Assembly (NCBI GenBank): GCA_029571905.1 | Contig: JAKPXU010000148.1 | Coordinates: 18,225-82,224 of the forward strand | DNA: 64,000 nucleotides | Direction of reading: 5' to 3' | Source of the DNA: Acidobacteriota bacterium | GTDB lineage: Bacteria > Acidobacteriota > Aminicenantia > Aminicenantales > Saccharicenantaceae | Part shown: positions 1 to 64,000 of the stretch, piece after piece | Position numbering within the stretch: the stretch's first letter is position 1 | How the letters are laid out: each line of letters opens with the position of its first letter | Position numbers and translations under genes: made by a program | The notes under the pieces: model-generated | Told to the model about the DNA's origin: nothing | Database searches by the model: none | Seen by the model: the letters and a program-made list of their open reading frames with translations, nothing else

Positions 1-46
1 ATTTTAAATCTTGATTTTTCGGATCTCTTCAAAAAGAAAAAATAAC

Positions 47-2113
<2,067 letters not shown>

Positions 2114-2197
2114 CTAGAATTAGTAGTATTTTTCTTGCTCGATGGTAATCAAAGGATAGCCGAGATTCCTGTTAATTCTTGATTTCTCGTTAATTGA

Positions 2198-3391
2198 TCA
2201 TTTCACACCGAGTCTTTTCTTTGTTTCTTCGACCAGCTGATTGAATTTGTCAATAGCTGCTTGCTGTTGCTTTTTCAGGCTTTCAATTTCAGCTTTCTTA
2301 GCCTCAATGTCACCCAAAAACTCTTTCATCTTTTGTTTATCTCTATCTGATAGTTCTTCTTCGCTTTTACCGCCAAATCGTTCATTGAAAATCTGAGTTA
2401 GCTCTTCCAGCTCTTTAGCCTTATTCTGTAAAGCCAGGACGGTCTCGTTATATTTAAGATCTTTATTCATCGTGTAATAGAGGCCTTCGGCCATCTTCAT
2501 GGCCTGCTGGGAATTGGCATTAGGAAGCAGAGCTGCTTCCAGTGAGTAGCGGACAGCTTCATTCACGACAGAGGGATCACTCTGGGCTTTTTTGGCCAGT
2601 ATAACGGCAATAGAAAAAGCCACTTCCCCGCTCCTTTTCTTGCTGTAGGCTTCCTTCAGGAAAGTTAAGGCTTCATCATTTTTATTCGCTTTGACCAATA
2701 GCTGACCGAGGAGAAGAGCGTCGTTGGGGTCCTTGCTCTGGTTATAAATTGCTCGGAAGACTTTTTCAGCTTCGGTATAGTTTTTAGCGTCGTAAAGTTC
2801 TTTGCCCATTTTCTTCAAGGGAGCCAGAACCTTAGGGTCCTTGAGAAATGAATAGGCTGTCAGATAAGCCTCAATGGCTCCATTGGTGTCCTTAGCCTTT
2901 TCGGCTGCACTGGCCAGGGTCAGATAGCCAGCACCGATCATTTTATTCCACTGATCAGGATTAGCTCCCTCTTTATTTTTGTTTGTTTTAGCTATCTCAA
3001 TCACCTGGTTAGCATAATTTTTAGCTTTATCCAGATTCTGACCCTGATAAGCATAGATACCGCTCAGGGTTAATAAAACCTGGCATTTAGTAGTATCGTC
3101 GAGGCCACCCAGGCTCAGAGCTTTTTCGCCATAAGTAATTGTTTCTTCCACTGTCTTGGTCTTACAGGGCGTCAGGCACAGGTTAGCATAGGCATAGTTC
3201 TCATAGGTTGTACCCTTTCCAGCGTAAGTATTAATATAACTTTTCAACAATTGAACTCGCTGGCAGGCATCGCTCGCTTGCATGGCTTTAATATAAGCTT
3301 CGTCAGCTGGGTTTTGAGCCAGAGCCAGGCTGCTGGCCAAAACTAAAAGTAAAAACATCAGCTGGATTCTTTTCATCTTCAAACCTCTCAT
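2198..3391 (-). CDS. Secreted TPR-repeat protein with C-terminal coiled coil (function unknown)
   Basis: N-terminal signal peptide (MKRIQLMFLLLVLASSLALA), TPR-like periodic A/L/Y pattern, and a Lys/Glu-rich coiled-coil tail. Confidence 0.55.
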   Translation of the reverse strand: MRGLKMKRIQLMFLLLVLASSLALAQNPADEAYIKAMQASDACQRVQLLKSYINTYAGKGTTYENYAYANLCLTPCKTKTVEETITYGEKALSLGGLDDTTKCQVLLTLSGIYAYQGQNLDKAKNYANQVIEIAKTNKNKEGANPDQWNKMIGAGYLTLASAAEKAKDTNGAIEAYLTAYSFLKDPKVLAPLKKMGKELYDAKNYTEAEKVFRAIYNQSKDPNDALLLGQLLVKANKNDEALTFLKEAYSKKRSGEVAFSIAVILAKKAQSDPSVVNEAVRYSLEAALLPNANSQQAMKMAEGLYYTMNKDLKYNETVLALQNKAKELEELTQIFNERFGGKSEEELSDRDKQKMKEFLGDIEAKKAEIESLKKQQQAAIDKFNQLVEETKKRLGVK

Positions 3392-3554
3392 TTAAATTAA
3401 TTTGCTAATTATCTTGCCCTTAATCAAGATAAAAGTCAATTATTAATTAACCTCCCTTGAAACCCAGCTTGTCTGGTACCGCTTTCCAGACAGCCAGCGT
3501 TAGACTTAACCATCTCACTTATATATAATAAAAAACTAAAATAAAGAAAAAAAG

Positions 3555-4490
3555 ATGCAGGATTTCGAACAGTTTTTTCTGGCTGAGACTGGATTAAAGC
3601 TCAAAAAAGATGTAGCCCTGTCTGATTATTCAAGCTTTAAAATAGGTGGGCTGGCCCGCTATTTTGTTGAGGTTACCAGTTCTGATCAGCTGGTTAAAGC
3701 GGTCTCGGCAGTCATTTCTTGCCGGTTTCCTTTTTATCTTATTGGTGGAGGTTATAATCTTTTATTTGATGATGCCGGCTTTAACGGTCTGATCATCAGG
3801 AACAAAGCTCTAGCTATTAACTACCTCTCCAAGCGAGGTCTGCTGGAAGTCGATTCGGGTAGCGATCTTCAACCGGTGGTTAGATTTGCAGTTTCTAAGG
3901 GATTGAAGGGGCTGGAATTTCTGGCTGGTATTCCGGGCACAGTCGGAGGAGCCATTTATGGCAACGCCGGAGCCTTCGGCCAGTCTATTGGAGAAAAAGT
4001 ATCGGAGGTCCTGATTTTCAGTCGAGAGAGACGCTTTATTACTTTAAAGCAGTCTGAGCTAGGATTTGGTTACCGGTTTTCTAACTTAAAAAAGGATCAT
4101 CAGGTTGTTCTTAAAGCTTTGTTAGCCCTTGAACCCGGTGATAAAAGTGATCTTGAGCACCAGATCAAAGACTATCTTGAGCAGCGGCGGCGCAAGCACC
4201 CACCACGCTCGGTGGCCTGCGCTGGTAGCTATTTTAAAAATCCAGTTCTCTCTGACGGTCAAAAAGTGGCTGCCGGCTTGTTGCTGGAAAAATCAGGAGC
4301 CAGAGGAATGCAAGTTGGCGGGGCGGCAGTTTATCCCGGCCACTGCAATTTTATAATCAATCTAGGCGGAGCAACTGCCAGGGACATTAAGGAACTGGCC
4401 CGTCGTCTGCAGGAGGCAGTGCACAAAAATTTTGGCCTCTGGCTGGAGGAAGAAGTTATTTTTGTACCAGCAGATGCTTCAATGCTTTAA
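3555..4490 (+). CDS. murB: UDP-N-acetylenolpyruvoylglucosamine reductase MurB
   Basis: FAD-binding PCMH-type N-terminus (FKIGGLARYF...YLIGGGYNLLF) and a MurB C-terminal domain. Confidence 0.88.
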   Translation: MQDFEQFFLAETGLKLKKDVALSDYSSFKIGGLARYFVEVTSSDQLVKAVSAVISCRFPFYLIGGGYNLLFDDAGFNGLIIRNKALAINYLSKRGLLEVDSGSDLQPVVRFAVSKGLKGLEFLAGIPGTVGGAIYGNAGAFGQSIGEKVSEVLIFSRERRFITLKQSELGFGYRFSNLKKDHQVVLKALLALEPGDKSDLEHQIKDYLEQRRRKHPPRSVACAGSYFKNPVLSDGQKVAAGLLLEKSGARGMQVGGAAVYPGHCNFIINLGGATARDIKELARRLQEAVHKNFGLWLEEEVIFVPADASML

Positions 4491-5316
4491 CCTTTGACAC
4501 ACTGAGCCCTCTCTTTTCAGCCACTTTTAAGGCCTCCAGAGACATCAACCGGTAGAGTTTTTCCAGATCAGGCTGTGCTGACAGGGCTCTTAGATGTTCT
4601 TTGACCGTCTTCAGGTCACCTCTTAGAATGGGTCCGGTCAAGCTCTGTTCACAGCCAAGTTCTTTGACATTGAGAAGGGTTCTGCTCAGCAAAGGATAAA
4701 TGACTTCCAGACAGGCTTTTTCGTCCAGCCCTAAGAGCTCAAACAGATCTTTAACTTCGGCGAGGAGAACGACCATAAAATTGGAAGCCATAGAGCAAGC
4801 CAGATGATATAAAGGTTTATTGGCAGGTGAAATTAAAATAACCCCGGACTGAAGCTTTTCAGCCAGAGACCGGCCGAGCTCGATGGCCTTCTCGTCTCCC
4901 TCCAGGCCAAAAAAAATACCGCGGAAAATATCCGGGTCATGGCAGGTTGTGGCGAAAGTCTGGACCGGGTGGAAGGAAGCAACCTGAGCCCCCTGCCTGG
5001 CCAATGGACGAAGAACCCTGGATGAAACCGCCCCACTCGTATGGAAAACATAATGTCCGCCAAGGTCAAGGTTGGAAAGTTCCTTGACCACGTTCCTTAT
5101 CGACCCGTCAGGAACGCAGATAAAATTTATCTCTGCCGCCTTTGTTGCCAGACGATTATCCCCTGTCGTCTGTCCCTTTTTAATTACTCTTCTCGCCTGG
5201 CGGCGAGCATCTGGATTACAGTCTGATATGTATTTTAGTTTGAAACCTTTACTGACCAGGGCCAGCCCCAGCGAAGTGCCGACCTTTCCTGCTCCGATAA
5301 TAGAAAAGCTTTTCAT
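4456..5316 (-). CDS. Rossmann-fold NAD(P)-binding protein, DUF2520 / F420-dependent NADP-oxidoreductase-like
   Basis: N-terminal GxGxxG motif (IIGAGKVG) and ProC/ketopantoate-reductase-like topology. It is convergent with murB and the 3' ends overlap. Confidence 0.6.
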   Translation of the reverse strand: MKSFSIIGAGKVGTSLGLALVSKGFKLKYISDCNPDARRQARRVIKKGQTTGDNRLATKAAEINFICVPDGSIRNVVKELSNLDLGGHYVFHTSGAVSSRVLRPLARQGAQVASFHPVQTFATTCHDPDIFRGIFFGLEGDEKAIELGRSLAEKLQSGVILISPANKPLYHLACSMASNFMVVLLAEVKDLFELLGLDEKACLEVIYPLLSRTLLNVKELGCEQSLTGPILRGDLKTVKEHLRALSAQPDLEKLYRLMSLEALKVAEKRGLSVSKVKALKHLLVQK

Positions 5317-5786
5317 TTTCGCCCAAAAAGCTCGTCCCAGAGTGAAATCTCAAGGGGAGTCGAATCCTCAGTCTGTTTTTCGAGTTCCCGGTTAGCACGG
5401 CTGTCTTTCAAAATCTTTTTTAGCTCTTTCAAAAATTCCTGACAGGTCATTGATTTTACCCCATGCTGCCTGGCAATTTCTCTTACTCCTCGATCAGAGC
5501 TAACCACTTGATAATAACGTCTATCTTTTTTCAAGTTAAGCAATTCTTCAATCAGTTCATCAGCTGATTGGCCAGACTCAGGAAACAAAACAGTAAATTT
5601 AGGGTTAAGCTTAATCAAACGGTCTTCCTCCGGGGGACGCCCATCGAAAACCAGAAAGAGTCTGGATCTGGTTGCCTTCTGAAAGAGAAGCAGCCGGCCG
5701 ATAAGCTGACTGCGGCTCGAGATATTGTATTTAAAATAGGGATCAGCCTGACCCATCAAGTTATTGCCGTCGATCAGGTAAGCCAT
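5313..5786 (-). CDS. NYN-domain (YacP/Rae1-like) putative RNase
   Basis: 157 aa starting MAYLIDGNNLMG with the conserved Asp pattern of PIN-like NYN/YacP proteins. It overlaps the upstream gene's end by 4 nt. Confidence 0.65.
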   Translation of the reverse strand: MAYLIDGNNLMGQADPYFKYNISSRSQLIGRLLLFQKATRSRLFLVFDGRPPEEDRLIKLNPKFTVLFPESGQSADELIEELLNLKKDRRYYQVVSSDRGVREIARQHGVKSMTCQEFLKELKKILKDSRANRELEKQTEDSTPLEISLWDELFGRK

Positions 5787-5821
5787 TTAGCCCTTTTTTA
5801 CTTGAAACAGGAATTATCAGA

Positions 5822-6166
5822 TCAACCTGGTGGCCAGCCAAAAGGCCGACCGCCCAGCAGATGGACATGAAGATGATATACTTCCTGTCCGGAATCCGGC
5901 CCGCTGTTAATGACCAGTCTGAACCCGCTGTCACCCAGGCCCTTGTCCTCGGCAATTTTTCTGGCTGTCAGGAGAAGGTAGCCAAGAAGATTCTGGTCAT
6001 TTTCATCCGCCTCTTTTAATGAGGACAGATGTTTTTTGGGTATGATTAAAATGTGAGCAGGGGCCTGTGGTTTGATGTCCTCAAAAGCCAGCACCTTTTC
6101 ATCTTCGTAGACCAATTTGGAAGGAATTTCTTTATTGATGATGCGGCAGAAAAGACAATCCGTCAT
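5822..6166 (-). CDS. HIT-family (histidine triad) nucleotide hydrolase
   Basis: 114 aa with the HxHxHxx histidine triad (HLHVHLLGG). It overlaps the murA stop by 4 nt. Confidence 0.85.
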   Translation of the reverse strand: MTDCLFCRIINKEIPSKLVYEDEKVLAFEDIKPQAPAHILIIPKKHLSSLKEADENDQNLLGYLLLTARKIAEDKGLGDSGFRLVINSGPDSGQEVYHLHVHLLGGRPFGWPPG

Positions 6167-7467
6167 GATTTTACCTCCACCTTTCTATGGTTGTTATTAT
6201 TGTTTGTAAAACGCTCGATTCTGACTCCGAGCTGACGGAGTTTTTCTTCTATTCTCTCATAGCCGCGGTCAAGATGCTCGATGTCATTAATGGTTGTCTG
6301 CCCCGTAGCGATCAGGCCGGCCAGAACCAGGCAAGCTGAAGCCCGCAAATCAGTAGCCATGACTTCTGCTCCGGAGAGAGGGGTTTTCCCTCTAATTATC
6401 GCTTTATCGCCTTCAATTTCGATAGAAGCCCCCAGCCGCAACAGCTCATTAGCATGAGCAAAGCGCCGGTCAAAGATGGTTTCAGTAATTATAGAGCGGC
6501 CATTAGCTTGAGTCATTAATACCATAAACTGAGCCTGCATATCAGTCGGAAAGCCAGGATAGGGAGCGGTTGTTATATCTTGTGGTTTTATTTCCTCTGA
6601 ACCTCTGACTCGTATAATATTACGGCCGACCTGCTCGACCTGGGTACCAGCGATAATCAGCTTATCTGTGATAGCTTCGATGTGTTGTGGTTCAACTTCT
6701 TTTAGAATCAAATCGCCCTTAGTCAGAGCTGAAGCTACCATGAAGGTGCCGGTTTCAATCCGGTCAGGAATGATCCGATTTTTGGCTCCGCCCAGCTCTT
6801 TTGTCCCGGTAATTTTTAATGTCTCTTCCCCGATGCCGTCTATTTTAGCTCCCATCATAACCAGCAATTCGCACAGGTTGACCACCTCGGGCTCAAGAGC
6901 GCAATTCTTAAGCACGGTTTCACCTCTGGCCAGACAGGCAGCCATGACCAGATTTTCTGTTCCCGTCACTGTCTTTTTTTCGAATTCAATTTCTGTGCCC
7001 TTGAGTTTTCTGGCTTCAGCGATGATATAACCATGTTCAATCTTCAGGCTGGCCCCGAGCTTCTGCAGGCCGCTAATGTGGAGATCGACCGGCCTGGTAC
7101 CAATGGCACAGCCTCCTGGTAAGGCGACAGTGGCGCGGCCACTTCTGGCCAGCAATGGACCGAGGACAAGAATAGAAGCTCTCATGGCCCTGACCAGCTT
7201 ATAAGGGGCCTCAGTCGATTTAATTTTTTTTGCCTGAAGAGCTAGTCTCCTGTGGTTTTGGTCAAGGTTCCAGCTGGCCCCCAGCTCGTTAATAAGAGTT
7301 AGCATGGTCTGAACATCTTTAACCAGAGGCACATTGTTCAGTTCTATAGTGTCTTCGGTCAGCAGGCAGGCGGCTATGGCCGGCAGAACGGCGTTTTTAG
7401 CCCCGCTAATGGTCACTTCGCCCTGTAAGCAGTATGGTTTTTCTGTATAGATTCTTAAAGCTTCCAT
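6163..7467 (-). CDS. murA: UDP-N-acetylglucosamine 1-carboxyvinyltransferase MurA
   Basis: 434 aa. The N-terminus (GEVTISGAKNAVLPAIAA) and an active-site Cys-loop region match MurA/EPSP-synthase-fold proteins. Confidence 0.92.
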   Translation of the reverse strand: MEALRIYTEKPYCLQGEVTISGAKNAVLPAIAACLLTEDTIELNNVPLVKDVQTMLTLINELGASWNLDQNHRRLALQAKKIKSTEAPYKLVRAMRASILVLGPLLARSGRATVALPGGCAIGTRPVDLHISGLQKLGASLKIEHGYIIAEARKLKGTEIEFEKKTVTGTENLVMAACLARGETVLKNCALEPEVVNLCELLVMMGAKIDGIGEETLKITGTKELGGAKNRIIPDRIETGTFMVASALTKGDLILKEVEPQHIEAITDKLIIAGTQVEQVGRNIIRVRGSEEIKPQDITTAPYPGFPTDMQAQFMVLMTQANGRSIITETIFDRRFAHANELLRLGASIEIEGDKAIIRGKTPLSGAEVMATDLRASACLVLAGLIATGQTTINDIEHLDRGYERIEEKLRQLGVRIERFTNNNNNHRKVEVKS

Positions 7468-7605
7468 GCTCCGATTTTAGATTAGCCGGGAGGAAAATTC
7501 AAACTGTGTCGTCAGATCAAATGAAGAACCATTTAAATTAAACAAAAAGACCAAAAGGTTGAGCCTCTAAAAAGGACAACACTTTTACTGGACTCCATAG
7601 AGAAA

Positions 7606-7635
7606 ATAAAAAGGGCTGCCCGCCGTGGGCAGCCC
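7606..7635 (-). terminator. Intrinsic terminator downstream of citrate synthase (minus strand)
   Basis: A perfect 9-bp GC stem (GGGCTGCCC ... GGGCAGCCC) with a 5-nt loop, followed on the minus strand by a T-run (plus-strand AAAAA at 7607-7612). Confidence 0.6.
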
Positions 7636-7660
7636 TTGATCTTCAGATGGTAAGGTGAAC

Positions 7661-8983
7661 TCAGGCTTTAGGTGCTTGTTGAGAAGCGATAAATTCTTCT
7701 ACCCACTCAGTGGTAACACTCTTTGGCCTTTCTATTGGTAAGCCAAGACCTCGGTCCCAGATCAGTTGAGCCAGAACTCCCATAGCTCTCGACACACCAA
7801 AGAAAACGGTGTAAAAATCGTATTCTTTTACTCCGTAGTGCCAGAGCAGACAACCAGAATGGGCATCAACATTTGGCCAGGGATTCTTAGCTTTGCCATG
7901 TTTCATTAGGATATCCGGCGCAACTTCAAAGACCAGGCTGACCACTTTAAAGATTTCATCATCAGGCAGGTGCTTGAGAGCAAATTCTCTCTGAGCTATG
8001 AATCTCGGGTCGGTTTTGCGGAGAACGGCGTGGCCATAGCCGGGGACAACCTTACCTGCATTAAGCGTATCCCAGATGTACTGGCTGATCTGTTCTTTGG
8101 TCGGAGTGTTGCCAAGTTTTTCCATGAGTTCCATAATCCAGCGCAAAACCTCCTGGTTGGCCAGGCCATGCAGCGGTCCTGCTAATCCGGCCATGGAGGC
8201 TGCTAAAGAATAATTGGCATCGGAGAGAGCGGAACCAACCAGGCGACAGGTATGAGCGGAGACATTGCCGCCTTCATGGTCGCAGTGGAGAACAAGATAA
8301 AGCCTCATTAAATCTTTAAAGGCGGGATCGTCCGTTACGCCCAGCATGTGCGCAAAATTGGCCCCCCAGTCTAATTTTGGATCAGCCGGGATGTGTTTGT
8401 CGCCTTTGTAGGTGCGGCGGTAAATGTAGGAGGCGACAGCTGGCAATTTAGCCAGAATATTCATTGTATCTTCATACATTGGATCCCAGTAATCAAGCTT
8501 GTGAATTCCCTGTCGATATCTTTCAGCAAAAACAGAATCTTTCTGAAGTTGCATGATGGCCATGGCAAATTGGGTCATGGGATGAGTATCAGCAGGCGTG
8601 GCTTTCAGAACATCGATTAGATATTTAGGTAGTTCACTTCTCTTTCGCCACTCTTCTGTTATTTCCTGGCACTCTTCATAAGTCGGGATATCGCCGGTCA
8701 GTAACAGATAAAACATTCCTTCAGGCAGGGGCTCTTCGCTACCGGGGGCTTTCGGCAGTTTTTCTCTTACCTCAGGAATCGTAAAACCGCGGAAACGAAT
8801 GCCTTCATTGGGATCGAGAGAAGAGCATTCCCAGATCATGCATTTGACTCCGCGCATGCCACCATAAGTTTGACCGATGGTGACATCAGAAATTTTGAGT
8901 TCCCCATGCTCTTTCTGGATCTTCTGAATCCGTTCGCGCATGGGCATCAATTTGGAAACAAATTTTTCCTTTAAATTAGCCAT
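7661..8983 (-). CDS. gltA: Citrate synthase, eukaryotic/type I-like
   Basis: 440 aa. Near-colinear with mitochondrial-type citrate synthase (YGGMRG, DPxEGIRFRG, GYGHAVLRKTDPR, NVDAHSG, VLAQLIWDRGLG). Confidence 0.9.
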   Translation of the reverse strand: MANLKEKFVSKLMPMRERIQKIQKEHGELKISDVTIGQTYGGMRGVKCMIWECSSLDPNEGIRFRGFTIPEVREKLPKAPGSEEPLPEGMFYLLLTGDIPTYEECQEITEEWRKRSELPKYLIDVLKATPADTHPMTQFAMAIMQLQKDSVFAERYRQGIHKLDYWDPMYEDTMNILAKLPAVASYIYRRTYKGDKHIPADPKLDWGANFAHMLGVTDDPAFKDLMRLYLVLHCDHEGGNVSAHTCRLVGSALSDANYSLAASMAGLAGPLHGLANQEVLRWIMELMEKLGNTPTKEQISQYIWDTLNAGKVVPGYGHAVLRKTDPRFIAQREFALKHLPDDEIFKVVSLVFEVAPDILMKHGKAKNPWPNVDAHSGCLLWHYGVKEYDFYTVFFGVSRAMGVLAQLIWDRGLGLPIERPKSVTTEWVEEFIASQQAPKA

Positions 8984-9191
8984 TCAGAAACCTCCTTCGG
9001 GCTATAAATTGCTCTTATTATTGCAGTAACTATAGCTATGTATTCGAGCCAGAATATAACATTTAAAATAATTTCAAGTCAATTAGAATTTTACTATCAG
9101 CTATTAATCCTTGATTTTTTTCCCTAAGGCTAATATCCTTCCTTCGAGCGAATCTTTTAGATATTAGATTGAGGTCTGAAAGGAGAAAACA

Positions 9192-9746
9192 ATGGGTGCG
9201 GTAGTCATTCTTTTGATAATTATCGGGCTGCTCGTTATTATGGGAATCGCTATCTATAATAGCCTGGTTGTCCTGAGGAATCGCTGCGATAACGCCTGGG
9301 CTCAGGTAGATGTGCAACTGAGGCGGCGCTATGACCTCATCCCGAATTTAGTGGAGACAGTCAAGGGATATGCTAAACATGAAAGAGAGGTTTTTGAAAA
9401 AGTAACAGAAGCTCGGGCTAAAGCTATCAATGCCCAGACAGTTAAAGAGCATGGTGAAGCAGAGAATATGCTGACCGGCGCTTTAAAATCGCTTTTCGCG
9501 GTAGTGGAGAATTATCCGGAGCTGAAGGCCAATCAGAATTTTCTCTTGCTGCAGGAGGAGCTGGCTGGTACCGAAAGCAAAATTGCTTATGCTCGACAGT
9601 TCTACAACGATACTGTTATGAAATTCAATATGAAACAACAGGTTTTTCCCTCCAATATCATTGCTAACCTGTTCGGTTTCAAGCCTAGAGAATATTTTGA
9701 AATAGAAGAGCCAGAAGCCCGTGGCCCGGTTAAAGTTTCGTTCTGA
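9192..9746 (+). CDS. lemA: LemA-family membrane protein
   Basis: N-terminal TM helix followed by the LemA signature ([44 protein letters not shown]). Confidence 0.85.
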
Positions 9747-9800
9747 AATCCAGATAGAAATCGCAGAGGCTAAGTTCTTTTTATAAAATAAACTTATCCC

Positions 9801-10709
9801 ATGTATGAACAGATAACTGCTAATAAAGTCAAATCTGTTTTTCTGGTCCTATTTTTTGTGGTTCTTGTTTTCCTGGTAGTCTGGGCCTTTGAACAGGTTA
9901 CCGGCTGGGGGGAAGGCGGGCTGGTGCTGGCTCTCATCATTTCCTTGACTATGGCCATAGGTGGATATTATTCCAGCGATAAAATTGTTCTGGCTATTAG
10001 CCGGGCCCGCCCGGTAAGCAAGGAGGAATATCCTTATCTTTATAATACCGTCGAAGGGCTGGCTCTGGCCGCCGGTCTTCCTGCTCCACGTTGTTATATT
10101 ATTGAGGATTCAGCGCCTAATGCTTTTGCTACCGGCCGTAATCCCGAGCATTCGGTCATTTGTGTTACTACCGGTCTGTTGCAGAAGTTAAATCGTCTTG
10201 AGCTGGAAGGGGTTATTGCCCATGAAATGTCCCATATCAAAAATTATGACGTCCTGTTGCAGACGGTGGCGGTGGTCATGGTCGGAATAGTTGCCTTATT
10301 ATCTGACTGGATGCTACGGAGCTTCTGGTGGGGAGGCGGCCGGAAAAGAGATCGGGAGAAAGGAGGCAGTGGTGCTGGACTAATTTTTGTTACCATCGGA
10401 CTGGTTCTGGCTATTCTCTCTCCGCTCGTTGCTCAGCTGATTCAGCTGGCTATTTCCAGGCGACGAGAATTCCTGGCTGACGCTAACGCAGCTATGTTAA
10501 CCAGATATCCGGCTGGTCTGGCTTCAGCCCTCAGAAAGCTGGCTTCTGATCCTGAACCGCTGGAGGTGGCCAATAAGGCCACTGCTCATCTTTATATTGT
10601 AAATCCACTGAAAAATGTCAAAGGCCGGGTCAACAAGCTGTTCAGCACGCACCCTCCAATTGAGGAACGGATTGCTGCTCTGGAAAAAATGTCTTTTGAA
10701 AAGGTTTGA
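9801..10709 (+). CDS. htpX: M48-family Zn metalloprotease HtpX-like
   Basis: TM helices with an HEMSH zinc motif (HExxH), in the conserved LemA-HtpX neighbourhood. Confidence 0.82.
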   Translation: MYEQITANKVKSVFLVLFFVVLVFLVVWAFEQVTGWGEGGLVLALIISLTMAIGGYYSSDKIVLAISRARPVSKEEYPYLYNTVEGLALAAGLPAPRCYIIEDSAPNAFATGRNPEHSVICVTTGLLQKLNRLELEGVIAHEMSHIKNYDVLLQTVAVVMVGIVALLSDWMLRSFWWGGGRKRDREKGGSGAGLIFVTIGLVLAILSPLVAQLIQLAISRRREFLADANAAMLTRYPAGLASALRKLASDPEPLEVANKATAHLYIVNPLKNVKGRVNKLFSTHPPIEERIAALEKMSFEKV

Positions 10710-10809
10710 TATTATTTTGATTTAAAGGCAATGGCAATAATAATAAAAGAAGGCAATTTCCTGACCTGAGAATTGGGCATTAAAGGCTGAATTCCAGGCC
10801 TGGCACAGC

Positions 10810-10838
10810 TTGCAACTTAAGTTGTCTTTGTTTATAAT
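10810..10838 (+). promoter_or_regulatory. Sigma70-like promoter for tRNA-Asp
   Basis: TTGCAA, a 17-nt spacer, then TATAAT ending about 15 nt before the mature tRNA 5' end. Confidence 0.4.
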
Positions 10839-10853
10839 TTAGTCGCCCTGGGC

Positions 10854-10930
10854 GGGGTCGTAGTTCAGCTGGTTAGAACGCCGGCCTGTCACGCCGGAGG
10901 TCGCGAGTTCGAGCCTCGTCGGCCCCGCCA
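10854..10930 (+). tRNA. tRNA-Asp (GTC)
   Basis: 77-nt cloverleaf. The acceptor stem GGGGTCG pairs with CGGCCCC, the anticodon loop is CTGTCAC (anticodon GTC), the T-loop is TTCGAGC, and CCA is encoded. Confidence 0.9.
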
Positions 10931-11110
10931 CTTTTTCCACTCAATCTTTTGTTCTTGAAATTTTTGGGCTCCCCCGGTATCAATCCAGACGGAATATCTG
11001 TTTGGGACGCTCCTCTATCTCTCCGGTCAGCCAGAGATAGCAGCCAGTTACCTCTTTCCTTAATCTTTTTTGTGTGTTATATATAATTCTAATAAATTCA
11101 GGAGGAACCA

Positions 11111-11488
11111 ATGCCTGATAAAACCAAAATCCTGGTGATAGATGACGACCCGGCTATTTGTGTTTCAGTTAAAGCCATTCTGGAAGCCAGTGGCTATGAG
11201 GTGTTCACGGCTTTAAGCGGTAAAGAAGGGCTTGACCTTTTCCATCAGGTTGATCCAGATATTGTTCTGTGCGATATGATGATGGAAGATATAGATGCCG
11301 GGGCTAAAGTGGCCGGCGTGATCAAGAAAGAACAACCTGACCTGCCAGTTTTTTTGTTGAGCACTATCGGCGATGCCACCGCCCGAACTATTGGCCTTGA
11401 CGATCTCGGTTTTAATGGAGTTTTTCAGAAGCCAGTTAATTTTGACTTGCTGCTGAGTGTAATTGAAAAGCACAGGAAAAAGCCCTGA
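11111..11488 (+). CDS. Stand-alone CheY-like response-regulator receiver domain
   Basis: 125 aa with a DDD acidic pocket (VIDDDP) and the phospho-acceptor D in IVLCDMMME. There is no output domain. Confidence 0.8.
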   Translation: MPDKTKILVIDDDPAICVSVKAILEASGYEVFTALSGKEGLDLFHQVDPDIVLCDMMMEDIDAGAKVAGVIKKEQPDLPVFLLSTIGDATARTIGLDDLGFNGVFQKPVNFDLLLSVIEKHRKKP

Positions 11489-11517
11489 GGCCTGGCGGCC
11501 CGTTGACCAATTAGCAA

Positions 11518-12030
11518 ATGAGCATTTCTCTGGCTGATCTTTACCGGCAAAATTCAGATCTGGAAGCTTTTTGTCAGGAGGTCAGAAAACTGGGCGGTAA
11601 TTTTGAGCTGGACGCTCGTCAGATGGAAGCCCTTGGTCAGGCTTATTTTGAAGTCCATCCAGAGAAGTTTGTTCAAAGAAATCTGGATGAAGTCAGGCTG
11701 GGTTATCAACTGGCCCGATGCTGCTTGCTGGAAAAGGCTCTGGCCGGGCTGCCTCCTGCAGTTAAGGATTTTTTCAGGCAGGCTTTTGATCAGCCTGAAT
11801 GCATAGCTGGCCTCCTGGATGATTACAGGCGTTCGGAAAACCTGCCGCTTCTCGTCTCCTCTTTTAATTGCCTTCAAGCTTCACTGGACGAACTGAAAGC
11901 AGCCATTGATGAGTTACCTAAGGGGATGATTAAAGAAAGGTTTCTAGGAGGAATTTCGACTCTCTATAACACCAGGTATCTTCTGAGCATTTTTATTTCG
12001 CGTCTTGGCTCAAACGGTTTACAAAATTAG
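11518..12030 (+). CDS. Hypothetical protein (170 aa)
   Basis: An ORF with good coding periodicity and no motif I recognise. It lies between the orphan receiver and the hydrogenase-associated operon. Confidence 0.45.
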   Translation: MSISLADLYRQNSDLEAFCQEVRKLGGNFELDARQMEALGQAYFEVHPEKFVQRNLDEVRLGYQLARCCLLEKALAGLPPAVKDFFRQAFDQPECIAGLLDDYRRSENLPLLVSSFNCLQASLDELKAAIDELPKGMIKERFLGGISTLYNTRYLLSIFISRLGSNGLQN

Positions 12031-12105
12031 CTTATTCTGGTATCTTTTATTTTAAAACGCAAAAAACATATAACTCTCAAAACCTGACTGCCGAGGAGAA
12101 AAAGA

Positions 12106-14124
12106 TTGCCCTATTTTCGAGGAGTATGTAACTTCTGCGGGACTGGTTGTGGCCATCTGCTGCGAGTAGAAGGGAACCGGGTAAGAGGTGTTTATCCTCT
12201 CTCTGGTCATCCCTTAAGTCGCGGTCGGTTGTGCGTCCGCGGCTGGCATATTCATGAGCTTCTTCAGACGGAAGATAGAATTTCCCAGCCGCTCATTAAA
12301 GACGGTAGCAGTTTCAAGCCTGTTTCTTATGAAGAAGCTCTTGATTATGTGGTAGAAAGGGTAAAAAAACTGCCTGGCCGTCAGGTGGCTGTTCTTGGTT
12401 CTCCTCGGGCCTCCAACGAAGAGAATTATCTGTTAGGTAAGTTTGCCAGGGCAATCCTGAAAACAAATAATCTAAGTCTGTCGTCCGATGCCGGCCAGGA
12501 AGAAAGTGCCAGGGTGCTTCTTGAAGGCTGTGGCTGGCCAGCCATGACCGGTACGCTGGCCGAATTGAGACAGGCTGATTTTATCTTAGTGGTGGGCGGC
12601 GATCTGACCAAGCAGAATCCGATTATCGCCAGCGAAATCCATCATGCCCATCGAGCCGGGACTTTTTTAGCAACCATTTCCCCTCGGAAAACCCAAATGG
12701 CCAGGCTCAGCCAGCTTCATCTTAGACCTAAGCCTGGAACAATTTTTTACCTGCTTCAGGGTTTAGCCAGAGTTCTGGTTGAGGAGAAAGCTATTGATGA
12801 TGATTATTTATCAACATTTACAGTCAACAGCCAGACTTTCCTCGAAGAGTTGAAGCAGGTCGAAATAGAAAAGATAGTAGAAGCAACCGGTATTAGCAGA
12901 GAGCAGATGACCGGACTGGCCAGAAAATTGAAAGAATCTAATTCAGCTTGTGCCTTTTATCCAACGGGAGTGCAGAGCCTCGATCGCCGAACAATGGCTG
13001 CTCTCTTTAACCTTTTCCTTTTAGCCGGGAAAATTGGGCGGCGAGGAAGTGGGGTAAATCCGGTGACCGGCATCAGCAATCTGCTGGGCAGCTATGACAT
13101 GGGCCTTTCTCCTGTTTTCCTGCCTGGTTATGCTTCAGTTGAAGACGAGCTGGCCTGGGAGAGACTGGAAAATTTCTGGCAGACAAAGCTGGATCGCTGG
13201 TCAGGTAAGAATGTCGATACCTGCCTGTCAGAAGGGGAAGATATCAAAGCTCTTTTTGTGGTTGATCATGATGAGGAAATTATCAGACATGTCAATCGGA
13301 TAAGGCAGCTTGACTTAATAGTTTATTTTGGTGCTTATGAAAATCCATTTGCTTCTCTGGCTCATGTCATTTTTCCCAGAACGAGCTATGTAGAAGAGGA
13401 AGGAACTTATACCAACTCTGAACGCCGGGTTCAGCTGGTTCTGAAAAGAATCGAGCCGCCGGCTGGGGTCCGTCCCTTATGGAAAACCCTGACTAACCTG
13501 GCTCAGGCTCTCGGGCATGACTGGAATTATCATTCAGTTGAAAACATCATGAGTGAGATAAGTCAGCTGGTTCCTTATTATCGTAGTCTGACTTATGAAA
13601 AACTTAAGGCCAGACTTGGCTTGAAATGGCCAAATGATGATCTACATCCTGAAGGTACAGATTGCTTGCTGGTGGAAGAAGCAAGCCGGCGCTTCCGATT
13701 TGTTCAGGTAAATGGTCAGGAGAAAAAGCTGGCTGGTGAGCCCGAGGTTCAGAAAGATTTTCCTTTTAAATTAGTGGTGGGGCGGAGCAATTATTTCTGG
13801 CACCAGAATTCTGTCATGAAAAGGACTTTTATTCCCAAACGCGAATATAATGCTCTTCTCCTTCTCTACCCCAGAGGTTTTGTTGAAATTTCGAAAGAAG
13901 ATGCCAGCCGTCTCGGCCTGAGAGAAAAACAAGTAGTGAGAATAGTGGCTGAATCGGCTGAGGTCAGGCTGGCAGCCAGAATCTCAGGCGATATTCTGCC
14001 CGGTATGCTTTACATACCTTATTTTATTGATGAGATGATTCCCGAATTTCTTCACCGGCAGGTAGCTGATTTAGAAAAGAACGAAGAGTTCTTTCTGCCG
14101 GTCAGATTGGAAAAGGTGGTTTAA
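12106..14124 (+). CDS. Formate dehydrogenase H-like molybdopterin oxidoreductase subunit (catalytic residues apparently substituted)
   Basis: 672 aa. It has an N-terminal 4Fe-4S motif (CxxCxxxC...C) and is colinear with FdhF from memory (KFARA..TNN, GVNPV.G, C-terminal MGD cap). There is no in-frame TGA. Confidence 0.8.
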   Translation: MPYFRGVCNFCGTGCGHLLRVEGNRVRGVYPLSGHPLSRGRLCVRGWHIHELLQTEDRISQPLIKDGSSFKPVSYEEALDYVVERVKKLPGRQVAVLGSPRASNEENYLLGKFARAILKTNNLSLSSDAGQEESARVLLEGCGWPAMTGTLAELRQADFILVVGGDLTKQNPIIASEIHHAHRAGTFLATISPRKTQMARLSQLHLRPKPGTIFYLLQGLARVLVEEKAIDDDYLSTFTVNSQTFLEELKQVEIEKIVEATGISREQMTGLARKLKESNSACAFYPTGVQSLDRRTMAALFNLFLLAGKIGRRGSGVNPVTGISNLLGSYDMGLSPVFLPGYASVEDELAWERLENFWQTKLDRWSGKNVDTCLSEGEDIKALFVVDHDEEIIRHVNRIRQLDLIVYFGAYENPFASLAHVIFPRTSYVEEEGTYTNSERRVQLVLKRIEPPAGVRPLWKTLTNLAQALGHDWNYHSVENIMSEISQLVPYYRSLTYEKLKARLGLKWPNDDLHPEGTDCLLVEEASRRFRFVQVNGQEKKLAGEPEVQKDFPFKLVVGRSNYFWHQNSVMKRTFIPKREYNALLLLYPRGFVEISKEDASRLGLREKQVVRIVAESAEVRLAARISGDILPGMLYIPYFIDEMIPEFLHRQVADLEKNEEFFLPVRLEKVV

Positions 14125-14127
14125 GCA

Positions 14128-15195
14128 ATGTACTGGCTGACAAAAGAACAGTTGCCACTGCTGGTTCAAAAACTGGCTGAAGAATATAAAATCTTTGGTC
14201 CCCGCCATGACCGCGTTTCGGGTGAGGTGATCTTTGACCATCTACCCGATCTATCCGAGCTGGATCTGCAAGCGGCCATTCCTTATAATCCGCCCAAGTT
14301 CATTCTTTTCCCCCACTATGAAGAGATCCTTAAATACCGCTACCAACCAGAAACAAAAAAAGTCAGAATTGAACAGCTCAATCTCCTGGAACCGAAGGCT
14401 TTGATCGGTTTAAGATCCTGTGACCTGACTGGTTTGCTCTGTCTTGACCGCTTTTTCCTCGATCAGGAATATGTAGATGAATTTTATTTAGCTCACCGAA
14501 AAAAGTTGTTTATCGTTTCCAATACCTGCATCAGGCCATTTCCACAGTGTTTCTGCGTCTGTACGGACAGTGGCCCGGCGGCCAGGGAAGGCTTCGATCT
14601 TGATCTGACTTTTACCGGCCGCGATTACCTGGTTGAAGCTGGTTCGAAGAAAGGGCAGGCTTTGGTCGAAGAGCTAAATCTGGTCGAGGCTGATCCTGAG
14701 TCTTTAAATCTCAGAAAGCAGATAATAGACGATTCGGTCTCCTCTTTTGACCGCTTTGCTCTGGAAAACAAAGCCTGGATTTCGCGGGCAACCAATCGGT
14801 TGACCACCGGCTTTATCAAGCCTGAGGTCTGGGAATATATCGGGAATCAGTGTTTTGAATGTGGAGCTTGCTCTTTTGTTTGTCCTACCTGCTCCTGTTT
14901 TAATATTGAGGATGCTAATCTGGCCAGCGGTGAAACCAGCCGGCTGAGGACCTGGGACTCCTGTTCTTTTGAAGGTTATACCAAAATGGCCGGAGATCAT
15001 AATCCAAGAAAACCGGTTGAAGATCGTCGTAACAAAAGGTTCTTTTGCAAATTATCTTATTCCCAATCAAAAAAATATCTGAGACCTGGCTGTGTTGGCT
15101 GCGGTCGTTGTGCCAGGGTCTGTCCTGGCGATATAGGTTTGCCCAATGTCGTCACTTACATCAGGCGTGAAATCACTGGAGAATCTGGAGAATAA
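14128..15195 (+). CDS. 4Fe-4S cluster protein, sulfhydrogenase beta (HydB) / AsrA-like
   Basis: 355 aa with a C-terminal FeS motif (CFECGACSFVCPTCSCF) and a further motif CVGCGRCARVCP. The architecture resembles HydB/AsrA partners of HydG/AsrB-type flavoproteins. Confidence 0.65.
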   Translation: MYWLTKEQLPLLVQKLAEEYKIFGPRHDRVSGEVIFDHLPDLSELDLQAAIPYNPPKFILFPHYEEILKYRYQPETKKVRIEQLNLLEPKALIGLRSCDLTGLLCLDRFFLDQEYVDEFYLAHRKKLFIVSNTCIRPFPQCFCVCTDSGPAAREGFDLDLTFTGRDYLVEAGSKKGQALVEELNLVEADPESLNLRKQIIDDSVSSFDRFALENKAWISRATNRLTTGFIKPEVWEYIGNQCFECGACSFVCPTCSCFNIEDANLASGETSRLRTWDSCSFEGYTKMAGDHNPRKPVEDRRNKRFFCKLSYSQSKKYLRPGCVGCGRCARVCPGDIGLPNVVTYIRREITGESGE

Positions 15196-15200
15196 AAGCT

Positions 15201-16040
15201 ATGGTTAAAAATTTAGTGCCTATAGTCTCTATTCCAGAAGTTGCTACTATCGTTGATATCCGGGATGAAATTGAAGAGGTCAAAAGCTTTTATTTTACTC
15301 TGGACCGACCGGAAATCGAGGAAGCTTTTAAGATTCGCTCCGGCCAATTTATAATGTGCACCGTCTTTAGAGCAGGCGAATTTGCCGTTTCTTTGCCTTT
15401 CAGTCCGGAGAATGACCGCAAGCATATTTCGGTAAGGAAGGTGGGGAAAGTTACAGCTGCTTTGCATCAGCTTGAACCAGGCGACAAAATCGGAGTCAGA
15501 GGTCCCTTTGGCAATGGCTTTCCTTTTGAAGAAATAAAGGGAAGCAATATCATCTATGTAGCCGGTGGGATCGGCCTTATCCCACTTCGCTCGTCAATTG
15601 TTCATGTCCTCCAGCACCGGCAGGATTTCGGTCGGGTAATTCTGGTTTACGGGGCCAAAAGCTCAAAAGAACTGATGTACAAAGAAAGCATAAGAGAATG
15701 GCAGGCCACAGAAAACTTTGAGACCCACTTTACGATCGACCGACCCGAACCGGGTTGGTCCGGAGAGGTTGGTTTTGTCAACCACCTGACAGCTAAACTT
15801 GATTTGCCGGTCTCCAACACAGTGGCCTTTGTTTGTGGTCCGCCGGTTATGTTTAATGCTGTGATTAAAGAACTCAAGCTAAAGGGAATAAAAGAACAAA
15901 ATATTTATTCAACTCTGGAAAGGCATATGAAATGTGGGATTGGCAAGTGCCAGCATTGCGCTATAGGCCGGACACTGGTCTGTGTGGATGGACCCGTTTA
16001 TACCTATAAACAGATTAGAACCCTGGGAGAGCAAATCTAA
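15201..16040 (+). CDS. FAD/NAD(P)-binding oxidoreductase with C-terminal [2Fe-2S], HydG/AsrB/PyrK-like
   Basis: 279 aa with a ferredoxin-NADP reductase-like fold (GGIGLIPL) and a C-terminal CGIGKCQHC cluster motif as in PyrK/HydG. Confidence 0.72.
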   Translation: MVKNLVPIVSIPEVATIVDIRDEIEEVKSFYFTLDRPEIEEAFKIRSGQFIMCTVFRAGEFAVSLPFSPENDRKHISVRKVGKVTAALHQLEPGDKIGVRGPFGNGFPFEEIKGSNIIYVAGGIGLIPLRSSIVHVLQHRQDFGRVILVYGAKSSKELMYKESIREWQATENFETHFTIDRPEPGWSGEVGFVNHLTAKLDLPVSNTVAFVCGPPVMFNAVIKELKLKGIKEQNIYSTLERHMKCGIGKCQHCAIGRTLVCVDGPVYTYKQIRTLGEQI

Positions 16041-16580
16041 ATGGAACCCCTCGAGAGTTTACAGCAAATCCTGACCGGTCGAACCTGTTTGGTTGGCATC
16101 GGCAATAAATTGCGCGGCGATGACGGCGTTGGCCTCTATTTTATAGAATCAATTAAATTAAAAGGTTTCTTTCCTCCCGATAACCTGCTGACTGTGGAGG
16201 ATGTCCCTGAAAATTATGCTTTTCCCCTGGCCCAAAAAGCTGTTGAGAATGTAATTTTCATTGATGCTGTCCTCTTCAATGCTCCAGCCGGGACGGTTAT
16301 CTTTGGCCCGCTGACAGAGCTGGAAGAAGTCAGCCAGATTGTTTCAACCCATAAATTATCCCTGAGGTTAACTGCTCAACTACTGGAGAAAACCGGTAAA
16401 AAGGTTTTTCTTCTGGGCATTGTTCCTGAAACCACTGGTTTTGGCCAGGAATTGACCCCTCAGATCAAAAAAATCGCCGATGAACTGATAACCATCTTTG
16501 AAAAGACCCTGGATAAGGCTTCGCCTCTTGAGAACCCGGGCGAACGAGCAGCAATTCAGGTTGGAAGGGAGAAAGGCTGA
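16041..16580 (+). CDS. [NiFe]-hydrogenase maturation endopeptidase (HycI/HyaD family)
   Basis: 179 aa with the GIGNxxxGDDGVG signature (CLVGIGNKLRGDDGVGL). The start codon abuts the upstream stop. Confidence 0.8.
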   Translation: MEPLESLQQILTGRTCLVGIGNKLRGDDGVGLYFIESIKLKGFFPPDNLLTVEDVPENYAFPLAQKAVENVIFIDAVLFNAPAGTVIFGPLTELEEVSQIVSTHKLSLRLTAQLLEKTGKKVFLLGIVPETTGFGQELTPQIKKIADELITIFEKTLDKASPLENPGERAAIQVGREKG

Positions 16581-18478
16581 TGACTATCCTGTCAGGTTTC
16601 GGGCTCTTCTGGCTGAGTTTGCTTCTGGCTTCCTTCCTGGCGCTAATCTTAAAGAAAAAAACCAACTATCTTCGCTCCGCCGGGACTTTATTGCTCTGTC
16701 TGAGTTGCTTGATACTGATCTTTATCTCCCTATCTGTACTGGGGAAAGGCGGCTCTCCTCTCGAATTCGAGGTTAAAGTCGGGAGTTTTCATCTGCCATT
16801 TTTAATTGATGGCCTGTCGGCGCTCTTTCTCCTGCTTCTTTCTGTTTTAACTTTAGCTTCAGTCATTTTTTCGCTGGATTTTGTCAAAAAATATAAAGGT
16901 GACGAGTTCTGGAAATATTATCTGATATTGCCTCTGTTTATTGGTGGCCTGACCGGACTGCTGACCGTTGATGACCTCGGACCGGGCTTTACCCTGGCCT
17001 GGCAGTTAATGGTTATCTCTTCTTATCTTTTAATCAGATGGGGAAGGCCGACTAAAGTTTCAGCCCGACCGGCTTTAGTCTATCTTCTTTTTATGGAAGC
17101 CGCCTGGCTGATGATTACTGGTTCTGCTTTCCTGGCCAAAGGTTATATTTTTGGTGATTCGCTGGGTACTGTTGGCTTGAAGCTGGCTCAAAGTGGCCCC
17201 TGGCAGGCTATTTTATTTTTTAGCCTCCTCTTTCTCGGCTTTGGTATTAAAACGGGGGTTTTCCCTTTTGGACAATGGTGGATACCTGATGCCTATTCGA
17301 CTGCCTGGCCTCAGGTTTCTTCTCTTCTGGCCGGTCTTCTGGAAAAGACTGGCGTTTTCGGGTTGATTCGAATCTTTTTCTTTGTGGCCAAAAGCTCAGG
17401 CGCAGCTTTTAATCCTGATCTCTGGGGAAAGGTGCTGGTGGTAGCTGGAGTAATAACGCTTTTTATTGGGACTGTTCAGGCTATCAAACAGAGTGACTAT
17501 CTCCGCCTTCTGGCTTATAGCTCGATCGGACAGGTTGGCTACATAATTTTTGCTCTGGGGAGTAGCCTGCTGGCCTGGAATAGCTCCTTACCTCTGGCAA
17601 AATCTCTAGCCTCAGTTATTTTTATTGCTGCTGTTTATCATAGCCTTAACCATGGTATTTTTAAGGGTCTCCTTTTTCTACTGGGAGGAAACCTCCTTTA
17701 TGCTACCGGCACGCGTGACTTGAATCGCCTGGGTGGACTGCTATCTGTTATGCCAGTCAGTGGCTTTCTGGCGGCTATTGCTTCTTATTCTATCTCCGGT
17801 ATGCCAGCTTCCAGCGGTTTTGTCAGTAAATGGTTAATGATTTCCTCTAATTTTCTGGCCGGTCGGGGCAGCTTGCTTTTGACCCTTTCTGGCATTGTAG
17901 CTCTTTTCACTGCTGCTTTTACCTTAGCCTGCTATGTCAAATTTTTTGGTCTGGCTTTTACTTCTGCTGGTGCCAGCTGGAAACTGAAAAGAAGCATTAA
18001 GGAAGTCCCCTGGAAGTTGCTGGCTTCTGAAATCTTCCTGACCGTCATTTGCTTGAGCCAGGCTTTTCTTCCAATGGGCTATGTTAAGCTGATTGACCGC
18101 AGCCTTGGACTTTCTTCTGGCTTCCTTTTGTCAGAAGCTGGTGGGGATTTACTGAGTGGAAAGATGTTCAGTTTAAAAATTCATGACGGCCAAAGCCTCC
18201 TGGCGGCCACTTCCCCGCTTTTAATGCTGTTTCTCATTGTTTTATTGGCTTTCCTGGCCTATTGGTTTAGCCGGTCGGCACATCCAGCCGAGATCAAAGT
18301 TCCTGCCTGGCTTTGCGGATACCAGGATTTAAACTTGAATAATGTTTATGCTGACCGTCATGTCTTCTCTGATTTAAAGAAATTTTTCTGGTGGACGGGC
18401 GGCTCGCCTAAAAAAGTTATTGACGATAATGACCCGACTGTTTTGCCTGATAGCCAGCCAAAAGGTGAAGTAGAATGA
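16580..18478 (+). CDS. Group-4 hydrogenase membrane subunit, NuoL/HyfB/HycC-like antiporter-type
   Basis: 632 aa polytopic membrane protein in the complex I L / Mrp antiporter family. It overlaps the protease stop by ATGA. Confidence 0.78.
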   Translation: MTILSGFGLFWLSLLLASFLALILKKKTNYLRSAGTLLLCLSCLILIFISLSVLGKGGSPLEFEVKVGSFHLPFLIDGLSALFLLLLSVLTLASVIFSLDFVKKYKGDEFWKYYLILPLFIGGLTGLLTVDDLGPGFTLAWQLMVISSYLLIRWGRPTKVSARPALVYLLFMEAAWLMITGSAFLAKGYIFGDSLGTVGLKLAQSGPWQAILFFSLLFLGFGIKTGVFPFGQWWIPDAYSTAWPQVSSLLAGLLEKTGVFGLIRIFFFVAKSSGAAFNPDLWGKVLVVAGVITLFIGTVQAIKQSDYLRLLAYSSIGQVGYIIFALGSSLLAWNSSLPLAKSLASVIFIAAVYHSLNHGIFKGLLFLLGGNLLYATGTRDLNRLGGLLSVMPVSGFLAAIASYSISGMPASSGFVSKWLMISSNFLAGRGSLLLTLSGIVALFTAAFTLACYVKFFGLAFTSAGASWKLKRSIKEVPWKLLASEIFLTVICLSQAFLPMGYVKLIDRSLGLSSGFLLSEAGGDLLSGKMFSLKIHDGQSLLAATSPLLMLFLIVLLAFLAYWFSRSAHPAEIKVPAWLCGYQDLNLNNVYADRHVFSDLKKFFWWTGGSPKKVIDDNDPTVLPDSQPKGEVE

Positions 18479-20166
18479 GCAGAAAAGAAGAATTACTGAA
18501 CCTGCTTAAGGATAAATTGAGAGGGAAGTTTCTGGCCGGGAGCAGTCTGGAAGATAAGCGTTTGTTTATTGATATAAAAAAAGAAGCACTGGTCGAAACA
18601 GCCAGTCTCCTGATGAAAGAGGGCGCCCGCTATCAAATGGGCGTTGGCTATGAGGCCAAGAAGAATGGCCAGGGTCTGGCCATGGTTCACACCTTTGCCT
18701 TTGATGCTGATTCTCTGCTGGTGGCTATCAGGGCTTTAACAACAGAAGATAAGCCAGAATTTGATTCGCTCACCCCTTTCATTCCTGGTGCTGGCTGGTC
18801 AGAGCGTGAATATATTGACCTTCTCGGGCTTCATTTTAAAAATCATCCGAATCCCAAACGCCTGGTACTGTCTGATGACTGGCCGGAGGGAATTTATCCT
18901 CTTCGCCAGGATGTCCCTTATGACCTGATGCCCCCCTCGGCCGAAGAGGTAGCTTTCCGGCTCGACGAGGCTCCGCCTGGCAGTTCTATCATTCCCTTTG
19001 GACCTTTTCATGCCTGTCTGCATGAGCCTGCTCATTTTGCTGTTTATGTAGATGGGGAGGAAATCAAGGGCTGTGAATACAGAGGTTTTATGGTTCATCG
19101 GGGCATTGAAAAATTAGCCGCGACCGAGCTTACCTATAATGAAATACCTTTTGTAGCTGAACGAATTTGTGGGATTTGCGGCTCAGTGCATTCGGTCAAT
19201 TATGCTCAGGCTGTCGAGGCAGCTTCTGGCCTTAAAATTCCACGGCGAGCTGAGTTTATCAGAACAATTATGCTGGAAATAGAGAGGCTTCATTCCCACC
19301 TGATGTGGTTGGGAGTGGCCGGCCACCTCATCGGCTTTGATACTGTTTTTATGCAGGCCTGGAGAATAAGGGAGAAAATAATGTGGCTGGCCGAAAGTCT
19401 GACCGGCAATAGGAAAACTTATGGAATGGTCATCGTCGGGGGTGTAAGACGGGATATCGATCTGACCAAAGCTGACCTGATTAAGAAAACCCTGTCCGAA
19501 GTTGAAAAAGATATGCTGGCTCTGGAAAAGGCCATTATCAAAGATAAAGCTATCCACAGAAGAACTAAAGGTGTTGGCTATCTCTCCAGAGAAAAGGCGG
19601 TGGAGTGGAATCTGGTAGGACCGGTGGCCAGAGCCCGCGGACTGGATATGGATGCGAGGAGAGACCACCGCTATGCTGCTTATGATGAGGTGAAGTTTGA
19701 TGTTGTGGTGGCTGATTCCAGTGATGTCTGGGGAACACTGGTCGTCAGGATTAAAGAGATTTATGAGGCCATAAAGATTATCCATCAGTGCCTGGGGAAA
19801 CTGGCTTCGGAGCTCCAGGGTTCTCCCCTTGCTATTGAGATAGAAGGATCGATTCCAGCTGGTCAACAGGGATTGTCGGTAGTGGAGGCGCCGCGGGGAG
19901 AAGCTGTCCACTACGTCCTTACCGGTGATGATAACCGTCCAGAACGCTGGCGGGTGCGAGCGCCAACTTATCCCAACCTCCAGGCCGTACCTGATATGTT
20001 GCTCAATAACAAGCTGGCTGATTTTCCCATTATAGTTGGCTCAATTGATCCCTGCATATCCTGCACTGACCGGGTAGCGGTTATAGATAGAAAAACAGCT
20101 GCTGACAGAATTTTAAGCCGACAGGAGCTGGAAAAACTGTCCAGAGAGGTGAGGTCTAAGACATGA
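18475..20166 (+). CDS. Group-4 [NiFe]-hydrogenase large subunit with fused NuoC-like N-terminal domain (HycE-like)
   Basis: 563 aa. It carries an N-terminal NuoC-like domain, the L1 motif RICGICGSVHS and the C-terminal L2 motif DPCISCTDR. Confidence 0.9.
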   Translation: MSRKEELLNLLKDKLRGKFLAGSSLEDKRLFIDIKKEALVETASLLMKEGARYQMGVGYEAKKNGQGLAMVHTFAFDADSLLVAIRALTTEDKPEFDSLTPFIPGAGWSEREYIDLLGLHFKNHPNPKRLVLSDDWPEGIYPLRQDVPYDLMPPSAEEVAFRLDEAPPGSSIIPFGPFHACLHEPAHFAVYVDGEEIKGCEYRGFMVHRGIEKLAATELTYNEIPFVAERICGICGSVHSVNYAQAVEAASGLKIPRRAEFIRTIMLEIERLHSHLMWLGVAGHLIGFDTVFMQAWRIREKIMWLAESLTGNRKTYGMVIVGGVRRDIDLTKADLIKKTLSEVEKDMLALEKAIIKDKAIHRRTKGVGYLSREKAVEWNLVGPVARARGLDMDARRDHRYAAYDEVKFDVVVADSSDVWGTLVVRIKEIYEAIKIIHQCLGKLASELQGSPLAIEIEGSIPAGQQGLSVVEAPRGEAVHYVLTGDDNRPERWRVRAPTYPNLQAVPDMLLNNKLADFPIIVGSIDPCISCTDRVAVIDRKTAADRILSRQELEKLSREVRSKT

Positions 20167-21062
20167 AGGTGGTGGCTGTCTTCGTCAATTTAATCTATTT
20201 TCTCCTGCTGGCCCCTTTTCTGGAGGGGGTGATGAGAAAGCTAACGGCCTGGATTCAATCGAGGAAAGGCCCACCGCTCTATCAGCCTTATCTTGATCTT
20301 CTGAAACTTTTAGGCAAGGAAAATTTAAACTCAGGTGGGAACTGGGCTTTTCGACTGGCGCCTATTCTGTCTTTTAGCTCAATGCTGGCGGCTATCGCCC
20401 TTATCCCTCTGACCGGTCAGGCCAATATTTTAGCTCATTCATCAGACTTAATGACTCTGATTTATTTTTTGACCCTGAGCGGTTTTTGTCTGCTGGTCGG
20501 GGCTTTAGGCAGTGGGAATCCCTTTGCGGCGGTGGGGGCCAGCCGGGAAATGATGACAACGGTTATGCTCGAACCGGTTCTGGCTATGCTCTTGATTCTG
20601 GGTACAGTTAGAATCGGTAGCTTCTCTTTGAGTGCCGCCGTCTCGGGCGTGGCGGTCAGCAGAGGTGTTTCCTATTTTCTGATGCTGGTTGTTTATCTTC
20701 TGGCTCTTCAGGCTTTTGCCGCCAGACAGCCTTTTGATATCGCCGAAGCTGAGGTTGAAATTCTGGAAGGACCCTATATGGAATATAGCGGACCGAATTA
20801 TGCTCTACTCCGTTATACTTTAAATCTTAAGAGAATGTTTTATGCCTGGCTTCTTGTCTCTTGCTTTTTAAGTTTTATTCTGCCAGCCAATTTTCTTTTT
20901 AGTCTGCTGTTGCAGACTGTGCTGATTATCGTGGTCTTTATTTTAATTTCGCTTATTGGAGCGACTCATCCACGTTTCCGAATAGACCAGGCCTTAAAAT
21001 ATTATGCATTGCTTTTAATTTTAGCCCTGATAGCAGTTGGTTTGGCGGTTAAGGGCTGGTGA
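20163..21062 (+). CDS. Hydrogenase membrane subunit, NuoH/HycD-like
   Basis: 299 aa multi-TM protein in the NuoH family; translationally coupled by a 4-nt overlap. Confidence 0.78.
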   Translation: MKVVAVFVNLIYFLLLAPFLEGVMRKLTAWIQSRKGPPLYQPYLDLLKLLGKENLNSGGNWAFRLAPILSFSSMLAAIALIPLTGQANILAHSSDLMTLIYFLTLSGFCLLVGALGSGNPFAAVGASREMMTTVMLEPVLAMLLILGTVRIGSFSLSAAVSGVAVSRGVSYFLMLVVYLLALQAFAARQPFDIAEAEVEILEGPYMEYSGPNYALLRYTLNLKRMFYAWLLVSCFLSFILPANFLFSLLLQTVLIIVVFILISLIGATHPRFRIDQALKYYALLLILALIAVGLAVKGW

Positions 21063-21083
21063 TGATGAAAGGCGGGGTTTAAG

Positions 21084-21647
21084 ATGTGGCTCTGGAATAA
21101 AATCAAACAACTGGCCATTCCTTCCAGGACAGGCGTCGTTACTCTGCGTTATCCTTATAAGCCCAGGCCGGCTCCCGCCGGTTTCCGCGGCCAGCCTGTC
21201 TGGGATCATACCAAATGCATTGGTTGTGCCGGCTGCGCCAGCAACTGCCCGGCCAGAACCATTTTCCTCCGGGATATCTGTCAGGAAATAAGGATTCTCC
21301 TTTATGATTCGTCTCGCTGCACTTATTGCGGTAGATGTGCTGACCTCTGTCCGGAAAAAGCCATCACCATGAGCGAAAATTTTGAACTGGCTACCGATAA
21401 TCGCCAGGATATAACTCAGACCATAGAGCTGTTTATGATGACCTGTCAACGCTGTGGCCGCTGCTACGACCTGGAAATAAAGAATGCCCTTGATAAGCTG
21501 CAAATGCTTGGCTACCGTTATGATAGCCTGGAGGTCAGAAAAGTCATAAGGCAGTCAACGCCTGAATTGGAACCCGAGCATTTAGAGAAAACAGCTACTT
21601 ATCGCCGTCCCGAAAAACTGGAGAAGTCGTCATGTGGAAAAGACTAA
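21084..21647 (+). CDS. 2x[4Fe-4S] ferredoxin subunit, NuoI/HycF-like
   Basis: Two CxxCxxCxxxCP motifs (CIGCAGCASNCP and CTYCGRCADLCP). Confidence 0.8.
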   Translation: MWLWNKIKQLAIPSRTGVVTLRYPYKPRPAPAGFRGQPVWDHTKCIGCAGCASNCPARTIFLRDICQEIRILLYDSSRCTYCGRCADLCPEKAITMSENFELATDNRQDITQTIELFMMTCQRCGRCYDLEIKNALDKLQMLGYRYDSLEVRKVIRQSTPELEPEHLEKTATYRRPEKLEKSSCGKD

Positions 21648-22192
21648 CAGAGAAGGCTTTTCGCCGCTCAGTCTGGGTTTATCATTGCAACAGCGGAGCC
21701 TGCAATGGTTGTGATATAGAAATCCTGAATGTTTTAACGCCTTATTATGATGTGGAGAGATTCGGCATCAGGTTAGTTGCCTCTCCCCGTCATGCCGATG
21801 CCATTCTTCTCTCAGGGGCAGTGACCAGACCAACGCTGCCTCTGGTTAAGAAAGCCTATCAGGCAGTGCCAGCCCCGAAGCTGGTCTTTGCCGTCGGGTC
21901 CTGTGCCATCGGGGGAGGATGCTGGTATGACACCTATAACGTGACTGGTGGTGGGGATAAAGCCATCCCGGTCAATTATTTTATTCCGGGCTGTCCGCCC
22001 CGGCCGGAAGCCATCATCTTCGGGGTAGCTCTGGCTCTGGGCCTGGTTGACAAGAAAGTGGCACCGGTTGAGCTCAAGCAGATGGAGTTCCCGGTTGATA
22101 TGTACCGGCAAGCAAAAATTCTGGAAAGCAACCGCGTAATATATAAACTTCTGGGCGAAGAAGATGACCGCCTTCTATCCGGGAGGAAATGA
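21632..22192 (+). CDS. Group-4 [NiFe]-hydrogenase small subunit, NuoB/HycG-like
   Basis: Motifs CNGCDIEI, GSCAIGGG and PGCPPRP typical of NuoB-type proximal-cluster subunits. Confidence 0.88.
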   Translation: MWKRLTEKAFRRSVWVYHCNSGACNGCDIEILNVLTPYYDVERFGIRLVASPRHADAILLSGAVTRPTLPLVKKAYQAVPAPKLVFAVGSCAIGGGCWYDTYNVTGGGDKAIPVNYFIPGCPPRPEAIIFGVALALGLVDKKVAPVELKQMEFPVDMYRQAKILESNRVIYKLLGEEDDRLLSGRK

Positions 22193-22599
22193 CGATGGCC
22201 AGAATTCTATTGGTTGATGACGACCGTGACCTGACCGACAGCTTAAGTCAGATCTTGCGTCTTAAAGGCTATGAGGTGGTTGTAGCTTATAACGGGGCAG
22301 AAGGATTAAAGAAACTACTGGAAACGAAACCGGATCTGGTCATTATGGATGTTATGATGGAAACAGACACGGCTGGCTTTGAAGCTATTTATAAAATCAG
22401 AAGTGAACGTCCTGATTCTAAATTCAGAGACTTTAAGGATATTCCCATTATTATCCTGACCGCTATTGACCAGGTGACCAACTCGAGATTTTCTCTTGAT
22501 CAGGAAGAGAGCTTTTTACCGGGTCGCAATGAGTTTTTGAATAAACCGGTTGATCCTGATGAGCTATTGGAAAAAATAGAAAAAAACCTCAAAAAATAA
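22189..22599 (+). CDS. Stand-alone CheY-like receiver domain (paralogue of 11111-11488)
   Basis: 136 aa with a DDD pocket and the phospho-acceptor D in LVIMDVMMETDTAG. Its start overlaps the hydrogenase small-subunit stop (ATGA). Confidence 0.8.
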   Translation: MTMARILLVDDDRDLTDSLSQILRLKGYEVVVAYNGAEGLKKLLETKPDLVIMDVMMETDTAGFEAIYKIRSERPDSKFRDFKDIPIIILTAIDQVTNSRFSLDQEESFLPGRNEFLNKPVDPDELLEKIEKNLKK

Positions 22600-22601
22600 C
22601 C

Positions 22602-24545
22602 ATGGATCTTAAGGAATTCCTTAATAAGACCTCTGCCTTGAGGTCCAGTTTGCGCTTCAAGCTGATTAGCGGTCTTCTGACCATTGTCTTCTTAATGGGC
22701 GCTCTATCTATTTATATTGGTATTAACTCAATTAACCGTAATGTTATCAGAGAGGCCTATGATAATCTGCGCAACAGCCTGAAGGCTATCAGTGATCTTT
22801 ATCAGGAAGAAATCAACACCAGGGCGAAAATAGTGGAGTATCTGTCCAGAACTTCAGAAATAGTTAACGCCACAGCTGCCGGCAACAGAGAATATCTTTA
22901 TGAGAAGCTTGTTCAGATCAAAGAAGAATTCGACTTCGATATAGTCAATGTGGTTAAGCCAGATGGTACTATTCTGGTTCGAGCTAACAACTTTGAAGCT
23001 TATGGGGACAGTGTTATTCATTATAAATTTATTCAATGGGTTCTAAAAAACAAAAAGCCTGCTGCCGGCACCGGCATTCTTGGTTATGAAAATATAAAAA
23101 ATGAAGGGCCGGATCTGGCCGAGAGGACCCTGATCAATGTTATCCCGACCCCACGAGCCCGAACCATACGCCGGGAGGTAGAAGAAAGAGCCCTGGTCCT
23201 CAAAACAGTTGTGCCGATTTTTCAGAGAAATAGATTGGTCGGAGTTCTCTATGCAGCTGTTTTGCTTAACAATAACGAACGTTTTGTTGACCGTTTTAGA
23301 AGATTCATTTTTAAAGAAGAGAAAATAAAAGGCAAAGACGTCGGAACTACTACTATTTTTTTGGAGGATGTCAGGATAGCGACCAATGTCCTGGACAAAG
23401 ATGGGAAAAGAGCGGTCGGGACAATTGTCTCGGAGGAAGTCTATCATCAGGTTTTTGAGCAGGGAAAAGACTGGCTTGGTCGGGCTTTTGTGGTCAATGA
23501 TTATTATCTCTCCGGTTATACCCTGCTGCGCGATATTGAAGGGCAGCCAGTCGGCATGCTTTATGTTGGTATTCTCGAATCTAAATTTAATCAGATCCTG
23601 CGGCAGACCACAATATTGTATTTTGTCCTGATTTTCCTGATGACCGGGATCGCCATTTATATTTCCACCTATCTGGTCAACCTCTATACCAGACCTATAA
23701 ATAAAATGATAAAATTGACAGCCGAAGTGGCCAGGGGGAACTATCACCTGATAGATATTTCGCCCAAAGAAAGCGAGGAGATAAGAGAAGTAGAAGAATC
23801 TTTTAATGCTATGGTTAAAGCTATAGAGGAAAGAGATAATCGTTTAAAAGAACTGGCCGAGAAAACAATTTTGCGGTCAGAAAAATTAGCCTCAATGGGA
23901 CGGCTGGCGGCGGGTATTGCCCATGAAATCAACAATCCGCTGACTGGGATCCTGACCTATAGCAGTCTGCTGCTGGAGGAGCTAAAGGGTACTCCTTATG
24001 AAGAAGATTTAAAGGTCATCACCGAAGAGACTCTGCGCTGTCGTAAGATAGTCAGAGGACTGCTGGATTTTGCCCGCGACTACAAACCGGAAAAAGTCAG
24101 TGTTAATCTTAACACTCTCATTGAACAGACCCTGCAGATTTTAGAAAATCATGTCAGTTTCCAGAATATTAAGATTATCAGAAATCTTGATCAGAATTTG
24201 CCTGAGGTAAGAATTGATGCTGACGAATTCCGGTCAGTTATCAATAATCTAGCTGTTAATGCTGCTGATGCTATGCCCAATGGTGGACAGCTGACGATTT
24301 CAACCTCGTATGATCCCGAGGCCAGGCAGGTTATAATAAAGGTAGCTGATACAGGAGTGGGCATAAGCGAGGAAAATCTAGGACGAATTTTTGAACCATT
24401 TTTCACCACCAAGGAAAAAGGGAAAGGTACCGGCCTGGGCCTGGCTATGGCCTATGGAGCCATCAAGCGGCATAATGGTACGATTGATGTGAAGAGCAAA
24501 GTCGGTGAGGGAACAGAGTTCATTATAAGATTACCGGTAGATTAG
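22602..24545 (+). CDS. Sensor histidine kinase with periplasmic double-Cache-like domain
   Basis: 647 aa. Two TM helices flank a periplasmic domain of about 300 aa, followed by a HAMP-like region, an H-box ([11 protein letters not shown]) and HATPase N/G boxes. Confidence 0.85.
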
Positions 24546-24564
24546 AACCGGAAGGAGAAAAGAT

Positions 24565-25629
24565 ATGAGCAAGCCGAGAATTCTATTTATTGATGATGAG
24601 GAAATCGTCCTGCGTAGTTGCCGGCGGATTTTTGCCAATTCAGATTATGAGATAGATACCGCCCAATCTGGAGAAGAAGGCCTGAGCAAGGCTATCAATG
24701 GAGATTATGACATTGTAGTCACTGATTTAAAAATGCCTGGAATTGGCGGCATGGAGGTGCTTTCCAGGTTGAGAAAGGTCAGGCCTGATACTACTGTGAT
24801 CATTTTCACCGGTTATGCCAGCGTTGATACTGCCCGTGAAGCCTTAAAAAATGGAGCCTTCGATTATATTCCAAAGCCTTTTACTCCGGAGGAAATGAGA
24901 GAGGTCATCAAGAACGCGCTCGAAGCGCGGGCTGGGAAAGAGCGCAATATGCTTGACCTGATGGCTATCGTCTCCCATGAATTGAAAAGTCCACTCTCTG
25001 CTCTTCATACCACCGCCTCCACTCTTTACAAAGGTTGTTTTGGTCAGCTGTCTCCAGAGCAGATGAAAATCTTGGAGACTATTATCCGTAATTGCGAATA
25101 TCTGGAGGATATCATTCGCAGCTATCTAGACCTGTCGAAAATGGAACTGGAGCAGCTGGAAGCCTTCAAAGAAGAAATCTATTTTGTCAAAGATGTGGTT
25201 GAGGAGGTACTCAATCTACCTGAAATTGCTGACAACGGGAAAAAAATGAAGGTTACCAAAAATTTTCAGGAAGACATCAAGATCACCGGTGATCCACGGC
25301 TATTGAAGATTCTGGTCAGGAATCTGATCAACAATGCTATAAAGTATGGATATGAAGGTACAGAAGTGAAGCTTGGCCTGGAAAAAAAGGATAGTGAAAT
25401 GATTTTTTCCGTCTATAACGAAGGAGTGGGCATAAGACCGGAGGATAGCCACCGCCTTTTCCGTAAATTTGAAAGGTTAAAACAGCCCGGGACAGAAGGA
25501 GTTAAAGGCTCAGGCCTTGGACTTTATATCTGCAAGAAAATAGTCGACAGCCACAAGGGACGGATCTGGTTTGAATCTGAACCGGGGAAATGGGTGACCT
25601 TCTATGTTGCCTTGCCCTTGGCCAGCTGA
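24565..25629 (+). CDS. Hybrid receiver-histidine kinase (REC-HisKA-HATPase)
   Basis: N-terminal receiver (ILFIDDE...VVTDLKMPG), then an H-box (SHELKSPLS) and an ATPase domain (GLGLYIC). Confidence 0.85.
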   Translation: MSKPRILFIDDEEIVLRSCRRIFANSDYEIDTAQSGEEGLSKAINGDYDIVVTDLKMPGIGGMEVLSRLRKVRPDTTVIIFTGYASVDTAREALKNGAFDYIPKPFTPEEMREVIKNALEARAGKERNMLDLMAIVSHELKSPLSALHTTASTLYKGCFGQLSPEQMKILETIIRNCEYLEDIIRSYLDLSKMELEQLEAFKEEIYFVKDVVEEVLNLPEIADNGKKMKVTKNFQEDIKITGDPRLLKILVRNLINNAIKYGYEGTEVKLGLEKKDSEMIFSVYNEGVGIRPEDSHRLFRKFERLKQPGTEGVKGSGLGLYICKKIVDSHKGRIWFESEPGKWVTFYVALPLAS

Positions 25630-25675
25630 GCTATTAAGTTCTTAGGGCTGACCCGGTTAAACTGCCTGCTTTTAA

Positions 25676-25705
25676 TTGACAATAGTGGAGGCTCTCTCCT
25701 ATAAT
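25676..25705 (+). promoter_or_regulatory. Consensus sigma70 promoter for ssrA
   Basis: TTGACA, an 18-nt spacer, then TATAAT ending 9 nt before the predicted tmRNA 5' end. Confidence 0.55.
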
Positions 25706-25714
25706 CTAAGTGTC

Positions 25715-26066
25715 GGGGGCGAAATGGACTCGACGGAGGTAGTGAAGCAGAAGCTGCAGGCCGAGGTCCCATCAACCTCGTTAAACAGGTGGGAAAAAAT
25801 TAACTGCAGAACCTGTTGCAGTCGCTGCCTGATAGAAAGTGCAGCCGTCTCCGCCAGCTTTTCCTGCGGGCTGGTCGAGACGCCGTTGAGCAGGATAGTC
25901 TGGCGGGCGTGCTCAGGGCTCGCTGGATGAACTAGCTCTTGAGCTGGTTGAGTGATGCTCTTCCTCTTCGAGAATCGCTCAATGAGATGCAAAGAAGAGG
26001 ATAAGCCTGTAGAGGCTAACTGTGGAATGCCTCCGGACGCGGGTTCGATTCCCGCCGCCTCCACCA
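25715..26066 (+). ncRNA. ssrA: tmRNA (SsrA)
   Basis: The 5' GGGGGCG pairs with the 3' CGCCTCC-A-CCA, including the G3:U alanine identity pair. There is a tRNA-like T-arm (GGGTTCGATTCCC). An internal reading frame GCA GAA CCT GTT GCA GTC GCT GCC TGA TAG gives a tag ending ...AVAA. Confidence 0.85.
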
Positions 26067-26099
26067 TTTTTTTATAAGGTTGAATTGATAGATAAAATA

Positions 26100-27338
26100 A
26101 TGTCCAGATTCATAAAAATTTTGGCAGCCATCACCGTCAGTTTGATTTTGGTAAGCGCACAAGGCTCTCTGCTCAAAGGAGCTTCTGCTGGTGCTAAAGC
26201 GATTCCAGTGATCAAGGTGAAAGTTGAGGATTCCTCTCAGGCCAGCCTGGTCAGGATAAGCGGAAGTTCTAACCTTGCCTATAATCTGAAGAAGTCTTCG
26301 GACTCTTTAATTGTCGTTTTTAGAGCTCCTGGTGGTCTGAGGCTGGAGAAAACTGCCTTTACCAGTAAGGTAATTAAATCGATCGACCTGGCTAAATCGC
26401 CTGAGGCTTATTTACTGGTCATCAAGACTGGCTCGCCTGACTTTTCTTTTACCTCTTCTGCCCGAAAGGACCCTTTTGAGCTCACACTCAATGTGAAACT
26501 GAAGAACGAGGCGGTAGCTAAAGAAAGAAAGGAGTCCGAGACTGCGGCTAAAGCTCCTCTCTCCAGGAACAATGATAGCTCCCCCAGAGCTGTCAGTCCG
26601 CCGGCTGAACGAGCTGGCCAGGAAGTTATCTCCAGCCATTCGCACCAAAAAGATGTTATGACTATTGTGATAGATCCTGGCCATGGAGGGATCGAAATCG
26701 GGGCAAAAGGCAATTATGGAACCCTCGAAAAAGATGTCACCCTGGCAGTGGCTAGAAAGCTCAAACAGAGAATTGAAGGGGAGTTTAAATATCGGGTAGT
26801 CATGACCAGAGATTCGGATGTGGTGGTGGCCCTTGACCGCCGAGCAGCTGTGGCCAACAACAACAAGGCCGATGTTTTTATTAGTATTCATGCCAATGGA
26901 TCAAGGCGGAATAATGCCCGTGGCTCAGAGACTTATTTTTTAAGTCTCAATGCTACTGATGAAGAAGCCCGCCGCCTGGCCTACTTTGAAAATAATTCAG
27001 GTGAGCTGGAAAATCGGCTGGGAGAACAGGATTTTGACGATCTCAAGCTTATCCTCTGGGATATGGCCCAATCAGCCTATATCAAGCAGAGCAGCCAGCT
27101 AGCCGAGTTTGTTCAGAACCAGCTCAATCAATTTTTGAACACCCAGAACCGAGGCATCAAGCAAGCTCCATTTAAGGTCCTGACGGGAGTAGCCTGCCCG
27201 GCTATTCTGGTGGAAGTTGCTTTTATAACCAATCCAGAAGAAGAGAAAAAACTGCAGTCAGAAGAGTTTCAAGCCCAGGTAGCAGAAGCTATTTATCGCG
27301 GTTTGAGTGCGTATTTTGATCTGTATGAAAAGCCATGA
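26100..27338 (+). CDS. amiC: N-acetylmuramoyl-L-alanine amidase (Amidase_3) with N-terminal AMIN-like domain
   Basis: Signal peptide, then a VIDPGHGG ... ISIHANG ... catalytic domain. The ORF-track start (26022) lies inside the tmRNA; the first ATG with a signal peptide is at 26100. Confidence 0.82.
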   Translation: MSRFIKILAAITVSLILVSAQGSLLKGASAGAKAIPVIKVKVEDSSQASLVRISGSSNLAYNLKKSSDSLIVVFRAPGGLRLEKTAFTSKVIKSIDLAKSPEAYLLVIKTGSPDFSFTSSARKDPFELTLNVKLKNEAVAKERKESETAAKAPLSRNNDSSPRAVSPPAERAGQEVISSHSHQKDVMTIVIDPGHGGIEIGAKGNYGTLEKDVTLAVARKLKQRIEGEFKYRVVMTRDSDVVVALDRRAAVANNNKADVFISIHANGSRRNNARGSETYFLSLNATDEEARRLAYFENNSGELENRLGEQDFDDLKLILWDMAQSAYIKQSSQLAEFVQNQLNQFLNTQNRGIKQAPFKVLTGVACPAILVEVAFITNPEEEKKLQSEEFQAQVAEAIYRGLSAYFDLYEKP

Positions 27339-27925
27339 GAAATAATAAGCATAAAAAAAAGAAGCTCAGGATTCTGCTGATTTTGCTGGTCATTCTGATT
27401 GTTCTCATCCTGATATTTTTGTTTGGCAGTCGGAAAGAGAAGATAAAGCATGAAGTCGGACCAGCTGGAACTGAGCAGGTGGCCGGTAGAACCGCCGAAA
27501 TAAAGATGAAGCAGGTCACGTTATTTTTCCTGTCTGAAAGTGACGGTCTGTTGCATGCTGAAGAGCGGCAAATAGTGGAATCAGATCTTAATGGTGAGGC
27601 CAGGGCGGTAGTGGAGGAATTAATCAAAGGTCCACAAACTGGACTGATGGCGGTCATCCCGGAGAACACCAGGTTGAGGCAATTATTTGTGACGTCTGAT
27701 GGCCTGGCCTATGTCGATCTTTCCAGGCAGGTGGCTGAAGCTAACTTTTATGGGTCGTCGGGAGAAATGGCGGTTGTTTATTCGATTGTTGATTCGTTGA
27801 CTTATAATTTTAAATCGATTAAGAAGGTCAGTCTGCTTATTGAGGGTAACGAACGGGAAACCCTGGGCGGACATGTTGACCTCTCCAATCCTTTTGTTCC
27901 GGATTATTCTTTAATTGCCCGTTAA
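27335..27925 (+). CDS. GerMN-domain protein
   Basis: 196 aa with a TM/signal N-terminus and a GerMN-like region (SLLIEGNERETLGGHVDLSNPF). Its ATGA overlaps the amidase stop. Confidence 0.6.
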   Translation: MRNNKHKKKKLRILLILLVILIVLILIFLFGSRKEKIKHEVGPAGTEQVAGRTAEIKMKQVTLFFLSESDGLLHAEERQIVESDLNGEARAVVEELIKGPQTGLMAVIPENTRLRQLFVTSDGLAYVDLSRQVAEANFYGSSGEMAVVYSIVDSLTYNFKSIKKVSLLIEGNERETLGGHVDLSNPFVPDYSLIAR

Positions 27926-27942
27926 GCCGGCCAGGCAAATCT

Positions 27943-29277
27943 ATGAGCAGGATTAATAAATTACCACGGGTAGTTATTCTGGGCTATCCCAATGTGGGCA
28001 AGTCTACCCTTTTTAATCGGTTACTTGGCCAGCACAAAGCTCTGGTCCATTCTATGCCAGGTATGACCAGAGATCTGGTGACTGGAGTGGTCAAGCAAGC
28101 CGGCCGGGAATATCTTCTGGTTGATACGGGTGGCTTTGCTGGAGACGAAACAGATCCTATTTCGATCAGAGTTCGCGACAAAGCTCTGGAAGCGGCCAGC
28201 GCCGGGGATGTGTTAATTTTCCTGGCTGATGGCCAGCGTTCCCTGTCGAGAGGGGAAGAAGAATTGTTTCTTCAGCTTAAAAAGCTCAACCGGCCAGTTC
28301 TGGCTGTGGTCAATAAAATCGACAGCCTTCATCGCCAACCAGATCTGTCTGATTTTTATCGGCTGGGCCAGAGCGAGTTGCTGACGATATCAGCTGAACA
28401 CAAGATTAATCTTGACCTGCTGCAAGAAAGGATCGTGGATCTTCTTCCAACTCGTCCTGAGATTAAAACAGACAAAAAAAGCGAAGAAAATATTTTAAGG
28501 ATAGCCATTGTTGGCCGGATTAATGTCGGGAAGTCATCACTCATCAATCGCCTCTGCGGAGAGGAAAGACTTCTGGTCAGTGAAATACCTGGAACTACCA
28601 GGGACAGCATTGATACTCTGATCAGCAGAAACAAGAAGACCTATTGTCTGATCGATACGGCTGGCATCAGAAAATTCAGCGGGACGAAGGATTCAAGAGA
28701 AAAGGCGGGAATTATCAGGGCAGAAAAGAATATCAAAGAGGCCGATGTCATCTGCCTGGTGATGGATGTGCAGGAATTTCCCACCAGGCAGGATGCCAGA
28801 ATCGCAAGTCTGGCCTTTGAGTCAGGTAAACCCCTAATTATAGCCTTGAATAAATGGGATCTGGTTGAAAAATCAAGAGTCAAGCCGGCCGAAATAAGAA
28901 AATATGTTTTTGAAAGATTACACTTTGTTGATTATGCACCGCTCATATTTGTTTCTGCCCTGACCGGACAGAGAGTTGTCAGGATACTGGATCTGGCTGA
29001 AGAGGTTTATCAGGCCGCTTCCAGGACAATTGAGACTCGCCTCCTCAACCAATTCTGGCAGAAATTTTCTAGCCAGTACCCACCCCGGGCTTTTAACGGG
29101 TCTCCGCTTAAGATTAAATATATGGTTCAAAAGGGAGTCAAACCGCCGGTGTTTATTCTGTTCGGCCATAGTCAAAGCCGGCTGAGCCCGGCCTATGAAA
29201 AATTCCTGGCTGATAGCTTCAGGAAAAACTTTAAGTTAAACGGTACACCCGTAGTTTTTAAGGTTCGCCGGGGATGA
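27943..29277 (+). CDS. der: Ribosome-biogenesis GTPase Der (EngA)
   Basis: Tandem G-domains (GYPNVGKST and GRINVGKSS P-loops) plus a C-terminal KH-like domain. Confidence 0.93.
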   Translation: MSRINKLPRVVILGYPNVGKSTLFNRLLGQHKALVHSMPGMTRDLVTGVVKQAGREYLLVDTGGFAGDETDPISIRVRDKALEAASAGDVLIFLADGQRSLSRGEEELFLQLKKLNRPVLAVVNKIDSLHRQPDLSDFYRLGQSELLTISAEHKINLDLLQERIVDLLPTRPEIKTDKKSEENILRIAIVGRINVGKSSLINRLCGEERLLVSEIPGTTRDSIDTLISRNKKTYCLIDTAGIRKFSGTKDSREKAGIIRAEKNIKEADVICLVMDVQEFPTRQDARIASLAFESGKPLIIALNKWDLVEKSRVKPAEIRKYVFERLHFVDYAPLIFVSALTGQRVVRILDLAEEVYQAASRTIETRLLNQFWQKFSSQYPPRAFNGSPLKIKYMVQKGVKPPVFILFGHSQSRLSPAYEKFLADSFRKNFKLNGTPVVFKVRRG

Positions 29278-29377
29278 CTTTTGCTGGCCAAACTTCATTT
29301 TTTCTTGACTTTAGGGCTATATTCTTATATAAATTTATTCTAAATTATTATTAGAAGCCAGATGTTTTAAGGAGGTC

Positions 29378-30391
29378 ATGATGTCTCGTCAGAGGATAAA
29401 CAGCTTGGCCGTTATCTTTTTAGCCTTAGCTGTTCTTGTGACCGCAACCAGTTGCGAGAAGCTTAAGGTCAATAATTTACAGGCTAATTATCATTTTAAG
29501 AAAGCTAATAACCTGTTCAGAGAGGGTAAATATCGTAATGCAGTCACTGAGTATGAGCTGGCTTTAAAGTACAAGCCGGATCTGGTGCAAGCCTATCGCT
29601 ATATTGGTGAAAGTTATAAGCAGCTTTATAAACCCGGTGTCCAGACACCCCTGAACAAAGAATTCGAAACCAAAGCCCTGGAAGCCCTGACCAAGGCTCT
29701 GGAGATTGATCCCAATAACATTGAGATCATCTATTCACTGGGTGATATGTATGATAAACTCAGAAAATTTGAGGAGGCCGAAAAGCTCTATTTAAGGATT
29801 CTGGAGCTTGATCCTCAGAACATGGATAACTTCTATGTGGTGGCTGAGTTCTATAGCCGCTATGCTGGCGAGATCCCTGATGCTGCCAAGAAGGCGGAAA
29901 CGATGTATCTTCGCCGGATAGAAGCTGATCCTGAGAATCCGATAGGCTATGCTTATGCAGCCAATTATTATGAGCATCTGCCAATTACAGAACAAAATAT
30001 AGAGCAGGCTCTCGAAAATTATGATAAAGCCAATATGTTCTGGGAGAAAAGGATAGCTCTTACTCCGGATGATCCTCAGGCCTGGCTGGCCAAAGGGGTA
30101 AATCGCTGGGGGCGTGCTTACCGCTTCCAATCATTGCCGGCGGCCGAGAGATTGGCCATTGCCAGAGAAGCTCTTCAGGCCATCGAAAAAGCCAGAGATC
30201 TCGATCCGAATTATCCTGAGCCATATGCCTGGTTAAGTGTTCTGTATAGAAGCGTTTTGTCTGTTCTTGAACCGGATAAAGCTGCCCGCTATACGGCTGA
30301 GGCCGATAAAAATATTGAAAAATTTAATAGCCTGAGAACCAAGGCAGCTGAAAAGAAAAAGCTCGAAGAAGAGTTAAAGAAAGTAGATTAA
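29378..30391 (+). CDS. TPR-repeat lipoprotein (function unknown)
   Basis: Signal peptide ending in a Cys (VTATSC) followed by multiple TPR-like repeats. Confidence 0.55.
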   Translation: MMSRQRINSLAVIFLALAVLVTATSCEKLKVNNLQANYHFKKANNLFREGKYRNAVTEYELALKYKPDLVQAYRYIGESYKQLYKPGVQTPLNKEFETKALEALTKALEIDPNNIEIIYSLGDMYDKLRKFEEAEKLYLRILELDPQNMDNFYVVAEFYSRYAGEIPDAAKKAETMYLRRIEADPENPIGYAYAANYYEHLPITEQNIEQALENYDKANMFWEKRIALTPDDPQAWLAKGVNRWGRAYRFQSLPAAERLAIAREALQAIEKARDLDPNYPEPYAWLSVLYRSVLSVLEPDKAARYTAEADKNIEKFNSLRTKAAEKKKLEEELKKVD

Positions 30392-30456
30392 CCAACTGGA
30401 AAGTTGATTCAGGGGCAGGTTGAGATAAATCAACCTGCCCTTTTTTATTTATTTAG

Positions 30457-31134
30457 ATGTTTATCCCATTAAAAGATGAAAATCCAACCGAAAAGTTCCC
30501 TGTTATCACGGTCTGTTTAATTGCCCTCAATTGTCTGATCTTTGCTTATCAAGTTTTGTCACCTCAGGGTCTCGAATATTATGTTCTTAAATTTGGTATT
30601 ATTCCCTATGAAATAACACATTGGAACTTCCAGCCGGGTCTGCCCAGAGTGGCCTGGCCGCTGAGTTTATTAACGGGAATGTTTCTTCATGGCAGTCTCT
30701 GGCATCTTGGCGGTAATATGCTTTATCTCTGGATCTTCGGGAATAACGTGGAAGATGTTCTCGGTCATTTTCGTTACCTATCTTTATATCTGGTCTCCGG
30801 ACTGTCTGCCTCCCTGGTCCAGACTATTTTTTCTCCTAATTCCAGGATGCCGATGATCGGAGCCAGTGGGGCCATTGCCGGTATGCTCGGAGCTTATCTT
30901 GTTTTGTTCCCCTCGGCCAGGATCAAAACGCTGCTTTTTCTTTTTATTTATGTAACTATAATTTATGTTCCTGCCTGGATCTTTCTCGGACTGTGGTTTG
31001 CTATGCAGGTAGCTAATGTTGGCCTGGGGGGCGGCGTGGCCTGGTTTGCTCATGTTGGCGGTTTTTTAACTGGCTCGGCCTGGGTATGGCAGAGATTGAG
31101 AAAAGGCCTTAATGTCCATAATTATTATTCCTGA
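30457..31134 (+). CDS. Rhomboid-family intramembrane serine protease
   Basis: Six TM helices, the GASGAIAG catalytic Ser motif, and AHVGGF with the catalytic His. Confidence 0.85.
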   Translation: MFIPLKDENPTEKFPVITVCLIALNCLIFAYQVLSPQGLEYYVLKFGIIPYEITHWNFQPGLPRVAWPLSLLTGMFLHGSLWHLGGNMLYLWIFGNNVEDVLGHFRYLSLYLVSGLSASLVQTIFSPNSRMPMIGASGAIAGMLGAYLVLFPSARIKTLLFLFIYVTIIYVPAWIFLGLWFAMQVANVGLGGGVAWFAHVGGFLTGSAWVWQRLRKGLNVHNYYS

Positions 31135-31268
31135 TCTTATCTTGAATTTAGAAGGAAGAAAGACTATAATCAATTTCTTTAAAAGCTCGGTCTTGTTGAC
31201 AATTTAGTCATATTTTAGTATTTTTAGCAAGCATTATTGTTGTATTTTTTTAAAGACAGGTTGGAAAA

Positions 31269-31697
31269 ATGAAGACTTATCATCCCAAAAAAGATGAAAT
31301 TCAGCAGAAATGGTGGCTTATCAATGCTGACGGTCAGATTCTGGGCAGACTGGCCACGGCAGTGGCCGTTCTTCTCCGTGGCAAGAACAAACCACAGTTT
31401 GCTCCGAATGTGGATAGCGGAGATTTTGTGGTAGTCATTAATGCTGACAAGATAAAAGTCACGGGGAACAAACTGGAAGATAAGATTTATTATCATCACA
31501 GCCTTTATCCTGGCGGTTTGAAGGAGACCAGACTTAAAGAGATGCTGGATACCAAACCAGAGGAAGTCGTTCGGCAGGCGGTCCGGGGGATGATACCAAA
31601 AAACAAACTGGGCCGTTCGATTTTGAAAAAGCTTAAGGTTTATAGGGGAGCTGAACATCCGCACCAGGCACAGAACCCTGAAGAATACAGGATATAA
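31269..31697 (+). CDS. rplM: 50S ribosomal protein L13
   Basis: [20 protein letters not shown]... is canonical L13. Confidence 0.95.
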
Positions 31698-31712
31698 GAT
31701 TAAGGAGGAACC

Positions 31713-32117
31713 TTGAGTCTCATTCAATACTATGGAACTGGAAAACGAAAAAACGCTATCGCCAGGGTCTTTCTTCGCTCCGGCAAGGGAGATATTACCC
31801 TGGTGGTTAATAAGAAGATTCATCCTTATGAGGAATATTTTAAAGTAGAATCCTTGCGCATCCTTATTAATCAACCTTTAGTGCTGACCGAAACCGACAA
31901 GAAATTTGATATTTTTATGAGGATCGAAGGCGGGGGAATACACGGTCAGGCAGAAGCGGTTAGACTGGGTATAGCCCGAGCCCTGCTTGAATTCAATAGA
32001 GACCTTAAACCCATTCTGAGAAATGCTGGTTTGCTGACCAGAGACTCTAGAATTAAAGAGCGGAAGAAATATGGCTTGCTGGCGGCCAGAAAGGCACCAC
32101 AGTATCATAAGAGATAA
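31713..32117 (+). CDS. rpsI: 30S ribosomal protein S9
   Basis: Canonical S9 with the C-terminal basic tail ...YHKR. Confidence 0.95.
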   Translation: MSLIQYYGTGKRKNAIARVFLRSGKGDITLVVNKKIHPYEEYFKVESLRILINQPLVLTETDKKFDIFMRIEGGGIHGQAEAVRLGIARALLEFNRDLKPILRNAGLLTRDSRIKERKKYGLLAARKAPQYHKR

Positions 32118-32141
32118 AGATTTAGCGGTGGAGGGATAGCT

Positions 32142-32936
32142 TTGGTTTCAGTTATGATGAAAGAATTGTTAGAAGCTGGCGTTCATTTCGGGCATCAGAC
32201 CCGGCGCTGGAATCCTAAGATGAAAGAATACATCTTTGGACAGAGGAATGGAATCTATATAATCGATCTGCAGAAAACCATTAAGAACTTCAAAGAAGCA
32301 CTGCAATTTATCAGGACGACGGCGGAAAACGGCCGGGAGATACTTTTTGTTGGTACCAAAAAGCAGGCTCAGGATATTATTAGAGATTATGCCACCAGAT
32401 GTGAATCAAGCTATGTCAATCAGCGCTGGCTTGGCGGTTTGCTGACCAATTTCAAGACGATCAGGGCCAGCGTTGATAAATTGGTTGAAATGGAGGAGAT
32501 GAGGGAAGATGGCCGCTGGGATCTTCTGCCCAAAAAAGAACAGTACCGGCAGGAAAAAATATATAGAAAGCTACAGAAAAATCTGGGTGGATTGAAACGG
32601 TTGACCGAGCTGCCCGGTGCGCTTTTTATAATTGACTCTTCTAAAGAGCAAATTGCCATTGCTGAAGCCAAAAAGGTTGGGATTCCAATTGTGGCCGTGG
32701 TTGATACCAATGGTGATCCGGAAGGAATAGATTATCCTATCCCCGGTAATGACGATGCAGTCAGAGCCATAGAACTTTTTGCCTCCAAAGTGGCCGAGGC
32801 CATAATTGAAGGTAAAAAGGCCAGACTGGCTCAGGGTATGATGGAAGAAAAAAAGGAAGAAGTAACAGCAGAAGTTCCAGTGTCACCAGAAGAAAATGAA
32901 GCTGAGCCTGTCATCAAAACAGAAAAAACCGAGTAA
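32142..32936 (+). CDS. rpsB: 30S ribosomal protein S2
   Basis: [19 protein letters not shown] is canonical S2. Confidence 0.95.
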
Positions 32937-32956
32937 CTTTCTTAAAGGAGAAGACC

Positions 32957-33553
32957 ATGGAGATAACCGCTCAACAGGTTAAAGAATTAAGAGATAGAAC
33001 AGGAATCGGGATGATGGAATGTAAGGAGGCTCTGCAGGAAAGCGGCGGAGATATCGAAAAAGCTATCGAAATTTTGCGAAAGAAAGGCCATGCTCGGGCC
33101 CAGGAAAAAGCTGAGCGCCAGGCTGCCGATGGGGTCATCGGAGCCTATATTCATGCCAACAACAGACTTGGTGTTCTGATTGAGGTCAACTGCGAAACGG
33201 ATTTTGTGGCCCGCAATGACGAATTTAAAGAATTGGTTAAGAATCTGGCCATGCAGGTAGCTGCTTCTAATCCGACTTATATCTCGAGTGAAGATGTTCC
33301 AGCTGAAGTGATTGAGAGAGAAAAAGAAATTATCAGAGCTCAAATACAGGAGGCTAAAAAGCCGCCTCAAATTATTGAGCAGATTGTCGAAGGTAAACTG
33401 AAGAAGTTTTTTGAAGAAGTTTGCCTGCTCGATCAACCCTACATCAGAGAGGATAAGATCAAAGTCCGGGATCTGGTCAATACCCATATTGCCAAATTTG
33501 GTGAGAATATCAAAATCAGGCGATTTGTTCGCTATGAAATTGGTAAATACTAG
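32957..33553 (+). CDS. tsf: Elongation factor Ts
   Basis: UBA-like N-terminus (ITAQQVKELRDRTGIGMMECKEAL) and an EF-Ts dimerisation core. Confidence 0.93.
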   Translation: MEITAQQVKELRDRTGIGMMECKEALQESGGDIEKAIEILRKKGHARAQEKAERQAADGVIGAYIHANNRLGVLIEVNCETDFVARNDEFKELVKNLAMQVAASNPTYISSEDVPAEVIEREKEIIRAQIQEAKKPPQIIEQIVEGKLKKFFEEVCLLDQPYIREDKIKVRDLVNTHIAKFGENIKIRRFVRYEIGKY

Positions 33554-33568
33554 ATTGGTCTATAGACA

Positions 33569-34288
33569 ATGAGCGAGGGGCAGCCGGCTTATAGGCGGGT
33601 TCTCCTGAAGCTGTCAGGAGAAGCTATGCGGGGGGAGCTGCCTTATGGAATTGATTTTAAGCGGGCGCGGTCCATTGCCCATGAACTGAATGAAATTCAT
33701 AACCTGGGCGTGGATATTGCTATCATGATTGGCGGCGGCAATATCTTTCGTGGTTCTCAGGGTGTGGCCGAAGGAATGGACCGGGTAACAGCCGACCACA
33801 TAGGCCTGCTGGCCACAGTCATTAACGGGCTGGCATTGCAGGATGCCCTGGAAAAGGAAGGTTTGGTCACCAGACTTATTTCGGCCATAGAAATCAAAGC
33901 TGTGGCCGAGCCTTTTATTAGAAGGCGTGCCCTGCGTCATCTGGAAAAGGGGCGAGTGGTTATTTTTACGGCCGGTCTGGGCAGTCCTTATTTTACGACA
34001 GATACGGCAGCTGTTCTTCGAGCTCTGGAAATTAAAGCTGAAGTCATTCTGAAGGCGACTAAGGTGGATGGCGTTTATACAGCCGATCCGATGATCGATG
34101 CCGGCGCAACCAGATTTGAATCCATCAAATTTCTGGAAGTGATGCAGCAGGAACTCAAGGTCATGGACAGCACGGCTATCAGTCTTTGCAAGGATAATAA
34201 TCTTCCCATCATTATTTTTAATCTAAATCAGCCGGGCAATATTATGAAAGCCGTTCTAGGCGAGAGAGTTGGTACCAAAATTTCATAA
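33569..34288 (+). CDS. pyrH: UMP kinase
   Basis: [10 protein letters not shown]...GGGNIFRG is the amino-acid-kinase fold PyrH signature. Confidence 0.93.
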
Positions 34289-34320
34289 TTCTGGCTGAGA
34301 TCAATTAGAGGAGGGCAACC

Positions 34321-34878
34321 ATGGTCAGAGAGGTTTTGAGAGATACTGAAAAAAAGATGAAGGCTTCAATCGATTATTTTCGCAAGGAAATAAGCAAATT
34401 GCGTACCGGCCGGGCTAATATCAGTATTTTTGAGGATATAAAAGTTATATATTATGGAACGCCAACGCCAATTAATCAGGTGGCAACGATTGGCGTCCCT
34501 GACCCAACCTTAATTACCGTTCAACCCTGGGATCCGAGTTTGATGGAAGCAGTGGAAAAAGCTATCCGGGCTTCTGATTTCGGTTTTAATCCAATCAATG
34601 ACGGCCGGGTGATTAAAGTGCCGGTACCGCCGCTAGATGAGGAAAGACGGCAGGAATTGGCTAAAAAAGCCAATAAAATGCTGGAAGAGGAAAAAACCGC
34701 TCTTCGCAATATGAGAAGAGAAAGCAAAGAGTATATCGAAAAGTTGGAGAAGGATAAGAAAATTACCGAAGACGATAAATTCCAGGCGCTGGAAAAACTA
34801 CAGGAACTGCTGGATGAATATATCAGGCAGGCGGAAGAAATAACTGCGGCTAAAGAAAAAGAAATTATGGAAGGCTAA
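34321..34878 (+). CDS. frr: Ribosome recycling factor
   Basis: 185 aa canonical RRF (the RTGRANISIFEDIKVIYYG region). Confidence 0.93.
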   Translation: MVREVLRDTEKKMKASIDYFRKEISKLRTGRANISIFEDIKVIYYGTPTPINQVATIGVPDPTLITVQPWDPSLMEAVEKAIRASDFGFNPINDGRVIKVPVPPLDEERRQELAKKANKMLEEEKTALRNMRRESKEYIEKLEKDKKITEDDKFQALEKLQELLDEYIRQAEEITAAKEKEIMEG

Positions 34879-35597
34879 TCGCCTTCAATTATTTCACAAT
34901 CAGCTGGAATCTTAACTTCAAAAAGCTCATCACTCAGTTTCTGGTTAAGCTTGAACTGGCTGAAATGATATTCAAGCTTGCTACCTGTCGCTTCAAACAG
35001 AATAGCTTTGGAGAGAAGGTAGGATTTTTGGTCGATTTCAAGTAAAAGATAAGAGTATTGACCTGGCTCTTTAGGAGTCAGTCTGATTTGATAGACATTT
35101 TTTTGATTGGTAGGAAAAGAGCTGGCACTGACCTCATACCTGTCCAGCAGATTAACATTACCGGCCAGCAGGCCAAGAATTTCTCCTGCTTGAAGTTCAT
35201 AATCGGCCTCTTTTTTAATAAGCTGCTTTTCATCGGGGAAATACAGCCAGAGCAGTTCGCCCTTAATTAAAAAAATTTGTTTCTCGGGTGAACTGTATTC
35301 CCAGCGCATGCGGTCTGGGCGGCGAATAAAAACCTTCCCTCGGCCCGAAATCGGTTCCTCCACCTGGTTAGAATAATAATATTGAACAAAATTAGCCTGG
35401 AGGCTGGTTACAGAACTAAGTTTTTCCCAGAGTTTTAAGGCTACTTCCTTTGGATTAAAGTCTTGAGCCAGAGCTGGTGATTGTCTTAAAAGTGGGCTGA
35501 AAAGAAATAAGAAAATCAGCCAGCCTGCCTTCCAACCAGGTTTTAAAAAGCCGGGAAAGCTCAGCCCGTGGCTGGCGGCCTTGGATTTGGCTGCCAT
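34875..35597 (-). CDS. LolA-like outer-membrane lipoprotein carrier / sorting protein
   Basis: Signal peptide plus a LolA-like beta-barrel pattern. It is convergent with frr and the ends overlap. Confidence 0.55.
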   Translation of the reverse strand: MAAKSKAASHGLSFPGFLKPGWKAGWLIFLFLFSPLLRQSPALAQDFNPKEVALKLWEKLSSVTSLQANFVQYYYSNQVEEPISGRGKVFIRRPDRMRWEYSSPEKQIFLIKGELLWLYFPDEKQLIKKEADYELQAGEILGLLAGNVNLLDRYEVSASSFPTNQKNVYQIRLTPKEPGQYSYLLLEIDQKSYLLSKAILFEATGSKLEYHFSQFKLNQKLSDELFEVKIPADCEIIEGD

Positions 35598-35785
35598 TTA
35601 TTAATTCCTTTTATGTATGATATCTAAATATGAGTATATTTTTGCCGAGTCTGCCCTTTATGTCAATCAGCATGGTAAAAGCCGTGCCCAGCCGCCTGCC
35701 TGCGCTAGCCAGGCTGCTTTAAAGGCAAAAAGGATATTGGGCAAAACCGGTTTATGACTTAACAATCAAGCCTTAAAGCCGGGCT

Positions 35786-36373
35786 TTAAGCCTGGGCTGT
35801 TCTCAGATTATAATCGTCTTCAGAAAAGACCTGAGCTTCAAAGACTTCGATGTTGACACCGCGTCTCCACTCATCAGGGGGAAGGCCGGCCTTCAGGCAG
35901 CCGTGGCTGAGGTAAGTTTCCAGGTCCCAACCATATTCAACCGGAACCTGGGGCAGCAATAAACCCTGATTATAGCCCTTGCTGATGATAATCCCATGAC
36001 GGCCAACTACTACTTCCTCCGGCCGATTGACCTTTTTGGGCCTGGTTAGAACCGAAATTTCGATTGACAGCTGGTCAAGTTCTTCAGGTGATAAAGGAGG
36101 GAAACGATAATCTTCAGTCGCTGCTGCTACAGCCATCTCCATGACGGCTTGGTAGAGAGGCTTAACAGGCAGTGGGTAGCCAATGCAGCCCCGCAGCTCG
36201 CCGTTAACTTTCAAGGTGACAAAAACTCCCTGTTTTCTGGTCAGTTTTGGATTGTCTGGACTGACCTCTGGCCATCTGCCCTTTTCTAAATAAAGATTCA
36301 GTGTTTCCCTGGCCAATTTTAAGAGGAAAATTTTTTCCTGATCATTGAGAAATTCTGAATTGTTTTCAGGCAT
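35786..36373 (-). CDS. AMMECR1-domain protein
   Basis: Conserved LRGCIGYP Cys motif. The likely start is the internal Met (MPENNSEF...) at 36373, not the ORF-track start at 36433. Confidence 0.78.
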   Translation of the reverse strand: MPENNSEFLNDQEKIFLLKLARETLNLYLEKGRWPEVSPDNPKLTRKQGVFVTLKVNGELRGCIGYPLPVKPLYQAVMEMAVAAATEDYRFPPLSPEELDQLSIEISVLTRPKKVNRPEEVVVGRHGIIISKGYNQGLLLPQVPVEYGWDLETYLSHGCLKAGLPPDEWRRGVNIEVFEAQVFSEDDYNLRTAQA

Positions 36374-36779
36374 TTCCTCCCTCCACTTCCAGTAGCAGCC
36401 GGTCTGGCCTGGTAAAATAAAAACGATGGTCAAACTTCAACAGACTGCTGCTTATTTTTAAACCTGACTTTGTTCCCTCGCTTATAATAAGAGCAATTTT
36501 TTCGCAGAATAAAGGCTGCTTCATCTTCTTTTTGATCTCAGTTTCCTGACCGAAGCTGAAAATACCGAGAATTTCCAACTTTCCCTGCGACTCAGTCAAA
36601 ATGAATCTTTCTGGCGAAAAAAGCTGCTCCTCGGGAACAATCATAATTTTTTGAACCAGATAAGTCTCGACCAGTTTCTGACCGAGAAGATATCCTTTCA
36701 CCTGTTTCCCTTTTCCCTGAATAGAATTGGCCAGAAGTTGTAAATCTGTCCACGGTTCATAGAGGATGATCAATTCCAT
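36366..36779 (-). CDS. Hypothetical protein (137 aa), possible degenerate MPN-like fold
   Basis: ORF overlapping the AMMECR1 start by 8 nt, so translationally coupled. I see no JAMM HxH motif. Confidence 0.4.
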   Translation of the reverse strand: MELIILYEPWTDLQLLANSIQGKGKQVKGYLLGQKLVETYLVQKIMIVPEEQLFSPERFILTESQGKLEILGIFSFGQETEIKKKMKQPLFCEKIALIISEGTKSGLKISSSLLKFDHRFYFTRPDRLLLEVEGGNA

Positions 36780-36870
36780 TTCGTTTAATTATAACACAGT
36801 CAAAACTCACCAGACAAAATCAACTTGACGGGGCAGGCAGTTTGACATAATATCAAAACAATAAAGAGAT

Positions 36871-37491
36871 ATGAGTTATCAACTGGTAATTGTTGGTCCG
36901 CTGGAGACCAATTGCTATCTCTTTTTCTGCCCCCAAACCAGAGAGTGTGCTGTCATTGATCCGGGAGCAGAGGCGGAAAAAATTTTCGAGGCTATTGCCT
37001 CTTTAGATTTAAAGCCGATCATTATCCTGAATACTCACGGCCATGTTGACCATACTGGGGCTAACCTTGATTTAAAAGAAAGGTACCAGATACCGATTGC
37101 TCTTCACCCTGGCGATTTGCCCTTGCTTGAAGAATATCTTCAGCTGGAACTTGGGCTGATGCTGGGGGCCAGGCCAGCTCCAGCTCCCGACCATCTTCTG
37201 GCCGATGGAGAAAAAATTGCGGTGGGAGAGAGTTTTCTTCAAGTTATCCATTCTCCAGGTCACAGCCCCGGGAGCGTTTGCTTTTACACCGATCACCTGC
37301 TTTTCGCCGGTGACACGCTTTTTTCGGGCGGCGTAGGCCGGACTGATTTGCCGGGAGGTTCGTGGAAAGATTTAGCTCATTCCCTAAAGGCCAGAGTTAT
37401 GACCCTGCCGGATGAAACTGTAGTTTTACCCGGTCACGGTCCCAAAACGACCATCGGTGAAGAGAGGGAATCAAATCCCTACCTGGAATGA
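36871..37491 (+). CDS. MBL-fold metallo-hydrolase (glyoxalase II-like)
   Basis: HGHVDHTG (HxHxDH) with downstream His/Asp ligands. Confidence 0.85.
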   Translation: MSYQLVIVGPLETNCYLFFCPQTRECAVIDPGAEAEKIFEAIASLDLKPIIILNTHGHVDHTGANLDLKERYQIPIALHPGDLPLLEEYLQLELGLMLGARPAPAPDHLLADGEKIAVGESFLQVIHSPGHSPGSVCFYTDHLLFAGDTLFSGGVGRTDLPGGSWKDLAHSLKARVMTLPDETVVLPGHGPKTTIGEERESNPYLE

Positions 37492-38390
37492 CAACCAGAA
37501 GCGAAAAAGCTGAAAACCTGCTCAAGATTTATGCCGATTATCTAACCGTGGAAAGGGGATTGTCTCCGAATACTGTTGGTTCTTATACTCTTGATCTTGA
37601 AAAACTGCTTGGTTATTGTTCCGTCCAGAAAAAGAATTTGACCAGACTAAAAGAGGCTGATCTCGTTAATTTTCTTCATCTCGAGGCTCAGACTGGCCTG
37701 TCGGCTCGATCTCTGGCTCGCCTGGTTTCTTCTCTTAAATCTTTTTTTCGTTTTTTACAACTGGAGAATTATATCGAGACCAATCCAGCCAGCCGCTTGA
37801 ATTCGCCCACTCTGTGGTTTACTCTCCCCCAGGTACTGACCGAGGAAGAGGTTAACAGACTCCTGGAACAGCCTGACGTCAGTCGGCCCCAGGGCCTTCG
37901 AGACCGGGCCATGCTGGAAATTCTCTACGGTGGCGGGCTGCGAGTGTCGGAGCTTATCCGGCTCGAACTCAAGGATATCAGGCTGAAAGAGGGCTTTCTG
38001 GTTTGCAAGGGTAAGGGAAATAAGGAGAGAATAGTGCCAATTGGGCGTCAGGCAGGTTACTGGCTCAGTACCTATCTTCGGGATATAAGACCTGGTTGGG
38101 ATACGAAAGGCTCGCCAGTAGTTTTCCTCACCCGGCGAGGTTCGGGCTTTACCCGCCAGGGAGTCTGGAAATTACTCAAGGCCTATGGCCAGAAGGCTGG
38201 ATTGTCCGAGAAAATTCATCCCCATATTCTCCGGCACTCTTTTGCCACTCATCTTCTGGAGCACGGGGCTGACCTGCGTTCGGTTCAGATGTTGCTCGGT
38301 CACAGCCAGATTACCACTACTCAGATTTATACCCACGTCAGCCGGGAAAGGCTCCGTCAGATTTATGACCGCTATCATCCCCGGGCCTGA
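37488..38390 (+). CDS. xerD: Tyrosine site-specific recombinase XerD/XerC
   Basis: N-terminal SAM-like domain and a catalytic domain with R...HxxR...Y (LLGHSQITTTQIYTHV). Confidence 0.87.
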   Translation: MTTRSEKAENLLKIYADYLTVERGLSPNTVGSYTLDLEKLLGYCSVQKKNLTRLKEADLVNFLHLEAQTGLSARSLARLVSSLKSFFRFLQLENYIETNPASRLNSPTLWFTLPQVLTEEEVNRLLEQPDVSRPQGLRDRAMLEILYGGGLRVSELIRLELKDIRLKEGFLVCKGKGNKERIVPIGRQAGYWLSTYLRDIRPGWDTKGSPVVFLTRRGSGFTRQGVWKLLKAYGQKAGLSEKIHPHILRHSFATHLLEHGADLRSVQMLLGHSQITTTQIYTHVSRERLRQIYDRYHPRA

Positions 38391-38487
38391 AGGCCGTCAG
38401 GAGCTAAACTCAGAGCCTCTTACTGTCTCGGTTAGCTTTTTCACTCAGGACCAATCATTTCTGACCGTAAGTTTTTTAACCAACCAG

Positions 38488-38516
38488 TTGACAACCAGTC
38501 CTGGCGATGGTAAATT
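38488..38516 (+). promoter_or_regulatory. Sigma70-like promoter upstream of the TetR-efflux operon
   Basis: TTGACA, a 17-nt spacer, then TAAATT. It is flanked by an AACCAGT direct repeat. A second TTGACA/TATATA pair lies at 38524-38550. Confidence 0.4.
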
Positions 38517-38596
38517 ATTAGACTTGACAGATTAACATCTATACTATATAGTTTACTAAGTATACTTTAGAGTTTAAAAAACCAAAAGGATTAAAA

Positions 38597-39277
38597 TTGA
38601 AATTAGCTGCTCAGGAAAGAAAAGAGAGAATTCAGGCTGAATATAAAAAACTGATGCTGGCCGCAGCCGAAAGAGTCATCTGCCGCCATGGTTATCAGTC
38701 AGCTACGATGGATGAAATCGCCCGTGAAGCCGAGTTTTCGAAAGCCACCCTTTATAAATATTTTAAGAACAAGGGTGAGATTTTTCTCGAAATTATTTTC
38801 CAGTATGTGGAAGAAATCAGAACTGAACTGATGGCTATCAGCCAATCCAAGCTCCAGCCAGAAGACAAATTAAAAAAGATTATTTTTACGGTGATTAACA
38901 TCCAAAGCCGGAAGGAAAATATTGCCAGACTTATTCTCCAGGATAAAAGCCTGCACGATTTTCTCCGCCGGATTTTTATCTCAATTAAAGAAGACAAACA
39001 AGAATATTTACAGGCCCAGAAATATTTTAAAGCCAAAAGAGAAGATGTCTTTGAGTCGGCCTGTAAAATTATCGTTGAGGGCATCGACAAAGGCCGGTTT
39101 ATCCAGACCTCGCCAGCTCTCATTGTCAAATATGTCAGAGCGATGATTGAGGGCCTGATTTATAGCCGTTTCTGGCAAGAAAAAAGGCTATCAGCCCAGG
39201 AGGAGACAGACCAGATGTTCAGACTTTTGATGGAGGGAATTGCCACCAAACCCGTCCAGAAGGGAGAAGCCAAATGA
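38597..39277 (+). CDS. TetR-family transcriptional regulator
   Basis: HTH signature MDEIAREAEFSKATLYKYFKNKGEIF. Confidence 0.85.
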   Translation: MKLAAQERKERIQAEYKKLMLAAAERVICRHGYQSATMDEIAREAEFSKATLYKYFKNKGEIFLEIIFQYVEEIRTELMAISQSKLQPEDKLKKIIFTVINIQSRKENIARLILQDKSLHDFLRRIFISIKEDKQEYLQAQKYFKAKREDVFESACKIIVEGIDKGRFIQTSPALIVKYVRAMIEGLIYSRFWQEKRLSAQEETDQMFRLLMEGIATKPVQKGEAK

Positions 39278-40629
39278 GGGATAAGAAATTTTGGTTAGCG
39301 GTCTTGATCTTACTCGGTTGCGGCTGGCTATCTTTATCAGCTCAGCCGGTCGAACCGAAGAAAATGGAGTTGACCTTAAATGATTGCTTGAGACTGGCTC
39401 TGGAACAAAATCCTTTTTATCTTTCCACTCAGGAAAAGGAAAGTCAGGCTAAGGCTCAGGTTCGCCAGGCTGTTTCCAACTTTTTCCCCAATGTCAGTGC
39501 TCAGGGGACTGATATTCTGGATAAAAAAGTCTTTACGGTCGAAATTCCTCCCATGATGCCCGGACAGTCGCCGCAGAGAGTAAAATTTGATTTTACCCGA
39601 ACCTATCAAATGACTCTGAATTTTTCCTTCCCACTTTTTACCAGTGGTCGGCTGGTCTCGGGGTATAAGCAAGCTGATTATAATTATCAAGCAACTAAAG
39701 CCTCTATCCGGCAGGCCAGACAGGAAACTGTCTACAACGTCAAAAGCGCCTTTTATAGTTATCTGCTGGCCCGGGATTTTCAGATAGTTGCCCAGGAATC
39801 GGTTGACCTGGCTGAAAAGCACCTGGCCAACGCCAGAAATCTGTATGAGGTTGGAATGGCCACTAAATTTGATCTGCTCCGAGCTGAAGTGCAGTTGGCC
39901 AATTTACAGCCACAGCTGATCAAAGCGAAAAATGCTCTGAATCTGGCTGAACTGGCCCTGAAGAATCTTATAGGTATTGAGCTTAACCAGCCAATTGAAG
40001 TCAAGGGGCAGTTATCCTTTGAAGAAGTTCAGATTAATTCGGAAGAAGCTGTTCAAAAAGCACTGCTTAATCGGCCAGAAGTCCATCAGCTGAGCTATCA
40101 ACGGATGATGAGTGAGCAGATGTTTAAACTGGCCAGAGCCAATGAACTGCCTTCCCTGGCTATAGGCGGAAGTCTTAATTACTGGTCGAATTCTTTGGCC
40201 TTAAAAAAGAACAACTGGGAGAATTATTACACTATTAGCCTGGTTCTGAATATTCCGATCTTTAAGGGCTTTGCCAATGAAGCTCAGGCGGCCCAGGCCA
40301 AGGCCCTGACCAGACAGCTGGATTATTCAATGAAAGGTCTGGTCGAGGCAGTCAAGTTAGAAGTTCAGCAGGCGGTGCTCAATTATCAACAGGCTAAAGA
40401 AGCAGTTGCTTCGCAGGAAAAAAATATAGAACAGGCGCAGGAAGCGGTCAGGTTGGCGGAGCTGAATTTCTCAGAAGGATTAGCTACCACCCTGGATGTC
40501 ACCACCGCTCAAGTGGCCTTAAGTCAGGCCAGAACCAATTATGCTCAAGCTTTGTATGATTGCCTGATGGCCCTGGCTGAACTGGAAAGAGCTGTCGGCG
40601 AAACCAGTTTTGAAAAAGAAAAAAATTAA
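39274..40629 (+). CDS. TolC-like outer membrane efflux protein (OMF)
   Basis: Signal peptide and two-repeat OEP architecture. It overlaps the tetR stop. Confidence 0.8.
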   Translation: MRDKKFWLAVLILLGCGWLSLSAQPVEPKKMELTLNDCLRLALEQNPFYLSTQEKESQAKAQVRQAVSNFFPNVSAQGTDILDKKVFTVEIPPMMPGQSPQRVKFDFTRTYQMTLNFSFPLFTSGRLVSGYKQADYNYQATKASIRQARQETVYNVKSAFYSYLLARDFQIVAQESVDLAEKHLANARNLYEVGMATKFDLLRAEVQLANLQPQLIKAKNALNLAELALKNLIGIELNQPIEVKGQLSFEEVQINSEEAVQKALLNRPEVHQLSYQRMMSEQMFKLARANELPSLAIGGSLNYWSNSLALKKNNWENYYTISLVLNIPIFKGFANEAQAAQAKALTRQLDYSMKGLVEAVKLEVQQAVLNYQQAKEAVASQEKNIEQAQEAVRLAELNFSEGLATTLDVTTAQVALSQARTNYAQALYDCLMALAELERAVGETSFEKEKN

Positions 40630-40683
40630 TCATCAGGTTTTTTATGTATAAAAAGAAACTCGATTGTTTTTGAGGAGGATAGA

Positions 40684-41817
40684 ATGTTAAAGAAGGTTGA
40701 AGGTATTCCCGTTATACTGATTCTGAGTGGTTTGCTTCTTTTGACTTTTTCAGCCTGTCAGACGGGTTCTGAGGATAGAAATGCCCTTAACAATCAGACC
40801 CAGATCGAATTGAGGCCTGTTCAGGTCAAAGTTTATAAAGTTACCGGGCAAAGAATCGCCGAAAAATTAACTTATACAGCAGTTCTCGAGGCCTGGAAAA
40901 AACAGGTTATAACTCCTGATATTTCTGGTAAGATAGCCAGAATTTATGTCAATGAAGGTGATCGAGTCAGAGCCGGACAGCTACTGGCCGAGCTTGATAC
41001 CAGAGCTATCAGGCTTCAATTAGAACAAGCAGAAGCAGCTCTGGCTGCGGCTAAAGCCAACCTGGAGGATGCCAGGAAAAATATGGAAAGGATGGAAAGG
41101 CTTTTTCAGGAAAAGGCCGTTTCAGAGCAACAATATGAAAAGGCCAGACTGGGGCTGGAAGCAGCTCAGGCTCAGAAAGATCAGGCCGAAGCTGCCGTTA
41201 ATCTGGCCAAGCATAACCTTGATGTTTCCCTGATGAAAGCTCCTTTTGACGGGGTGATTGCTTCTAAAAATGCTGAGGAGGGTGATGTTATTAATCCCAT
41301 GATGGCAGGCATGTCTGCCAGTTCAGGTGTTCTGAGTCTGGCCAATTATTCACGGATCAAGGTTAAATTTGATGTAGCCCCTGAAGACATTCAGAAGATT
41401 TCCCGCGGTCAAAAAGTTTATCTGGAAGGGTATGATCTTCCAGGGCAAAGATTTGAAGGGCAGATTTCGGTAGTTAACTCTGCTGCTGATCTCCAGACAA
41501 AAAAGTTCAGAGTTGAAGCTCTGATTAATAATCCCGACCTTCAACTCAAACCAGGTATGTTCGGTCAGGTGATCATCGAAGTTAAATCAAAAGAAAATGT
41601 TCTGGTCGTGCCTTTGAAAGCTTTGCTGGAAAATTCTTATGTGATGGTCGTAGAAGGTGACAAAGCGGTAAGAAAGAATGTCACCACTGGTTTGAAAAAT
41701 AAGGACTTGATCGAGATAATATCAGGCTTAAATGAGAATGATCTGGTCATTGTGGAAGGAAATTTTGGCTTACCAGACGGCAACCCGGTGGAGATCCAGA
41801 ATGAGGTGGCAAAATGA
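40684..41817 (+). CDS. RND efflux periplasmic adaptor (MFP/HlyD family)
   Basis: Lipoyl/biotinyl-like hairpin and a coiled-coil region (LQLEQAEAALAAAKANLE). Confidence 0.85.
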   Translation: MLKKVEGIPVILILSGLLLLTFSACQTGSEDRNALNNQTQIELRPVQVKVYKVTGQRIAEKLTYTAVLEAWKKQVITPDISGKIARIYVNEGDRVRAGQLLAELDTRAIRLQLEQAEAALAAAKANLEDARKNMERMERLFQEKAVSEQQYEKARLGLEAAQAQKDQAEAAVNLAKHNLDVSLMKAPFDGVIASKNAEEGDVINPMMAGMSASSGVLSLANYSRIKVKFDVAPEDIQKISRGQKVYLEGYDLPGQRFEGQISVVNSAADLQTKKFRVEALINNPDLQLKPGMFGQVIIEVKSKENVLVVPLKALLENSYVMVVEGDKAVRKNVTTGLKNKDLIEIISGLNENDLVIVEGNFGLPDGNPVEIQNEVAK

Positions 41818-44800
41818 ACATTTCTGAATTCTCGGTCAAGCGCAAAGTCACGGCCTCGATGATCGTTTTGATCATCGTGGTCTTTGGCCTCATTTCGGTG
41901 ACCAGACTCGGTCTGGATTTGATGCCAGACCTCGAATTTCCAACTGTATCAATTATTACCACTTATCGCGGAGCTTCTTCTGAAGATATTGAAGCAACCA
42001 TAACGGAAAATATCGAGCAATGGATAAGTTCAGTTAAGGATGTCAAAAAGATAACTTCCACCAGCTCAGAAGGTGTCTCGGCGATCAGGGTCGAATTTGA
42101 GTGGGGAACCAATGTTGATTTTGCTGCCCAGGACGTTCGGGATCAGTTAGGACTATACAGTCAATTTCTTCCGGAAAATGCTGATAGCCCGGTGGTGGTT
42201 AAATTTGATGTGTCCCAGTTGCCGATCATATTTTATGGAATAACAGCCAACGGCACCATGTCCACCTATCGTCTGAAGAAGCTGATCGAAGATGAAATCA
42301 AACCACGGCTGGAAAGGATCGATGGTGTTGCTTCGGCTCTGGTCTACTCAAGTGATGACCGGGAAATCAGGGTAGAAGTTAATAAAAATGCTATGGTTGC
42401 TCGCAACCTGTCTTTAAATCAGGTGATGATGGCTCTGGCTGCCGAGAACCTCAACACACCTGCTGGCGACTTAACTGAAGGACATGAATCCCTTATTGTC
42501 AGAGCAGTCGGTGAGTTCAAAAGCCTTGAGGATATTGAGAATGTGGTTGTCGGTTTGTCTCAGCGAGGTGAACCAATTTATATAAAAGATATTGCTCAGG
42601 TCAAAGATACTTTTAAAGAAACCCATACGGTAGGCCGTATCCAAGGAGAAAGAGGAGTCTTCCTGATTGTTAATAAAAGATCAGGAGCTAACGTGGCCGC
42701 AGTGGGCAAAAAGGTCAAGGAAGAAGTGGCCAGGTTAGCTGGAAATTTACCTCAAGGAATCAGATTTACCTCAGTTATGGATCAGGATGATATGGTCAGA
42801 CGGGTGACCAGCAATACAGGCAATACTGCCTGGCAGGGAGGACTGCTGGCTGCTCTCTTAATCTTTTTATTTCTGCGCAACTGGCGACCGACTCTTATTA
42901 TCTCTTTGTCCATACCTCTTTCTGTCATTACGACTTTTATTGGCCTGTACTTTGCCGGTTATACTTTTAATATCATGACCCTGGCCGGGCTGGCTTTAGG
43001 TGTTGGTATGCTGGTGGATAATTCAATTGTGGTCATAGAGAATACCTTCAGGCATCTGGAACAGGGAGAACCAGTCGAACAGGCTTCAGTGGTTGGCGCG
43101 TCAGAAGTAGGTATGGCTATAACCGCTTCTACTTTGACTACCGTCATTGTCTTTTTGCCCATTGTCTTCGCCACTGGTATTGTGGCCAAACTGACCACCA
43201 CCATGGCGGTTACGGTGACTATCGCTCTGCTTTCTTCTCTTTTTGTAGCCCTCACCATCGTTCCTCTTTTTTCCTCTATCTTTTACCGTGGTAGGGGCAG
43301 CGAGATGGTCAATAGAAATGCCATGAGAGAGGCCAGATTCGAAGGAGGGCGTCGTATATATCGGAAGTTGCTGACCGATGTTCTGAAAAAAAGAAAATAT
43401 GTTCTGGGTGGGGTCATAGCGCTTTTTGTTATTTCTGTGGCGATTATTCCTTTTATGAAGACTGAATTTCTGCCTGAATCGGACCAGCAATCAATTTTGC
43501 TCAAGGTGACGCTGCCAGTGGGCACAGCTATCGAGGAAACCGATCGGGTCATCAGCCAGGCCGAAAAGCTGTTCCTGCAGCAACCTGAAGTGCTGGTAGT
43601 CTCGGTTCAGGCCGGTTCTTCAGCCGAGCAAAATCGGATGGGAGCTGGCGGCAGGATGAGTTTAAGCGGCCAACATGAAGGTTTGATAATTGTCAGACTT
43701 GTTCCCAAAGAAGAACGAAAATTTTCTGATAAAGAGATACTGGAAAGAGTCAGAAAGTCACTACCTTCTCTGACCAATGTCAAGTTTGAACAGATCAATA
43801 TGGCTTCCAGTGCCATTACCGGAGCAGCTGCTCCAGTTGAGATCAAGATTTTTGGCCAGGACTTCAACCTTCTAAAACAGCTGGCTGACAGTATCGTGTA
43901 TAAAATAAGAGACGTAGAAGGGCTGCGTGATGTAACTCACGTTCTAACTGAAGGTAATCCCGAGCATCAATTCATTCTTGACCGGGAAAGGGCGTCAAGA
44001 TTGGGCCTGTCCATAGGCCAGATCTCAGATCTTGTTCTGACCGGTACTCAGGGAAAAGTTGTCAATAGATACCGCGATGGGAAAGACGAGATTGATATAA
44101 GGTTGATTTTAGCTGAAGAGTATCGTGAGTCTCTGGATGAAATTAAGACCTTGCCTTTATCATCAGCCACCGGCAAAACCATTTATCTCAGCCAGGTATC
44201 AGACTGGGAGCGCGGTATCGGTCCCCTGAAGATTACGAGAGAAAACCAGCTGCGCGAGGTTTCGGTAACTGCCAATATTATTGGTCGGGACCTGGGAAGC
44301 GTTATGAAAGATATCAAGGAGAGATTAGCTGGTTTTGAGCAACAACTGCCAGAAGGCTACTTTATTGAGTACGGTGGAGACTATGAAGAAATGGTTGACA
44401 CCTTTAAAATTCTGCTGGCTGCTTTAGCTGTAGCTGTTCTTTTAATTTATATGGTCATGGCTGCCCAGTTCGAACATTTCCTTCACCCGTTTATTGTCAT
44501 GTTTACCTTACCTTTAGCCCTGATCGGTGTAGTCCTCAGCCTGCTTATTGCCGGTCAGTCTATCAGCCTGGTCTCTCTGGTCGGAGTGATAATCCTGGCC
44601 GGGGTGGCGGTTAACAACGGAATCGTTATGATTGACTATATAAATCAACTAATCAGAAGGGGTGTTGAAAAGAGGAGAGCAGTTATTGAAGGAGCAGTTG
44701 CCAGGTTGCGGCCGGTTTTACTGACGGCTTTGACCACTATTCTCGGCGTTATCCCTATGGCTGTATCGAGATCCTCTGGCTCAGAAATCAGATCGCCTAT

Positions 44801-44933
44801 GGGCGTGGTTATGCTGGGGGGCTTGACCGTTTGTACATTTCTGACTCTGTTTATTATCCCGATTTTGTACAGCCTGTTTAATAAAATTTCCTTTAAGGAT
44901 TATGTTCCAAAAGATGAAGACCGCTTAGTATAA
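41814..44933 (+). CDS. RND efflux transporter permease (AcrB/HAE1-like)
   Basis: 1039 aa with 12 TM helices and two large periplasmic loops. Confidence 0.93.
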   Translation: MNISEFSVKRKVTASMIVLIIVVFGLISVTRLGLDLMPDLEFPTVSIITTYRGASSEDIEATITENIEQWISSVKDVKKITSTSSEGVSAIRVEFEWGTNVDFAAQDVRDQLGLYSQFLPENADSPVVVKFDVSQLPIIFYGITANGTMSTYRLKKLIEDEIKPRLERIDGVASALVYSSDDREIRVEVNKNAMVARNLSLNQVMMALAAENLNTPAGDLTEGHESLIVRAVGEFKSLEDIENVVVGLSQRGEPIYIKDIAQVKDTFKETHTVGRIQGERGVFLIVNKRSGANVAAVGKKVKEEVARLAGNLPQGIRFTSVMDQDDMVRRVTSNTGNTAWQGGLLAALLIFLFLRNWRPTLIISLSIPLSVITTFIGLYFAGYTFNIMTLAGLALGVGMLVDNSIVVIENTFRHLEQGEPVEQASVVGASEVGMAITASTLTTVIVFLPIVFATGIVAKLTTTMAVTVTIALLSSLFVALTIVPLFSSIFYRGRGSEMVNRNAMREARFEGGRRIYRKLLTDVLKKRKYVLGGVIALFVISVAIIPFMKTEFLPESDQQSILLKVTLPVGTAIEETDRVISQAEKLFLQQPEVLVVSVQAGSSAEQNRMGAGGRMSLSGQHEGLIIVRLVPKEERKFSDKEILERVRKSLPSLTNVKFEQINMASSAITGAAAPVEIKIFGQDFNLLKQLADSIVYKIRDVEGLRDVTHVLTEGNPEHQFILDRERASRLGLSIGQISDLVLTGTQGKVVNRYRDGKDEIDIRLILAEEYRESLDEIKTLPLSSATGKTIYLSQVSDWERGIGPLKITRENQLREVSVTANIIGRDLGSVMKDIKERLAGFEQQLPEGYFIEYGGDYEEMVDTFKILLAALAVAVLLIYMVMAAQFEHFLHPFIVMFTLPLALIGVVLSLLIAGQSISLVSLVGVIILAGVAVNNGIVMIDYINQLIRRGVEKRRAVIEGAVARLRPVLLTALTTILGVIPMAVSRSSGSEIRSPMGVVMLGGLTVCTFLTLFIIPILYSLFNKISFKDYVPKDEDRLV

Positions 44934-44955
44934 GTTAAATTCCAGATGATACTCA

Positions 44956-44988
44956 GGGGACAGCCGGGCGGCTGTCCCCTCTTTTTTT
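44956..44988 (+). terminator. Intrinsic terminator after the RND operon
   Basis: GGGGACAGCC-GGGC-GGCTGTCCCC hairpin followed by TCTTTTTTT. Confidence 0.7.
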
Positions 44989-45179
44989 GATTTACCTCCT
45001 AGATCCTGGCCAATCGGTTTGATTTTTTCTTACACACTCTTTCATTTTTCCGATTCCCTTTCCGATCCCATTTTAACTCCTGGTAAAATACCTGCTAATC
45101 TGGAGGAACGGAATTAAAAGTTTGCTTGAAAGCCAAAAATTTATTATGCTTATTCTGACCTGACTCAGAGGAGGACGGG

Positions 45180-47423
45180 GTGAGAAGAGAAGATGCTTTA
45201 AAAAAGTTTTTAAGCTTTTCAATTCTGCTAATTGTTTTGCTTGGTAGCTCCAGTGTCCCGGGGCTGGCTGCTCCCAAAAAAATTATCTATCTGGATGCCT
45301 CTATTTTACCTGAGGGTTCATTAAAAAGATGGCATAATCTGGGCACAATTGGCGGCGATTTTATACCTGTCTTTCGAAGTTTGCCCTCAGTACAGCAGGT
45401 AAGTGGCCAGAAGGCGGTTAATCTAACCGGTCGGGATGTTTTACTCCGGTCAACTTTTGTTCCACCCTCGCACCTTAATGATCAGAAACCATTTACCATT
45501 TTGGCGAAGATTTATTTTAATGAATTAGGTCAGCGCCAGATAATACTTAACTGGTCACAAGAGCCTGAGAATTCAGCTATATTTGGGCTGGGCAAAGGGC
45601 TGGATGCCGCTTTCTATAATTCAGTTAAGAACAGACTGGGATATAAGGGAGGCTTTCCTCTACAAAAAACCTGGCATCTACTGGCCCTGGTTTACGATGG
45701 GCAAAAAATAAGCATCTATGTTGATGGCTGGCTTAACAGCCAGGTTGATGGACCACTGAACATCAAACCCGGCAAATTCATTTATCTGGGCGGACAGGTC
45801 GTCACTGGCTTTCCTCTGCCTTTTGATCCATTCAATGGTTGGCTGGCCTCTCTGGAAGTTCTGGATGAGGCTCTAAGTCCGGTGACCATCTGGAATCTAG
45901 CCGGCCACAATCAGGCCATCCCATTGTATCCGGCGGAGGGAGAGGTTCTTGCCTCGACGTCAGTTAATCTCAGGTGGGAAAAAGGTGATGAGCGGGCGGC
46001 CAGTTTTTCAGTTTTCTTTTCTTCTTCCAGGTCAGAGGTGGAAAGTGGCGAGAGAAAGGCAGCCAAAGGAAATGTCTCTGGAGAAATAAAAAGTTATGAA
46101 CTCAGCGGACTTCAAATTGGCCAGGTTTATTTCTGGCGAGTCGATCAGCTGGATGCCAGAGGAAATTTACTGCAGGCTGGACTGACCAGGAGCTTTTCGA
46201 TTGACAGTGGCTCAGCCAGGAATCCATCTCCCCATAATCTGCACGGCAGCACTCCTTCCGACTTAAAGAGGCTGCAGTGGGAGGCCGGCCCGTGGGCAAC
46301 CTCCCAGGATATTTATTTCAGTTCAGATCTTAAAAAATTAGAAAAGAGCAAACCGGCAGCAAAAGGAATTAAGCCGGGTTCTGACTTTTTTTATCTGCCG
46401 GAAAAAGAACTTGATTATGGCCACAGCTATTACTGGAAAGTGACGACCAAAAATGACCGTCTGCCCGAATCTTCAGGTCAGGTTTGGTCTTTTCGGGTAC
46501 GGGATCAACCCACTGACAAAGACCTGACTTTTTTTGTCGCCTCTGACCTCCATTATGGCGGAACGGTTAATTATCGGAAATTGAACAGGGTGATGGTAGA
46601 GGCTATGAACTCTGTTCCCGGCCAGCTTTATCCTGAAGGTCAGGGGGTGAAAGGCAAAGTTCACACTCCCCGCGGAGTAGTTATTACCGGAGATATAGTT
46701 GATGATGGCTCTGCCCTTGATATAGAAAAGATCTGGCAGGAATACAGCGAGGACTATGGTCTAAATGGTGAAAAACTTCTGGCTTTCCCTATCTACGAAG
46801 GTTTTGGCGAGAGCGATGGTCCTTCTTCTGCACTGGTCAGAACCAACCTGAAAAGACGTAACCGCTTGCGGCCAGATCTCAGAAGTATTTCGGCTGATGG
46901 CCTCCATTATTCCTGGGACTGGGGTCAGGTCCACTTTGTTCAGCTGAACCTTTATCCAGGCAGTGTGGGCGAAGAATATCTGAATATCTGGAGAAGAAGG
47001 GTCAGTGGCGATGCCCGCTATCCGAAGCACAGTCTGGAATTTTTAATTGACGATCTGAGGCGAAATGTCGGCAACAGCGGACGACCGGTAATTCTGTTTC
47101 AACATTATGGCTTCGATTCCTGGAGTGAAGCTTTCTGGACAGAGAGGGAAAGGAATGCTTTCCTTCAGGCTATTCAACCCTATAATATAATTGCGATTTT
47201 CTGGGGGCATTCAGAAGTTCCTCAGGGTTTTAGCTGGAATGGCATCAAGACCTGGTGTGCCGGAACGACCAATCATGATCCTGATCCTGGAGAATTTCTG
47301 GTAGTGAAGATTACTACCGGCCGAAAAAGTGGCCAGCTAGTGGTGGCTACCAGGAAAGTAGACGGCTGGGGTTCGGTGGATAAGATAACTTTTCCCCTTA
47401 AAAAAACCGCCCAAAAAAGATAG
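45180..47423 (+). CDS. Secreted multidomain protein: LamG-like lectin domain, two FN3-like domains, calcineurin-like metallophosphoesterase
   Basis: Signal peptide (possible GTG start), a LamG/ConA-like segment, FN3-like segments as in purple acid phosphatases, and phosphoesterase motifs (FFVASDLHYGG, ITGDIVDDG, FWGHSE). Confidence 0.68.
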   Translation: MRREDALKKFLSFSILLIVLLGSSSVPGLAAPKKIIYLDASILPEGSLKRWHNLGTIGGDFIPVFRSLPSVQQVSGQKAVNLTGRDVLLRSTFVPPSHLNDQKPFTILAKIYFNELGQRQIILNWSQEPENSAIFGLGKGLDAAFYNSVKNRLGYKGGFPLQKTWHLLALVYDGQKISIYVDGWLNSQVDGPLNIKPGKFIYLGGQVVTGFPLPFDPFNGWLASLEVLDEALSPVTIWNLAGHNQAIPLYPAEGEVLASTSVNLRWEKGDERAASFSVFFSSSRSEVESGERKAAKGNVSGEIKSYELSGLQIGQVYFWRVDQLDARGNLLQAGLTRSFSIDSGSARNPSPHNLHGSTPSDLKRLQWEAGPWATSQDIYFSSDLKKLEKSKPAAKGIKPGSDFFYLPEKELDYGHSYYWKVTTKNDRLPESSGQVWSFRVRDQPTDKDLTFFVASDLHYGGTVNYRKLNRVMVEAMNSVPGQLYPEGQGVKGKVHTPRGVVITGDIVDDGSALDIEKIWQEYSEDYGLNGEKLLAFPIYEGFGESDGPSSALVRTNLKRRNRLRPDLRSISADGLHYSWDWGQVHFVQLNLYPGSVGEEYLNIWRRRVSGDARYPKHSLEFLIDDLRRNVGNSGRPVILFQHYGFDSWSEAFWTERERNAFLQAIQPYNIIAIFWGHSEVPQGFSWNGIKTWCAGTTNHDPDPGEFLVVKITTGRKSGQLVVATRKVDGWGSVDKITFPLKKTAQKR

Positions 47424-47449
47424 ATTTTTAAACTTTCTAAATTTTCTGG

Positions 47450-48601
47450 CTAACTGGTTATCTTGTATTTTAAAAAGGCGCCTATATTCCCATAGCGTTT
47501 CAATCTGGTTGGAGGAGTGGTATGGTAGACAGGCATGCCTCTGGTAAAGGCGACTTCGACCGCTTCATCAACAATATCAGCCACTGGCTCAGTTTTAGCC
47601 TGGCAGAGGAGACAGATTTCTTCATTAAGATACACACTATGGCACTTAGGACAAACCCTGCCTGGATGAGAAAAATTATGGGTGATGAGCAATGCTTGGG
47701 CTTCAAATGAATTTATTTTACGCAGCGTGTCAGCCAGCCCGGCTATGGCCAGTCCACCTCGCTCCAGCTCATCAATAAATTTCCCGACCAGTTCTTCTTC
47801 CTCTGCTCTTTTCAGCTGTTCTTCAAACTCCGAACATTCTTTAAGTATTTTCGATTCGGGAGTGTCTATCCTGGCTTTAATTCTCCCTTTGAGTCTTTCC
47901 CTGACATAGGAGTGAAATAGAGATTCAAGCTGCGAATAAAACTCATCATCGCAGCCAACCAGCAGCCAATCAAATTGGTTGTGTTTGAGCAGTTCAAATG
48001 TTTTTTCTGCCGACTTTTTGAAATGTTCGAGAAGATGAGCTTCAATGTGTCTTTCTATTTTCTTTGATTCATAGCCTTCAAAACCACCTTTTTTGACCTG
48101 TTTGGGGACATTACTCTCCAGACTATCAATGAGCTTTATTTCCCCGAGGTAAACCTCGTACCATTTAGCTTCCTTCCTATTAATCAAAAGCACGCACATC
48201 TTTTTAAATCTTTCCAGGACAGCGGTTAACGGCCTGGTATAAAAATCGAAGTCCATTATTATCCGGTTGCGCGGGCCATGCGGTAGTTCCATGTCCAGCC
48301 AGTAATTGAGACCGGAACAGGAAAAGATAGCCAGCCCCGGTGATTTTAACGGGCTGAGTTTTTTCTGACAGAATTGAGAGATTTTTTCCAGGTCGGACTG
48401 AAGGGAATTTTTTATTTCAGGAGAGAGGTTTTTCTCCTCAAGTTGTTTTTTGGCTTGATTGATCAGGGCTTTGCTGGCAGCATTAATAGCTTTGAGTGTT
48501 TGCTGACTCTTATCGGTATTCAGATAAAAACTAGTTGCCTGATAGGGGTGAGTTTTAAAACGCGCCAACTCTTCGATTTGGGAAGAACTGGATAATTTCA
48601 T
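47450..48601 (-). CDS. Bacterial eRF1-family (aeRF1/Pelota-like) protein with Zn-ribbon insert; GGQ replaced by GGF
   Basis: 383 aa. Domains 2-3 are colinear with eukaryotic eRF1 from memory (CVLLINRKEAKWY vs FIVIDGSGALFG; KKGGFEGY vs GRGGQSAL; GNIGAFLKY vs GGIGGILRY), with a CPKCH...CLLCQ ribbon inserted in domain 3. Confidence 0.62.
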   Translation of the reverse strand: MKLSSSSQIEELARFKTHPYQATSFYLNTDKSQQTLKAINAASKALINQAKKQLEEKNLSPEIKNSLQSDLEKISQFCQKKLSPLKSPGLAIFSCSGLNYWLDMELPHGPRNRIIMDFDFYTRPLTAVLERFKKMCVLLINRKEAKWYEVYLGEIKLIDSLESNVPKQVKKGGFEGYESKKIERHIEAHLLEHFKKSAEKTFELLKHNQFDWLLVGCDDEFYSQLESLFHSYVRERLKGRIKARIDTPESKILKECSEFEEQLKRAEEEELVGKFIDELERGGLAIAGLADTLRKINSFEAQALLITHNFSHPGRVCPKCHSVYLNEEICLLCQAKTEPVADIVDEAVEVAFTRGMPVYHTTPPTRLKRYGNIGAFLKYKITS

Positions 48602-48880
48602 GGTTTACCTCCTCCTATAAATTAAAAATCAGGATCTAATTACTGAATATTGTTTTGAGGGACAAGTTGCTATTAAAGCCACTAAATTTAAATTAGTATT
48701 ACAACTGACTTTTGTCAAGTTCGTGTATCTGATCAAAGACAGTTCGATTACTTTTGGCCTGATTTACCTCGACAGGTTCATCAGCCTCAGCCTTGAAAAA
48801 GGCTCTGATTCTGCAATTTCTCTCCTTTACAGTGCTGCTAGAAATCTATATAATTATTTTGATTTGATCATAAGCCGGTT

Positions 48881-48967
48881 GCGGAAGTGGCGGAATCGGT
48901 AGACGCGTAAGCCTCAGGAGTTTATGGCCGAAAGGCTGTGTGGGTTCGAGTCCCACCTTCCGCACCA
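48881..48967 (+). tRNA. tRNA-Leu (CAG)
   Basis: 87 nt. The acceptor GCGGAAG pairs with CTTCCGC, the anticodon loop is CTCAGGA, there is a long variable arm, and CCA is encoded. Confidence 0.88.
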
Positions 48968-48978
48968 ACCTTTTACCC

Positions 48979-50349
48979 ATGTTCTCTCGTAAGCACCTTC
49001 TACTGTTAAATCCCTGGGCCTACGATTTTACTGCCTGTGATTTCTGGTTAAGACCTCTTGGCCTTCTCTATCTGGCGGCCATCGTCAGACAATACACTGA
49101 TTATGAACTGGACTTTATTGACTGCCTGGACAGCAGTCAGATAGAATCCGGCTATTATTTTAGGCCGAAGAACCGGACAGATGGTCGCAGCTCATTTTTT
49201 AAGGAAGAAGTGACAAAACCGGAGATTTTTCGTCATATTCCAAGAAAATATTCTCGTTACGGTTGGCCTTATGCTCAGGTAGAATCAAGGCTGGAGAAGA
49301 TCCCTGCGCCGGCGGCTGTCCTCATAACCTGTACTCTGACTTACTGGTATCCAGGGGTTCAGGCGGCGGTAGAGCTGGTACGCAAAAAATTTGGCAATAT
49401 CCCGATAATTCTGGGAGGTGTCTACGCCACTCTCTGTCCCGAACATGCTCAATCGCAGTCTGGAGCTGATCTGATTTTAACCGGTCCCGGTGAGAATCAA
49501 ATTCTCCGTATTCTGCAGGAAATAGATGGGAAGGATCAATTTAAATCAAAGAATGAATTGCCTGTCTTTCCGGACTTTGATTCGTTACCTTCTCCGGCCT
49601 ATGAGCTGAGTCACAATACTTCAGTTCTGGCTCTTCTTACCTCTCGGGGCTGTCCATTTCACTGCAGTTATTGTGCCAGCCGGCTGCTTTACCAGCGGTT
49701 TGAACAGAGACAGCCAGAGAAAGTAGCCGCCGAGATCGAGTATTTCCGGCAGAATCTTGGGACAGAACAGATCGCTTTCTATGATGACGCTCTGCTTATC
49801 AATAAAAACCACCATTTAATAAAAATACTGGAAGCTCTAACGGATTCGAAGGAAAAGTGGCGTTTTCACACTCCTAATGGTCTTCATCCGAGGGAATTTG
49901 ACCGGGAACTGGCCAGATGGCTAAAAATCTCAGGCTTTGACTCTTTATTTCTCAGCCTCGAAACCAGCGACATTAATTTGCTGGCAGAGACAGGAGCCAA
50001 GGTCAGCCCTGAAGATTTAGAACGGGCTCTTGGTTATCTGGAAGGGGCTGGCTTCTGCCGCAGCCAGATATCAGTTTATCTGCTGGTTGGCCTGCCTGGC
50101 CAGGACAAACAACAGGTAGTGGAAAGTATAAGATTTGTCAGAGCGTTGGGGGCCAGGCCAAGGCTGGCCTATTTTTCTCCTGTTCCGGGGACAGCTGATT
50201 GGAAAAAGCTGGTAGATTCGGGTCAGCTCAAGGAGGATTCAGATCCTTTGCTTCAGAATAAGCTGGTTTTCCCTTATTTCTGGAGTCAATTTACCCCGGA
50301 AGATCTGGATGAAATAAAAAAAGAAGCGACCGGGAAAAATATAGGTTGA
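48979..50349 (+). CDS. B12-binding-domain radical SAM protein
   Basis: An N-terminal cobalamin-binding-like domain, then the CPFHCSYCAS radical SAM CxxxCxxC motif. The ORF-track start overlaps the tRNA; the first plausible ATG is at 48979. Confidence 0.78.
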   Translation: MFSRKHLLLLNPWAYDFTACDFWLRPLGLLYLAAIVRQYTDYELDFIDCLDSSQIESGYYFRPKNRTDGRSSFFKEEVTKPEIFRHIPRKYSRYGWPYAQVESRLEKIPAPAAVLITCTLTYWYPGVQAAVELVRKKFGNIPIILGGVYATLCPEHAQSQSGADLILTGPGENQILRILQEIDGKDQFKSKNELPVFPDFDSLPSPAYELSHNTSVLALLTSRGCPFHCSYCASRLLYQRFEQRQPEKVAAEIEYFRQNLGTEQIAFYDDALLINKNHHLIKILEALTDSKEKWRFHTPNGLHPREFDRELARWLKISGFDSLFLSLETSDINLLAETGAKVSPEDLERALGYLEGAGFCRSQISVYLLVGLPGQDKQQVVESIRFVRALGARPRLAYFSPVPGTADWKKLVDSGQLKEDSDPLLQNKLVFPYFWSQFTPEDLDEIKKEATGKNIG

Positions 50350-50403
50350 TTTAAGTTGATTTAATCTAAATTCCGACGTAACTTATTAGCGGAGAAAGGC
50401 TCT

Positions 50404-51354
50404 ATGAAAAGAACAATCTGCTGGCCATTTTTAATTTCTGTTCTGTTGTTTTGTTTCTTTTTGCCGGCTTGCAGCCGATTGGCTAAGCTTGAAAAATCTT
50501 TAAAGCCGGAAGAAGCAGAATGGCTATCAGAGGTCCGATATATAATCACCCCAGAGGAGAGGAAAATATTTCTGGAAATGCCTGAGTCGGAAAGAGCCCA
50601 GTTTATGGAAGATTTCTGGAAACGCCGCGATCCTTTTCCTGATACTGAGGAAAATGAGTATAAAACTGAATATTATCGTCGCATTGAGGAGGCTAACCGG
50701 TTATTTCAGGGCGAGGGACGACCTGGGTGGTTAACTGATCGCGGCCGGATTTTTATTCTGTTTGGACCTCCGACCGATCGACAGACCTTTCCAGTGGAAT
50801 CATCGGGGTTTTGTCGCGAGGTCTGGTATTATGGCAACTTCCCGGTGATTTTCATTGATGAGCATTGCTCGGGGAGTTATATTCTTTCGGCCATCAACCT
50901 CCAGCACTTGCAGGATCTAAACCTGGCTCAAGGTTATTTTCAGGGCAATATTGCCCAGGAAAAGACTTTTTTTGATTATGAACTGAAAGTAGCGAGCCGG
51001 CAAAGAACGAGCGATCGATTAGAACTAAAATTAGTCTTCAAAATAAAATATGATGATATCTGGTTCGAGACTCAAGATGATGCCAGCGTTGAGGTTGGTC
51101 TCCAGATCAAACTCGAGATTAGAGATAAATCAAATCAGATCGTCTGGCAGGGGACAAAAGAGGTCTCAATGACCTATAAAGATGAAGAGGAATTTAATCG
51201 GGTTAAAAAGCGGATGCTGTCGGTTGATATCGATATTACCTGGCCTGATGGACAGTACCAGGTTCCCCCGCCCGGACAGTATTATCTTTATTCTTCGGTG
51301 AGGCAGATCACCTCTGAAGTTGAAATTAAAAAGGTTAAAGAAATCAGCCTCTAA
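50404..51354 (+). CDS. GWxTD-domain protein (secreted/lipoprotein)
   Basis: Signal peptide with a Cys lipobox (FLPACS) and the GWLTDRGRIFILFGPP signature of the GWxTD family. Confidence 0.72.
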   Translation: MKRTICWPFLISVLLFCFFLPACSRLAKLEKSLKPEEAEWLSEVRYIITPEERKIFLEMPESERAQFMEDFWKRRDPFPDTEENEYKTEYYRRIEEANRLFQGEGRPGWLTDRGRIFILFGPPTDRQTFPVESSGFCREVWYYGNFPVIFIDEHCSGSYILSAINLQHLQDLNLAQGYFQGNIAQEKTFFDYELKVASRQRTSDRLELKLVFKIKYDDIWFETQDDASVEVGLQIKLEIRDKSNQIVWQGTKEVSMTYKDEEEFNRVKKRMLSVDIDITWPDGQYQVPPPGQYYLYSSVRQITSEVEIKKVKEISL

Positions 51355-51370
51355 AAACTGAAGCTCACGG

Positions 51371-54300
51371 CTAAAATCTCAAACTGAAATTAAGCTGAAT
51401 ATCTCTGGTCCCATAGAGGGCTAAGATTTTTTGATAATGGCTGTTTATTATTCTCAGCCCAGTTGAGATTCCTTCTCCCTCTGGGTACCAGTAACCACCA
51501 TCGTTGAGGTCCTCAAGACTGTATTTCTGGCCAAGAAGATTAAGTATATCCAGGCCGATGTTCAGGCTGGTCCCCGAATTTAATTTAAGGCTTTTTTCCA
51601 GTCTGATATCTAACCTCTTAAAATCTGGCCAGCGATGACTGCCAGGTGCTTCTAAAAAAATGGTAGCAGGTAAATTCCGGGCACCGTGTTCCTCCAGCCA
51701 GCTGCTCGGTGCCACTACTGTAACTGTCCTGGCCCAGGGGGCGCCACTCTCATAAGAGAAAAAGGCGCTCAGATACATGTCCCAGGGGAGCTCGTAAGTG
51801 CCCATGATTCTGGCCACGACCGGGCGGTCGAGATCAAGAGTTGAACTCTGGTTAATATTAACCAGGGCGTTAGGCGTGTTAAAAAGATCGGTAAAGGCCG
51901 AAGTTGCCAGATGACTGAGACCAACATTTCCCCGGGCCTTGCTCAGAGTCAGTGAACCGAAGAACTGCCATTTGTCAGCCATTTTCCTTCTGGCCACGAA
52001 TTGCCAGCCGGAATATTTTTGTTTTAACAGGCTGACGTTATTTAACCTGGTAAAGAAGGCCGGGGCCTCGACTGAGGGAAAATAGACCGTCACCGGTGTG
52101 TCTCCATATTCAGAGCCTGAAGCTGCGGGGACAATTGTCTCAAATGGTATCCACCAGTTGGCCGGTGTCTCTGGTGCATACCATTCCTGTCCGCTTCCCG
52201 GGTCATAAAGAACATCATCAATCAGTCTGGTTCTCACTCGCGAGATGTAAGACAGAGAAAAGGTGAAATGCTCGCCTAGCTGCTGTTCTGCTGTTACCAT
52301 CCACTCTGTGGTCAAGGGGGCTTTGAGTTCCGGGGCAATTCTCTGGCGAAGATAATCAGTTTGGTGGAGGCGGTAATCTTCGGGTAAAAGTCGGTAGGTA
52401 TCAGTAAGGTCAGCTTTTCCATCGCCATTTTCATCATACCAGTAAAAGAGATGATAACCAGCAGGCTGACCCAGCGAAAAATTGTTTAAATAACTGAGTG
52501 ACAAGTGGTCTGGATAGCGGCCAAATGAACCCTTGAGAAGAGTCCGTCCCTGGCCAAAGACATCTACCACCAGTCCGAGTCGTGGTGAAAAGTTATGCCA
52601 GACCAGCATGTTATCCCAGCTGGGAAACACCATTGAACTATAGGGATTAAAGCCATAAACTGGGGCAATGATATCGTGGGCGACCGAATAAGAAAGAGAA
52701 GAACTAAAGTTGCGATAGAGTCTGGACAGGCCGGCTTGAATCCTTTCGAATTTTAGCCCCAGATATAAATTAACCCTCTTTACCGGGCTGAAAACGTCAC
52801 GCCCATAGAAACTAAGGCGGTGAATAGTTGATTTCTGTGATAAACCGCCCTCGCTGCTGCTGGCTAAATAAAAACCAACCAAGCCCTGCCCGACCAGATT
52901 GCCGCTCTCCGGAGATAGGGCCTGGCCATAATAATAGGGACTACTATTGGCATAGTAATAGATCAGGTTATCTTCTTTCCAGGTCGAAAAAGTCGCTGTC
53001 GAGTTTTCATATTCTGCTCCAACTACCAGTTCATGTTGACGGTGGAGAAAAGGTTGAAAACGAGTAGCGGATGCTCCTACCCGGAAAACATCGCCGTTTA
53101 TATCCTGATTATAAGGTCCGCTTCCCCAGGTATAACCGCTGACCGTATCTATATACCTGGGCTTACTGACTGAATCTGATTGAAGTCTTCGCCCGACATC
53201 ATTTCTAGTATAGAAAAAGAACAGATTAATTTTTGTTTCTGGATTGAGGAGATAATGGCCAAACCCGTTAACCAGAAAGAGTCCCTGGCTGAGATCGGTG
53301 GTAGCTGACTCAGGAGTGCGAGGGGAGATGAGGCCTGGATCAACATTTTGTTTGTTCTTACTGTAATTTAAAAAGATCGAGGCATTAATCTCCGGGGTAA
53401 TTTGTGATGATAGATGAAGCAGAAAACTGGAGTCTTTATTCTTCCAGCTGTACATCGGGTAAATGAGACCAGCTGGATCGTGCCAGGGAGAAAAAGGAGT
53501 ATTTTTTGATCTCTGGTCAAACTGGAAACTGGTGAAATACCAGACGCGGTCAGGCATGATTGGCCCGCCGAGGTTGAAGGAAAAATTCAGGTTATATTTA
53601 TCCTTTATAGCCGGGGCATCACCCATACGGTTGATTTCATCCTGACTCCACAGAGTATCAGTCAGCTGGCCGCCTGTACCGAGAAAAATTAACTCTCCGG
53701 CAGACTGATTAGCCCCGTGCTTTGGAATAACATTGATCATTGCCCCACCCTCAGCATAACTTTCCACCGGATGGGAAGCAGCTGCCACCTCCACTTCTTC
53801 CACCCAGTCAGGGTTGATATTGTTGGCAATCTTTCTCTCAAGAGGATCATTTATTTCATTAACCGAGATAGCAACGGTCGTCTCTCTAACGCTTGAACCA
53901 TTAACCGAAGCACTGGTATCAGCCGGTAGCTTTTCCGGAACCAACCCTGGTATAAATTGCATGATTCCAGTCAGGTTCTTGGTCCTGGGCATATGACTCA
54001 GCAGGTCCTGGTCAATAACATAAGACAGTTTGGGCGATTGACTATCAAGCAAAGGTAGTTCAAGCAAAAGAATTCTTTCTTCTTCCTCAACATCTGGCTC
54101 CAGAGAAACTGGCAGGTAAAGGGTTTTGCCGCTCTCTATTCTGATTTCATTAATAGTAGCCAGAATAAACCCCGGGGCTTCAACCGAAAGTTTATAAACA
54201 CCAGACGGTAGCTCCCAGAAAAAATAATCACCAGTTTTTCTGGTTAAATAATATTGAATGCCAATCATGCTGGGGGAACTGACATAGACATAGGCGCCCT

Positions 54301-54493
54301 TAATCGGATTTCCCTGCTTATCGGTAATTTTGCCTTTCAGCGCCCCGTTGACTCTGATAGAAGCTGGCAGACTCAACACATTTAAAAACAGAAATGAGGT
54401 AACAAACAACAGGGCCAGAAATAAGGTTGACTTTGGCTTCATCCTGGTCAAGATTCCTCCTTTGTCGCTAATCCAGCTGGAAACTTGCCTCAT
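51371..54493 (-). CDS. TonB-dependent outer-membrane receptor with N-terminal carboxypeptidase-regulatory-like domain
   Basis: 1040 aa with a signal peptide, a CarbopepD_reg-like beta-sandwich, plug and barrel beta-strand periodicity, and a terminal Phe. Confidence 0.78.
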   Translation of the reverse strand: MRQVSSWISDKGGILTRMKPKSTLFLALLFVTSFLFLNVLSLPASIRVNGALKGKITDKQGNPIKGAYVYVSSPSMIGIQYYLTRKTGDYFFWELPSGVYKLSVEAPGFILATINEIRIESGKTLYLPVSLEPDVEEEERILLLELPLLDSQSPKLSYVIDQDLLSHMPRTKNLTGIMQFIPGLVPEKLPADTSASVNGSSVRETTVAISVNEINDPLERKIANNINPDWVEEVEVAAASHPVESYAEGGAMINVIPKHGANQSAGELIFLGTGGQLTDTLWSQDEINRMGDAPAIKDKYNLNFSFNLGGPIMPDRVWYFTSFQFDQRSKNTPFSPWHDPAGLIYPMYSWKNKDSSFLLHLSSQITPEINASIFLNYSKNKQNVDPGLISPRTPESATTDLSQGLFLVNGFGHYLLNPETKINLFFFYTRNDVGRRLQSDSVSKPRYIDTVSGYTWGSGPYNQDINGDVFRVGASATRFQPFLHRQHELVVGAEYENSTATFSTWKEDNLIYYYANSSPYYYGQALSPESGNLVGQGLVGFYLASSSEGGLSQKSTIHRLSFYGRDVFSPVKRVNLYLGLKFERIQAGLSRLYRNFSSSLSYSVAHDIIAPVYGFNPYSSMVFPSWDNMLVWHNFSPRLGLVVDVFGQGRTLLKGSFGRYPDHLSLSYLNNFSLGQPAGYHLFYWYDENGDGKADLTDTYRLLPEDYRLHQTDYLRQRIAPELKAPLTTEWMVTAEQQLGEHFTFSLSYISRVRTRLIDDVLYDPGSGQEWYAPETPANWWIPFETIVPAASGSEYGDTPVTVYFPSVEAPAFFTRLNNVSLLKQKYSGWQFVARRKMADKWQFFGSLTLSKARGNVGLSHLATSAFTDLFNTPNALVNINQSSTLDLDRPVVARIMGTYELPWDMYLSAFFSYESGAPWARTVTVVAPSSWLEEHGARNLPATIFLEAPGSHRWPDFKRLDIRLEKSLKLNSGTSLNIGLDILNLLGQKYSLEDLNDGGYWYPEGEGISTGLRIINSHYQKILALYGTRDIQLNFSLRF

Positions 54494-54622
54494 TAACGGT
54501 CAGGTCAAGCTTCTTAAGGCCTGCTCTTCTGTCAAAAATCAGACACACATTATATAATTTTTTCCCTGTTTTGTAACAGTTTAATAAAACTTTTAAAAGG
54601 GATAAAAAGTTACCGGCTGGGG

Positions 54623-55576
54623 CTAATTTTTACCCGCAGTTCTGGTACCGATCGGCTGGCGGGACAACTGCTGTCCAGCCCAGGCGGCAGCTCCCATCAA
54701 GCCAGCGTCGTTACCGAGGCTGGCTTTCTCAATCCGGCAGAGCTCGAAACTGACTTTTATGGATCTTCTTCTGGCTTCCTGGATGGCTGGGCTAAGTAAC
54801 CAGTGGCCTGAGTCCATCACCCCTCCGCCTATGACGATTTTTTCAGGATTTAATAAATTAATAACCAGGCTGAGACCAATCCCCAGAAAGCGGCCACATC
54901 GTTCAAAGCTTTGACGGGCAGCTTCATCGCCGGCCCTGGCCCGGAGATAAACATCTTTGGCTGTCAGCTGGTCCTCTTTTTTTCCAGAGAAATTAAAATA
55001 ATTCCTGACGAGAGCTGGCCCCGAGACTTCCGTTTCGAGACAACCGCTATTGCCGCAGTTACATTTTATTCCTTCGGGATTGACCGTCACATGGCCAAGC
55101 TCACCGGCAAATCCTCCCCGACCCTGCCAGAGTTCGCCTTCGAGGATGAGACCTGAACCAACTCCCGTGCCAATGGTCAGGAAAACCAGACTCTGGACGC
55201 GCCTGCCCCGACCAAACATATATTCTCCAAAGGCAGCCAGATTGGCATCATTGTGGATGAAAAATGGAACAGGAATAACTTTTTTCAGATGGGGAACAAG
55301 CGGAAAATTGTTCAGAGCCTGATAATTGGGGGAATAGACAATTCTCTTCCTGGAAACACTGTAAAAACCAGCAAAGCCAAAGCCGGCCGCTTTAATTTTC
55401 CGGCCAAATCTTGTTTCCAGCTCTTTCCAGAGGGAGCCAATGAGAGTCATCAGCTGATTGATATCAGGTGGAGAAGGAACTTTATCCTTAAAAACCAGCT
55501 GGCCGCTGGCTTCAATAACGCCATATTTAAGCTGCGTTCCCCCTAGGTCAAAGCCGGCATAATATCTATCAGCCAT
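54623..55576 (-). CDS. ROK-family sugar kinase (glucokinase-like)
   Basis: DLGGT ATP-binding motif and the ROK zinc motif CNCGNSGCLE. Confidence 0.85.
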   Translation of the reverse strand: MADRYYAGFDLGGTQLKYGVIEASGQLVFKDKVPSPPDINQLMTLIGSLWKELETRFGRKIKAAGFGFAGFYSVSRKRIVYSPNYQALNNFPLVPHLKKVIPVPFFIHNDANLAAFGEYMFGRGRRVQSLVFLTIGTGVGSGLILEGELWQGRGGFAGELGHVTVNPEGIKCNCGNSGCLETEVSGPALVRNYFNFSGKKEDQLTAKDVYLRARAGDEAARQSFERCGRFLGIGLSLVINLLNPEKIVIGGGVMDSGHWLLSPAIQEARRRSIKVSFELCRIEKASLGNDAGLMGAAAWAGQQLSRQPIGTRTAGKN

Positions 55577-55596
55577 GATCTCAAAGCTGGTAGGTT

Positions 55597-55788
55597 TTAG
55601 CTGGAAGCAGGTGGGTTAGGCAAATTGTCCGAATTGTGTTCTTCTTTATGGCTGCTGACTGCCTTTTTAAAATTTTTGATGCCTTCGCCTAAAGATTTGC
55701 CGAGATCAGGTAATCTTCTGGCTCCAAAAATCACAATGACAATCAGCAGAATTATTAATAGCTCAGGGGCTCCTAAAGAACCAAACAT
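55597..55788 (-). CDS. tatA: Twin-arginine translocase subunit TatA/E
   Basis: 63 aa: [43 protein letters not shown]. Confidence 0.85.
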
Positions 55789-56022
55789 AAAAAGCCTCCT
55801 TTCGGAGAAAAGGGGAACCTGATTATTTCTCCATATTCAGCTAAAAAATACTATTGACCAGGGTAAATGTCAAGGAAAAGAAACATTGACCGGAACAATG
55901 AAGTCCCGGAAAGATTGTCAGCTGACCAATTTTAGATTAAAATTAACAAGAAACCGGATATATTGGAGATAGGCGCGAGCCGTTCCTCATAATAAGCTGG
56001 TCTCGATAAGTGTATTAAAAAT

Positions 56023-57816
56023 ATGCAAAAAAACATTCGCAACTTTGCCATCATTGCCCATGTGGATCATGGGAAAAGCACTCTGGCCGATCGTTTTATC
56101 GAATTGACTGGAGCTCTTTCCAGCCGTGAACTCCGAGAACAGGTCCTCGATACTATGGACATTGAGCGGGAACGTGGCATCACCATCAAGGCTCAAACTG
56201 CCAGATTGAAATATCGCAGCCGTTCCGGCCAGGAATATATCCTCAACATGATTGATACTCCCGGGCACGTCGATTTTTCCTATGAAGTTTCTCGCAGTCT
56301 GGCCGCCTGTGAGGGAGCCGTCCTGGTCATTGATGTTTCTCAGGGGGTTGAAGCTCAAACCCTGGCCAATGCTTATCTGGCTATCCAGAACGACCTGGTT
56401 ATCATTCCAGTGATGAATAAGATTGATCTCCCCCAGATTGATCTTGACCTGGCCCTCGAGCAATTAGAACATATTGTCGGGCTGAAAAAAGAGGAGGCCC
56501 TGCTGGTTTCAGCTAAAAAGGGCATGGGCATCGAAGATGTTCTGGAAGCAATTGTGGACAGAATTCCGCCTCCTAAAGGTGAGGTTGAAGCTCCACTGAA
56601 AGCCCTGCTTTTTGATTCCTGGTTCGATCCTTACCGGGGAGTAATTGTCCTGGTCAGAATAATTGATGGCTGCCTCCGAGTGGGCGATCGGATCAGGCTG
56701 ATGTCTAACGGGGCCGAGTATCTAGCTGAAGAAATAGGCTACCTTACCCCCAAGCCAGTCAAGGTGGAGGCTCTGGAAACGGGCGAAGTTGGCTATCTCA
56801 TTGCCGGCATAAAAAATCTGGCTCATGCCCGGATAGGTGAAACTATCACCCTGGCCAATCGTCCAGCGGCTGAAGCTTTGCCCGGCTTTAAAGAAGCCAA
56901 GCCAATGGTTTTCTGCGGTCTTTATCCAGCCGGCGATACCAATATAGATGAACTGCGTGATGCGCTGGAAAAGCTGAGACTCACCGACGCTTCTCTGCAC
57001 TTTGAACCAGAACATTCACCGGCTCTCGGCTTTGGCTTCCGGGCTGGTTTTCTCGGTCTTCTTCATCGTGAAATTGTTCAGGAAAGACTGGAAAGGGAGT
57101 TTAATCTAAATTTGATCACGACCGCTCCCAGCGTCAGTTACCGGGTGGTTAAGACCGATGGCGAAGTGCTCGAGATTCATAACCCATCAGAACTGCCAGA
57201 GCCGCAGTTCATTGAGCGCATTGAAGAACCGATCATTGAGGCTTTAATTTTGACGCCTGATCGCTATCTCGGGCCGCTGCTCCAGCTGCTTGATGATCGG
57301 CGTGGCCAGCAGAAAAAGATGGAGTATATTTCTACCAATCGAGTTATACTGGATTATTTGATTCCGCTCAACGAAGTTGTTTTTGACTTTTATAACCAGC
57401 TTAAATCACTTTCCCAGGGGTATGCTTCAATGGATTATGAGCTGGTCGGCTATAGAGAAGAGCCTCTGGTCAAGCTCGATATCCTGGTCAATTATGAAGA
57501 AATTGATGCCTTATCAGTCATTGTTCATAAAGATAAGGCTTATTATGTCGGCCGGGCATTGGTGGATAAACTGCGGCGGGCAATTCCCCGTCAACAATTC
57601 GAGGTAATCATTCAGGCCGCGGTAGGAAAAAGAGTCATTGCCCGTGAAACTGTCAAACCTTTTAGAAAAGATGTTCTGGCCAAACTTTATGGCGGAGATT
57701 ATACCAGGAAAATGAAGCTTCTGGAAAAACAGAAAGAGGGCAAGAAAAGAATGAAAAGAGTGGGGCGGGTTGATATACCTCAGGAGGCTTTTCTGGCTAT
57801 TCTGGAAGTCAAATAA
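56023..57816 (+). CDS. lepA: Elongation factor 4 (LepA)
   Basis: G1-G4 motifs ([21 protein letters not shown]) and the unique LepA C-terminal domain. Confidence 0.95.
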
Positions 57817-57928
57817 TCTTTTAAATCCATAAGTCTTTTAGTTTATAATAATCACCAGAATTTTAAGCCGGAAGGTGTAATTATGTGTTCTGACTCATGA
57901 CCGGTCAGACAGAAAATAAGGGGGAAAA

Positions 57929-58522
57929 GTGGAAGAGAAAAAGTTACAGACTTTTTTAAAACAGTCGGCAGAAATCTTAAAAGATTTTTTTCCACCTGAC
58001 ACTTCAGCTCTCATTCCACTTCTCTATTCGACCTTGATCTGGACGACAAAAAGAAAGGAAAATTTAGAAGAAGAAGTTTCCGGGCTCAGGCTCTGGCTCG
58101 AACCAGAAATCGTGGATAACAAACCGGATGAATTTATCCTCGATTTTTTTGAAAAACGATCAGACCTCAGGGAAGCTTTTGAGAATGAAATTAAGAGCAG
58201 CGATATGAAATCGCTCCGCCTGGCATTTAGAGGTTTATATCCCGTAGTGGGGCTGGAGGAACCTTTTCTTCAAAGCCTTTTTTCCGAGGAGCTGGCTAGA
58301 GGCGACTACCGCCTTATTGCCGATCAATTTGATTGGAAGTTAAACCAGGCACTCGATGAGATAAAGGCCGCAGAAAAAAAGCCGGAGTTATGGGCGGTAC
58401 TCAAAAAAATAGGAGAAAGTTTTTTAAGTCTGAGCTGGGCCTGGTTGAGTGATGACGAGTTGAGAGACTGGCTTAAGCTTTTCCTTGGCATCAACCGGCA
58501 AGGTGAGGAGGAAGAAGAATGA
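57929..58522 (+). CDS. Hypothetical protein (197 aa)
   Basis: Clean ORF with an acidic C-terminal tail and no recognisable motif. Confidence 0.45.
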   Translation: MEEKKLQTFLKQSAEILKDFFPPDTSALIPLLYSTLIWTTKRKENLEEEVSGLRLWLEPEIVDNKPDEFILDFFEKRSDLREAFENEIKSSDMKSLRLAFRGLYPVVGLEEPFLQSLFSEELARGDYRLIADQFDWKLNQALDEIKAAEKKPELWAVLKKIGESFLSLSWAWLSDDELRDWLKLFLGINRQGEEEEE

Positions 58523-59439
58523 AGAGGCAGACAATCAATTTTGACAACGGCGATTCCAGCCGTAATACTCGCTACAAAAGGCAAGTGGCCAGAGGCTTTT
58601 ATTGGCGGCCAGCATTAATTTTCTTTTTAGCCGGTTTTTTTATAAGTTGTGCTTCCTCATCACTGTTAAGGGCCAGGACAGATTATCTTCAGGCACAAAA
58701 ACTCGAGCGTTCGCTTCGTCAGGCGGAAGCAACAGCTTTCTATAAAAAGACGAGAGAGGAAGTATCAGCCGCCATCAATCAGAAGCCAACGGCCGAAGCT
58801 TATCTCCTGAAAGGGCTGGCCGAGGTTAACTTGAATCTCTGGGAAGAAGCTGAAAATTCATTTCGGCTGGCTGCTGCCCTGGGTGAGGACAAAGCCCTGG
58901 CCTGGGCAGAAGAGCTAAGACTTTATGGTCTGGCCCGCTCTTTTGAAGCTCAGGGCTGGGCAGAGACCTCCGGCCGCCTGTATGAAATTCTGGCTGATAA
59001 GGGAAAATATCTTCCGGTGGTGAGAGTGGCCGTGGGCCAGCTGGTGGATCTCAAACTTAAGGCTCTCTCTGAGATGGAAAAGAATTCTTCTCCTTCTCAA
59101 AAAGAAAGGGACAAAATTCTGGCTGACGCCATAAAAATAGTAGAGCAGGCAGTTGAAAGCGAGCCGGCCTATGGCTATTATCATTATCTTTTAGCTCAGG
59201 TTCTGGCTCATCAAAAGGATTATGGAGAGAGTCTGGAAGAGGCAGTCATGGCTAAAGAATTAGGTCTGCCGTCAGAAAAAATTAATCGTGATAATGATCT
59301 CCAGATAGTTTTTTGCTATGAGCAACTGGGGAAAAGTCTCTCCGGGGAAGAACTGACTGTTTTCCAGCTGAGGTATAATAACTGGGTCAAAAAATGGAAG
59401 TGGCAGAACGAAACCACTCCCGACTGGCAAAGGAGCTAA
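58519..59439 (+). CDS. Hypothetical single-TM protein with TPR-like repeats
   Basis: A 4-nt overlap with the upstream ORF, one TM helix ([14 protein letters not shown]), then TPR-like helices. Confidence 0.45.
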
Positions 59440-59441
59440 AC

Positions 59442-60473
59442 ATGCTGCCCACTATAACCTGGGAAAATGAGGCGGTGGTTATGATTGACCAGAGAAAGTT
59501 GCCTCAGAAGGAAGTCTATCTGTCGTTAAAGTCGGTCGATGAGGTGGCCCAGGCCATTGAAAAAATGGTCATAAGAGGAGCACCGGCTATTGGCCTGGCG
59601 GCCGCCTATGGTCTGGCCCTGGCCATTTATCAGATCAAAGACGAAAAACATCTGGATAAGACTTTTGAGGCAGCTTATGAACGGCTCTGGCGGACACGGC
59701 CAACAGCCCGCAATCTCTTCTGGGCTCTGGAAAGAATGAAAAAGGTTTTTATCAGGAATAGAAAGGGCGGTCTTGAAGCATTAAAAGACAGGCTGCTGAC
59801 TGAGGCCAGAAGGATGGATGAAGAAGATCTGGCTATAAATATGAGAATGGGCGAATATGGCCAGAAGCTCATTTCTGATGGAGATACGGTTCTTACCCAC
59901 TGCAATGCCGGTGGGTTGGCCACCGCTGGCTATGGCACAGCCCTGGGTGTGATCAGGGCGGCCGTGGCCCATGGTAAAAAAATAAAAGTTCTGGCCGACG
60001 AGACCAGGCCGCTTCTCCAGGGAGCGCGCCTGACCTGCTGGGAACTCCAGCGGGAAGGGATCCCGGTGACTCTTATCACTGACAATATGGCCGGTTATCT
60101 GATGAAGAAAGGCGAAATTTCGCTGGTCGTGGTTGGAGCTGATCGAATCGCCCTTAATGGAGATACAGCCAATAAAATTGGCACCTATTCAGTGGCCGTT
60201 CTGGCCAGAGAGCATAGATTGCCTTTTTATGTGGCCGCACCGTTCAGCACCTTTGATTTTTCTCTTAAAACAGGAGAAGGCATTCCTATCGAGGAAAGAC
60301 AGCCGGATGAAGTTAGAAAGATAGGCAGCAAACTGATTACTCTGGCTGATGTTCCGGTTAGAAATCCGGCCTTCGATGTCACCCCGGCCAGATTAATATC
60401 CGGTATTATTACAGAGCGCGGCGTCCTCAGACCCCCTCTTGGGCCGGCAATAAAAAAGTTTGCCGGGAATTAA
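59442..60473 (+). CDS. mtnA: S-methyl-5-thioribose-1-phosphate isomerase (eIF-2B-like family)
   Basis: IDQRKLP ... [18 protein letters not shown] ... CNAGGLAT ... [18 protein letters not shown] matches the MtnA/e2b2 family. The start was moved to the internal ATG with an AGGAG RBS. Confidence 0.78.
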
Positions 60474-60707
60474 TAGCTTATGTTCTTTGCTCCCGAGGCC
60501 TTACCGCTGATGGACTGTTCAGGCTGCTGGAGAGATCAGTAGTTTTTAAAGAAGGCTGGATGGAAAGGTAAAAGCCGGCCAGAAACGTTTAAGCCAGAAA
60601 AAAGATAAAGCCAAACAAGGGGCAGGAAAATAGTATTAACTCTGATCTTAAGCTAAAATATTACGGTCAATAGATTCTAAGTTCGATATTTTTCTCAGGA
60701 GAAATAA

Positions 60708-61724
60708 ATGGCTGAAAAAAGCGAGGTCAGATGGCTTCTGGCCATTGAGACCTCATGTGATGAAACCTCGGCGGCTGTCCTTGACCGGGGCCAGATCAGA
60801 AGCAACATCATTTTGTCCCAGGATGAGATTCATGCCCCTTATGGTGGGGTGGTACCTGAGCTTGCCTCCCGCCAGCATCTTAAATCCATTGATTACATTG
60901 TGAATGAAAGCCTGGAGCGAGCCGGAGTCAAAGTGCAGGATATAGATCTCTATGCGGTGACGCAGGGACCAGGCCTGATTGGTTCCCTGCTGGTCGGCCT
61001 GACTTTTGCCAAGGGACTCGCTTATTATTTTAAGAGGCCGCTAATCGGTGTTGATCACCTCGAGGCTCATCTCGAAGCAGCCTTTGTTGAAAATCCTGAT
61101 ATTGAGTTTCCAGCTCTGGCTTTGCTGGTGTCGGGCGGCCATACTTCGCTTTATTTTCTGGAAAAGCCATTGACTTACCGACTGCTGGGCAAAACCAGAG
61201 ACGATGCGGCCGGCGAATGCCTGGATAAAATCGCCAAATTTCTTGATCTGGGGTATCCAGGTGGACCCGTTATTGAAAAGCTGGCCAGGGGTGGCGACAG
61301 TGAGCGTTTCCATTTTTCTGTGCCCAAAATGAAGAAACCTGGTTATGATTTTAGCTTTTCCGGGCTGAAAACGGCTGCCTTGAGAATAATCCGGGAAAAT
61401 AACTTGAAGCGAGATCATCCAGCTCTGGCTGATTTTCTGGCCAGTTTTGAGGAGATTGTAGTCAGGAGTTTACTGGAAAAAGTCAGTCGGGCGATAATTG
61501 AATTTCAGCCGGTTGCTCTTATTCTCGGTGGCGGCGTGGCTCGCAATGAGCGCCTCCGAAGCGGGTTCACCAGGTTGGCGGAGGAGAATAAGTTGCCGGC
61601 CTATATTCCGTCACCCCGGCTTTGCACCGACAATGCCGGCATGGTTGGTGCTCTGGCCTGGAAAAAACACAGGAGGGGAGAGCCGCTGGTGCTTGACCTT
61701 GAACTTGATGCCTACCCAAGATAA
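60708..61724 (+). CDS. tsaD: tRNA N6-adenosine threonylcarbamoyltransferase TsaD
   Basis: LAIETSCDETSAAV ... VSGGHT; Kae1/TsaD family over full length. Confidence 0.93.
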   Translation: MAEKSEVRWLLAIETSCDETSAAVLDRGQIRSNIILSQDEIHAPYGGVVPELASRQHLKSIDYIVNESLERAGVKVQDIDLYAVTQGPGLIGSLLVGLTFAKGLAYYFKRPLIGVDHLEAHLEAAFVENPDIEFPALALLVSGGHTSLYFLEKPLTYRLLGKTRDDAAGECLDKIAKFLDLGYPGGPVIEKLARGGDSERFHFSVPKMKKPGYDFSFSGLKTAALRIIRENNLKRDHPALADFLASFEEIVVRSLLEKVSRAIIEFQPVALILGGGVARNERLRSGFTRLAEENKLPAYIPSPRLCTDNAGMVGALAWKKHRRGEPLVLDLELDAYPR

Positions 61725-61885
61725 GACAGGGCCTACCTGCTGGTTTAAAAGCGACTGGCTGAGAAAAAGGGGTACCTTTTTCCGTTCTTATTAATAATCA
61801 GGTCCAGGCTGATAAGACGTAATATTTGTGCTGATGCTGTTTGCTTTAAATAGCCTGCTTTTGTTAAACTTAATCTAAATTTAAA

Positions 61886-63502
61886 ATGAAAGTTTTAAGG
61901 GAACTAACCAGGAGGCCAAAGGTGAAAATAAAATCAAGCTTGCGGAAGGCGACAATTTTCGTTCTGTTAATCTCAGGGCTGACGGCCGGGCTGGCTGCTC
62001 AGGAAAGTGGCCCGCAGGAAATATCCTTAGGACTGGAAGAGGCAATTTTAAGAGCCTTAAGGCAAAATCTGAATCTTGTAGCGGAAGTTTATTCGACAGA
62101 TCTGGCTGACCAATCAATTTCTAAAGCTAAAGAAATTTATTATCCACAACTCGATTTTAACTACGGGACTGATCGCACTGAACAACCATCAACCTGGTGG
62201 ATTCAGAGTGCTGGCATCTATACAGAGAAATCCCATACTTACCAGGCTTCTCTGTCGCAGAGTATTCCTCTGGGGGGAAAATTATCAGTGAGGCTTTTCA
62301 ATTATAATTCCAATACTAACCAGCGAGGCCAGCTGCTTAATCCTTATTATCAAACAATGTTGAGCTTTGATTTTGATCAACCACTTTTGAAAAACTTTGG
62401 GCCGAAAATGGCTAAAAAAGAAATAATCATTGCCCGCCAGAATTACTCTATTTCTGAAGCCCAGTTGAGAAGCCAGGTTATTGATACGATTTATCAGGTG
62501 GAAGAAGCCTACTGGAATCTAGTTCTGGCTCAAGAAAATCTTAAAGTCAGACAGCAGTCTCTGCAACTGGCCCGTGATGAATTGGCTAAAACTGCCAAAG
62601 AGATTGAAGTTGGACAGCAGGCAGCCATAGAGATTTTAAATGTTCAGGCCACGGTTTCTCAGCGGGAAGCAGACATTGTTCAGGCTGAGGCTGATGTCCG
62701 GATAGCGGAAAACAGGCTAAAAGTGATTTTAAACCTGGCCAGTGGCTCAGAACTCCAATCGACCAAACTAAACCTTAAGGACAAGCCGGAATTCAAGGCA
62801 GTTAAAATTAGCCTGGAAGAAGCCGGGCAAATCGCCCTGGCTAATCGGCCTGATTTGCAAATTAATAGTCTGACCAGTGACAGCAAACGGTTTAATCTGG
62901 AGGTGGCCAGAAATCAACTTCTGCCCCAGCTTGATTTGAATTTTTCCTACCGCAGTCCGGGGATATCAGGAGACTATCTGATTTATCAGGACGACAATCC
63001 TTTGTCGGGTATAGTGATCGGTAAGATCCCGGGCAGCAGCTGGAATTCTGTTAAAGATGCCATGAAGTTTCTTTATAATAACTGGTCACTGAATTTTACG
63101 CTGACCATCCCGGTGGCTGACTTGGTCAGCCGTTCTAATTATGCCGTGGCCAGGACGGAGCTGGCCCAATCGCTGGCTAAACAAAAAGCCTTAGAACAGC
63201 AAGCCTGGCTGGAAGTGACGGAAGCGGTCAATAACATTTCGACTTATGCTAAGAGTGTCGAAGCCTACCGGGTAGCCAGAGAGTTTGCCGAAAAGAATCT
63301 TGAAGCCGAAAATAGAAAATTAGCAGTTGGATTAAGCAGCAACTATTTTGTTCTTGAGGCTCAAGACAGGCTGGCCACTGCTCGCTCCAATGAGCTCAGA
63401 GCTCTGGTCAACTACAATCTGGCTCTGGCCAGGCTGGAGAAGGTTTTAGGCACGAGTCTGACCAACAGAAATATTAATCTGACGCAGGTTGGACAGAAAT
63501 AA
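61886..63502 (+). CDS. TolC-like outer membrane efflux protein (second OMF)
   Basis: Signal peptide and OEP two-repeat pattern (coiled-coil alpha-barrel segments). Confidence 0.72.
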   Translation: MKVLRELTRRPKVKIKSSLRKATIFVLLISGLTAGLAAQESGPQEISLGLEEAILRALRQNLNLVAEVYSTDLADQSISKAKEIYYPQLDFNYGTDRTEQPSTWWIQSAGIYTEKSHTYQASLSQSIPLGGKLSVRLFNYNSNTNQRGQLLNPYYQTMLSFDFDQPLLKNFGPKMAKKEIIIARQNYSISEAQLRSQVIDTIYQVEEAYWNLVLAQENLKVRQQSLQLARDELAKTAKEIEVGQQAAIEILNVQATVSQREADIVQAEADVRIAENRLKVILNLASGSELQSTKLNLKDKPEFKAVKISLEEAGQIALANRPDLQINSLTSDSKRFNLEVARNQLLPQLDLNFSYRSPGISGDYLIYQDDNPLSGIVIGKIPGSSWNSVKDAMKFLYNNWSLNFTLTIPVADLVSRSNYAVARTELAQSLAKQKALEQQAWLEVTEAVNNISTYAKSVEAYRVAREFAEKNLEAENRKLAVGLSSNYFVLEAQDRLATARSNELRALVNYNLALARLEKVLGTSLTNRNINLTQVGQK

Positions 63503-63579
63503 CTGCCCCGGCGGCTTGAATTGCTTCATTTTTTTGAGCTTTAACCGACGGGTAGAAAACTGAAGAAGAGGAGAAAAAA

Positions 63580-64000
63580 TTGGCAATCTTACTGGCGGCG
63601 GCTGACCCGCAGGAGGAACTTCAGTTAAAACACTTATTTTTTGTCGCTCAGGAACTAAAAAAAAGAAGTTACCCATTTTATTTTCTAACCAATCCAGGAA
63701 ATAAATTATCCTCACAGGCTAAATTAGCTGGCTATCCTGTCTTAAATTTTAAGACGGGGAGTTCAGGCGGCTGGCTGGCTAACTGGCAACTTGCCAGAAA
63801 AATGAAAAAACAGGGGACGTCTCTTATTCATTTTTTTGATGATGAGGCTCTGGTTGCTGGTCTAAAGGCCAGCCAGAAGGCCGAAGTGGCTATCAAGCTG
63901 GCGTCGGTTAAAACTGACTGGTTAAAAAGAATTGAGCCATCTAAGTTCAGAGAACTTGATTCTTTAATCTGTGCCAATGATGAGAACAAGCGTCAGTGGC
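63580..64000 (+). CDS. Partial CDS, possible GT4-like glycosyltransferase N-terminal domain (truncated at window end)
   Basis: Open frame to the window edge with a GT4-like N-terminal pattern. The start (possibly TTG) is uncertain. Confidence 0.3.
   Translation, partial: MAILLAAADPQEELQLKHLFFVAQELKKRSYPFYFLTNPGNKLSSQAKLAGYPVLNFKTGSSGGWLANWQLARKMKKQGTSLIHFFDDEALVAGLKASQKAEVAIKLASVKTDWLKRIEPSKFRELDSLICANDENKRQW

Follow-up and report, generated by a model that had tools for sequence, protein, structure and literature searches.

The locus examined here joins genes for a [NiFe] hydrogenase to genes for two-component signalling proteins, and the question that it raises is with which partner the enzyme would exchange electrons, and why a receiver and kinases should be so tightly bound to it. 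It lies in a stretch of 64,000 nt (hereafter the window) from an Acidobacteriota bacterium (GTDB lineage Bacteria; Acidobacteriota; Aminicenantia; Aminicenantales; Saccharicenantaceae), corresponding to positions 18,225 to 82,224 on the forward strand of JAKPXU010000148.1 in assembly GCA_029571905.1. The host is an uncultured fermenting bacterium, Candidatus Saccharicenans.

Organization and recurrence of the cluster

Gene layout was taken from ORF calls and domains from Pfam, and both agree with a preliminary description of this DNA in placing every gene from 12106 to 25629 on the plus strand and in the domains assigned. This interval contains 12 genes, whose junctions range from -16 nt (an overlap) to +21 nt: 3, 5, 0 and -1 nt, in order, from 12106 to 16580; -4, -4, 21, -16 and -4 nt at the starts from 18475 to 22189; and 2 and 19 nt at the last two, from receiver to Cache kinase to REC-kinase. 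Gaps had been put at 20 nt or less, which holds for all but one, the 21 nt ahead of the NuoI-like gene (21084). Similarly, the 4-nt ATGA overlaps reported at 18475, 20163 and 22189 are present, but the junction at 16580 is a 1-nt overlap (TGATG); at 21632, the NuoI-like and NuoB-like genes overlap by 16 nt. The genes originally listed are all found, although a HycI-type protease gene at 16041-16580 had been passed over and the operon had been started too far downstream.

Judged from the ORF layout and the loci of relatives, the conserved unit extends from 11111 to 25629 and comprises 14 genes, which form one predicted operon; promoters may lie within its coding sequences. The two additional upstream genes encode a single-domain receiver (11111..11488, plus strand, 125 residues; Pfam Response_reg, 1.5e-20), in which the acidic pocket (DDD), phospho-Asp, Ser and Lys are all present, and a conserved all-helical protein of 170 residues with no assigned function (11518..12030, plus strand). 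This receiver, together with the gene after it, keeps its position in Aminicenantes and related loci (L001, L006-L015), at 63-88% identity. Between a tRNA gene (10854-10927) and the first operon gene, the intergenic segment 10928..11110 (plus strand) is, from a reading of its sequence, a probable promoter region, with a TG-extended TATATAAT-like box and a strong AGGAGG ribosome-binding site; no sigma-54-type site was found in it.

Of the 80 related species genomes that the large subunit retrieved, 63 contain a nine-gene core cluster, and approximately 37 genomes have the same core without any receiver. The subclade with a receiver after the NuoB-like gene includes Aminicenantes, Spirochaetota, Leptospirales, an Eubacteriales MAG, Thermodesulfobacteriota and Chitinibacter; the receiver reappears in Gemmatimonadales and Armatimonadota, and occupies other positions in loci L063 and L064. 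The genes flanking the cluster vary by lineage. Because the cluster is repeated, gene by gene, in other phyla and within different flanking contexts, its arrangement is judged to be far beyond chance.

The hydrogenase core and its electron-input module

The core genes, all on the plus strand, encode a NuoL/HycC/HyfB-like antiporter-like membrane subunit (16580..18478, 632 residues; Pfam Proton_antipo_M, NCBIfam hydrogenase 4 subunit B, 2.9e-89), a HycE-like [NiFe] large subunit with a fused NuoC-like domain (18475..20166, 563 residues; Pfam Complex1_30kDa, NiFeSe_Hases and Complex1_49kDa), a NuoH/HycD-like membrane subunit (20163..21062, 299 residues; Pfam NADHdh, 3e-54, and a HycD tblastn match), a NuoI/HycF-like 2x[4Fe-4S] subunit (21084..21647, 187 residues; Pfam Fer4 families, NCBIfam FHL iron-sulfur subunit, 3e-32) and a NuoB/HycG-like small subunit (21632..22192, 186 residues; Pfam Oxidored_q6, 1e-27). 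The last of these is 47.6% identical to E. coli HycG, and its gene is conserved more strongly than any other in the cluster (72-90% identity). The large subunit contains the motifs L1 (RICGICGSVH) and L2 (DPCISCTDR), then a C-terminal extension of 30 residues; its four Ni-Fe cysteines are invariant in 15 relatives, and its closest solved structure is E. coli HycE (7z0s_E; 1.2e-121, 38.5% identity). The overlooked maturation endopeptidase (16041..16580, plus strand, 179 residues) is matched by Pfam HycI, by E. coli HycI in tblastn and by TIGR00072, at 91 bits, above the cut-off of 47 bits. The core is thus a predicted membrane-bound, hydrogen-producing [NiFe] hydrogenase of Hyd-3 type, the large subunit of which the HycI protease would trim.

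With all E. coli Hyc and Hyf proteins as tblastn queries, the 64 kb yielded counterparts of HycC, HycD, HycE, HycF, HycG and HycI only; HycC, HyfB, HyfD and HyfF all matched the one gene at 16580..18478, and no counterpart of HycB or HycH was found in the window. The reported single antiporter-type subunit and lack of a HycB-type ferredoxin are therefore borne out, and the missing Hyc subunits do not occur elsewhere in the window. The core is not unusually minimal, as had been proposed, because its membrane arm equals that of E. coli Hyd-3.

At 12106..14124 (plus strand, 672 residues, TTG start; Pfam) lies an FdhH-like protein of the molybdopterin family, from which the complex had been framed in terms of formate hydrogenlyase (FHL). 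A genuine FHL, or another substrate:H2 lyase, would require that the FdhH-like protein keeps Mo or W, that a non-canonical active site in it oxidizes formate or some related small substrate, and that HydB/HydG form a side branch to NAD(P). In agreement with this, the best family match of the FdhH-like protein is formate dehydrogenase alpha (TIGR01591, 1e-126) and its overall similarity to solved formate dehydrogenases (FDHs) reaches 1.8e-98; the His beside the lost Cys is retained in Spirochaetota relatives, pterin-binding motifs are retained in L063, and a pyruvate formate-lyase (PFL)-like gene adjoins three related loci (L006, L010 and L011). Arsenite oxidase and similar enzymes, moreover, function without a protein ligand to Mo. 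However, the TIGR01591 score of 424 bits is far under the curated equivalog cut-off of 666, and alignment to the solved FDHs reveals the substitution of Sec/Cys by Gly130, His by Gln131 and Arg by Thr321, as well as degenerate MGxTQH, MGENP, VQDIFLTETA and TTGR motifs, which are intact in the true FDHs. The four pterin-binding motifs are degenerate in the window's clade, and the Sec/Cys ligand and catalytic Arg, present in true FdhH in the same alignment, are missing from every AsrA/AsrB-linked cluster. Also unfavorable to a lyase are the rank of the FdhH-like gene among the least conserved of the cluster (36% identity in Chitinibacter and 40-49% in the other loci of the subclade outside Aminicenantes), the absence from the window of HycB, the ferredoxin to which FdhH docks in FHL, and the finding of no formate channel gene in the surveyed ORFs near the operon. 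A lyase of this kind is, on balance, improbable.

The FHL framing is misleading, because the FdhH-like protein is without the catalytic residues and its pterin motifs are degenerate; it looks inactive and is not credible as a formate dehydrogenase. Its N-terminal [4Fe-4S] Cys motif is kept, and it is probably an electron-transfer or scaffold subunit, resembling NuoG of complex I in having a [4Fe-4S] cluster only, with catalytic residues lost. The state of the motifs suggests that the molybdopterin cofactor has been lost.

The two following genes, also on the plus strand, encode a HydB/AsrA-like poly-[4Fe-4S] subunit (14128..15195, 355 residues; Pfam Fer4_22, 1.5e-28), with NCBIfam ShyB/AsrA/HydB matches of 1e-42 to 1e-46 that are all under equivalog cut-offs, and a HydG/AsrB-like flavoprotein (15201..16040, 279 residues; Pfam FAD_binding_6, NAD_binding_1 and DHODB_Fe-S_bind), with NCBIfam hydrogenase gamma subunit/ShyC/HydG matches of 1e-57 to 1e-70, likewise under the cut-offs. 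The FAD-binding, NAD(P)-binding and C-terminal [2Fe-2S] domains of the flavoprotein are intact, a site for NAD(P)(H) is predicted, and identity is 65-74% in Spirochaetota and Chitinibacter loci. Since the HydB/HydG pair replaces HycB, the redox partner is likely to be NAD(P)H, not formate. An FdhH-derived protein carrying only a [4Fe-4S] cluster would then be paired with a sulfhydrogenase-type HydB/HydG FeS-flavoprotein as the electron-input module, and from this catalytic loss together with the FeS-flavoprotein it would follow that the enzyme, at the membrane, couples H2 to NAD(P)H/NAD(P)+ and not to formate.

The terminal receiver and its kinases

The hydrogenase-associated single-domain receiver (22189..22599, plus strand, 136 residues; Pfam Response_reg) has its ATG overlapping the small-subunit stop (ATGA, 4 nt) and its ribosome-binding site (GGGAGGA) inside nuoB. 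The gene beginning 2 nt past it encodes a sensor histidine kinase (22602..24545, plus strand, 647 residues; Pfam sCache_3_3, Cache_3-Cache_2, a weak dCache_3, HAMP, HisKA and HATPase_c) in the order TM, extracytoplasmic double Cache-type domain, TM, HAMP, HisKA (H-box AHEINNPL), HATPase; the solved relatives of its sensor domain are chemoreceptor ligand-binding domains only (5.5e-7). A cytoplasmic REC-HisKA-HATPase kinase follows (24565..25629, plus strand, 354 residues; Pfam), with an NtrC-like receiver, the H-box SHELKSPL and 57-68% identity in Spirochaetota loci. This succession is as first described.

In relatives, receiver and kinase genes occur with hydrogenase genes: the receiver directly follows the NuoB-like gene in every genome of the window's subclade that could be evaluated (20 of 20), with the Cache kinase after it in 13, and in a reciprocal search from the receiver all five matches with at least 49% identity sit right after NuoB. 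Its conservation (59-70% identity in Spirochaetota-type loci, 44% in Chitinibacter) matches that of the catalytic subunit (58-64%). Five genomes keep the receiver without an adjacent kinase gene, among them the cultured Chitinibacter tainanensis, in which the phospho-site Asp is Glu; L017 and L024 have the REC-kinase without the Cache kinase. More distant relatives of the receiver end canonical group-3b HydB-HydG-HydD-HydA-protease operons (soluble) with no kinase nearby, and a subfamily signature was found; the terminal receiver is predicted to belong to a subfamily that is restricted to NAD(P)H-linked hydrogenases. In place of its alpha-4 signalling face it has a conserved segment, for which the structural model is of low confidence. 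Searches for a receiver-hydrogenase fusion protein found none, and in no subunit compared do insertions or deletions track the presence of the receiver.

These genes might belong to an ordinary autoregulated operon, the output of the phosphorelay being a DNA-binding regulator elsewhere (e.g. of NtrC type) that governs hydrogenase gene transcription, and the single-domain receivers being only phosphate sinks or shuttles. Sensor systems are often co-transcribed with their target operon, and the REC-kinase receiver is of NtrC type; output through an unlinked regulator is plausible, because the Cache kinase H-box is NtrB-type and in the Pirellulales locus L063 a 450-residue, NtrC-sized regulator stands directly after the Cache kinase (regulators of similar size are near L040 and L046). 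However, Pfam assigns no gene of the operon to the DNA-binding response regulators, there is none in its immediate flanks in the window's subclade, a Pfam survey of other ORFs of the window found only a TetR-family regulator at 38.6 kb, and no sigma-54 site lies upstream. Conservation equal to that of the catalytic subunit, persistence at loci without either kinase gene and a Glu phospho-site are not expected of a sink or shuttle, and the recurrence of the receiver subfamily in kinase-free group-3b operons also argues against this explanation, which we regard as rather unlikely.

The preliminary description had offered two readings of its own, namely ligand-regulated assembly or activity of the complex, and a hydrogenase-like complex serving as a redox sensor. 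In the second, the complex itself would detect H2 or redox state and signal to the kinases and receivers, much as in HoxBC-HoxJ-HoxA, a regulatory hydrogenase system. A sensor is supported only by the linkage of two-component genes to those of the hydrogenase and by the known precedent of group-2b H2 sensors. In fact, the two membrane subunits, NAD(P)H module, maturation protease and cleavable C-terminal extension constitute a complete energy-converting architecture, many related clusters have no receiver, and the kinase inputs are an extracytoplasmic Cache domain or a receiver only, with no hydrogenase-docking cytoplasmic PAS domain, making a sensor very improbable.

Regulation of the complex by a ligand is retained, on comparative grounds, within the explanation that we tentatively favour: a Hyd-3-type hydrogenase with a non-FHL NAD(P)H module and a dedicated phosphorelay, the receiver of which acts on the enzyme. 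While the genes present, their motifs and their conserved linkage are directly established, the order of phosphotransfer is conjectural: the extracytoplasmic Cache kinase would pass phosphate to the NtrC-like receiver of the REC-kinase, and the latter to the single-domain receivers. The terminal receiver would be synthesized in step with the small subunit and would most likely act not on DNA but by binding the enzyme, with an effect on its activity, assembly or coupling; such direct action on the hydrogenase is what its genomic associations suggest.

Comparison with known systems

The locus has the same core as E. coli Hyd-3 (HycC/D/E/F/G/I), with the Ni-Fe cysteines intact. Its layout nevertheless differs from that of canonical FHL or Ech, as had been supposed, in that the signalling genes are conserved, closely spaced members of the hydrogenase cluster, and a receiver that accompanies the enzyme in this way suggests that a signalling pathway switches the enzyme itself, and not its genes alone.

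Organization and boundaries of the operon

The run of plus-strand genes is unbroken in both the ORF table and the Pfam scans of the window, and the gene order and domain assignments that the preliminary description had given for positions 12106-25629 hold by both, except that it had overlooked a HycI-type endopeptidase. With this gene included, the interval comprises 12 plus-strand genes, which encode, in order, an FdhH-like molybdopterin protein (12106-14124; ORF table and Pfam) and, all by Pfam, a HydB/AsrA-like Fer4_22 poly-FeS protein (14128-15195), a HydG/AsrB-like FAD/NAD(P)/2Fe-2S flavoprotein (15201-16040), the HycI-type endopeptidase (16041-16580), five hydrogenase subunits resembling NuoL/HycC, NuoCD/HycE (the large subunit, 18475-20166), NuoH/HycD, NuoI/HycF and NuoB/HycG (the small subunit, 21632-22192), a 136-aa receiver (22189-22599), a kinase of TM-Cache-TM-HAMP-HisKA-HATPase architecture (22602-24545) and a REC-HisKA-HATPase kinase (24565-25629). 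Two further conserved plus-strand genes lie 5' of this interval, an upstream receiver of 125 aa (11111-11488) and a 170-aa protein without assigned function (11518-12030), and with them the operon extends over 11111-25629.

The successive junctions across 12106-25629 measure 3, 5, 0, -1, -4, -4, 21, -16, -4, 2 and 19 nt. The stop codon of the small-subunit gene is overlapped by the receiver ATG, and the receiver's ribosome-binding site (GGGAGGA) lies inside nuoB. Neither intrinsic terminators nor strong promoters were predicted at the nuoB/receiver/kinase junctions, and no strong terminator or promoter was predicted at the internal junctions of the operon as a whole, the sole perfect promoter being that of a tmRNA gene. 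No sigma-54 promoter was found 5' of the operon, and matches to this type across the window were fewer than expected by chance.

The operon is flanked by a tRNA gene upstream (10854-10927) and the tmRNA gene downstream (25715-26066). The former lies between a LemA/M48-peptidase pair and the first operon gene and marks the upstream boundary of the cluster. The latter (Rfam, 195.7 bits) begins 86 nt past the operon's final stop codon and is preceded by a perfect sigma-70 promoter (TTGACA-18-TATAAT, 25676-25705); a 122-aa minus-strand ORF at 25699-26067 was discarded as an artefact of this gene. A scan for sigma-70-like consensus sites over positions 9000-28000 returned 40 sites, where shuffled sequence would give 23.9 +/- 4.6; most were weak (9/12 matches) and lay inside coding sequence. 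The 170-aa protein yields a confident 8-helix model, among the weak fold matches of which are several non-haem globin-like sensor domains (RsbR N-domain, DosC globin and pXO2-61); it lacks an invariant His and pairs with the upstream receiver in several lineages. Elsewhere in the window (37488-45000), a tyrosine recombinase of the Phage_integrase family adjoins a metallo-beta-lactamase-fold gene, with a TetR regulator and an efflux set of outer-membrane/HlyD type after them. The combination of TetR and efflux set likewise lies 3' of the hydrogenase cluster in one related locus (L169), which is probably a coincidence.

Hydrogenase core and predicted electron-input subunits

With proteins of metagenome-assembled genomes of Candidatus Saccharicenans, a genus in Aminicenantota (formerly candidate phylum OP8), the large subunit shares 93-99% identity. 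It carries the two Ni-Fe motifs of group-4 membrane-bound [NiFe] hydrogenases (RxCGxCxxxH and DPCxxCxxR), here RICGICGSVH (L1) and DPCISCTDR (L2), with the four ligands C232, C235, C527 and C530 invariant in 15 relatives, and a tail of 30 residues after L2 that is consistent with processing by the co-encoded HycI-type protease. Its closest solved structure is E. coli HycE (7Z0S; 1.2e-121, 38.5% identity). The possibility of a group 4f/Ehr complex was ruled out, since Ehr complexes have been reported to lack Ni-Fe ligands, whereas all four Cys residues are present here together with an encoded maturation protease. The remaining group-4 subunits are complete in the one cluster, as judged both by Pfam (Oxidored_q6, Fer4, NADHdh and Proton_antipo_M) and by tblastn (HycG, F, D and C). 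When the E. coli Hyc and Hyf proteins were compared with the 64 kb by tblastn, counterparts of HycC, D, E, F, G and I alone were found, and HycA, HycB, HycH, HyfA, HyfE and HyfJ gave no match within the 64-kb window, a pattern that equates the core with E. coli Hyd-3 minus HycB. The earlier characterization of this core as minimal is correct in that there is a single antiporter-like subunit and no HycB (tblastn, 64 kb), but the core is not reduced, such a composition being normal for the Hyd-3 type.

A large-subunit profile scanned against one genome per species gave 80 loci, which were annotated by phmmer with the window's proteins as queries. AsrA- and AsrB-like genes adjoin the hydrogenase in 63 genomes, most of which have the complete order MoPT-AsrA-AsrB-HycI-NuoL-LSU-NuoH-NuoI-NuoB (MoPT, FdhH-like protein; LSU, large subunit). 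The carriers belong to Aminicenantes, Spirochaetota/Leptospirales, Verrucomicrobiota, Planctomycetota, Acidobacteriota, Gemmatimonadota, Armatimonadota and Fibrobacteria, and include one cultured organism, the betaproteobacterium Chitinibacter tainanensis DSM 15459. Within a neighbour-joining analysis, which is a distance tree only, the large subunits of this AsrA/AsrB-linked family group together as a clade, separate from those of E. coli (HycE/HyfG) and the Thermococcus enzymes. One locus with the same large subunit (L005 7447-13911, GCA_041320535.1) has a truncated cluster, in which the HydG-like gene is a 63-aa remnant and an in-frame fusion joins the NuoH-like gene to a TrkH domain; this has the appearance of a misassembly or of a recent rearrangement.

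The first gene of the cluster does not bear out the formate hydrogenlyase (FHL)-type framing that the label 'FdhH-like' had implied. On HMMER alignment with solved formate dehydrogenases, the catalytic Sec/Cys140-His141 pair is replaced by Gly130-Gln131, and the Arg of RGQNNVQG (Arg333) by Thr321. The same loss of catalytic residues is seen in every AsrA/AsrB-linked cluster in a molybdopterin-protein alignment of 70 related loci, whereas true FdhH proteins among them, from two Dehalococcoidaceae (L068, L072), a Chloroflexia member (L077) and a Thermococcus (L082), retain C/U-H and the RGQNNVQG Arg; in L072 and L077 the FdhH ORF is interrupted exactly where a TGA-encoded Sec would be. Four further motifs, MGxTQH, MGENP, VQDIFLTETA and TTGR, which we take to be pterin-cofactor contacts in the formate dehydrogenase family, are conserved in the true enzymes and degenerate in the window's clade, and the TIGR01591 score (423.7 bits) falls below the curated equivalog cut-off of 666.25. 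What is retained is the N-terminal CxxCxxxC...C motif for a [4Fe-4S] cluster. The FdhH-like protein is also among the least conserved of the cluster: in those loci of the window's subclade (delimited below) that lie outside Aminicenantes its identity to the window's copy is 40-49% (36% in Chitinibacter), against 65-74% for the HydG-like protein and 72-80% for the small subunit in the same loci. Judged by these residues, the window's FdhH-like subunit is not credible as a formate dehydrogenase; it may have lost the molybdopterin cofactor and probably has a NuoG-like role in electron transfer or as a scaffold. In one Pirellulales locus (L063) the FdhH-like protein keeps the pterin-binding motifs and lacks the Cys and Arg. 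The sole formate-related neighbour seen is a pyruvate formate-lyase-like glycyl-radical enzyme gene directly 5' of the receiver/170-aa protein pair in L006 (1-2569, together with its activating enzyme), L010 and L011; a formate link through this gene was set aside as confined to three closely related loci.

A HycB/HyfA ferredoxin that would join FdhH to HycF is likewise lacking from the 64-kb window by tblastn, and the place of HycB in the operon is taken by the HydB/HydG-type pair, in which the Fer4_22 poly-FeS protein adjoins the FAD/NAD(P)/2Fe-2S flavoprotein (Pfam). In NCBIfam this pair is matched best by ShyB/AsrA/HydB and by hydrogenase gamma/ShyC/HydG, which represent the beta and gamma subunits of NAD(P)-dependent sulfhydrogenases, at scores well short of equivalog level (157 bits versus 690 for ShyB, 196 versus 600 for ShyC); by these scores, the two proteins are related to the sulfhydrogenase ShyB/ShyC equivalogs and are not of the same family. 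NAD(P)H is the likely redox partner of the enzyme on this domain evidence. A putative electron path would link NAD(P)H by way of FAD and 2Fe-2S to the clusters of HydB, then to the 4Fe-4S of the FdhH-like protein, the NuoI-like clusters, the NuoB-like cluster and finally Ni-Fe, with a putative coupling to the membrane potential through the HycC- and HycD-like subunits.

Receiver linkage and the proposed phosphorelay

The association of the receiver with the hydrogenase is real and strongly conserved. Among the 20 evaluable genomes of the window's subclade (delimited by a large-subunit identity of at least 58%; the assignment of one locus, L013, was set by hand), all 20 have the receiver directly 3' of NuoB, the gene order that the preliminary description had proposed to look for in relatives. 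A Cache kinase is also present in 13 of them, most with the REC-kinase, while two have the receiver and REC-kinase only and five the receiver alone. Since the flanking genes vary between lineages, the cassette has been retained together as such. Between Aminicenantes and Spirochaetota-type loci the receiver is 59-70% identical and the large subunit 58-64%; the Chitinibacter receiver is 44% identical. Outside the subclade, the same receiver subfamily is found 3' of NuoB in Gemmatimonadales (L058) and Armatimonadota (L070, L075), 2 nt 5' of the FdhH-like gene with the whole kinase set upstream in the Pirellulales locus L063, and divergently transcribed in L064. An apparent NuoB-receiver fusion (L019) was rejected as an artefact of a masked N-run between the two genes; such runs fall exactly at receiver-gene borders in this locus (13675-13772) and in L029 (near 14270).

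In a reciprocal test, a receiver profile was scanned against metagenome contigs and the matches were annotated by the same procedure. All five matches of at least 49% identity lie directly after a NuoB-like gene. At 36-46% identity, several occur in canonical group-3b operons (Pfam), with the order HydB-HydG-HydD-HydA-protease-receiver in L094 and L095 (about 1600-6380), where the receiver overlaps the protease gene by 4 nt, and receiver, REC-kinase, receiver and HydBGDA in L102 (2400-8800); in L099, L104 and L106 the receiver stands beside AsrA-like or NuoB-like genes. Below approximately 36% identity only generic receiver-kinase pairs were seen. The link between receiver and hydrogenase therefore reaches beyond the group-4 family, and no description of it was found in the literature searched. 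The subfamily is distinguished by DVMM[ENP]xxxxGF, a long alpha3-beta4 loop and a conserved ...RF...[FYW]LP..[DE]F.xKPV segment that replaces alpha-4. This segment is the sole low-confidence part of the AF2 model of the receiver (pLDDT 85), as might be expected of a surface that becomes ordered upon partner binding. By sequence, the presumed terminal receiver of the relay is a member of this hydrogenase-specific subfamily. No receiver-hydrogenase fusion occurs among the 120 closest receiver homologues, all of 114-143 aa, or among the best 150 cluster representatives, in which long proteins are multi-receiver kinases or unrelated architectures. A search of the nine core subunits for indels tracking receiver presence, as candidate docking sites, found none of note.

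Both kinases contain HisKA and HATPase_c domains, and the residues of receiver phospho-chemistry (the DDD acidic pocket, D54, T91 and K119) are kept in all copies except that of Chitinibacter, where the phospho-site is Glu, the acidic pocket contains Asn and no kinase genes are adjacent. This receiver (L021 13726-14166, NZ_KE386951.1) accompanies a full core cluster, with hypE- and hypD-like genes, as judged by sequence reading rather than family search, 4-7 kb downstream on the opposite strand. The H-box of the Cache kinase reads as NtrB-type, the receiver of the REC-kinase as NtrC-like and its H-box as EnvZ/PhoR-type, and the stand-alone receivers are similar to those of the OmpR/CheY class (from sequence reading and NCBIfam matches), a match of types that suggests phosphotransfer from the Cache kinase to the REC-kinase and on to the single-domain receiver(s). 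Each of the operon's three receivers either stands alone or is joined to a kinase core, and none is a response regulator with a DNA-binding or enzymatic output (Pfam). The main rival to a direct effect on the enzyme is transcriptional control of the hydrogenase through an unlinked regulator, which is supported by L063, where a 450-aa NtrC-sized regulator stands beside the Cache kinase; the larger upstream set of this Pirellulales genome (1-5470) consists of Cache kinase, NtrC-sized regulator, double receiver, REC-kinase and subfamily receiver. An output at the protein level, with the hydrogenase itself as the proposed target of the 136-aa receiver, is favoured by the lack of a DNA-binding regulator in the operon and of a sigma-54 site upstream, by the retention of the receiver without adjacent kinases and by the Glu of the Chitinibacter copy.

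The converse arrangement, raised in the preliminary description, is that the hydrogenase is itself the (redox) sensor. Nothing supports this: the enzyme has everything needed for catalysis, approximately 37 genomes carry the core without a receiver directly 3' of NuoB, and the Cache domain of the kinase senses outside the cytoplasm. Nor does the operon resemble an H2-sensing regulatory hydrogenase of group 2b with PAS kinase and NtrC regulator, as it encodes membrane subunits, a C-terminal extension, HycI and a Cache sensor, and no NtrC-type regulator was found within it (Pfam).

Significance and comparison with known systems

The system joins a degenerate FdhH subunit, a HydB/HydG module for NAD(P)H and a built-in phosphorelay to a group-4 [NiFe] hydrogenase of the Hyd-3 type, and would operate by the mechanism proposed above. 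A bolder reading, which we consider rather unlikely, is that the receiver is a phosphorylation-controlled subunit of NAD(P)H-linked [NiFe] hydrogenases, both of this family and of soluble group 3b, and the enzyme a living intermediate between FHL and complex I, with a Hyd-3 core, a NuoG-like degenerated FdhH and a flavoprotein NAD(P)H feed. If true, this would be the first two-component pathway to switch a hydrogenase directly at the protein level, and a hydrogenase-dedicated receiver domain would represent a novel form of post-translational control over H2 metabolism. Its role is open to experiment because one carrier of both cluster and receiver, Chitinibacter tainanensis DSM 15459, is in culture. 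Should NAD(P)H be the partner and the FdhH-like subunit be inactive, predictions of formate and H2 flux would need revision for many uncultured anaerobes, among them Aminicenantes, Spirochaetota, Verrucomicrobiota, Acidobacteriota and Armatimonadota; clusters of this type are liable to FHL annotation. A NuoG-like, decayed FdhH on a Hyd-3 core beside a flavoprotein NAD(P)H module also bears directly on the origin of complex I from hydrogenases.

With E. coli FHL-1/Hyd-3 (HycBCDEFG and FdhF) the operon shares the six-gene core of HycC, HycD, a fused NuoCD-type HycE, HycF, HycG and HycI, as well as the Ni-Fe motifs, the cleavable C-terminal tail and the one antiporter-like subunit. It differs in the absence of HycB, HycH and HycA from the operon, the addition of the HydB/HydG pair, an FdhF counterpart without Sec/Cys, His and Arg, and two-component genes inside the operon in place of FhlA/HycA-type control. 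A related cluster, the 'enigmatic group 4 hydrogenase' of Saganbacteria RX5A, combines an FdhH-like molybdopterin protein bearing one 4Fe-4S with asrA- and asrB-like genes; in the portion of Supplementary Note 5 that deals with it, the authors called the FdhH-like protein unclassifiable and left the function undecided, and such clusters have been presented as unexplained (Matheus Carnevali et al., 2019; PMC6349859). In that cluster, unlike in the present operon, NuoC and NuoD are separate and a CooF-like protein is encoded along with antiporter subunits of the Mrp type, and the same portion of the source mentions no receiver or kinase with it (PMC6349859).

The FdhH-like protein, which gives weak matches to NuoG and QrcB models, shares with NuoG/Nqo3 of complex I (and QrcB) an FdhH-derived molybdopterin fold without the catalytic ligand and, probably, a function as a structural or FeS-bearing component, and with NuoG/Nqo3 a position in a NuoBCDHIL-type complex fed by a flavoprotein. 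Unlike NuoG, it has no N-terminal 2Fe-2S/4Fe-4S ferredoxin-like domains, its flavoprotein partner is HydG-type (FAD) rather than NuoF (FMN), and the terminal site is Ni-Fe rather than quinone. The group 3b sulfhydrogenases (Pyrococcus furiosus SHI/SHII, HydBGDA) have HydB- and HydG-like proteins of the same domain make-up (poly-FeS; FAD, NAD(P) and 2Fe-2S), and metagenomic group-3b-type operons carry a receiver of the subfamily found here, either at the 3' end or upstream, whereas here the module is joined to a membrane-bound group-4 core via the FdhH-like protein and the NuoI-like subunit.

As in CheY acting on FliM, CpdR on ClpXP, and DivK, the hydrogenase receiver is stand-alone, with all phospho-chemistry residues and no output domain; it belongs, however, to a distinct subfamily without chemotaxis or cell-cycle gene context. 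To our knowledge, regulatory hydrogenases are the sole well-known case in which a [NiFe] hydrogenase and two-component proteins function as one unit, the H2-sensing systems HoxBC-HoxJ-HoxA of Ralstonia eutropha/Cupriavidus necator and HupUV-HupT-HupR of Rhodobacter capsulatus being examples. These are soluble group-2b sensors without protease or C-terminal extension, with a PAS-docked kinase and an NtrC-type transcription factor as output, whereas the hydrogenase described here looks like a working enzyme, and the output of the relay would be a single-domain receiver.

What the first reader, a model, noticed from the sequence alone, without database searches (positions are those of the whole stretch)
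12106..14124. FdhH-like molybdopterin subunit with the catalytic Sec/Cys, His and Arg positions apparently substituted
By my recollection of E. coli FdhF, the segment TNN...LVFVFG aligns without gaps to TNNLSLSSDAGQEES...FILVVG here. That places FdhF Sec140-His141 opposite Gly-Gln. The essential Arg333 in VNPVRGQNN sits opposite Thr in VNPVTGISN. The N-terminal 4Fe-4S cysteines are retained and there is no in-frame TGA. So the protein keeps the electron-transfer cluster but probably cannot oxidise formate at a molybdenum centre in the canonical way. It may be a NuoG-like degenerate scaffold or electron-transfer subunit, or it may use a different ligand or substrate.
Basis: partly seen in the sequence, partly recalled or inferred. 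Interest (0 to 1): 0.65.

Follow-up and report, generated by a model that had tools for sequence, protein, structure and literature searches.

The report
Dead formate dehydrogenase subunit in NAD(P)H-linked hydrogenase
This gene encodes a formate-dehydrogenase look-alike that keeps its iron-sulfur cluster but has lost every residue needed to oxidise formate; it sits in a conserved operon with an NAD(P)H-binding module and a membrane-bound hydrogenase, much as subunit NuoG does in respiratory complex I, and similar clusters have been noted in silico since 2019.

Summary
BLASTP, HMMER and MAFFT alignments all put Gly130-Gln131 opposite E. coli FdhF Sec140-His141, Thr321 opposite Arg333 and Arg45 opposite Lys44. 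All four [4Fe-4S] cysteines are kept, and the ORF has no in-frame stop codon.

This is not decay. Gly at the ligand position and Arg at the Lys44 position occur in 120 of 120 homologues (43-100% identity).

The pterin-dinucleotide motifs are also remodelled. Five residues are deleted from the G-x-(N/D)-P loop in 120/120. Other changes are G402D, D429G, D179K/R, N176D, H181N and T435F. The family keeps 45-60% of core columns, against 82% in canonical enzymes and 42% in NuoG.

The gene opens a nine-gene operon found in 61 of 62 species-level MAGs (Aminicenantes, Spirochaetota). It encodes sulfhydrogenase-type beta and gamma subunits (NAD(P)H/FAD/FeS), a HycI protease and a five-subunit HycE-type [NiFe] hydrogenase with intact Ni-Fe motifs. 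There is no HycB.

Most likely this is a catalytically dead, cluster-bearing adaptor in an NAD(P)H-linked energy-converting hydrogenase.

Similar clusters were noted in silico in 2019 and 2026, with no biochemistry. I rate it a new variant of a known kind, of moderate interest.

The parts
12106..14124 (+). FdhH-like molybdopterin-family subunit, 672 aa. It keeps the FS0 cysteines but lacks the Sec/Cys ligand, His, Arg and Lys of formate dehydrogenases.
   Evidence: Pfam PF04879, PF00384 and PF01568 match. TIGR01591 scores 423.7 bits, below its 666.25 cut-off. The AF2 model has pLDDT 89.2 and pTM 0.91. Foldseek top hits are FDHs with TMq 0.86-0.90.
12127..12234 (+). Codons of the four [4Fe-4S] (FS0) cysteines: C8 (12127-12129), C11 (12136-12138), C15 (12148-12150) and C43 (12232-12234).
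   Evidence: One search gives the codons. The Cys are conserved in 117-119 of 120 homologues; the remainder are N-terminally truncated sequences.
12238..12240 (+). Arg45, in place of the strictly conserved FDH Lys44.
   Evidence: Arg in 120/120 family members. Lys in 63/63 canonical relatives. In EcFDH-H, K44R keeps the cluster but leaves only 7.1% activity (PMC12176258).
12493..12498 (+). Gly130-Gln131, in place of the Sec/Cys140-His141 metal ligand and catalytic His.
13066..13068 (+). Thr321, in place of catalytic Arg333 (VNPVTGISN).
13264..13275 (+). Asp387-His388-Asp389-Glu390: the shortened loop that replaces the G-E-(N/D)-P-x-x-S-D-P dinucleotide-binding loop. Five residues are deleted and Gly402 is replaced by Asp.
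   Evidence: The gap is present in 120/120 members. D387 occurs in 117/120 and D389 in 120/120.
14128..15195 (+). Sulfhydrogenase beta-like (ShyB/HydB/AsrA-like) iron-sulfur subunit, 355 aa.
   Evidence: Pfam Fer4_22 at 1.5e-28. NCBIfam ShyB, AsrA and HydB match. PDB 9nez_B (P. furiosus SHI beta) at 3e-37. Present directly after the FdhH-like gene in 62/62 loci.
15201..16040 (+). Sulfhydrogenase gamma-like subunit with FAD, NAD(P)H and [2Fe-2S] binding domains, 279 aa.
   Evidence: Pfam NAD_binding_1, FAD_binding_6 and DHODB_Fe-S_bind match. PDB 9nez_C (SHI gamma) at 4e-54. Present in 62/62 loci.
16041..16580 (+). HycI-type hydrogenase maturation endopeptidase, 179 aa.
   Evidence: Pfam HycI and TIGR00072 match. 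Detected in 57/62 loci.
16580..18478 (+). HyfB/HycC-like antiporter-type membrane subunit, 632 aa. It is the only such subunit in the operon.
   Evidence: Pfam Proton_antipo_M matches. NF005086 (hydrogenase 4 subunit B) at 2.9e-89, below its cut-off. Present in 61/62 loci.
18475..20166 (+). [NiFe] hydrogenase large subunit, a fused NuoC-NuoD (HycE-type) protein of 563 aa. It has both Ni-Fe CxxC motifs and a C-terminal extension for HycI cleavage.
   Evidence: PDB 7z0s_E (E. coli HycE) at 1.2e-121. ERICGICGSVH and DPCISCTDR align to the HycE motifs. The motifs are conserved across related loci.
20163..21062 (+). HycD/NuoH-like membrane subunit, 299 aa.
   Evidence: Pfam NADHdh at 3e-54. Present in 61/62 loci.
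21084..21647 (+). HycF/NuoI-like 2x[4Fe-4S] subunit, 187 aa.
   Evidence: NF009053 (FHL iron-sulfur subunit) at 3.2e-32. Present in 61/62 loci.
21632..22192 (+). HycG/NuoB-like hydrogenase small subunit, 186 aa.
   Evidence: Pfam Oxidored_q6 at 1e-27, and NF005012 is above its cut-off. Present in 61/62 loci.
22189..24545 (+). Response regulator (22189-22599) and sensor histidine kinase (22602-24545), translationally coupled to the end of the operon.
   Evidence: One search gives the ORFs. A receiver-domain gene follows the operon in 62/62 loci and the kinase in 50/62. The same arrangement is seen in L002, L004 and L009.
11111..12030 (+). Upstream response regulator (11111-11488) and a 170-aa protein with no family match (11518-12030). 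Both are clade-specific companions of the operon.
   Evidence: The 170-aa protein has no Pfam or NCBIfam hit. It is found within 1.5 kb upstream in 35/62 loci, all in the Aminicenantes-type clade. The same pair occurs in L003.

Best explanation
ORF 12106-14124 encodes a cytoplasmic protein with the complete four-domain fold of FdhH-type formate dehydrogenases and an intact [4Fe-4S] (FS0) site. It has lost the metal ligand (Sec/Cys to Gly), the catalytic His (Gln here) and Arg (Thr), and the cluster/pterin-bridging Lys (Arg). At least one of its two pterin-guanine-dinucleotide sites is structurally dismantled.

It is the first gene of a conserved nine-gene operon. The other genes encode a sulfhydrogenase-type beta (FeS) and gamma (FAD, [2Fe-2S], NAD(P)H) pair, a HycI protease, and a five-subunit HycE-type membrane-bound [NiFe] hydrogenase.

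The most likely mechanism is this. The formate-oxidising centre is dead. The relic is kept as a cluster-bearing adaptor, as the molybdopterin-like domain of NuoG is kept in complex I. Electrons pass between NAD(P)H/NAD(P)+ at the gamma flavin and H+/H2 at the Ni-Fe site through the beta, HycF and HycG clusters. FS0 lies either on this path or on a side branch. The HycD and HyfB-like membrane subunits couple the reaction to ion movement: pmf-assisted H2 evolution from NAD(P)H, or energy-conserving H2 oxidation.

Shown: the substitutions, their conservation, the fold, and the operon with its intact Ni-Fe motifs.

Inferred: absence of Mo/W-pterin, the adaptor role, NAD(P)H as the partner, and the direction and ion coupling.
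For: (1) The catalytic residues are absent in three independent alignments. The ligand column is Gly and the Lys44 column is Arg in 120/120 homologues.

(2) Dinucleotide-binding motifs conserved in FdhF, F420-FDH, HDCR FdhF, FdsA, FdnG and NapA are replaced by different residues that are conserved within the family:
- five residues of the G-x-(N/D)-P-x-x-S loop are deleted in 120/120;
- G402D (117/120) and D429G (114/120);
- D202 becomes S, C or D;
- N176D (118/120) and H181N (120/120);
- the acidic residue 179 becomes K/R (118/120);
- T435F (117/120) and H585F/Y;
- the C-terminal Asn662 and Lys679 are lost.

(3) The family keeps 45-60% of 137 core columns. Sixty-three canonical Cys-His-Arg relatives keep a mean of 0.82 (minimum 0.66), and cofactor-less E. 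coli NuoG keeps 0.42.

(4) Lys at position 44 is present in 63/63 canonical relatives. Experimentally, K44R in EcFDH-H keeps the cluster but leaves 7.1% activity, and simulations predict a more mobile Mo(MGD)2 cofactor (PMC12176258).

(5) The FS0 region is the most conserved part of the protein.

(6) The operon supplies another electron partner. The beta and gamma proteins match P. furiosus SHI beta and gamma (3e-37 and 4e-54). The order FdhH-like, beta, gamma, HycI, HyfB, large subunit, HycD, HycF, HycG is kept in 61/62 species-level genomes, down to 35-38% identity.

(7) A sister lineage with the same operon (P0127) has Tyr, not Gly, at the ligand position, and has Arg and His at positions 402 and 429. 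The operon type therefore has no shared new active-site chemistry.

(8) The closest canonical FDH (P0133) is flanked by beta-like, gamma-like and MobA-like genes. This points to an FdhA-beta-gamma NAD(P)-linked FDH as the ancestral module.

(9) Only 1 of 89 related loci has a MobA-like ORF near the operon. The 64-kb window has no Moco, FdhD or formate-channel gene and no Moco riboswitch.
Against: The whole 672-aa protein is under strong purifying selection, and the replaced pocket residues are themselves conserved. This could mean that a ligand is still bound.

Several motifs that contact the cofactor in real enzymes persist: S99-x-R101-x-S103-N104-E105, G433-T-x-T-N-x-E-R-R-x-Q443 and G-R...W565-H566. 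NuoG keeps versions of the first two as well, so they do not discriminate.

Other Mo enzymes work without a protein ligand. Arsenite oxidase is one example; this rests on my own knowledge.

A published AlphaFold analysis of related clusters proposes a third, unknown substrate at the Fdh-like arm (PMC13582414).

I could not inspect model coordinates, run a multimer prediction, or test whether the host genomes have Moco biosynthesis genes. No biochemical data exist.
Confidence: 0.55

Rival explanations
1. The subunit still binds a Mo/W-pterin, or one pterin or another cofactor, without a protein ligand. It then forms a third catalytic arm, so that the complex bifurcates or confurcates electrons among H+/H2, NAD(P)+/NAD(P)H and an unidentified substrate.
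For: This was proposed for related group 4b clusters from AlphaFold models with a three-way FeS branch (PMC13582414). The remodelled pocket residues are strongly conserved. Some cofactor-contact motifs are retained. The full-length fold is kept at high confidence.
Against: The five-residue deletion with Gly-to-Asp in one dinucleotide loop, and the loss of Asp429, Asp202, His181, Asn662 and Lys679, are hard to reconcile with a bis-MGD site. Core-motif retention is at the NuoG level. A sister lineage with the same operon has different residues at the ligand site and loop sites. No recognisable bifurcating flavin module is present. No Moco maturation genes lie nearby.
Confidence: 0.17
2. The relic is cofactor-less, but its role is to dock ferredoxin. 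FS0 is an entry or exit port for low-potential electrons. The complex would then take both reduced ferredoxin and NAD(P)H, or act as a ferredoxin:NAD(P)+ oxidoreductase linked to H2.
For: The FS0 face is the most conserved region, including an invariant R45-G46-W47..H50-E51 patch. The isolated catalytic subunit of T. onnurineus Fdh3 reduces ferredoxin by itself (PMC8965080). The operon has no HycB-type ferredoxin subunit. The hosts are predicted fermenters that would produce reduced ferredoxin; that is inference.
Against: There is no direct evidence. The conserved FS0 patch could equally be the interface with beta or HycF. Energy-converting hydrogenases usually take ferredoxin at the HycF/NuoI-like subunit; this rests on my own knowledge.
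Confidence: 0.15
3. It is still a formate dehydrogenase that uses non-canonical residues, and the operon is an ordinary formate hydrogenlyase.
For: Its best database matches are FDH alpha subunits. The hydrogenase core is HycE-type. In one related genome a pyruvate formate-lyase pair lies just upstream (L003).
Against: The ligand, His (in this clade), Arg and Lys are all missing. TIGR01591 is below its cut-off. K44R alone costs 93% of activity in EcFDH-H. HycB, which docks FdhF in E. coli FHL, is absent. No formate channel or FdhD gene is in the window.
Confidence: 0.03
4. It is a decaying pseudogene or an assembly artefact.
For: None, apart from the loss of catalytic residues.
Against: The reading frame is intact, with a ribosome-binding site and tight coupling to the next gene. 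There are 120 full-length homologues with invariant positions. Relatives occur in 191 species genomes. The structure prediction is confident.
Confidence: 0.01

Closest known systems
Cys/Sec-less Fdh-like subunits with SHI-beta/gamma homologues in group 4 [NiFe] hydrogenase clusters: Front Microbiol 2026 (PMC13582414), and the 'enigmatic' Saganbacteria RX5A cluster in Nat Commun 2019 (PMC6349859)
   Same: An Fdh-like protein with one 4Fe-4S domain and no metal-ligand Cys/Sec sits next to AsrA/SHI-beta-like and AsrB/SHI-gamma-like genes and a membrane-bound group 4 hydrogenase. It is known only from MAGs and in silico analysis.
   Different: Those clusters are described as group 4b or Mrp-Mbh type. 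They have several antiporter-like subunits, a HyfE-like subunit and extra ferredoxin (CooF-like) subunits. This operon is compact: one antiporter-like subunit, HycD, a fused NuoC-NuoD large subunit closest to E. coli HycE, and no separate ferredoxin. Those papers do not analyse the pterin-binding motifs; one of them posits an unknown third substrate. I did not test whether their Fdh-like proteins belong to the same sequence family.
E. coli formate hydrogenlyase-1 (FdhF-HycBCDEFG; PDB 7z0s/7z0t)
   Same: The large subunit matches HycE at 1.2e-121 with both CxxC motifs. HycD-, HycF-, HycG-, HycC/HyfB- and HycI-like genes are present. The FdhF-like subunit has the same fold (TMq 0.88 to 7z0t_A).
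   Different: FdhF has Sec140, His141, Arg333 and Lys44 plus Mo-bis-MGD, and it docks on HycB. Here all four residues are replaced, HycB is absent, and sulfhydrogenase beta/gamma subunits are present instead.
NuoG / Nqo3 / 75-kDa subunit of respiratory complex I (C-terminal molybdopterin-like domain with cluster N7)
   Same: It is an FDH-derived domain that keeps the FS0-equivalent cluster site but no Mo-pterin. It sits in a complex that links NAD(P)H oxidation to a membrane arm homologous to HycD and HyfB. E. coli NuoG shows the same kinds of changes in the aligned columns: Lys44 to Arg, Asn176 to Asp, Gly402 to Glu, and S-P-R-A-S in place of S-S-R-x-T. That NuoG lacks the cofactor and that N7 is off-pathway rests on my own knowledge.
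   Different: NuoG has an N-terminal [2Fe-2S] plus 2x[4Fe-4S] domain, which is absent here. TIGR01973 scores 134 bits, below its 470 cut-off. The NADH module there is NuoE/F (FMN), not SHI-beta/gamma (FAD). The terminal acceptor is quinone, not protons. This protein is much closer to true FDHs than to NuoG (TMq 0.86-0.90 against 0.69).
P. furiosus soluble hydrogenase I beta/gamma subunits (PDB 9nez) and AsrA/AsrB
   Same: The beta and gamma proteins match at 3e-37 and 4e-54 with the same domain sets.
   Different: In SHI they serve a cytoplasmic group 3b hydrogenase. Here they are encoded next to an FDH relic and a membrane-bound group 4 hydrogenase.
NAD(P)-linked cytoplasmic FDHs with accessory FeS and NAD(P) subunits (T. 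onnurineus Fdh3, PMC8965080; the uncharacterised FdhA-beta-gamma locus L012)
   Same: An FdhH-size catalytic subunit is combined with FeS and NAD(P)-binding partners. L012 has beta-like (32% identity) and gamma-like (36% identity) genes next to the closest canonical relative.
   Different: Those alpha subunits keep Cys-His-Arg and Lys, and Fdh3 contains W. They are soluble and have no hydrogenase genes in the cluster.
Other cofactor-less members of the Mo/W-bis-PGD superfamily (QrcB; ActB of alternative complex III)
   Same: The molybdopterin-oxidoreductase fold is retained as a structural or electron-transfer subunit without a metal site. NCBIfam names QrcB 'molybdopterin-binding-like', and the query hits it at 1.3e-22, below its cut-off.
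   Different: These are periplasmic, quinone-interacting complexes that are not specifically related to this family. The statement that they lack the cofactor rests on my own knowledge.

Membership tests
Metal-dependent formate dehydrogenase catalytic subunit (FdhF/FdhA, TIGR01591) | Sec or Cys ligand to Mo/W (EcFdhF position 140) | tested here: not met
   Gly130 here, and Gly in 120/120 homologues.
Metal-dependent formate dehydrogenase catalytic subunit (FdhF/FdhA, TIGR01591) | Catalytic His141 and Arg333 | tested here: not met
   Gln131 and Thr321 here. Across the family the columns are His 89 / Gln 23 / Leu 7 and Thr 95 / Ala 18 / Pro 5 / Ser 2.
Metal-dependent formate dehydrogenase catalytic subunit (FdhF/FdhA, TIGR01591) | Strictly conserved Lys44 between FS0 and the pterin | tested here: not met
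   Arg45 here and Arg in 120/120 homologues. Lys in 63/63 canonical relatives.
Metal-dependent formate dehydrogenase catalytic subunit (FdhF/FdhA, TIGR01591) | Score above the curated equivalog cut-off | tested here: not met
   423.7 bits against a cut-off of 666.25.
Metal-dependent formate dehydrogenase catalytic subunit (FdhF/FdhA, TIGR01591) | N-terminal four-Cys [4Fe-4S] (FS0) motif | tested here: met
   C8, C11, C15 and C43 are present and conserved. Whether the cluster is actually bound was not tested.
Mo/W-bis-PGD (DMSO reductase) superfamily fold | Molybdop_Fe4S4, Molybdopterin and Molydop_binding domains; four-domain architecture | tested here: met
   All three Pfam domains are above their cut-offs. 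The AF2 model has TMq 0.86-0.90 to solved FDHs and Nap.
Mo/W-bis-PGD (DMSO reductase) superfamily fold | Binding of two pyranopterin guanine dinucleotides | tested here: inconclusive
   The motifs are degraded: a 5-residue loop deletion, G402D, D429G, D202S and H181N. Core retention is 0.45-0.60, against 0.82 for canonical enzymes and 0.42 for NuoG. Some motifs are kept. Cofactor occupancy itself cannot be read from sequence.
NuoG (complex I subunit G, TIGR01973) | N-terminal [2Fe-2S] plus two [4Fe-4S] ferredoxin-like/HydA-like domain preceding the molybdopterin-like domain | tested here: not met
   The protein starts 7 residues before the first FS0 cysteine. The NuoG model matches only profile positions 214-606, at 134.4 bits against a cut-off of 470.
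Formate hydrogenlyase (Hyc-type, group 4a-like) complex | HycE-type large subunit with Ni-Fe CxxC motifs, plus HycG, HycF, HycD, an antiporter-like subunit and the HycI protease | tested here: met
   The motifs are conserved across loci. The HydDB subgroup (4a or 4b) was not assigned.
Formate hydrogenlyase (Hyc-type, group 4a-like) complex | Catalytically competent FdhF, and the HycB ferredoxin that docks it | tested here: not met
   The FdhF-like subunit lacks its catalytic residues. No HycB-like gene lies between 12106 and 22192. Sulfhydrogenase beta/gamma genes are there instead.
Cys-less Fdh-like / SHI-beta-gamma / group 4 hydrogenase clusters (PMC13582414, PMC6349859) | Fdh-like gene without Cys/Sec, adjacent to SHI-beta and SHI-gamma homologues and a group 4 [NiFe] hydrogenase | tested here: met
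.
Cys-less Fdh-like / SHI-beta-gamma / group 4 hydrogenase clusters (PMC13582414, PMC6349859) | Multiple antiporter-like subunits, a HyfE-like subunit and several ferredoxin (CooF-like) subunits, as described for the group 4b / Mrp-Mbh type | tested here: not met
   The operon has one Proton_antipo_M gene, one NADHdh gene and one HycF-like gene, with no further ORFs. The same compact set is found in 61/62 related loci.
Group 4f / Ehr-type complexes (a lead from the hydrogenase literature) | Large-subunit homologue lacking the Ni-Fe ligands (as described in 10.1101/328856) | tested here: not met
   Both CxxC motifs are present and conserved. This lead was rejected.

The most novel reading that the evidence does not exclude
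The conserved, remodelled pocket of the Fdh-like subunit is a working site rather than a filled-in cavity. It would hold a ligand-free Mo/W-pterin, a single dinucleotide or another cofactor. The compact complex would then be a membrane-bound, three-armed [NiFe] hydrogenase that couples H2, NAD(P)H and a still unknown third substrate (possibly by confurcation) to ion translocation. No such enzyme class has been characterised.
Probability: 0.12. Interest if true: 0.85.

Novelty: new variant of a known kind. Interest (0 to 1): 0.45.

Why it matters
Complex I is thought to have grown from a membrane-bound hydrogenase by adding an NADH module and an FDH-derived subunit (NuoG) that lost its molybdenum site. 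This operon is a living enzyme at a comparable stage. It combines a formate-hydrogenlyase-type hydrogenase, an FdhH subunit that is still clearly FDH-like but catalytically dead, and an NAD(P)H-binding module. The closest canonical relative is still paired with the same beta/gamma partners.

If the complex links NAD(P)H and H2 at the membrane, it would give fermenters such as Aminicenantes and uncultured Spirochaetota a way to exchange pyridine-nucleotide reducing power with H2 at the cost or gain of ion-motive force. No ferredoxin or flavin-based bifurcation would be needed.

Practically, these genes are currently annotated as 'formate dehydrogenase' or 'formate hydrogenlyase' in MAG studies. 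Formate-cycling inferences drawn from them are probably wrong.

Tried and rejected
- Group 4f/Ehf lead. The papers found describe Ehr-type large subunits without Ni-Fe ligands. Here the motifs are intact and the best match is HycE, so I rejected it.
- Papers on Staphylothermus marinus and on methanogenic bioprocess MAGs contained nothing relevant.
- A literature search for a published list of FdhH MGD-contact residues found nothing. I used conservation across six cofactor-binding enzymes, plus NuoG as a control, instead.
- Pocket inspection of the AF2 model was not possible, because the tool returns no coordinates. The afdb50 fold library was unavailable.
- tblastn with E. coli FdhD, FdhE, MobA/B, MoaA/B/C/E and MoeA/B against the window and 89 related loci (1.59 Mb) gave only a MobA-like hit in L033 and one in the canonical-FDH locus L012. 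This is weak negative evidence, because such genes are usually elsewhere in the genome.
- An Rfam scan found no Moco riboswitch, only a tmRNA and two tRNAs.
- The promoter/terminator scan of 10600-12300 was uninformative.
- The pseudogene and assembly-artefact reading was rejected on conservation.
- An ordinary-FHL reading was rejected on the missing catalytic residues and the missing HycB.

Full report
**1. The observation**

ORF 12106..14124 (+) encodes 672 residues from a TTG start. A GAGGAG motif ends 7 nt upstream, and there is no internal stop, so there is no in-frame TGA. I translated E. coli fdhF from NC_000913 and aligned it with BLASTP: 26% identity, E = 1e-77. Query 116-175 aligns to FdhF 126-185 without gaps.

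- Sec140-His141 fall opposite Gly130-Gln131.
- VNPVRGQNN falls opposite VNPVTGISN, so Arg333 is opposite Thr321.
- C-L-K-G falls opposite C-V-R-G, so Lys44 is opposite Arg45.

HMMER alignments to solved FDHs (9t1s_L, 7qv7_S, 9wxb_B) and MAFFT alignments with six Mo/W enzymes give the same placement. The four FS0 cysteines are C8, C11, C15 and C43.

**2. It is a conserved family, not decay**

A search of 5.8 billion proteins returned 560 hits at E <= 1e-20. The best 120 are full length at 43-100% identity, from Aminicenantes/Saccharicenans, Acidobacteria and Spirochaetes MAGs. In these 120:

- the ligand column is Gly in 120/120;
- the Lys44 column is Arg in 120/120;
- the Arg333 column is Thr, Ala, Pro or Ser;
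- the His141 column is His 89, Gln 23, Leu 7;
- the FS0 cysteines are conserved.

So Gln131 is a subclade feature, whereas the Gly is universal in the family. The first 55 residues, which form the FS0 domain, hold 15 invariant positions. The other 617 residues hold 42.

An AlphaFold2 model built from a 46-sequence alignment is confident (pLDDT 89.2, pTM 0.91). It superposes on FdhH, ForCE1, RaFDH and NapA at TMq 0.86-0.90, and on mycobacterial NuoG at 0.69. TIGR01591 (Fdh-alpha) scores 423.7 bits, below its 666.25 cut-off.

**3. The cofactor pocket**

I took 137 alignment columns that are identical in at least five of six cofactor-binding enzymes: FdhF, F420-FDH, HDCR FdhF, FdsA, FdnG and NapA. 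The family consensus keeps 81 of them.

The changed positions fall in the sequence motifs that, in this superfamily, form the two Rossmann-like dinucleotide sites. That assignment is my own knowledge of the fold, not a measurement made here.

- G-x-N-x-x-x-x-H-P becomes G-x-D-x-x-(K/R)-x-N-P: N176D in 118/120, acidic residue 179 to K/R in 118/120, H181N in 120/120.
- (V/I)-D-P-R becomes S/C/D-(S/P)-R.
- G-E-(N/D)-P-x-x-S-D-P becomes D-H-D-E, with five residues deleted in 120/120 and G402D in 117/120.
- Q-D-I-F-x-T-E-T becomes F/Y-G-A-Y-x-N-x-F: D429G in 114/120 and T435F in 117/120.
- H585 becomes F or Y.
- The C-terminal Asn662 and Lys679 are lost.

Per-sequence retention of the 137 columns is 0.45-0.60 in the family. 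It averages 0.82 (minimum 0.66) in 63 canonical Cys-His-Arg relatives and is 0.42 in E. coli NuoG.

E. coli NuoG shows parallel changes in the aligned columns: Lys44 to Arg, Asn176 to Asp, Gly402 to Glu, and S-P-R-A-S. Lys44 is invariant in all 63 canonical relatives. The published K44R variant of EcFDH-H keeps its cluster but retains only 7.1% activity, and simulations predict a more mobile Mo(MGD)2 (PMC12176258). In that enzyme Asp179 and Ser180 join Lys44 in the hydrogen-bond network to the proximal pterin. Here those positions are Lys169 and Gln170.

Some contact motifs survive: S-x-R-x-S-N-E, G-T-x-T-N-x-E-R-R-x-Q and G-R...W-H. NuoG keeps versions of the first two as well. My reading is that at least one dinucleotide site is dismantled. 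I could not inspect coordinates, so cofactor loss remains an inference.

**4. Genomic context**

The following genes are on the same strand and tightly coupled:

- 14128-15195: Fer4_22 protein matching ShyB/HydB/AsrA.
- 15201-16040: FAD/NAD(P)/[2Fe-2S] protein matching ShyC/HydG/AsrB.
- 16041-16580: HycI-type protease.
- 16580-18478: HyfB-like antiporter-type subunit.
- 18475-20166: fused NuoC-NuoD large subunit.
- 20163-21062: HycD/NuoH-like subunit.
- 21084-21647: HycF-like subunit.
- 21632-22192: HycG/NuoB-like subunit.
- 22189 onward: a response regulator and a histidine kinase.

Against solved structures, the large subunit matches E. coli HycE at 1.2e-121 with both CxxC motifs and a C-terminal extension. 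The beta and gamma proteins match P. furiosus SHI beta and gamma at 3e-37 and 4e-54. There is no HycB-type gene.

The rest of the window is housekeeping: ligA, murB, aroA, citrate synthase, der, rpsB-tsf-pyrH-frr, an RND efflux system, lepA and tsaD. It has no hyp, Moco, fdhD or formate-channel genes and no Moco riboswitch.

**5. Conservation of the operon**

Homologues at 45% identity (L002, L004) and 38% identity (L009) have the identical gene order, including the trailing response regulator.

A scan of one genome per GTDB species found 191 genomes that encode relatives. The best 80 are all MAGs. The window is 98% identical at protein level to Acidobacteriota MAG STD1_135.

Of 62 loci with at least 8.3 kb downstream, 62 have beta and gamma in place, and 61 have HyfB, the large subunit, HycD, HycF and HycG. 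The motifs ERICGICGSVH and DPC(F/I)SCTDR are conserved.

**6. Relatives outside the family**

An exhaustive search of 1.84 billion representatives gave 869 hits below 1e-30. Beyond the family's own representatives (P0121-P0126, P0128), three points stand out.

- P0127 (35% identity) has Tyr at the ligand position and Arg and His at positions 402 and 429, yet it lies in the same nine-gene operon.
- P0129 (Ala at the ligand position) and P0130 (Gly, but with most dinucleotide motifs kept) are followed by beta-like and gamma-like genes on short contigs.
- The closest canonical Cys-His-Arg-Lys enzyme, P0133 (about 32-33% identity), is flanked by beta-like (32%), gamma-like (36%) and MobA-like genes.

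This suggests that an FdhA-beta-gamma NAD(P)-linked FDH was the ancestral module. It became attached to a Hyc-type hydrogenase and lost formate chemistry. The different residues at the dead site in sister lineages argue against a shared new catalytic function.

Of the 133 full-length sequences among the best 150 representatives, 70 lack Cys at the ligand position. Catalytic loss is therefore common in this part of sequence space.

**7. Mechanism proposed**

Shown: a dead FDH active site, an intact FS0 motif, an NAD(P)H/FAD/FeS pair, and a complete Hyc-type [NiFe] hydrogenase, all in one conserved operon.

Inferred: electrons move between NAD(P)H at the gamma flavin and protons at the Ni-Fe site through the gamma [2Fe-2S], the beta clusters, HycF and HycG. 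The FDH relic serves as a structural adaptor. Its FS0 is either a relay or a side cluster like N7 of NuoG. HycD and the HyfB-like subunit couple the reaction to ion movement. Because NAD(P)H to H2 is uphill under standard conditions, the complex would either consume ion-motive force or work at low H2. In the reverse direction it could conserve energy. I give this 0.55.

Rivals are:

- a retained ligand-free cofactor with a third substrate, as proposed from AlphaFold models of related clusters (0.17);
- a ferredoxin-docking role for the relic (0.15);
- genuine formate oxidation (0.03);
- a pseudogene (0.01).

**8. What is already known**

Two papers describe close analogues in passing. Matheus Carnevali et al. 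2019 called a Saganbacteria region 'enigmatic'. It held an unclassifiable FdhH-like protein, asrA-like, asrB-like and cooF-like genes, and an Mrp-Mbh-type hydrogenase.

A September 2026 paper on Sec-containing group 4 hydrogenases states that about half of the Fdh subunits in group 4b clusters lack the Cys/Sec ligand and that those clusters carry SHI-beta/gamma homologues. It suggests bifurcation with an unidentified substrate.

Neither paper analyses the pterin-binding motifs, and neither has any biochemistry. The operon here is a compact Hyc-type version: one antiporter-like subunit and no extra ferredoxins. It occurs in Aminicenantes and Spirochaetota. I therefore class it as a new variant of a known, uncharacterised kind. 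The NuoG parallel and the canonical FdhA-beta-gamma relative are the added value of this analysis.

**9. Verdict**

Interest is moderate (0.45). The finding is real, widespread and evolutionarily instructive. Current annotations as 'formate dehydrogenase' or 'formate hydrogenlyase' are probably wrong. However, the core fact is already in print, and the function remains inferred.

Noticed in passing
window 11518-12030 (+), with 11111-11488 (+): A 170-aa protein with no Pfam or NCBIfam match, preceded by a single-domain response regulator, lies directly upstream of the operon. The pair recurs within 1.5 kb upstream in 35/62 related loci (the Aminicenantes-type clade) and in L003. It is not upstream in the Spirochaetota loci. 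It may be a clade-specific regulator or assembly factor.
   Followed up: partly
window 22189-25629 (+): A response regulator overlaps the stop codon of the hydrogenase small-subunit gene. It is followed by a 647-aa sensor kinase and a hybrid receiver-kinase (24565-25629). A receiver gene follows the operon in 62/62 related loci, so a dedicated two-component system appears to belong to the locus. Its signal is unknown.
   Followed up: partly
L003 (GCA_041304185.1, JBGLNG010000001.1) 5558-17043: In this 3.2-Mb contig the operon stops after the antiporter-like gene. That gene is called as an 893-aa product with a Ribosomal_L28 hit at its end, and relA follows on the other strand. The large subunit, HycD, HycF and HycG are missing at this place. 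A pyruvate formate-lyase activase and a glycyl-radical enzyme sit just upstream. This could be a rearrangement or a misassembly.
   Followed up: no
L086 and L089 (MAGs labelled delta proteobacterium / Proteobacteria): These have a permuted operon. The HyfB-like and HycD-like genes lie upstream of the FdhH-like gene, and the large subunit directly follows HycI.
   Followed up: no
Representatives P0127-P0269: Of 133 full-length sequences among the 150 best representative relatives, 70 lack Cys at the metal-ligand position (Tyr, Glu, Ser, Ala, Gly, Gln, Asn and others). Many are 870-940 aa with an N-terminal extension of about 220 residues, which is a NuoG/FdsA-like architecture. About half of these Cys-less sequences also have Arg in place of Lys44. 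Catalytically dead FDH-like proteins seem to be numerous and of several independent origins.
   Followed up: partly
L033 8238-8693 (-): This is the only family locus of 89 searched that has a MobA-like (NTP_transf_3-type) ORF, about 1.3 kb upstream of the FdhH-like gene (27.7% identity to E. coli MobA, E = 4e-11). It may be an unrelated nucleotidyltransferase.
   Followed up: no
window 25715-26066 (+), 10854-10927 (+), 48881-48964 (+): A tmRNA gene (195.7 bits) and two tRNA genes. The tRNA at 10854-10927 lies in the gap between the HtpX-like protease gene and the upstream response regulator.
   Followed up: no
window 47450-48601 (-): A 383-aa protein matches Pfam baeRF_family10 (bacterial archaeo-eukaryotic release factor-like family 10). 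It lies next to a B12-binding radical SAM gene (48940-50349).
   Followed up: no

Follow-up and report, generated by a model that had tools for sequence, protein, structure and literature searches.

A baeRF_family10 protein of Aminicenantes with a Gly-Gly-aromatic loop and an intact zinc ribbon, probably a Balon-type ribosome-silencing factor

A gene on the reverse strand of the DNA analysed here (the window, a stretch of 64,000 nt to whose positions all coordinates refer) encodes a member of the bacterial aeRF1 clade, specifically of the baeRF-1 clade and of Pfam baeRF_family10, and its product is probably a Balon-type A-site factor, serving the reversible silencing and protection (hibernation) of ribosomes in starvation or stress. 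It is a fairly ordinary representative of a family that has already been catalogued and that includes a proven ribosome hibernation factor; the protein has two old-fashioned features: its zinc ribbon is intact, and its Gly-Gly-aromatic loop shows tight conservation.

Family membership and domain organization

The start codon of the 383-residue open reading frame is ATG, and M1 is unchanged in 52/52 aligned homologues. The AF2 model has a pLDDT of 90.5 and, taken together with full-length matches to Msmeg1130, Balon and aRF1, it reveals the standard three-domain architecture of aeRF-1 proteins (N-terminal, middle and Pelota-like C-terminal domains). The features of the gene and its surroundings are as follows:

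47450..48601, minus strand: coding sequence, including the stop codon, of the 383-residue baeRF_family10 protein (eRF1-like, probably Balon-type); from the open reading frame list and Pfam
48242..48601, minus strand: N-terminal domain, approximately residues 1-120, a β-sheet and a helical hairpin by AF2 secondary structure; counterpart of the eRF1 stop-codon domain
47828..48241, minus strand: middle (RNase-H-like, 'GGQ') domain, residues 121-258; from the PF18854 match, the eRF1_2 match being sub-threshold
48047..48109, minus strand: putative peptidyl-transferase-centre loop V165-H185, VPKQVKKGGFEGYESKKIERH, supported by conservation; GGF at 48080..48088
47453..47827, minus strand: C-terminal (Pelota/eRF1 domain 3-like) domain, residues 259-383; eRF1_3 aligned over 266-381, sub-threshold
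47588..47662, minus strand: zinc ribbon insert G314-E338 with predicted ligands C317, C320, C330 and C333; from Cys conservation and the aRF1 alignment
47465..47491, minus strand: C-terminal motif GNIGAFLKY, residues 371-379, counterpart of eRF1 GGIGGILRY; from the HMMER alignment
48608..48615, minus strand: Shine-Dalgarno sequence GGAGGAGG, 6 nt upstream of the ATG
48602..48880, no strand: divergent intergenic region of 279 nt shared with tRNA-Leu, presumably holding both promoters
48881..48967, plus strand: tRNA-Leu(CAG), the divergent neighbour, outside the protein and given for context; from ARAGORN and Rfam

PF18854 (baeRF_family10) is matched by residues 121-258 with a score of 65.1 bits against a Pfam cut-off of 27.1 (E=1.1e-17), and it is present in all 120 homologues among the matches listed. 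The family profile matches aRF1 (4af1) over residues 60-363 with E=2e-12, and Msmeg1130 with E=7e-6. Given the PF18854 and 4af1 values, the similarity to eRF1-type proteins lies far beyond chance, and the alignment given in an earlier note on this DNA was not spurious: HMMER reproduces all three of the eRF1 block matches proposed there, and the open reading frame, PF18854 and HMMER bear out its description of an eRF1-like protein with GGF for GGQ and a CPKC...CLLC ribbon in domain 3. The placement among aeRF1/Vms1-like families holds for the baeRF-1 clade and fails for the Vms1/VLRF1 clade, as the Pfam models for Pelota and VLRF1 are unmatched and there is no GxxQ/GGxSQ motif. Nor is the family 'very rarely annotated', as had been supposed, since it comprises 3,827 representative clusters and relatives carry source labels such as 'baeRF10 domain-containing protein' or 'peptide chain release factor subunit 1 (eRF1)'. 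Purifying selection is strong, with a mean column identity of 66% and dozens of invariant residues.

Within the N-terminal domain, alignment to eRF1 and conservation among close homologues reveal neither of the stop-codon motifs NIKS and YxCxxxF: 'IIMDFDF' lies opposite 'YLCDNKF' of eRF1, changing YxCxxxF to IxMxxxF, and the hairpin tip (57-60) is variable among close sequences. The alignment of the domain to Msmeg1130 is better than that to aRF1 and places 'YTRPL' opposite 'FIHPL' and, thus, R123-P124-L125 opposite 'HPL'. In close homologues, R123 and P124 are nearly invariant and L125 is invariant; family-wide, P124 is conserved at 86% and L125 at 96%. In Balon-type factors, an HP motif (given without residue numbers) touches A1492/A1913 (PMC10901736).

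In the middle domain, HMMER places the loop, in which KKGGFEGY spans residues 170-177, opposite 'LPKKHGRGGQSALRFARLR' of eRF1 and 'VPGKQRKGGQSAQRFARLR' of aRF1, and 'dwllvgcddef' opposite 'aGLVLAGSA-DF'. The Pro-to-GG spacing is that of eRF1. Across 121 close sequences, the glycines are almost unvarying (G172 in 119, G173 in 120 and G176 in all 121), and position 174 is F, W or Y (74, 27 and 19 sequences, respectively); moreover, the loop is exactly 21 residues long in 79 diverse representatives at ~29% identity, of which 91% keep the aromatic residue and 92% the Gly that comes next. As the loop is three residues longer than in eRF1, the gap placement is ambiguous and two alignments are possible, with eRF1 Gln185 falling opposite F174 (single-sequence alignment) or Y177 (profile alignment), an aromatic residue rather than Gln in both. 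Gln is absent from the GGQ position of all 120 close homologues, and the 21 residues contain no conserved Gln at all, Q168 being variable (K78/R27/Q16 in the 121 close sequences). The loss of the catalytic Gln noted earlier is therefore upheld, albeit not as a private Gln-to-Phe change, because GG-aromatic (W/F/Y) is the family-wide state; the same observation answers the objection that the family might prove to carry a canonical GGQ. After the loop, the basic and His residues R184, H185 and H193, on the following helix, are conserved family-wide; such residues have been taken as a sign of large-subunit rRNA contact and A-site insertion (PMC6514570, Burroughs and Aravind).

A sister subgroup of family 10 carries GGW[S/A]Q, with the Gln two residues past the aromatic in 80%. 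These short-loop proteins (e.g. P0218, P0234 and P0242) score 108-114 bits with PF18854 and 43-47 bits with the Pfam model acVLRF1. They agree with the window protein in PF18854, the aromatic after GG, the zinc ribbon, the RH that follows the loop and the C-terminal motif, but their loop is three residues shorter and has the conserved Gln that the window subgroup lacks. This Gln is probably the one meant when family 10 was singled out for a well-conserved glutamine in the catalytic loop and named a possible hydrolase (PMC6514570). It is a descriptive trait, however, and the Pfam family is defined without it.

The C-terminal domain profile matches Pelota, aRF1, eRF1, Msmeg1130 and Rv2629. Its ribbon, with CPKCH at residues 317-321 and CLLCQ at 330-334, is modelled at a pLDDT of 92-95 and is predicted from the sequence to bind zinc: among 121 close sequences, C317 and C330 are present in all, C333 in 118, and position 320 is C in 88 and H in 31, whereas in 132 diverse representatives the four Cys are conserved at 98/92/98/95%. 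The CxxC...CxxC pattern lies opposite the ribbons of aRF1 4af1 and 3ir9 ('CSVCG...CPKCG') and the start of the human mini-domain. The ribbon does not, then, replace the eRF1 mini-domain, as the earlier note had it; it is the ancestral insert at the mini-domain site, retained whole by archaeal aRF1 (3ir9; PMC6514570). The human mini-domain and the Balon β-loop are cysteine-poor or cysteine-free structures at this same site. Towards the C-terminus, 'lkrygnigaflkyki' is aligned opposite 'VKGFGGIGGILRYRV', and across the family the conservation of G374, A375, L377 and R/K378 is 81-95%.

Upstream region and genomic setting

GGAGG precedes the gene in 82/83 orthologous loci, compared with 9/45 (20%) of the ATG-start open reading frames of the window. 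The 279-nt upstream region matches no Rfam family and contains no consensus sigma-70 site for the minus-strand gene (the site count is no higher than in shuffled sequence), and across the class no sequence conservation was found there beyond the Shine-Dalgarno sequence. The divergent tRNA-Leu(CAG) described in the earlier note is confirmed, and it lies divergently upstream in 74/77 related loci.

The gene has an orthologue throughout the Aminicenantes, where it is a stand-alone gene whose synteny is fixed across 80 genomes, in a block where it stands between rSAM-GWxTD-OMP and the AcrB operon; it sits in a core housekeeping region together with tmRNA, Der, L13-S9-S2-Tsf-PyrH-RRF and LepA. That a core, vertically inherited gene has a perfect Shine-Dalgarno sequence in 82/83 loci would fit a protein needed in ribosome-like amounts. 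The neighbour survey suggested in the earlier note gave no recurrent partner, and no HPF/RaiA or stress-gene neighbour, in the window, the 83 orthologous loci or five more distant family members; in the latter, which lie outside the Aminicenantes, the neighbours are non-recurrent. There is no adjacent gene for a partner ATPase or GTPase, and PADLOC found no defence-system match.

Proposed function and alternatives

We infer that the three-domain, eRF1-shaped protein would bind the 70S ribosome and occupy its A site independently of stop codons, with the N-domain at the decoding centre. The GG-aromatic loop would reach the peptidyl-transferase centre, leaving the peptidyl-tRNA unhydrolysed, and the C-domain with its zinc ribbon would face the factor-binding site, where its contact would probably be EF-Tu; the physiological role would be that of a hibernation factor. 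A-site binding without classical hydrolysis, leading to arrest, was already suggested in the earlier note; this has been shown for the nearest structural neighbours, Balon, Msmeg1130 and Rv2629 (PMC10901736).

Several observations support the Balon-type reading. PF18854 is common to the window protein and Msmeg1130, the sequence of which (PDB 8V9J) it matches at 106 bits, and it is also matched by relatives of Msmeg1130. The Gln, NIKS and YxCxxxF are absent, as in Balon, Msmeg1130 and Rv2629, for all of which the absence of NIKS and GGQ has been described (PMC10901736). Moreover, the N-domain aligns to that of Msmeg1130, including R123-P124-L125, and R184, H185 and H193 are conserved in the manner associated with rRNA contact (PMC6514570). 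Other observations weaken it: the scores fall short of the NCBIfam hibernation-factor cut-offs, identity to the solved Balons is only about 14-15%, and the sequence profile is nearer to aRF1 than to Msmeg1130. Additionally, the loop differs from both the 'AGQ' loop of Msmeg1130 and the Balon lasso, and it has GG at the eRF1 spacing under strong length constraint, a pattern tied to catalytically active families (PMC6514570). The lack of an HPF/RaiA or stress-gene neighbour counts in the same direction.

Tentatively, and with less confidence than we place in the Balon-type function, the long-loop zinc-ribbon subgroup could form a class with a mechanism of its own, surviving as an intermediate between aRF1 and Balon. 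A GG turn spaced as in eRF1 could allow the loop to extend as far into the peptidyl-transferase centre as GGQ does. There, the aromatic residue might enter the hydrophobic A-site cleft, mimicking the aromatic side-chain of an aminoacyl-tRNA or puromycin, or else might stack on A2602 or A76; inserted or stacked, it would seal the centre against water. Alternatively, the loop might still promote release through its backbone. The zinc ribbon, for its part, would recruit EF-Tu through a surface unlike the Balon β-loop.

It is rather unlikely that the protein is an active, stop-codon-independent peptidyl-tRNA hydrolase or rescue factor, in which the GG turn would position the backbone as in eRF1/RF1/RF2 and the Gln side-chain would be dispensable. 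Substitutions of the GGQ Gln in bacterial release factors are said, by Shaw and Green in 2007, often to keep substantial release activity, the glycines being essential, and here the GG is nearly invariant, with the Pro-to-GG spacing of eRF1. The fixed 21-residue loop, and its active-family pattern, would also suit a hydrolase, as would the naming of family 10 as a possible hydrolase (PMC6514570) and the resemblance of the sister GGW[S/A]Q proteins to VLRF1 GGxSQ, reflected in their acVLRF1 matches. However, the loop of the window subgroup has no Gln (Q168 is not conserved) and a bulky aromatic stands at its position; the top three structural matches are all hibernation factors without hydrolytic activity, and Msmeg1130, which also carries PF18854, acts as one. 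Furthermore, stop-codon recognition motifs are absent, and the genome has tmRNA for rescue.

An A-site binder with some other ribosomal purpose, such as Pelota-like subunit splitting, quality control acting on ribosomes that have stalled or been damaged, or a functional link to tRNA-Leu(CAG), seems improbable. The retention of the divergent tRNA gene is equally explained by vertical synteny of the whole block, and although one distant family member adjoins an NYN/YacP nuclease gene and a PDDEXK gene, neighbours outside the Aminicenantes do not recur. Rescue roles have been proposed for baeRF-1 proteins (PMC6514570), but in structure the protein resembles Pelota far less than the Balons, and the adjacent gene for a partner ATPase or GTPase is missing. 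That the protein belongs to a defence or conflict system, or is a non-functional relic, is barely credible: the diversification of baeRF-1 has been linked to biological conflicts and lateral transfer (PMC6514570), yet there is no PADLOC match, the region is core housekeeping with fixed synteny across 80 Aminicenantes genomes, and purifying selection is strong.

The Aminicenantes, a class of Acidobacteriota, are abundant and uncultured, and they occur in sediments and anaerobic digesters. If the Balon-type reading is true, their translation apparatus includes a Balon-type A-site factor as a core component that is passed on vertically, and Balon-type hibernation extends to this uncultured lineage. 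The subgroup also offers a useful case in which to study how a release factor became a ribosome silencer, and to ask whether the peptidyl-transferase centre is blocked or still activated by a GG-aromatic loop. As regards annotation, the label 'peptide chain release factor subunit 1' is inappropriate for such genes.

Comparison with known systems

In structure, the protein is closest to Balon, Msmeg1130 and Rv2629, with aRF1 and Pelota further away. By sequence, all three NCBIfam equivalog models for hibernation factors fail, with 54.3 bits for AOC03_06830 (cut-off 330), 44.4 for MSMEG_1130 (480) and 18.2 for Rv2629 (320); TIGR03676 (aRF1/eRF1) also fails, at 54.3 versus 234.7 bits. The supplementary text of the Balon paper mentions neither Aminicenantes nor Acidobacteria (PMC10901736).

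Msmeg1130 (MSMEG_1130; 8V9J/8V9L; PMC10901736), the mycobacterial Balon homologue, was compared as a sequence rebuilt from PDB alignments (residues 12-227 and 85-361), its C-domain being aligned via a bridging sequence. It shares with the window protein PF18854, an alignable N-domain, the absence of NIKS and of a canonical GGQ, and a C-domain insert of equal length at the equal site. In contrast, its short 'AGQ' loop reads 'APQERAGQMREQRQ', and its ribbon site ('VRYVGTVGADGSLYADGEIAPHSHAA') has no Cys where the window protein has four that are conserved. Balon of Psychrobacter urativorans (8RD8/8RDV/8RDW) and Rv2629 (8V9K) each have an NCBIfam family of their own, and the window protein scores far under the cut-off of both. 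The features of Balon include a bL27 trap, a lasso loop that surrounds A2602 and a β-loop that binds EF-Tu(GDP) (PMC10901736), none of which is recognizable by sequence in the window protein: its loop is compact and eRF1-like, and the intact four-Cys zinc ribbon takes the place of the cysteine-free β-loop. NIKS and GGQ are absent, as in Balon-type factors, but both glycines are kept. Balon genes often adjoin raiA or stress genes (PMC10901736), whereas the window gene does not.

Similarity to Pelota/Dom34 and Vms1/VLRF1 is much weaker, and the GxxQ or GGxSQ motif is absent. Archaeal aRF1 (4AF1 of H. salinarum; 3IR9, the C-domain of M. mazei) and eRF1 provide the best sequence-profile match, the same Pro-to-GG spacing and the C-terminal G-x-IGA/G-x-LRY motif, and aRF1 has a zinc ribbon at the equal site with its Cys aligned. 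Unlike these factors, the window protein has no catalytic Gln, NIKS or YxCxxxF, and it comes from a bacterium, in which termination is expected to use RF1/RF2. Overall, we conclude that the subgroup, with its GG turn at the eRF1 spacing and its intact zinc ribbon, is the most aRF1-like form among the relatives examined.

Gene and genomic setting

The gene for the eRF1-like window protein stands on its own in a core region shared with tmRNA, Der, L13-S9-S2-Tsf-PyrH-RRF and LepA; this density of core translation genes places it in a housekeeping part of the chromosome. The tmRNA gene shows, moreover, that trans-translation, the standard rescue system, is available to the organism.

Features of the locus
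47450..48601, minus strand: ORF of the window protein, 383 aa, ATG start (ORF list)
48608..48615, minus strand: GGAGGAGG, 6 nt 5' of the ATG (sequence)
48881..48967: tRNA-Leu(CAG), divergent to the gene
25715..26066, plus strand: tmRNA, tag peptide AEPVAVAA (Rfam, 195.7 bits)
27943..34878 and 56023..57816: translation-gene-dense region (Der/EngA GTPase, L13, S9, S2, EF-Ts, UMP kinase-type AA_kinase, RRF, LepA)

The genome is that of a Candidatus Saccharicenans (Aminicenantes, Acidobacteriota), the best matches being 97-98% identical, and the best 80 of 271 relatives in the species-representative genomes scanned are all from Aminicenantes. Synteny is fixed in the Aminicenantes loci: radical-SAM/B12, GWxTD and outer-membrane barrel genes lie divergently upstream, and the gene's 3' end faces a convergent RND efflux operon, with a lectin/metallophosphoesterase gene intervening in Saccharicenans. 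The divergent tRNA-Leu(CAG) described in the earlier note is indeed present, and adjoins the gene directly in 74 of 77 loci; vertical synteny explains this linkage as well as function does. No HPF/RaiA or stress gene was found adjoining the gene in the window or related loci, and distant family members share no neighbours, theirs being unrelated; genomic context thus offers no functional clue. Of 83 orthologues, 82 have a perfect GGAGG ahead of the start codon, as against 9 of 45 genes in the window, which suggests selection for efficient translation, as would befit a protein required in ribosome-like amounts.

Several further observations concern this and related loci. As listed, the radical-SAM/B12-binding ORF (48940..50349, plus strand) has a GTG start that overlaps the tRNA-Leu gene; its true start is probably an internal Met at about 48979, and its homologues are annotated as 447-452 aa long, against 469 aa listed in the window. 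Only 26 nt (47423..47450) separate the end of the baeRF10 gene from that of the convergent lectin/metallophosphoesterase gene; no terminator-like hairpin was found between these ends, and the 3' ends of the two transcripts may overlap. For two adjacent plus-strand ORFs (57929..58522 and 58519..59439; 197 and 306 aa), Pfam yields nothing at E<=1e-5. Two contigs (L007 and L008) of one MAG (JAQURD01, Acidobacteriota STD1_65) each contain the syntenic locus in full, ~80% identical to the window, suggesting strain mixing in the bin or duplication. An Aminicenantes metagenome contig (L003) encodes, at 12005..12077 (minus strand), a bona fide tRNA (Rfam, 54 bits) with the anticodon loop CU-UUA-AA, whose anticodon UUA would read the stop codon UAA (ochre-suppressor type); it adjoins tRNA-Leu(UAG), a phage-type integrase gene lies 1-2 kb away, and such a UUA tRNA occurs in only 1 of 83 related loci. 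Lastly, 89 nt upstream of the gene for a distant long-loop family 10 member (P0127), and co-directional with it, lies an NYN/YacP nuclease gene (YacP is the Rae1 ribosome-dependent RNase family), and a PDDEXK-family gene starts 3 nt downstream; this cluster, encountered here only in two near-identical contigs (L087, 5427..10280; L088, 1602..6370), is possibly a ribosome/RNA-directed operon.

Family assignment and the GG-aromatic loop

Residues 121-258 match Pfam baeRF_family10 (PF18854) with 65.1 bits (E=1.1e-17; gathering threshold 27.1 bits), and eRF1 domains 2 and 3 give sub-threshold Pfam matches. All NCBIfam matches are weak and fall far under their cut-offs: aRF1/eRF1 (TIGR03676), 54.3 bits against 234.7; and, for the hibernation-factor families, AOC03_06830 (Balon), 54.3 against 330, MSMEG_1130, 44.4 against 480, and Rv2629, 18.2 against 320. 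Family 10 was defined by Burroughs and Aravind (2019; PMC6514570), who derive the bacterial baeRF-1 clade from one early archaeal aRF1 transfer; no later paper on the family was found in the one literature collection searched. When residues 12-227 of mycobacterial Msmeg1130 were reconstructed from the PDB sequence alignment and searched against Pfam, PF18854 was matched with 106 bits, and it is also present in Msmeg1130 relatives in the protein collection; the window protein and a factor with a solved ribosome-bound structure therefore belong to one Pfam family. An exhaustive profile search returned 3,827 representative clusters, of which 623 reach E<=1e-30. The earlier observation and the gist of its interpretation stand, but the view that such families are very rarely annotated does not: baeRF_family10 is catalogued, large and has a structurally characterized member.

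The motifs quoted in the earlier note are all present (KKGGFEGY at residues 170-177; CPKCH from 317; CLLCQ from 330), and HMMER reproduced its eRF1 alignments of the GG loop, the 'LVLAGSADF' strand and the C-terminal 'GGIGGILRY' block. In none of the 120 closest homologues (49-97% identity) is Q found at the position of the GGQ glutamine, the residue there being F, W or Y; G172, G173, E175, G176 and I182-E183-R184-H185 show little or no variation. Two loop forms predominate in a diverse set of 132 full-length representatives (median pairwise identity 29%).

Predominant loop forms in the diverse set
Long (the window protein's), 21 aa, n=79: VP-x-[KRQ]-V-[RK]-x-[GA]-G-[WFY]-x-G-[YL]-x-[ED]-[RK]-[RK]-I-x-R-H; aromatic 91%, next Gly 92%
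Short, 18 aa, n=30: VPG-[RK]-H-x-Q-GGW-[SA]-Q-x-R-x-QRH; Gln 80%

No gaps are needed to align the short form with eRF1 GGQSALRFARLR, its Trp then facing the catalytic Gln, and proteins bearing this form match PF18854 with 108-114 bits and also acVLRF1. As both forms carry an aromatic after GG, this is the family-wide state. The 'well-conserved glutamine' for which family 10 was singled out (PMC6514570) is probably that of the short form, two residues after the Trp; the window protein's subgroup has no Gln anywhere in the loop. Placement of the 3-residue insertion is ambiguous, such that eRF1 Gln185 faces F174 or Y177 depending on the alignment, neither being Gln. Msmeg1130 differs from both forms, with a short 'APQERAGQMREQRQ' loop.

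The zinc ribbon

C317, C320 (Cys or His), C330 and C333 are kept in 118-121 of 121 close sequences and in 98, 92, 98 and 95%, respectively, of the 132 diverse representatives, placing them among the family's most conserved residues. They align with the cysteines of the archaeal aRF1 ribbons 'CPNDH...CSDCG' (PDB code: 4af1) and 'CSVCG...CPKCG' (PDB code: 3ir9), and the human eRF1 mini-domain begins at the same point. The ribbon is thus a retained ancestral feature, and not, as first proposed, a replacement of the mini-domain. At this site, Msmeg1130 has an equally long segment without cysteine, 'VRYVGTVGADGSLYADGEIAPHSHAA', corresponding to the two-strand insert read by Burroughs and Aravind as a degenerate ribbon (PMC6514570); we infer that it is the beta-loop contacting EF-Tu in the Balon paper (PMC10901736).

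Mechanism and comparison with ribosome-bound factors

Balon from Psychrobacter urativorans and the mycobacterial Msmeg1130 and Rv2629 are eRF1-like ribosome hibernation factors that lack both NIKS and GGQ and occupy the A site without mRNA dependence; EF-Tu(GDP) is seen alongside Balon and Msmeg1130 (Helena-Bueno et al. 2024, PMC10901736). All three precede the release factors in the structural comparison.

Structural comparison of the window protein (rank, protein and the two values returned)
1, Msmeg1130: 28.1, 365
2, P. urativorans Balon: 24.0, 334
3, Rv2629: 20.0, 314
4, aRF1: 15.5, 263
5, eRF1: 15.1, 263
Lower ranks, Pelota/Dom34: <=13.3

Foldseek agrees, its top match being ribosome-bound Msmeg1130 (TM 0.73/0.74, E=2e-25).

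With non-hydrolytic hibernation factors as its nearest structural neighbours and no loop Gln, the window protein is most likely a Balon-type factor that occludes the A site and so protects idle ribosomes, a reading we hold with reasonable confidence. Beyond fold and family, we infer every step: the N-domain would sit at the decoding centre and read no stop codon (it has neither NIKS nor YxCxxxF), the middle domain would direct the GG-aromatic loop and a basic/His helix (R184, H185, H193) to the peptidyl-transferase centre, and the C-domain with its ribbon would face the GTPase-factor site. It is rather doubtful, although conceivable, that the aromatic reaches eRF1 depth and there plugs the A-site cleft, in a mode distinct from the Balon lasso loop.

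In bacterial release factors, the Gln side-chain is reportedly not strictly needed for release; given also that GG is kept at the exact eRF1 spacing and that the loop is far more constrained in length and sequence than Balon-type loops, active release or rescue retains some standing, but is unlikely in view of the missing Gln and the non-hydrolytic neighbours. Such loop constraint is, by the argument of Burroughs and Aravind, typical of active hydrolases (PMC6514570). Other A-site roles are less probable still.

A-site occlusion remains our preferred reading. In contrast to the structural ranking, sequence profiles place aRF1 (4af1; E=2e-12, residues 60-363) ahead of Msmeg1130 (E=7e-6), because the middle-domain loop and zinc ribbon are aRF1-like, whereas the N-domain resembles that of Msmeg1130. 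The window protein is, overall, a further member of a large, catalogued family, and has itself retained two notable aRF1-like features.
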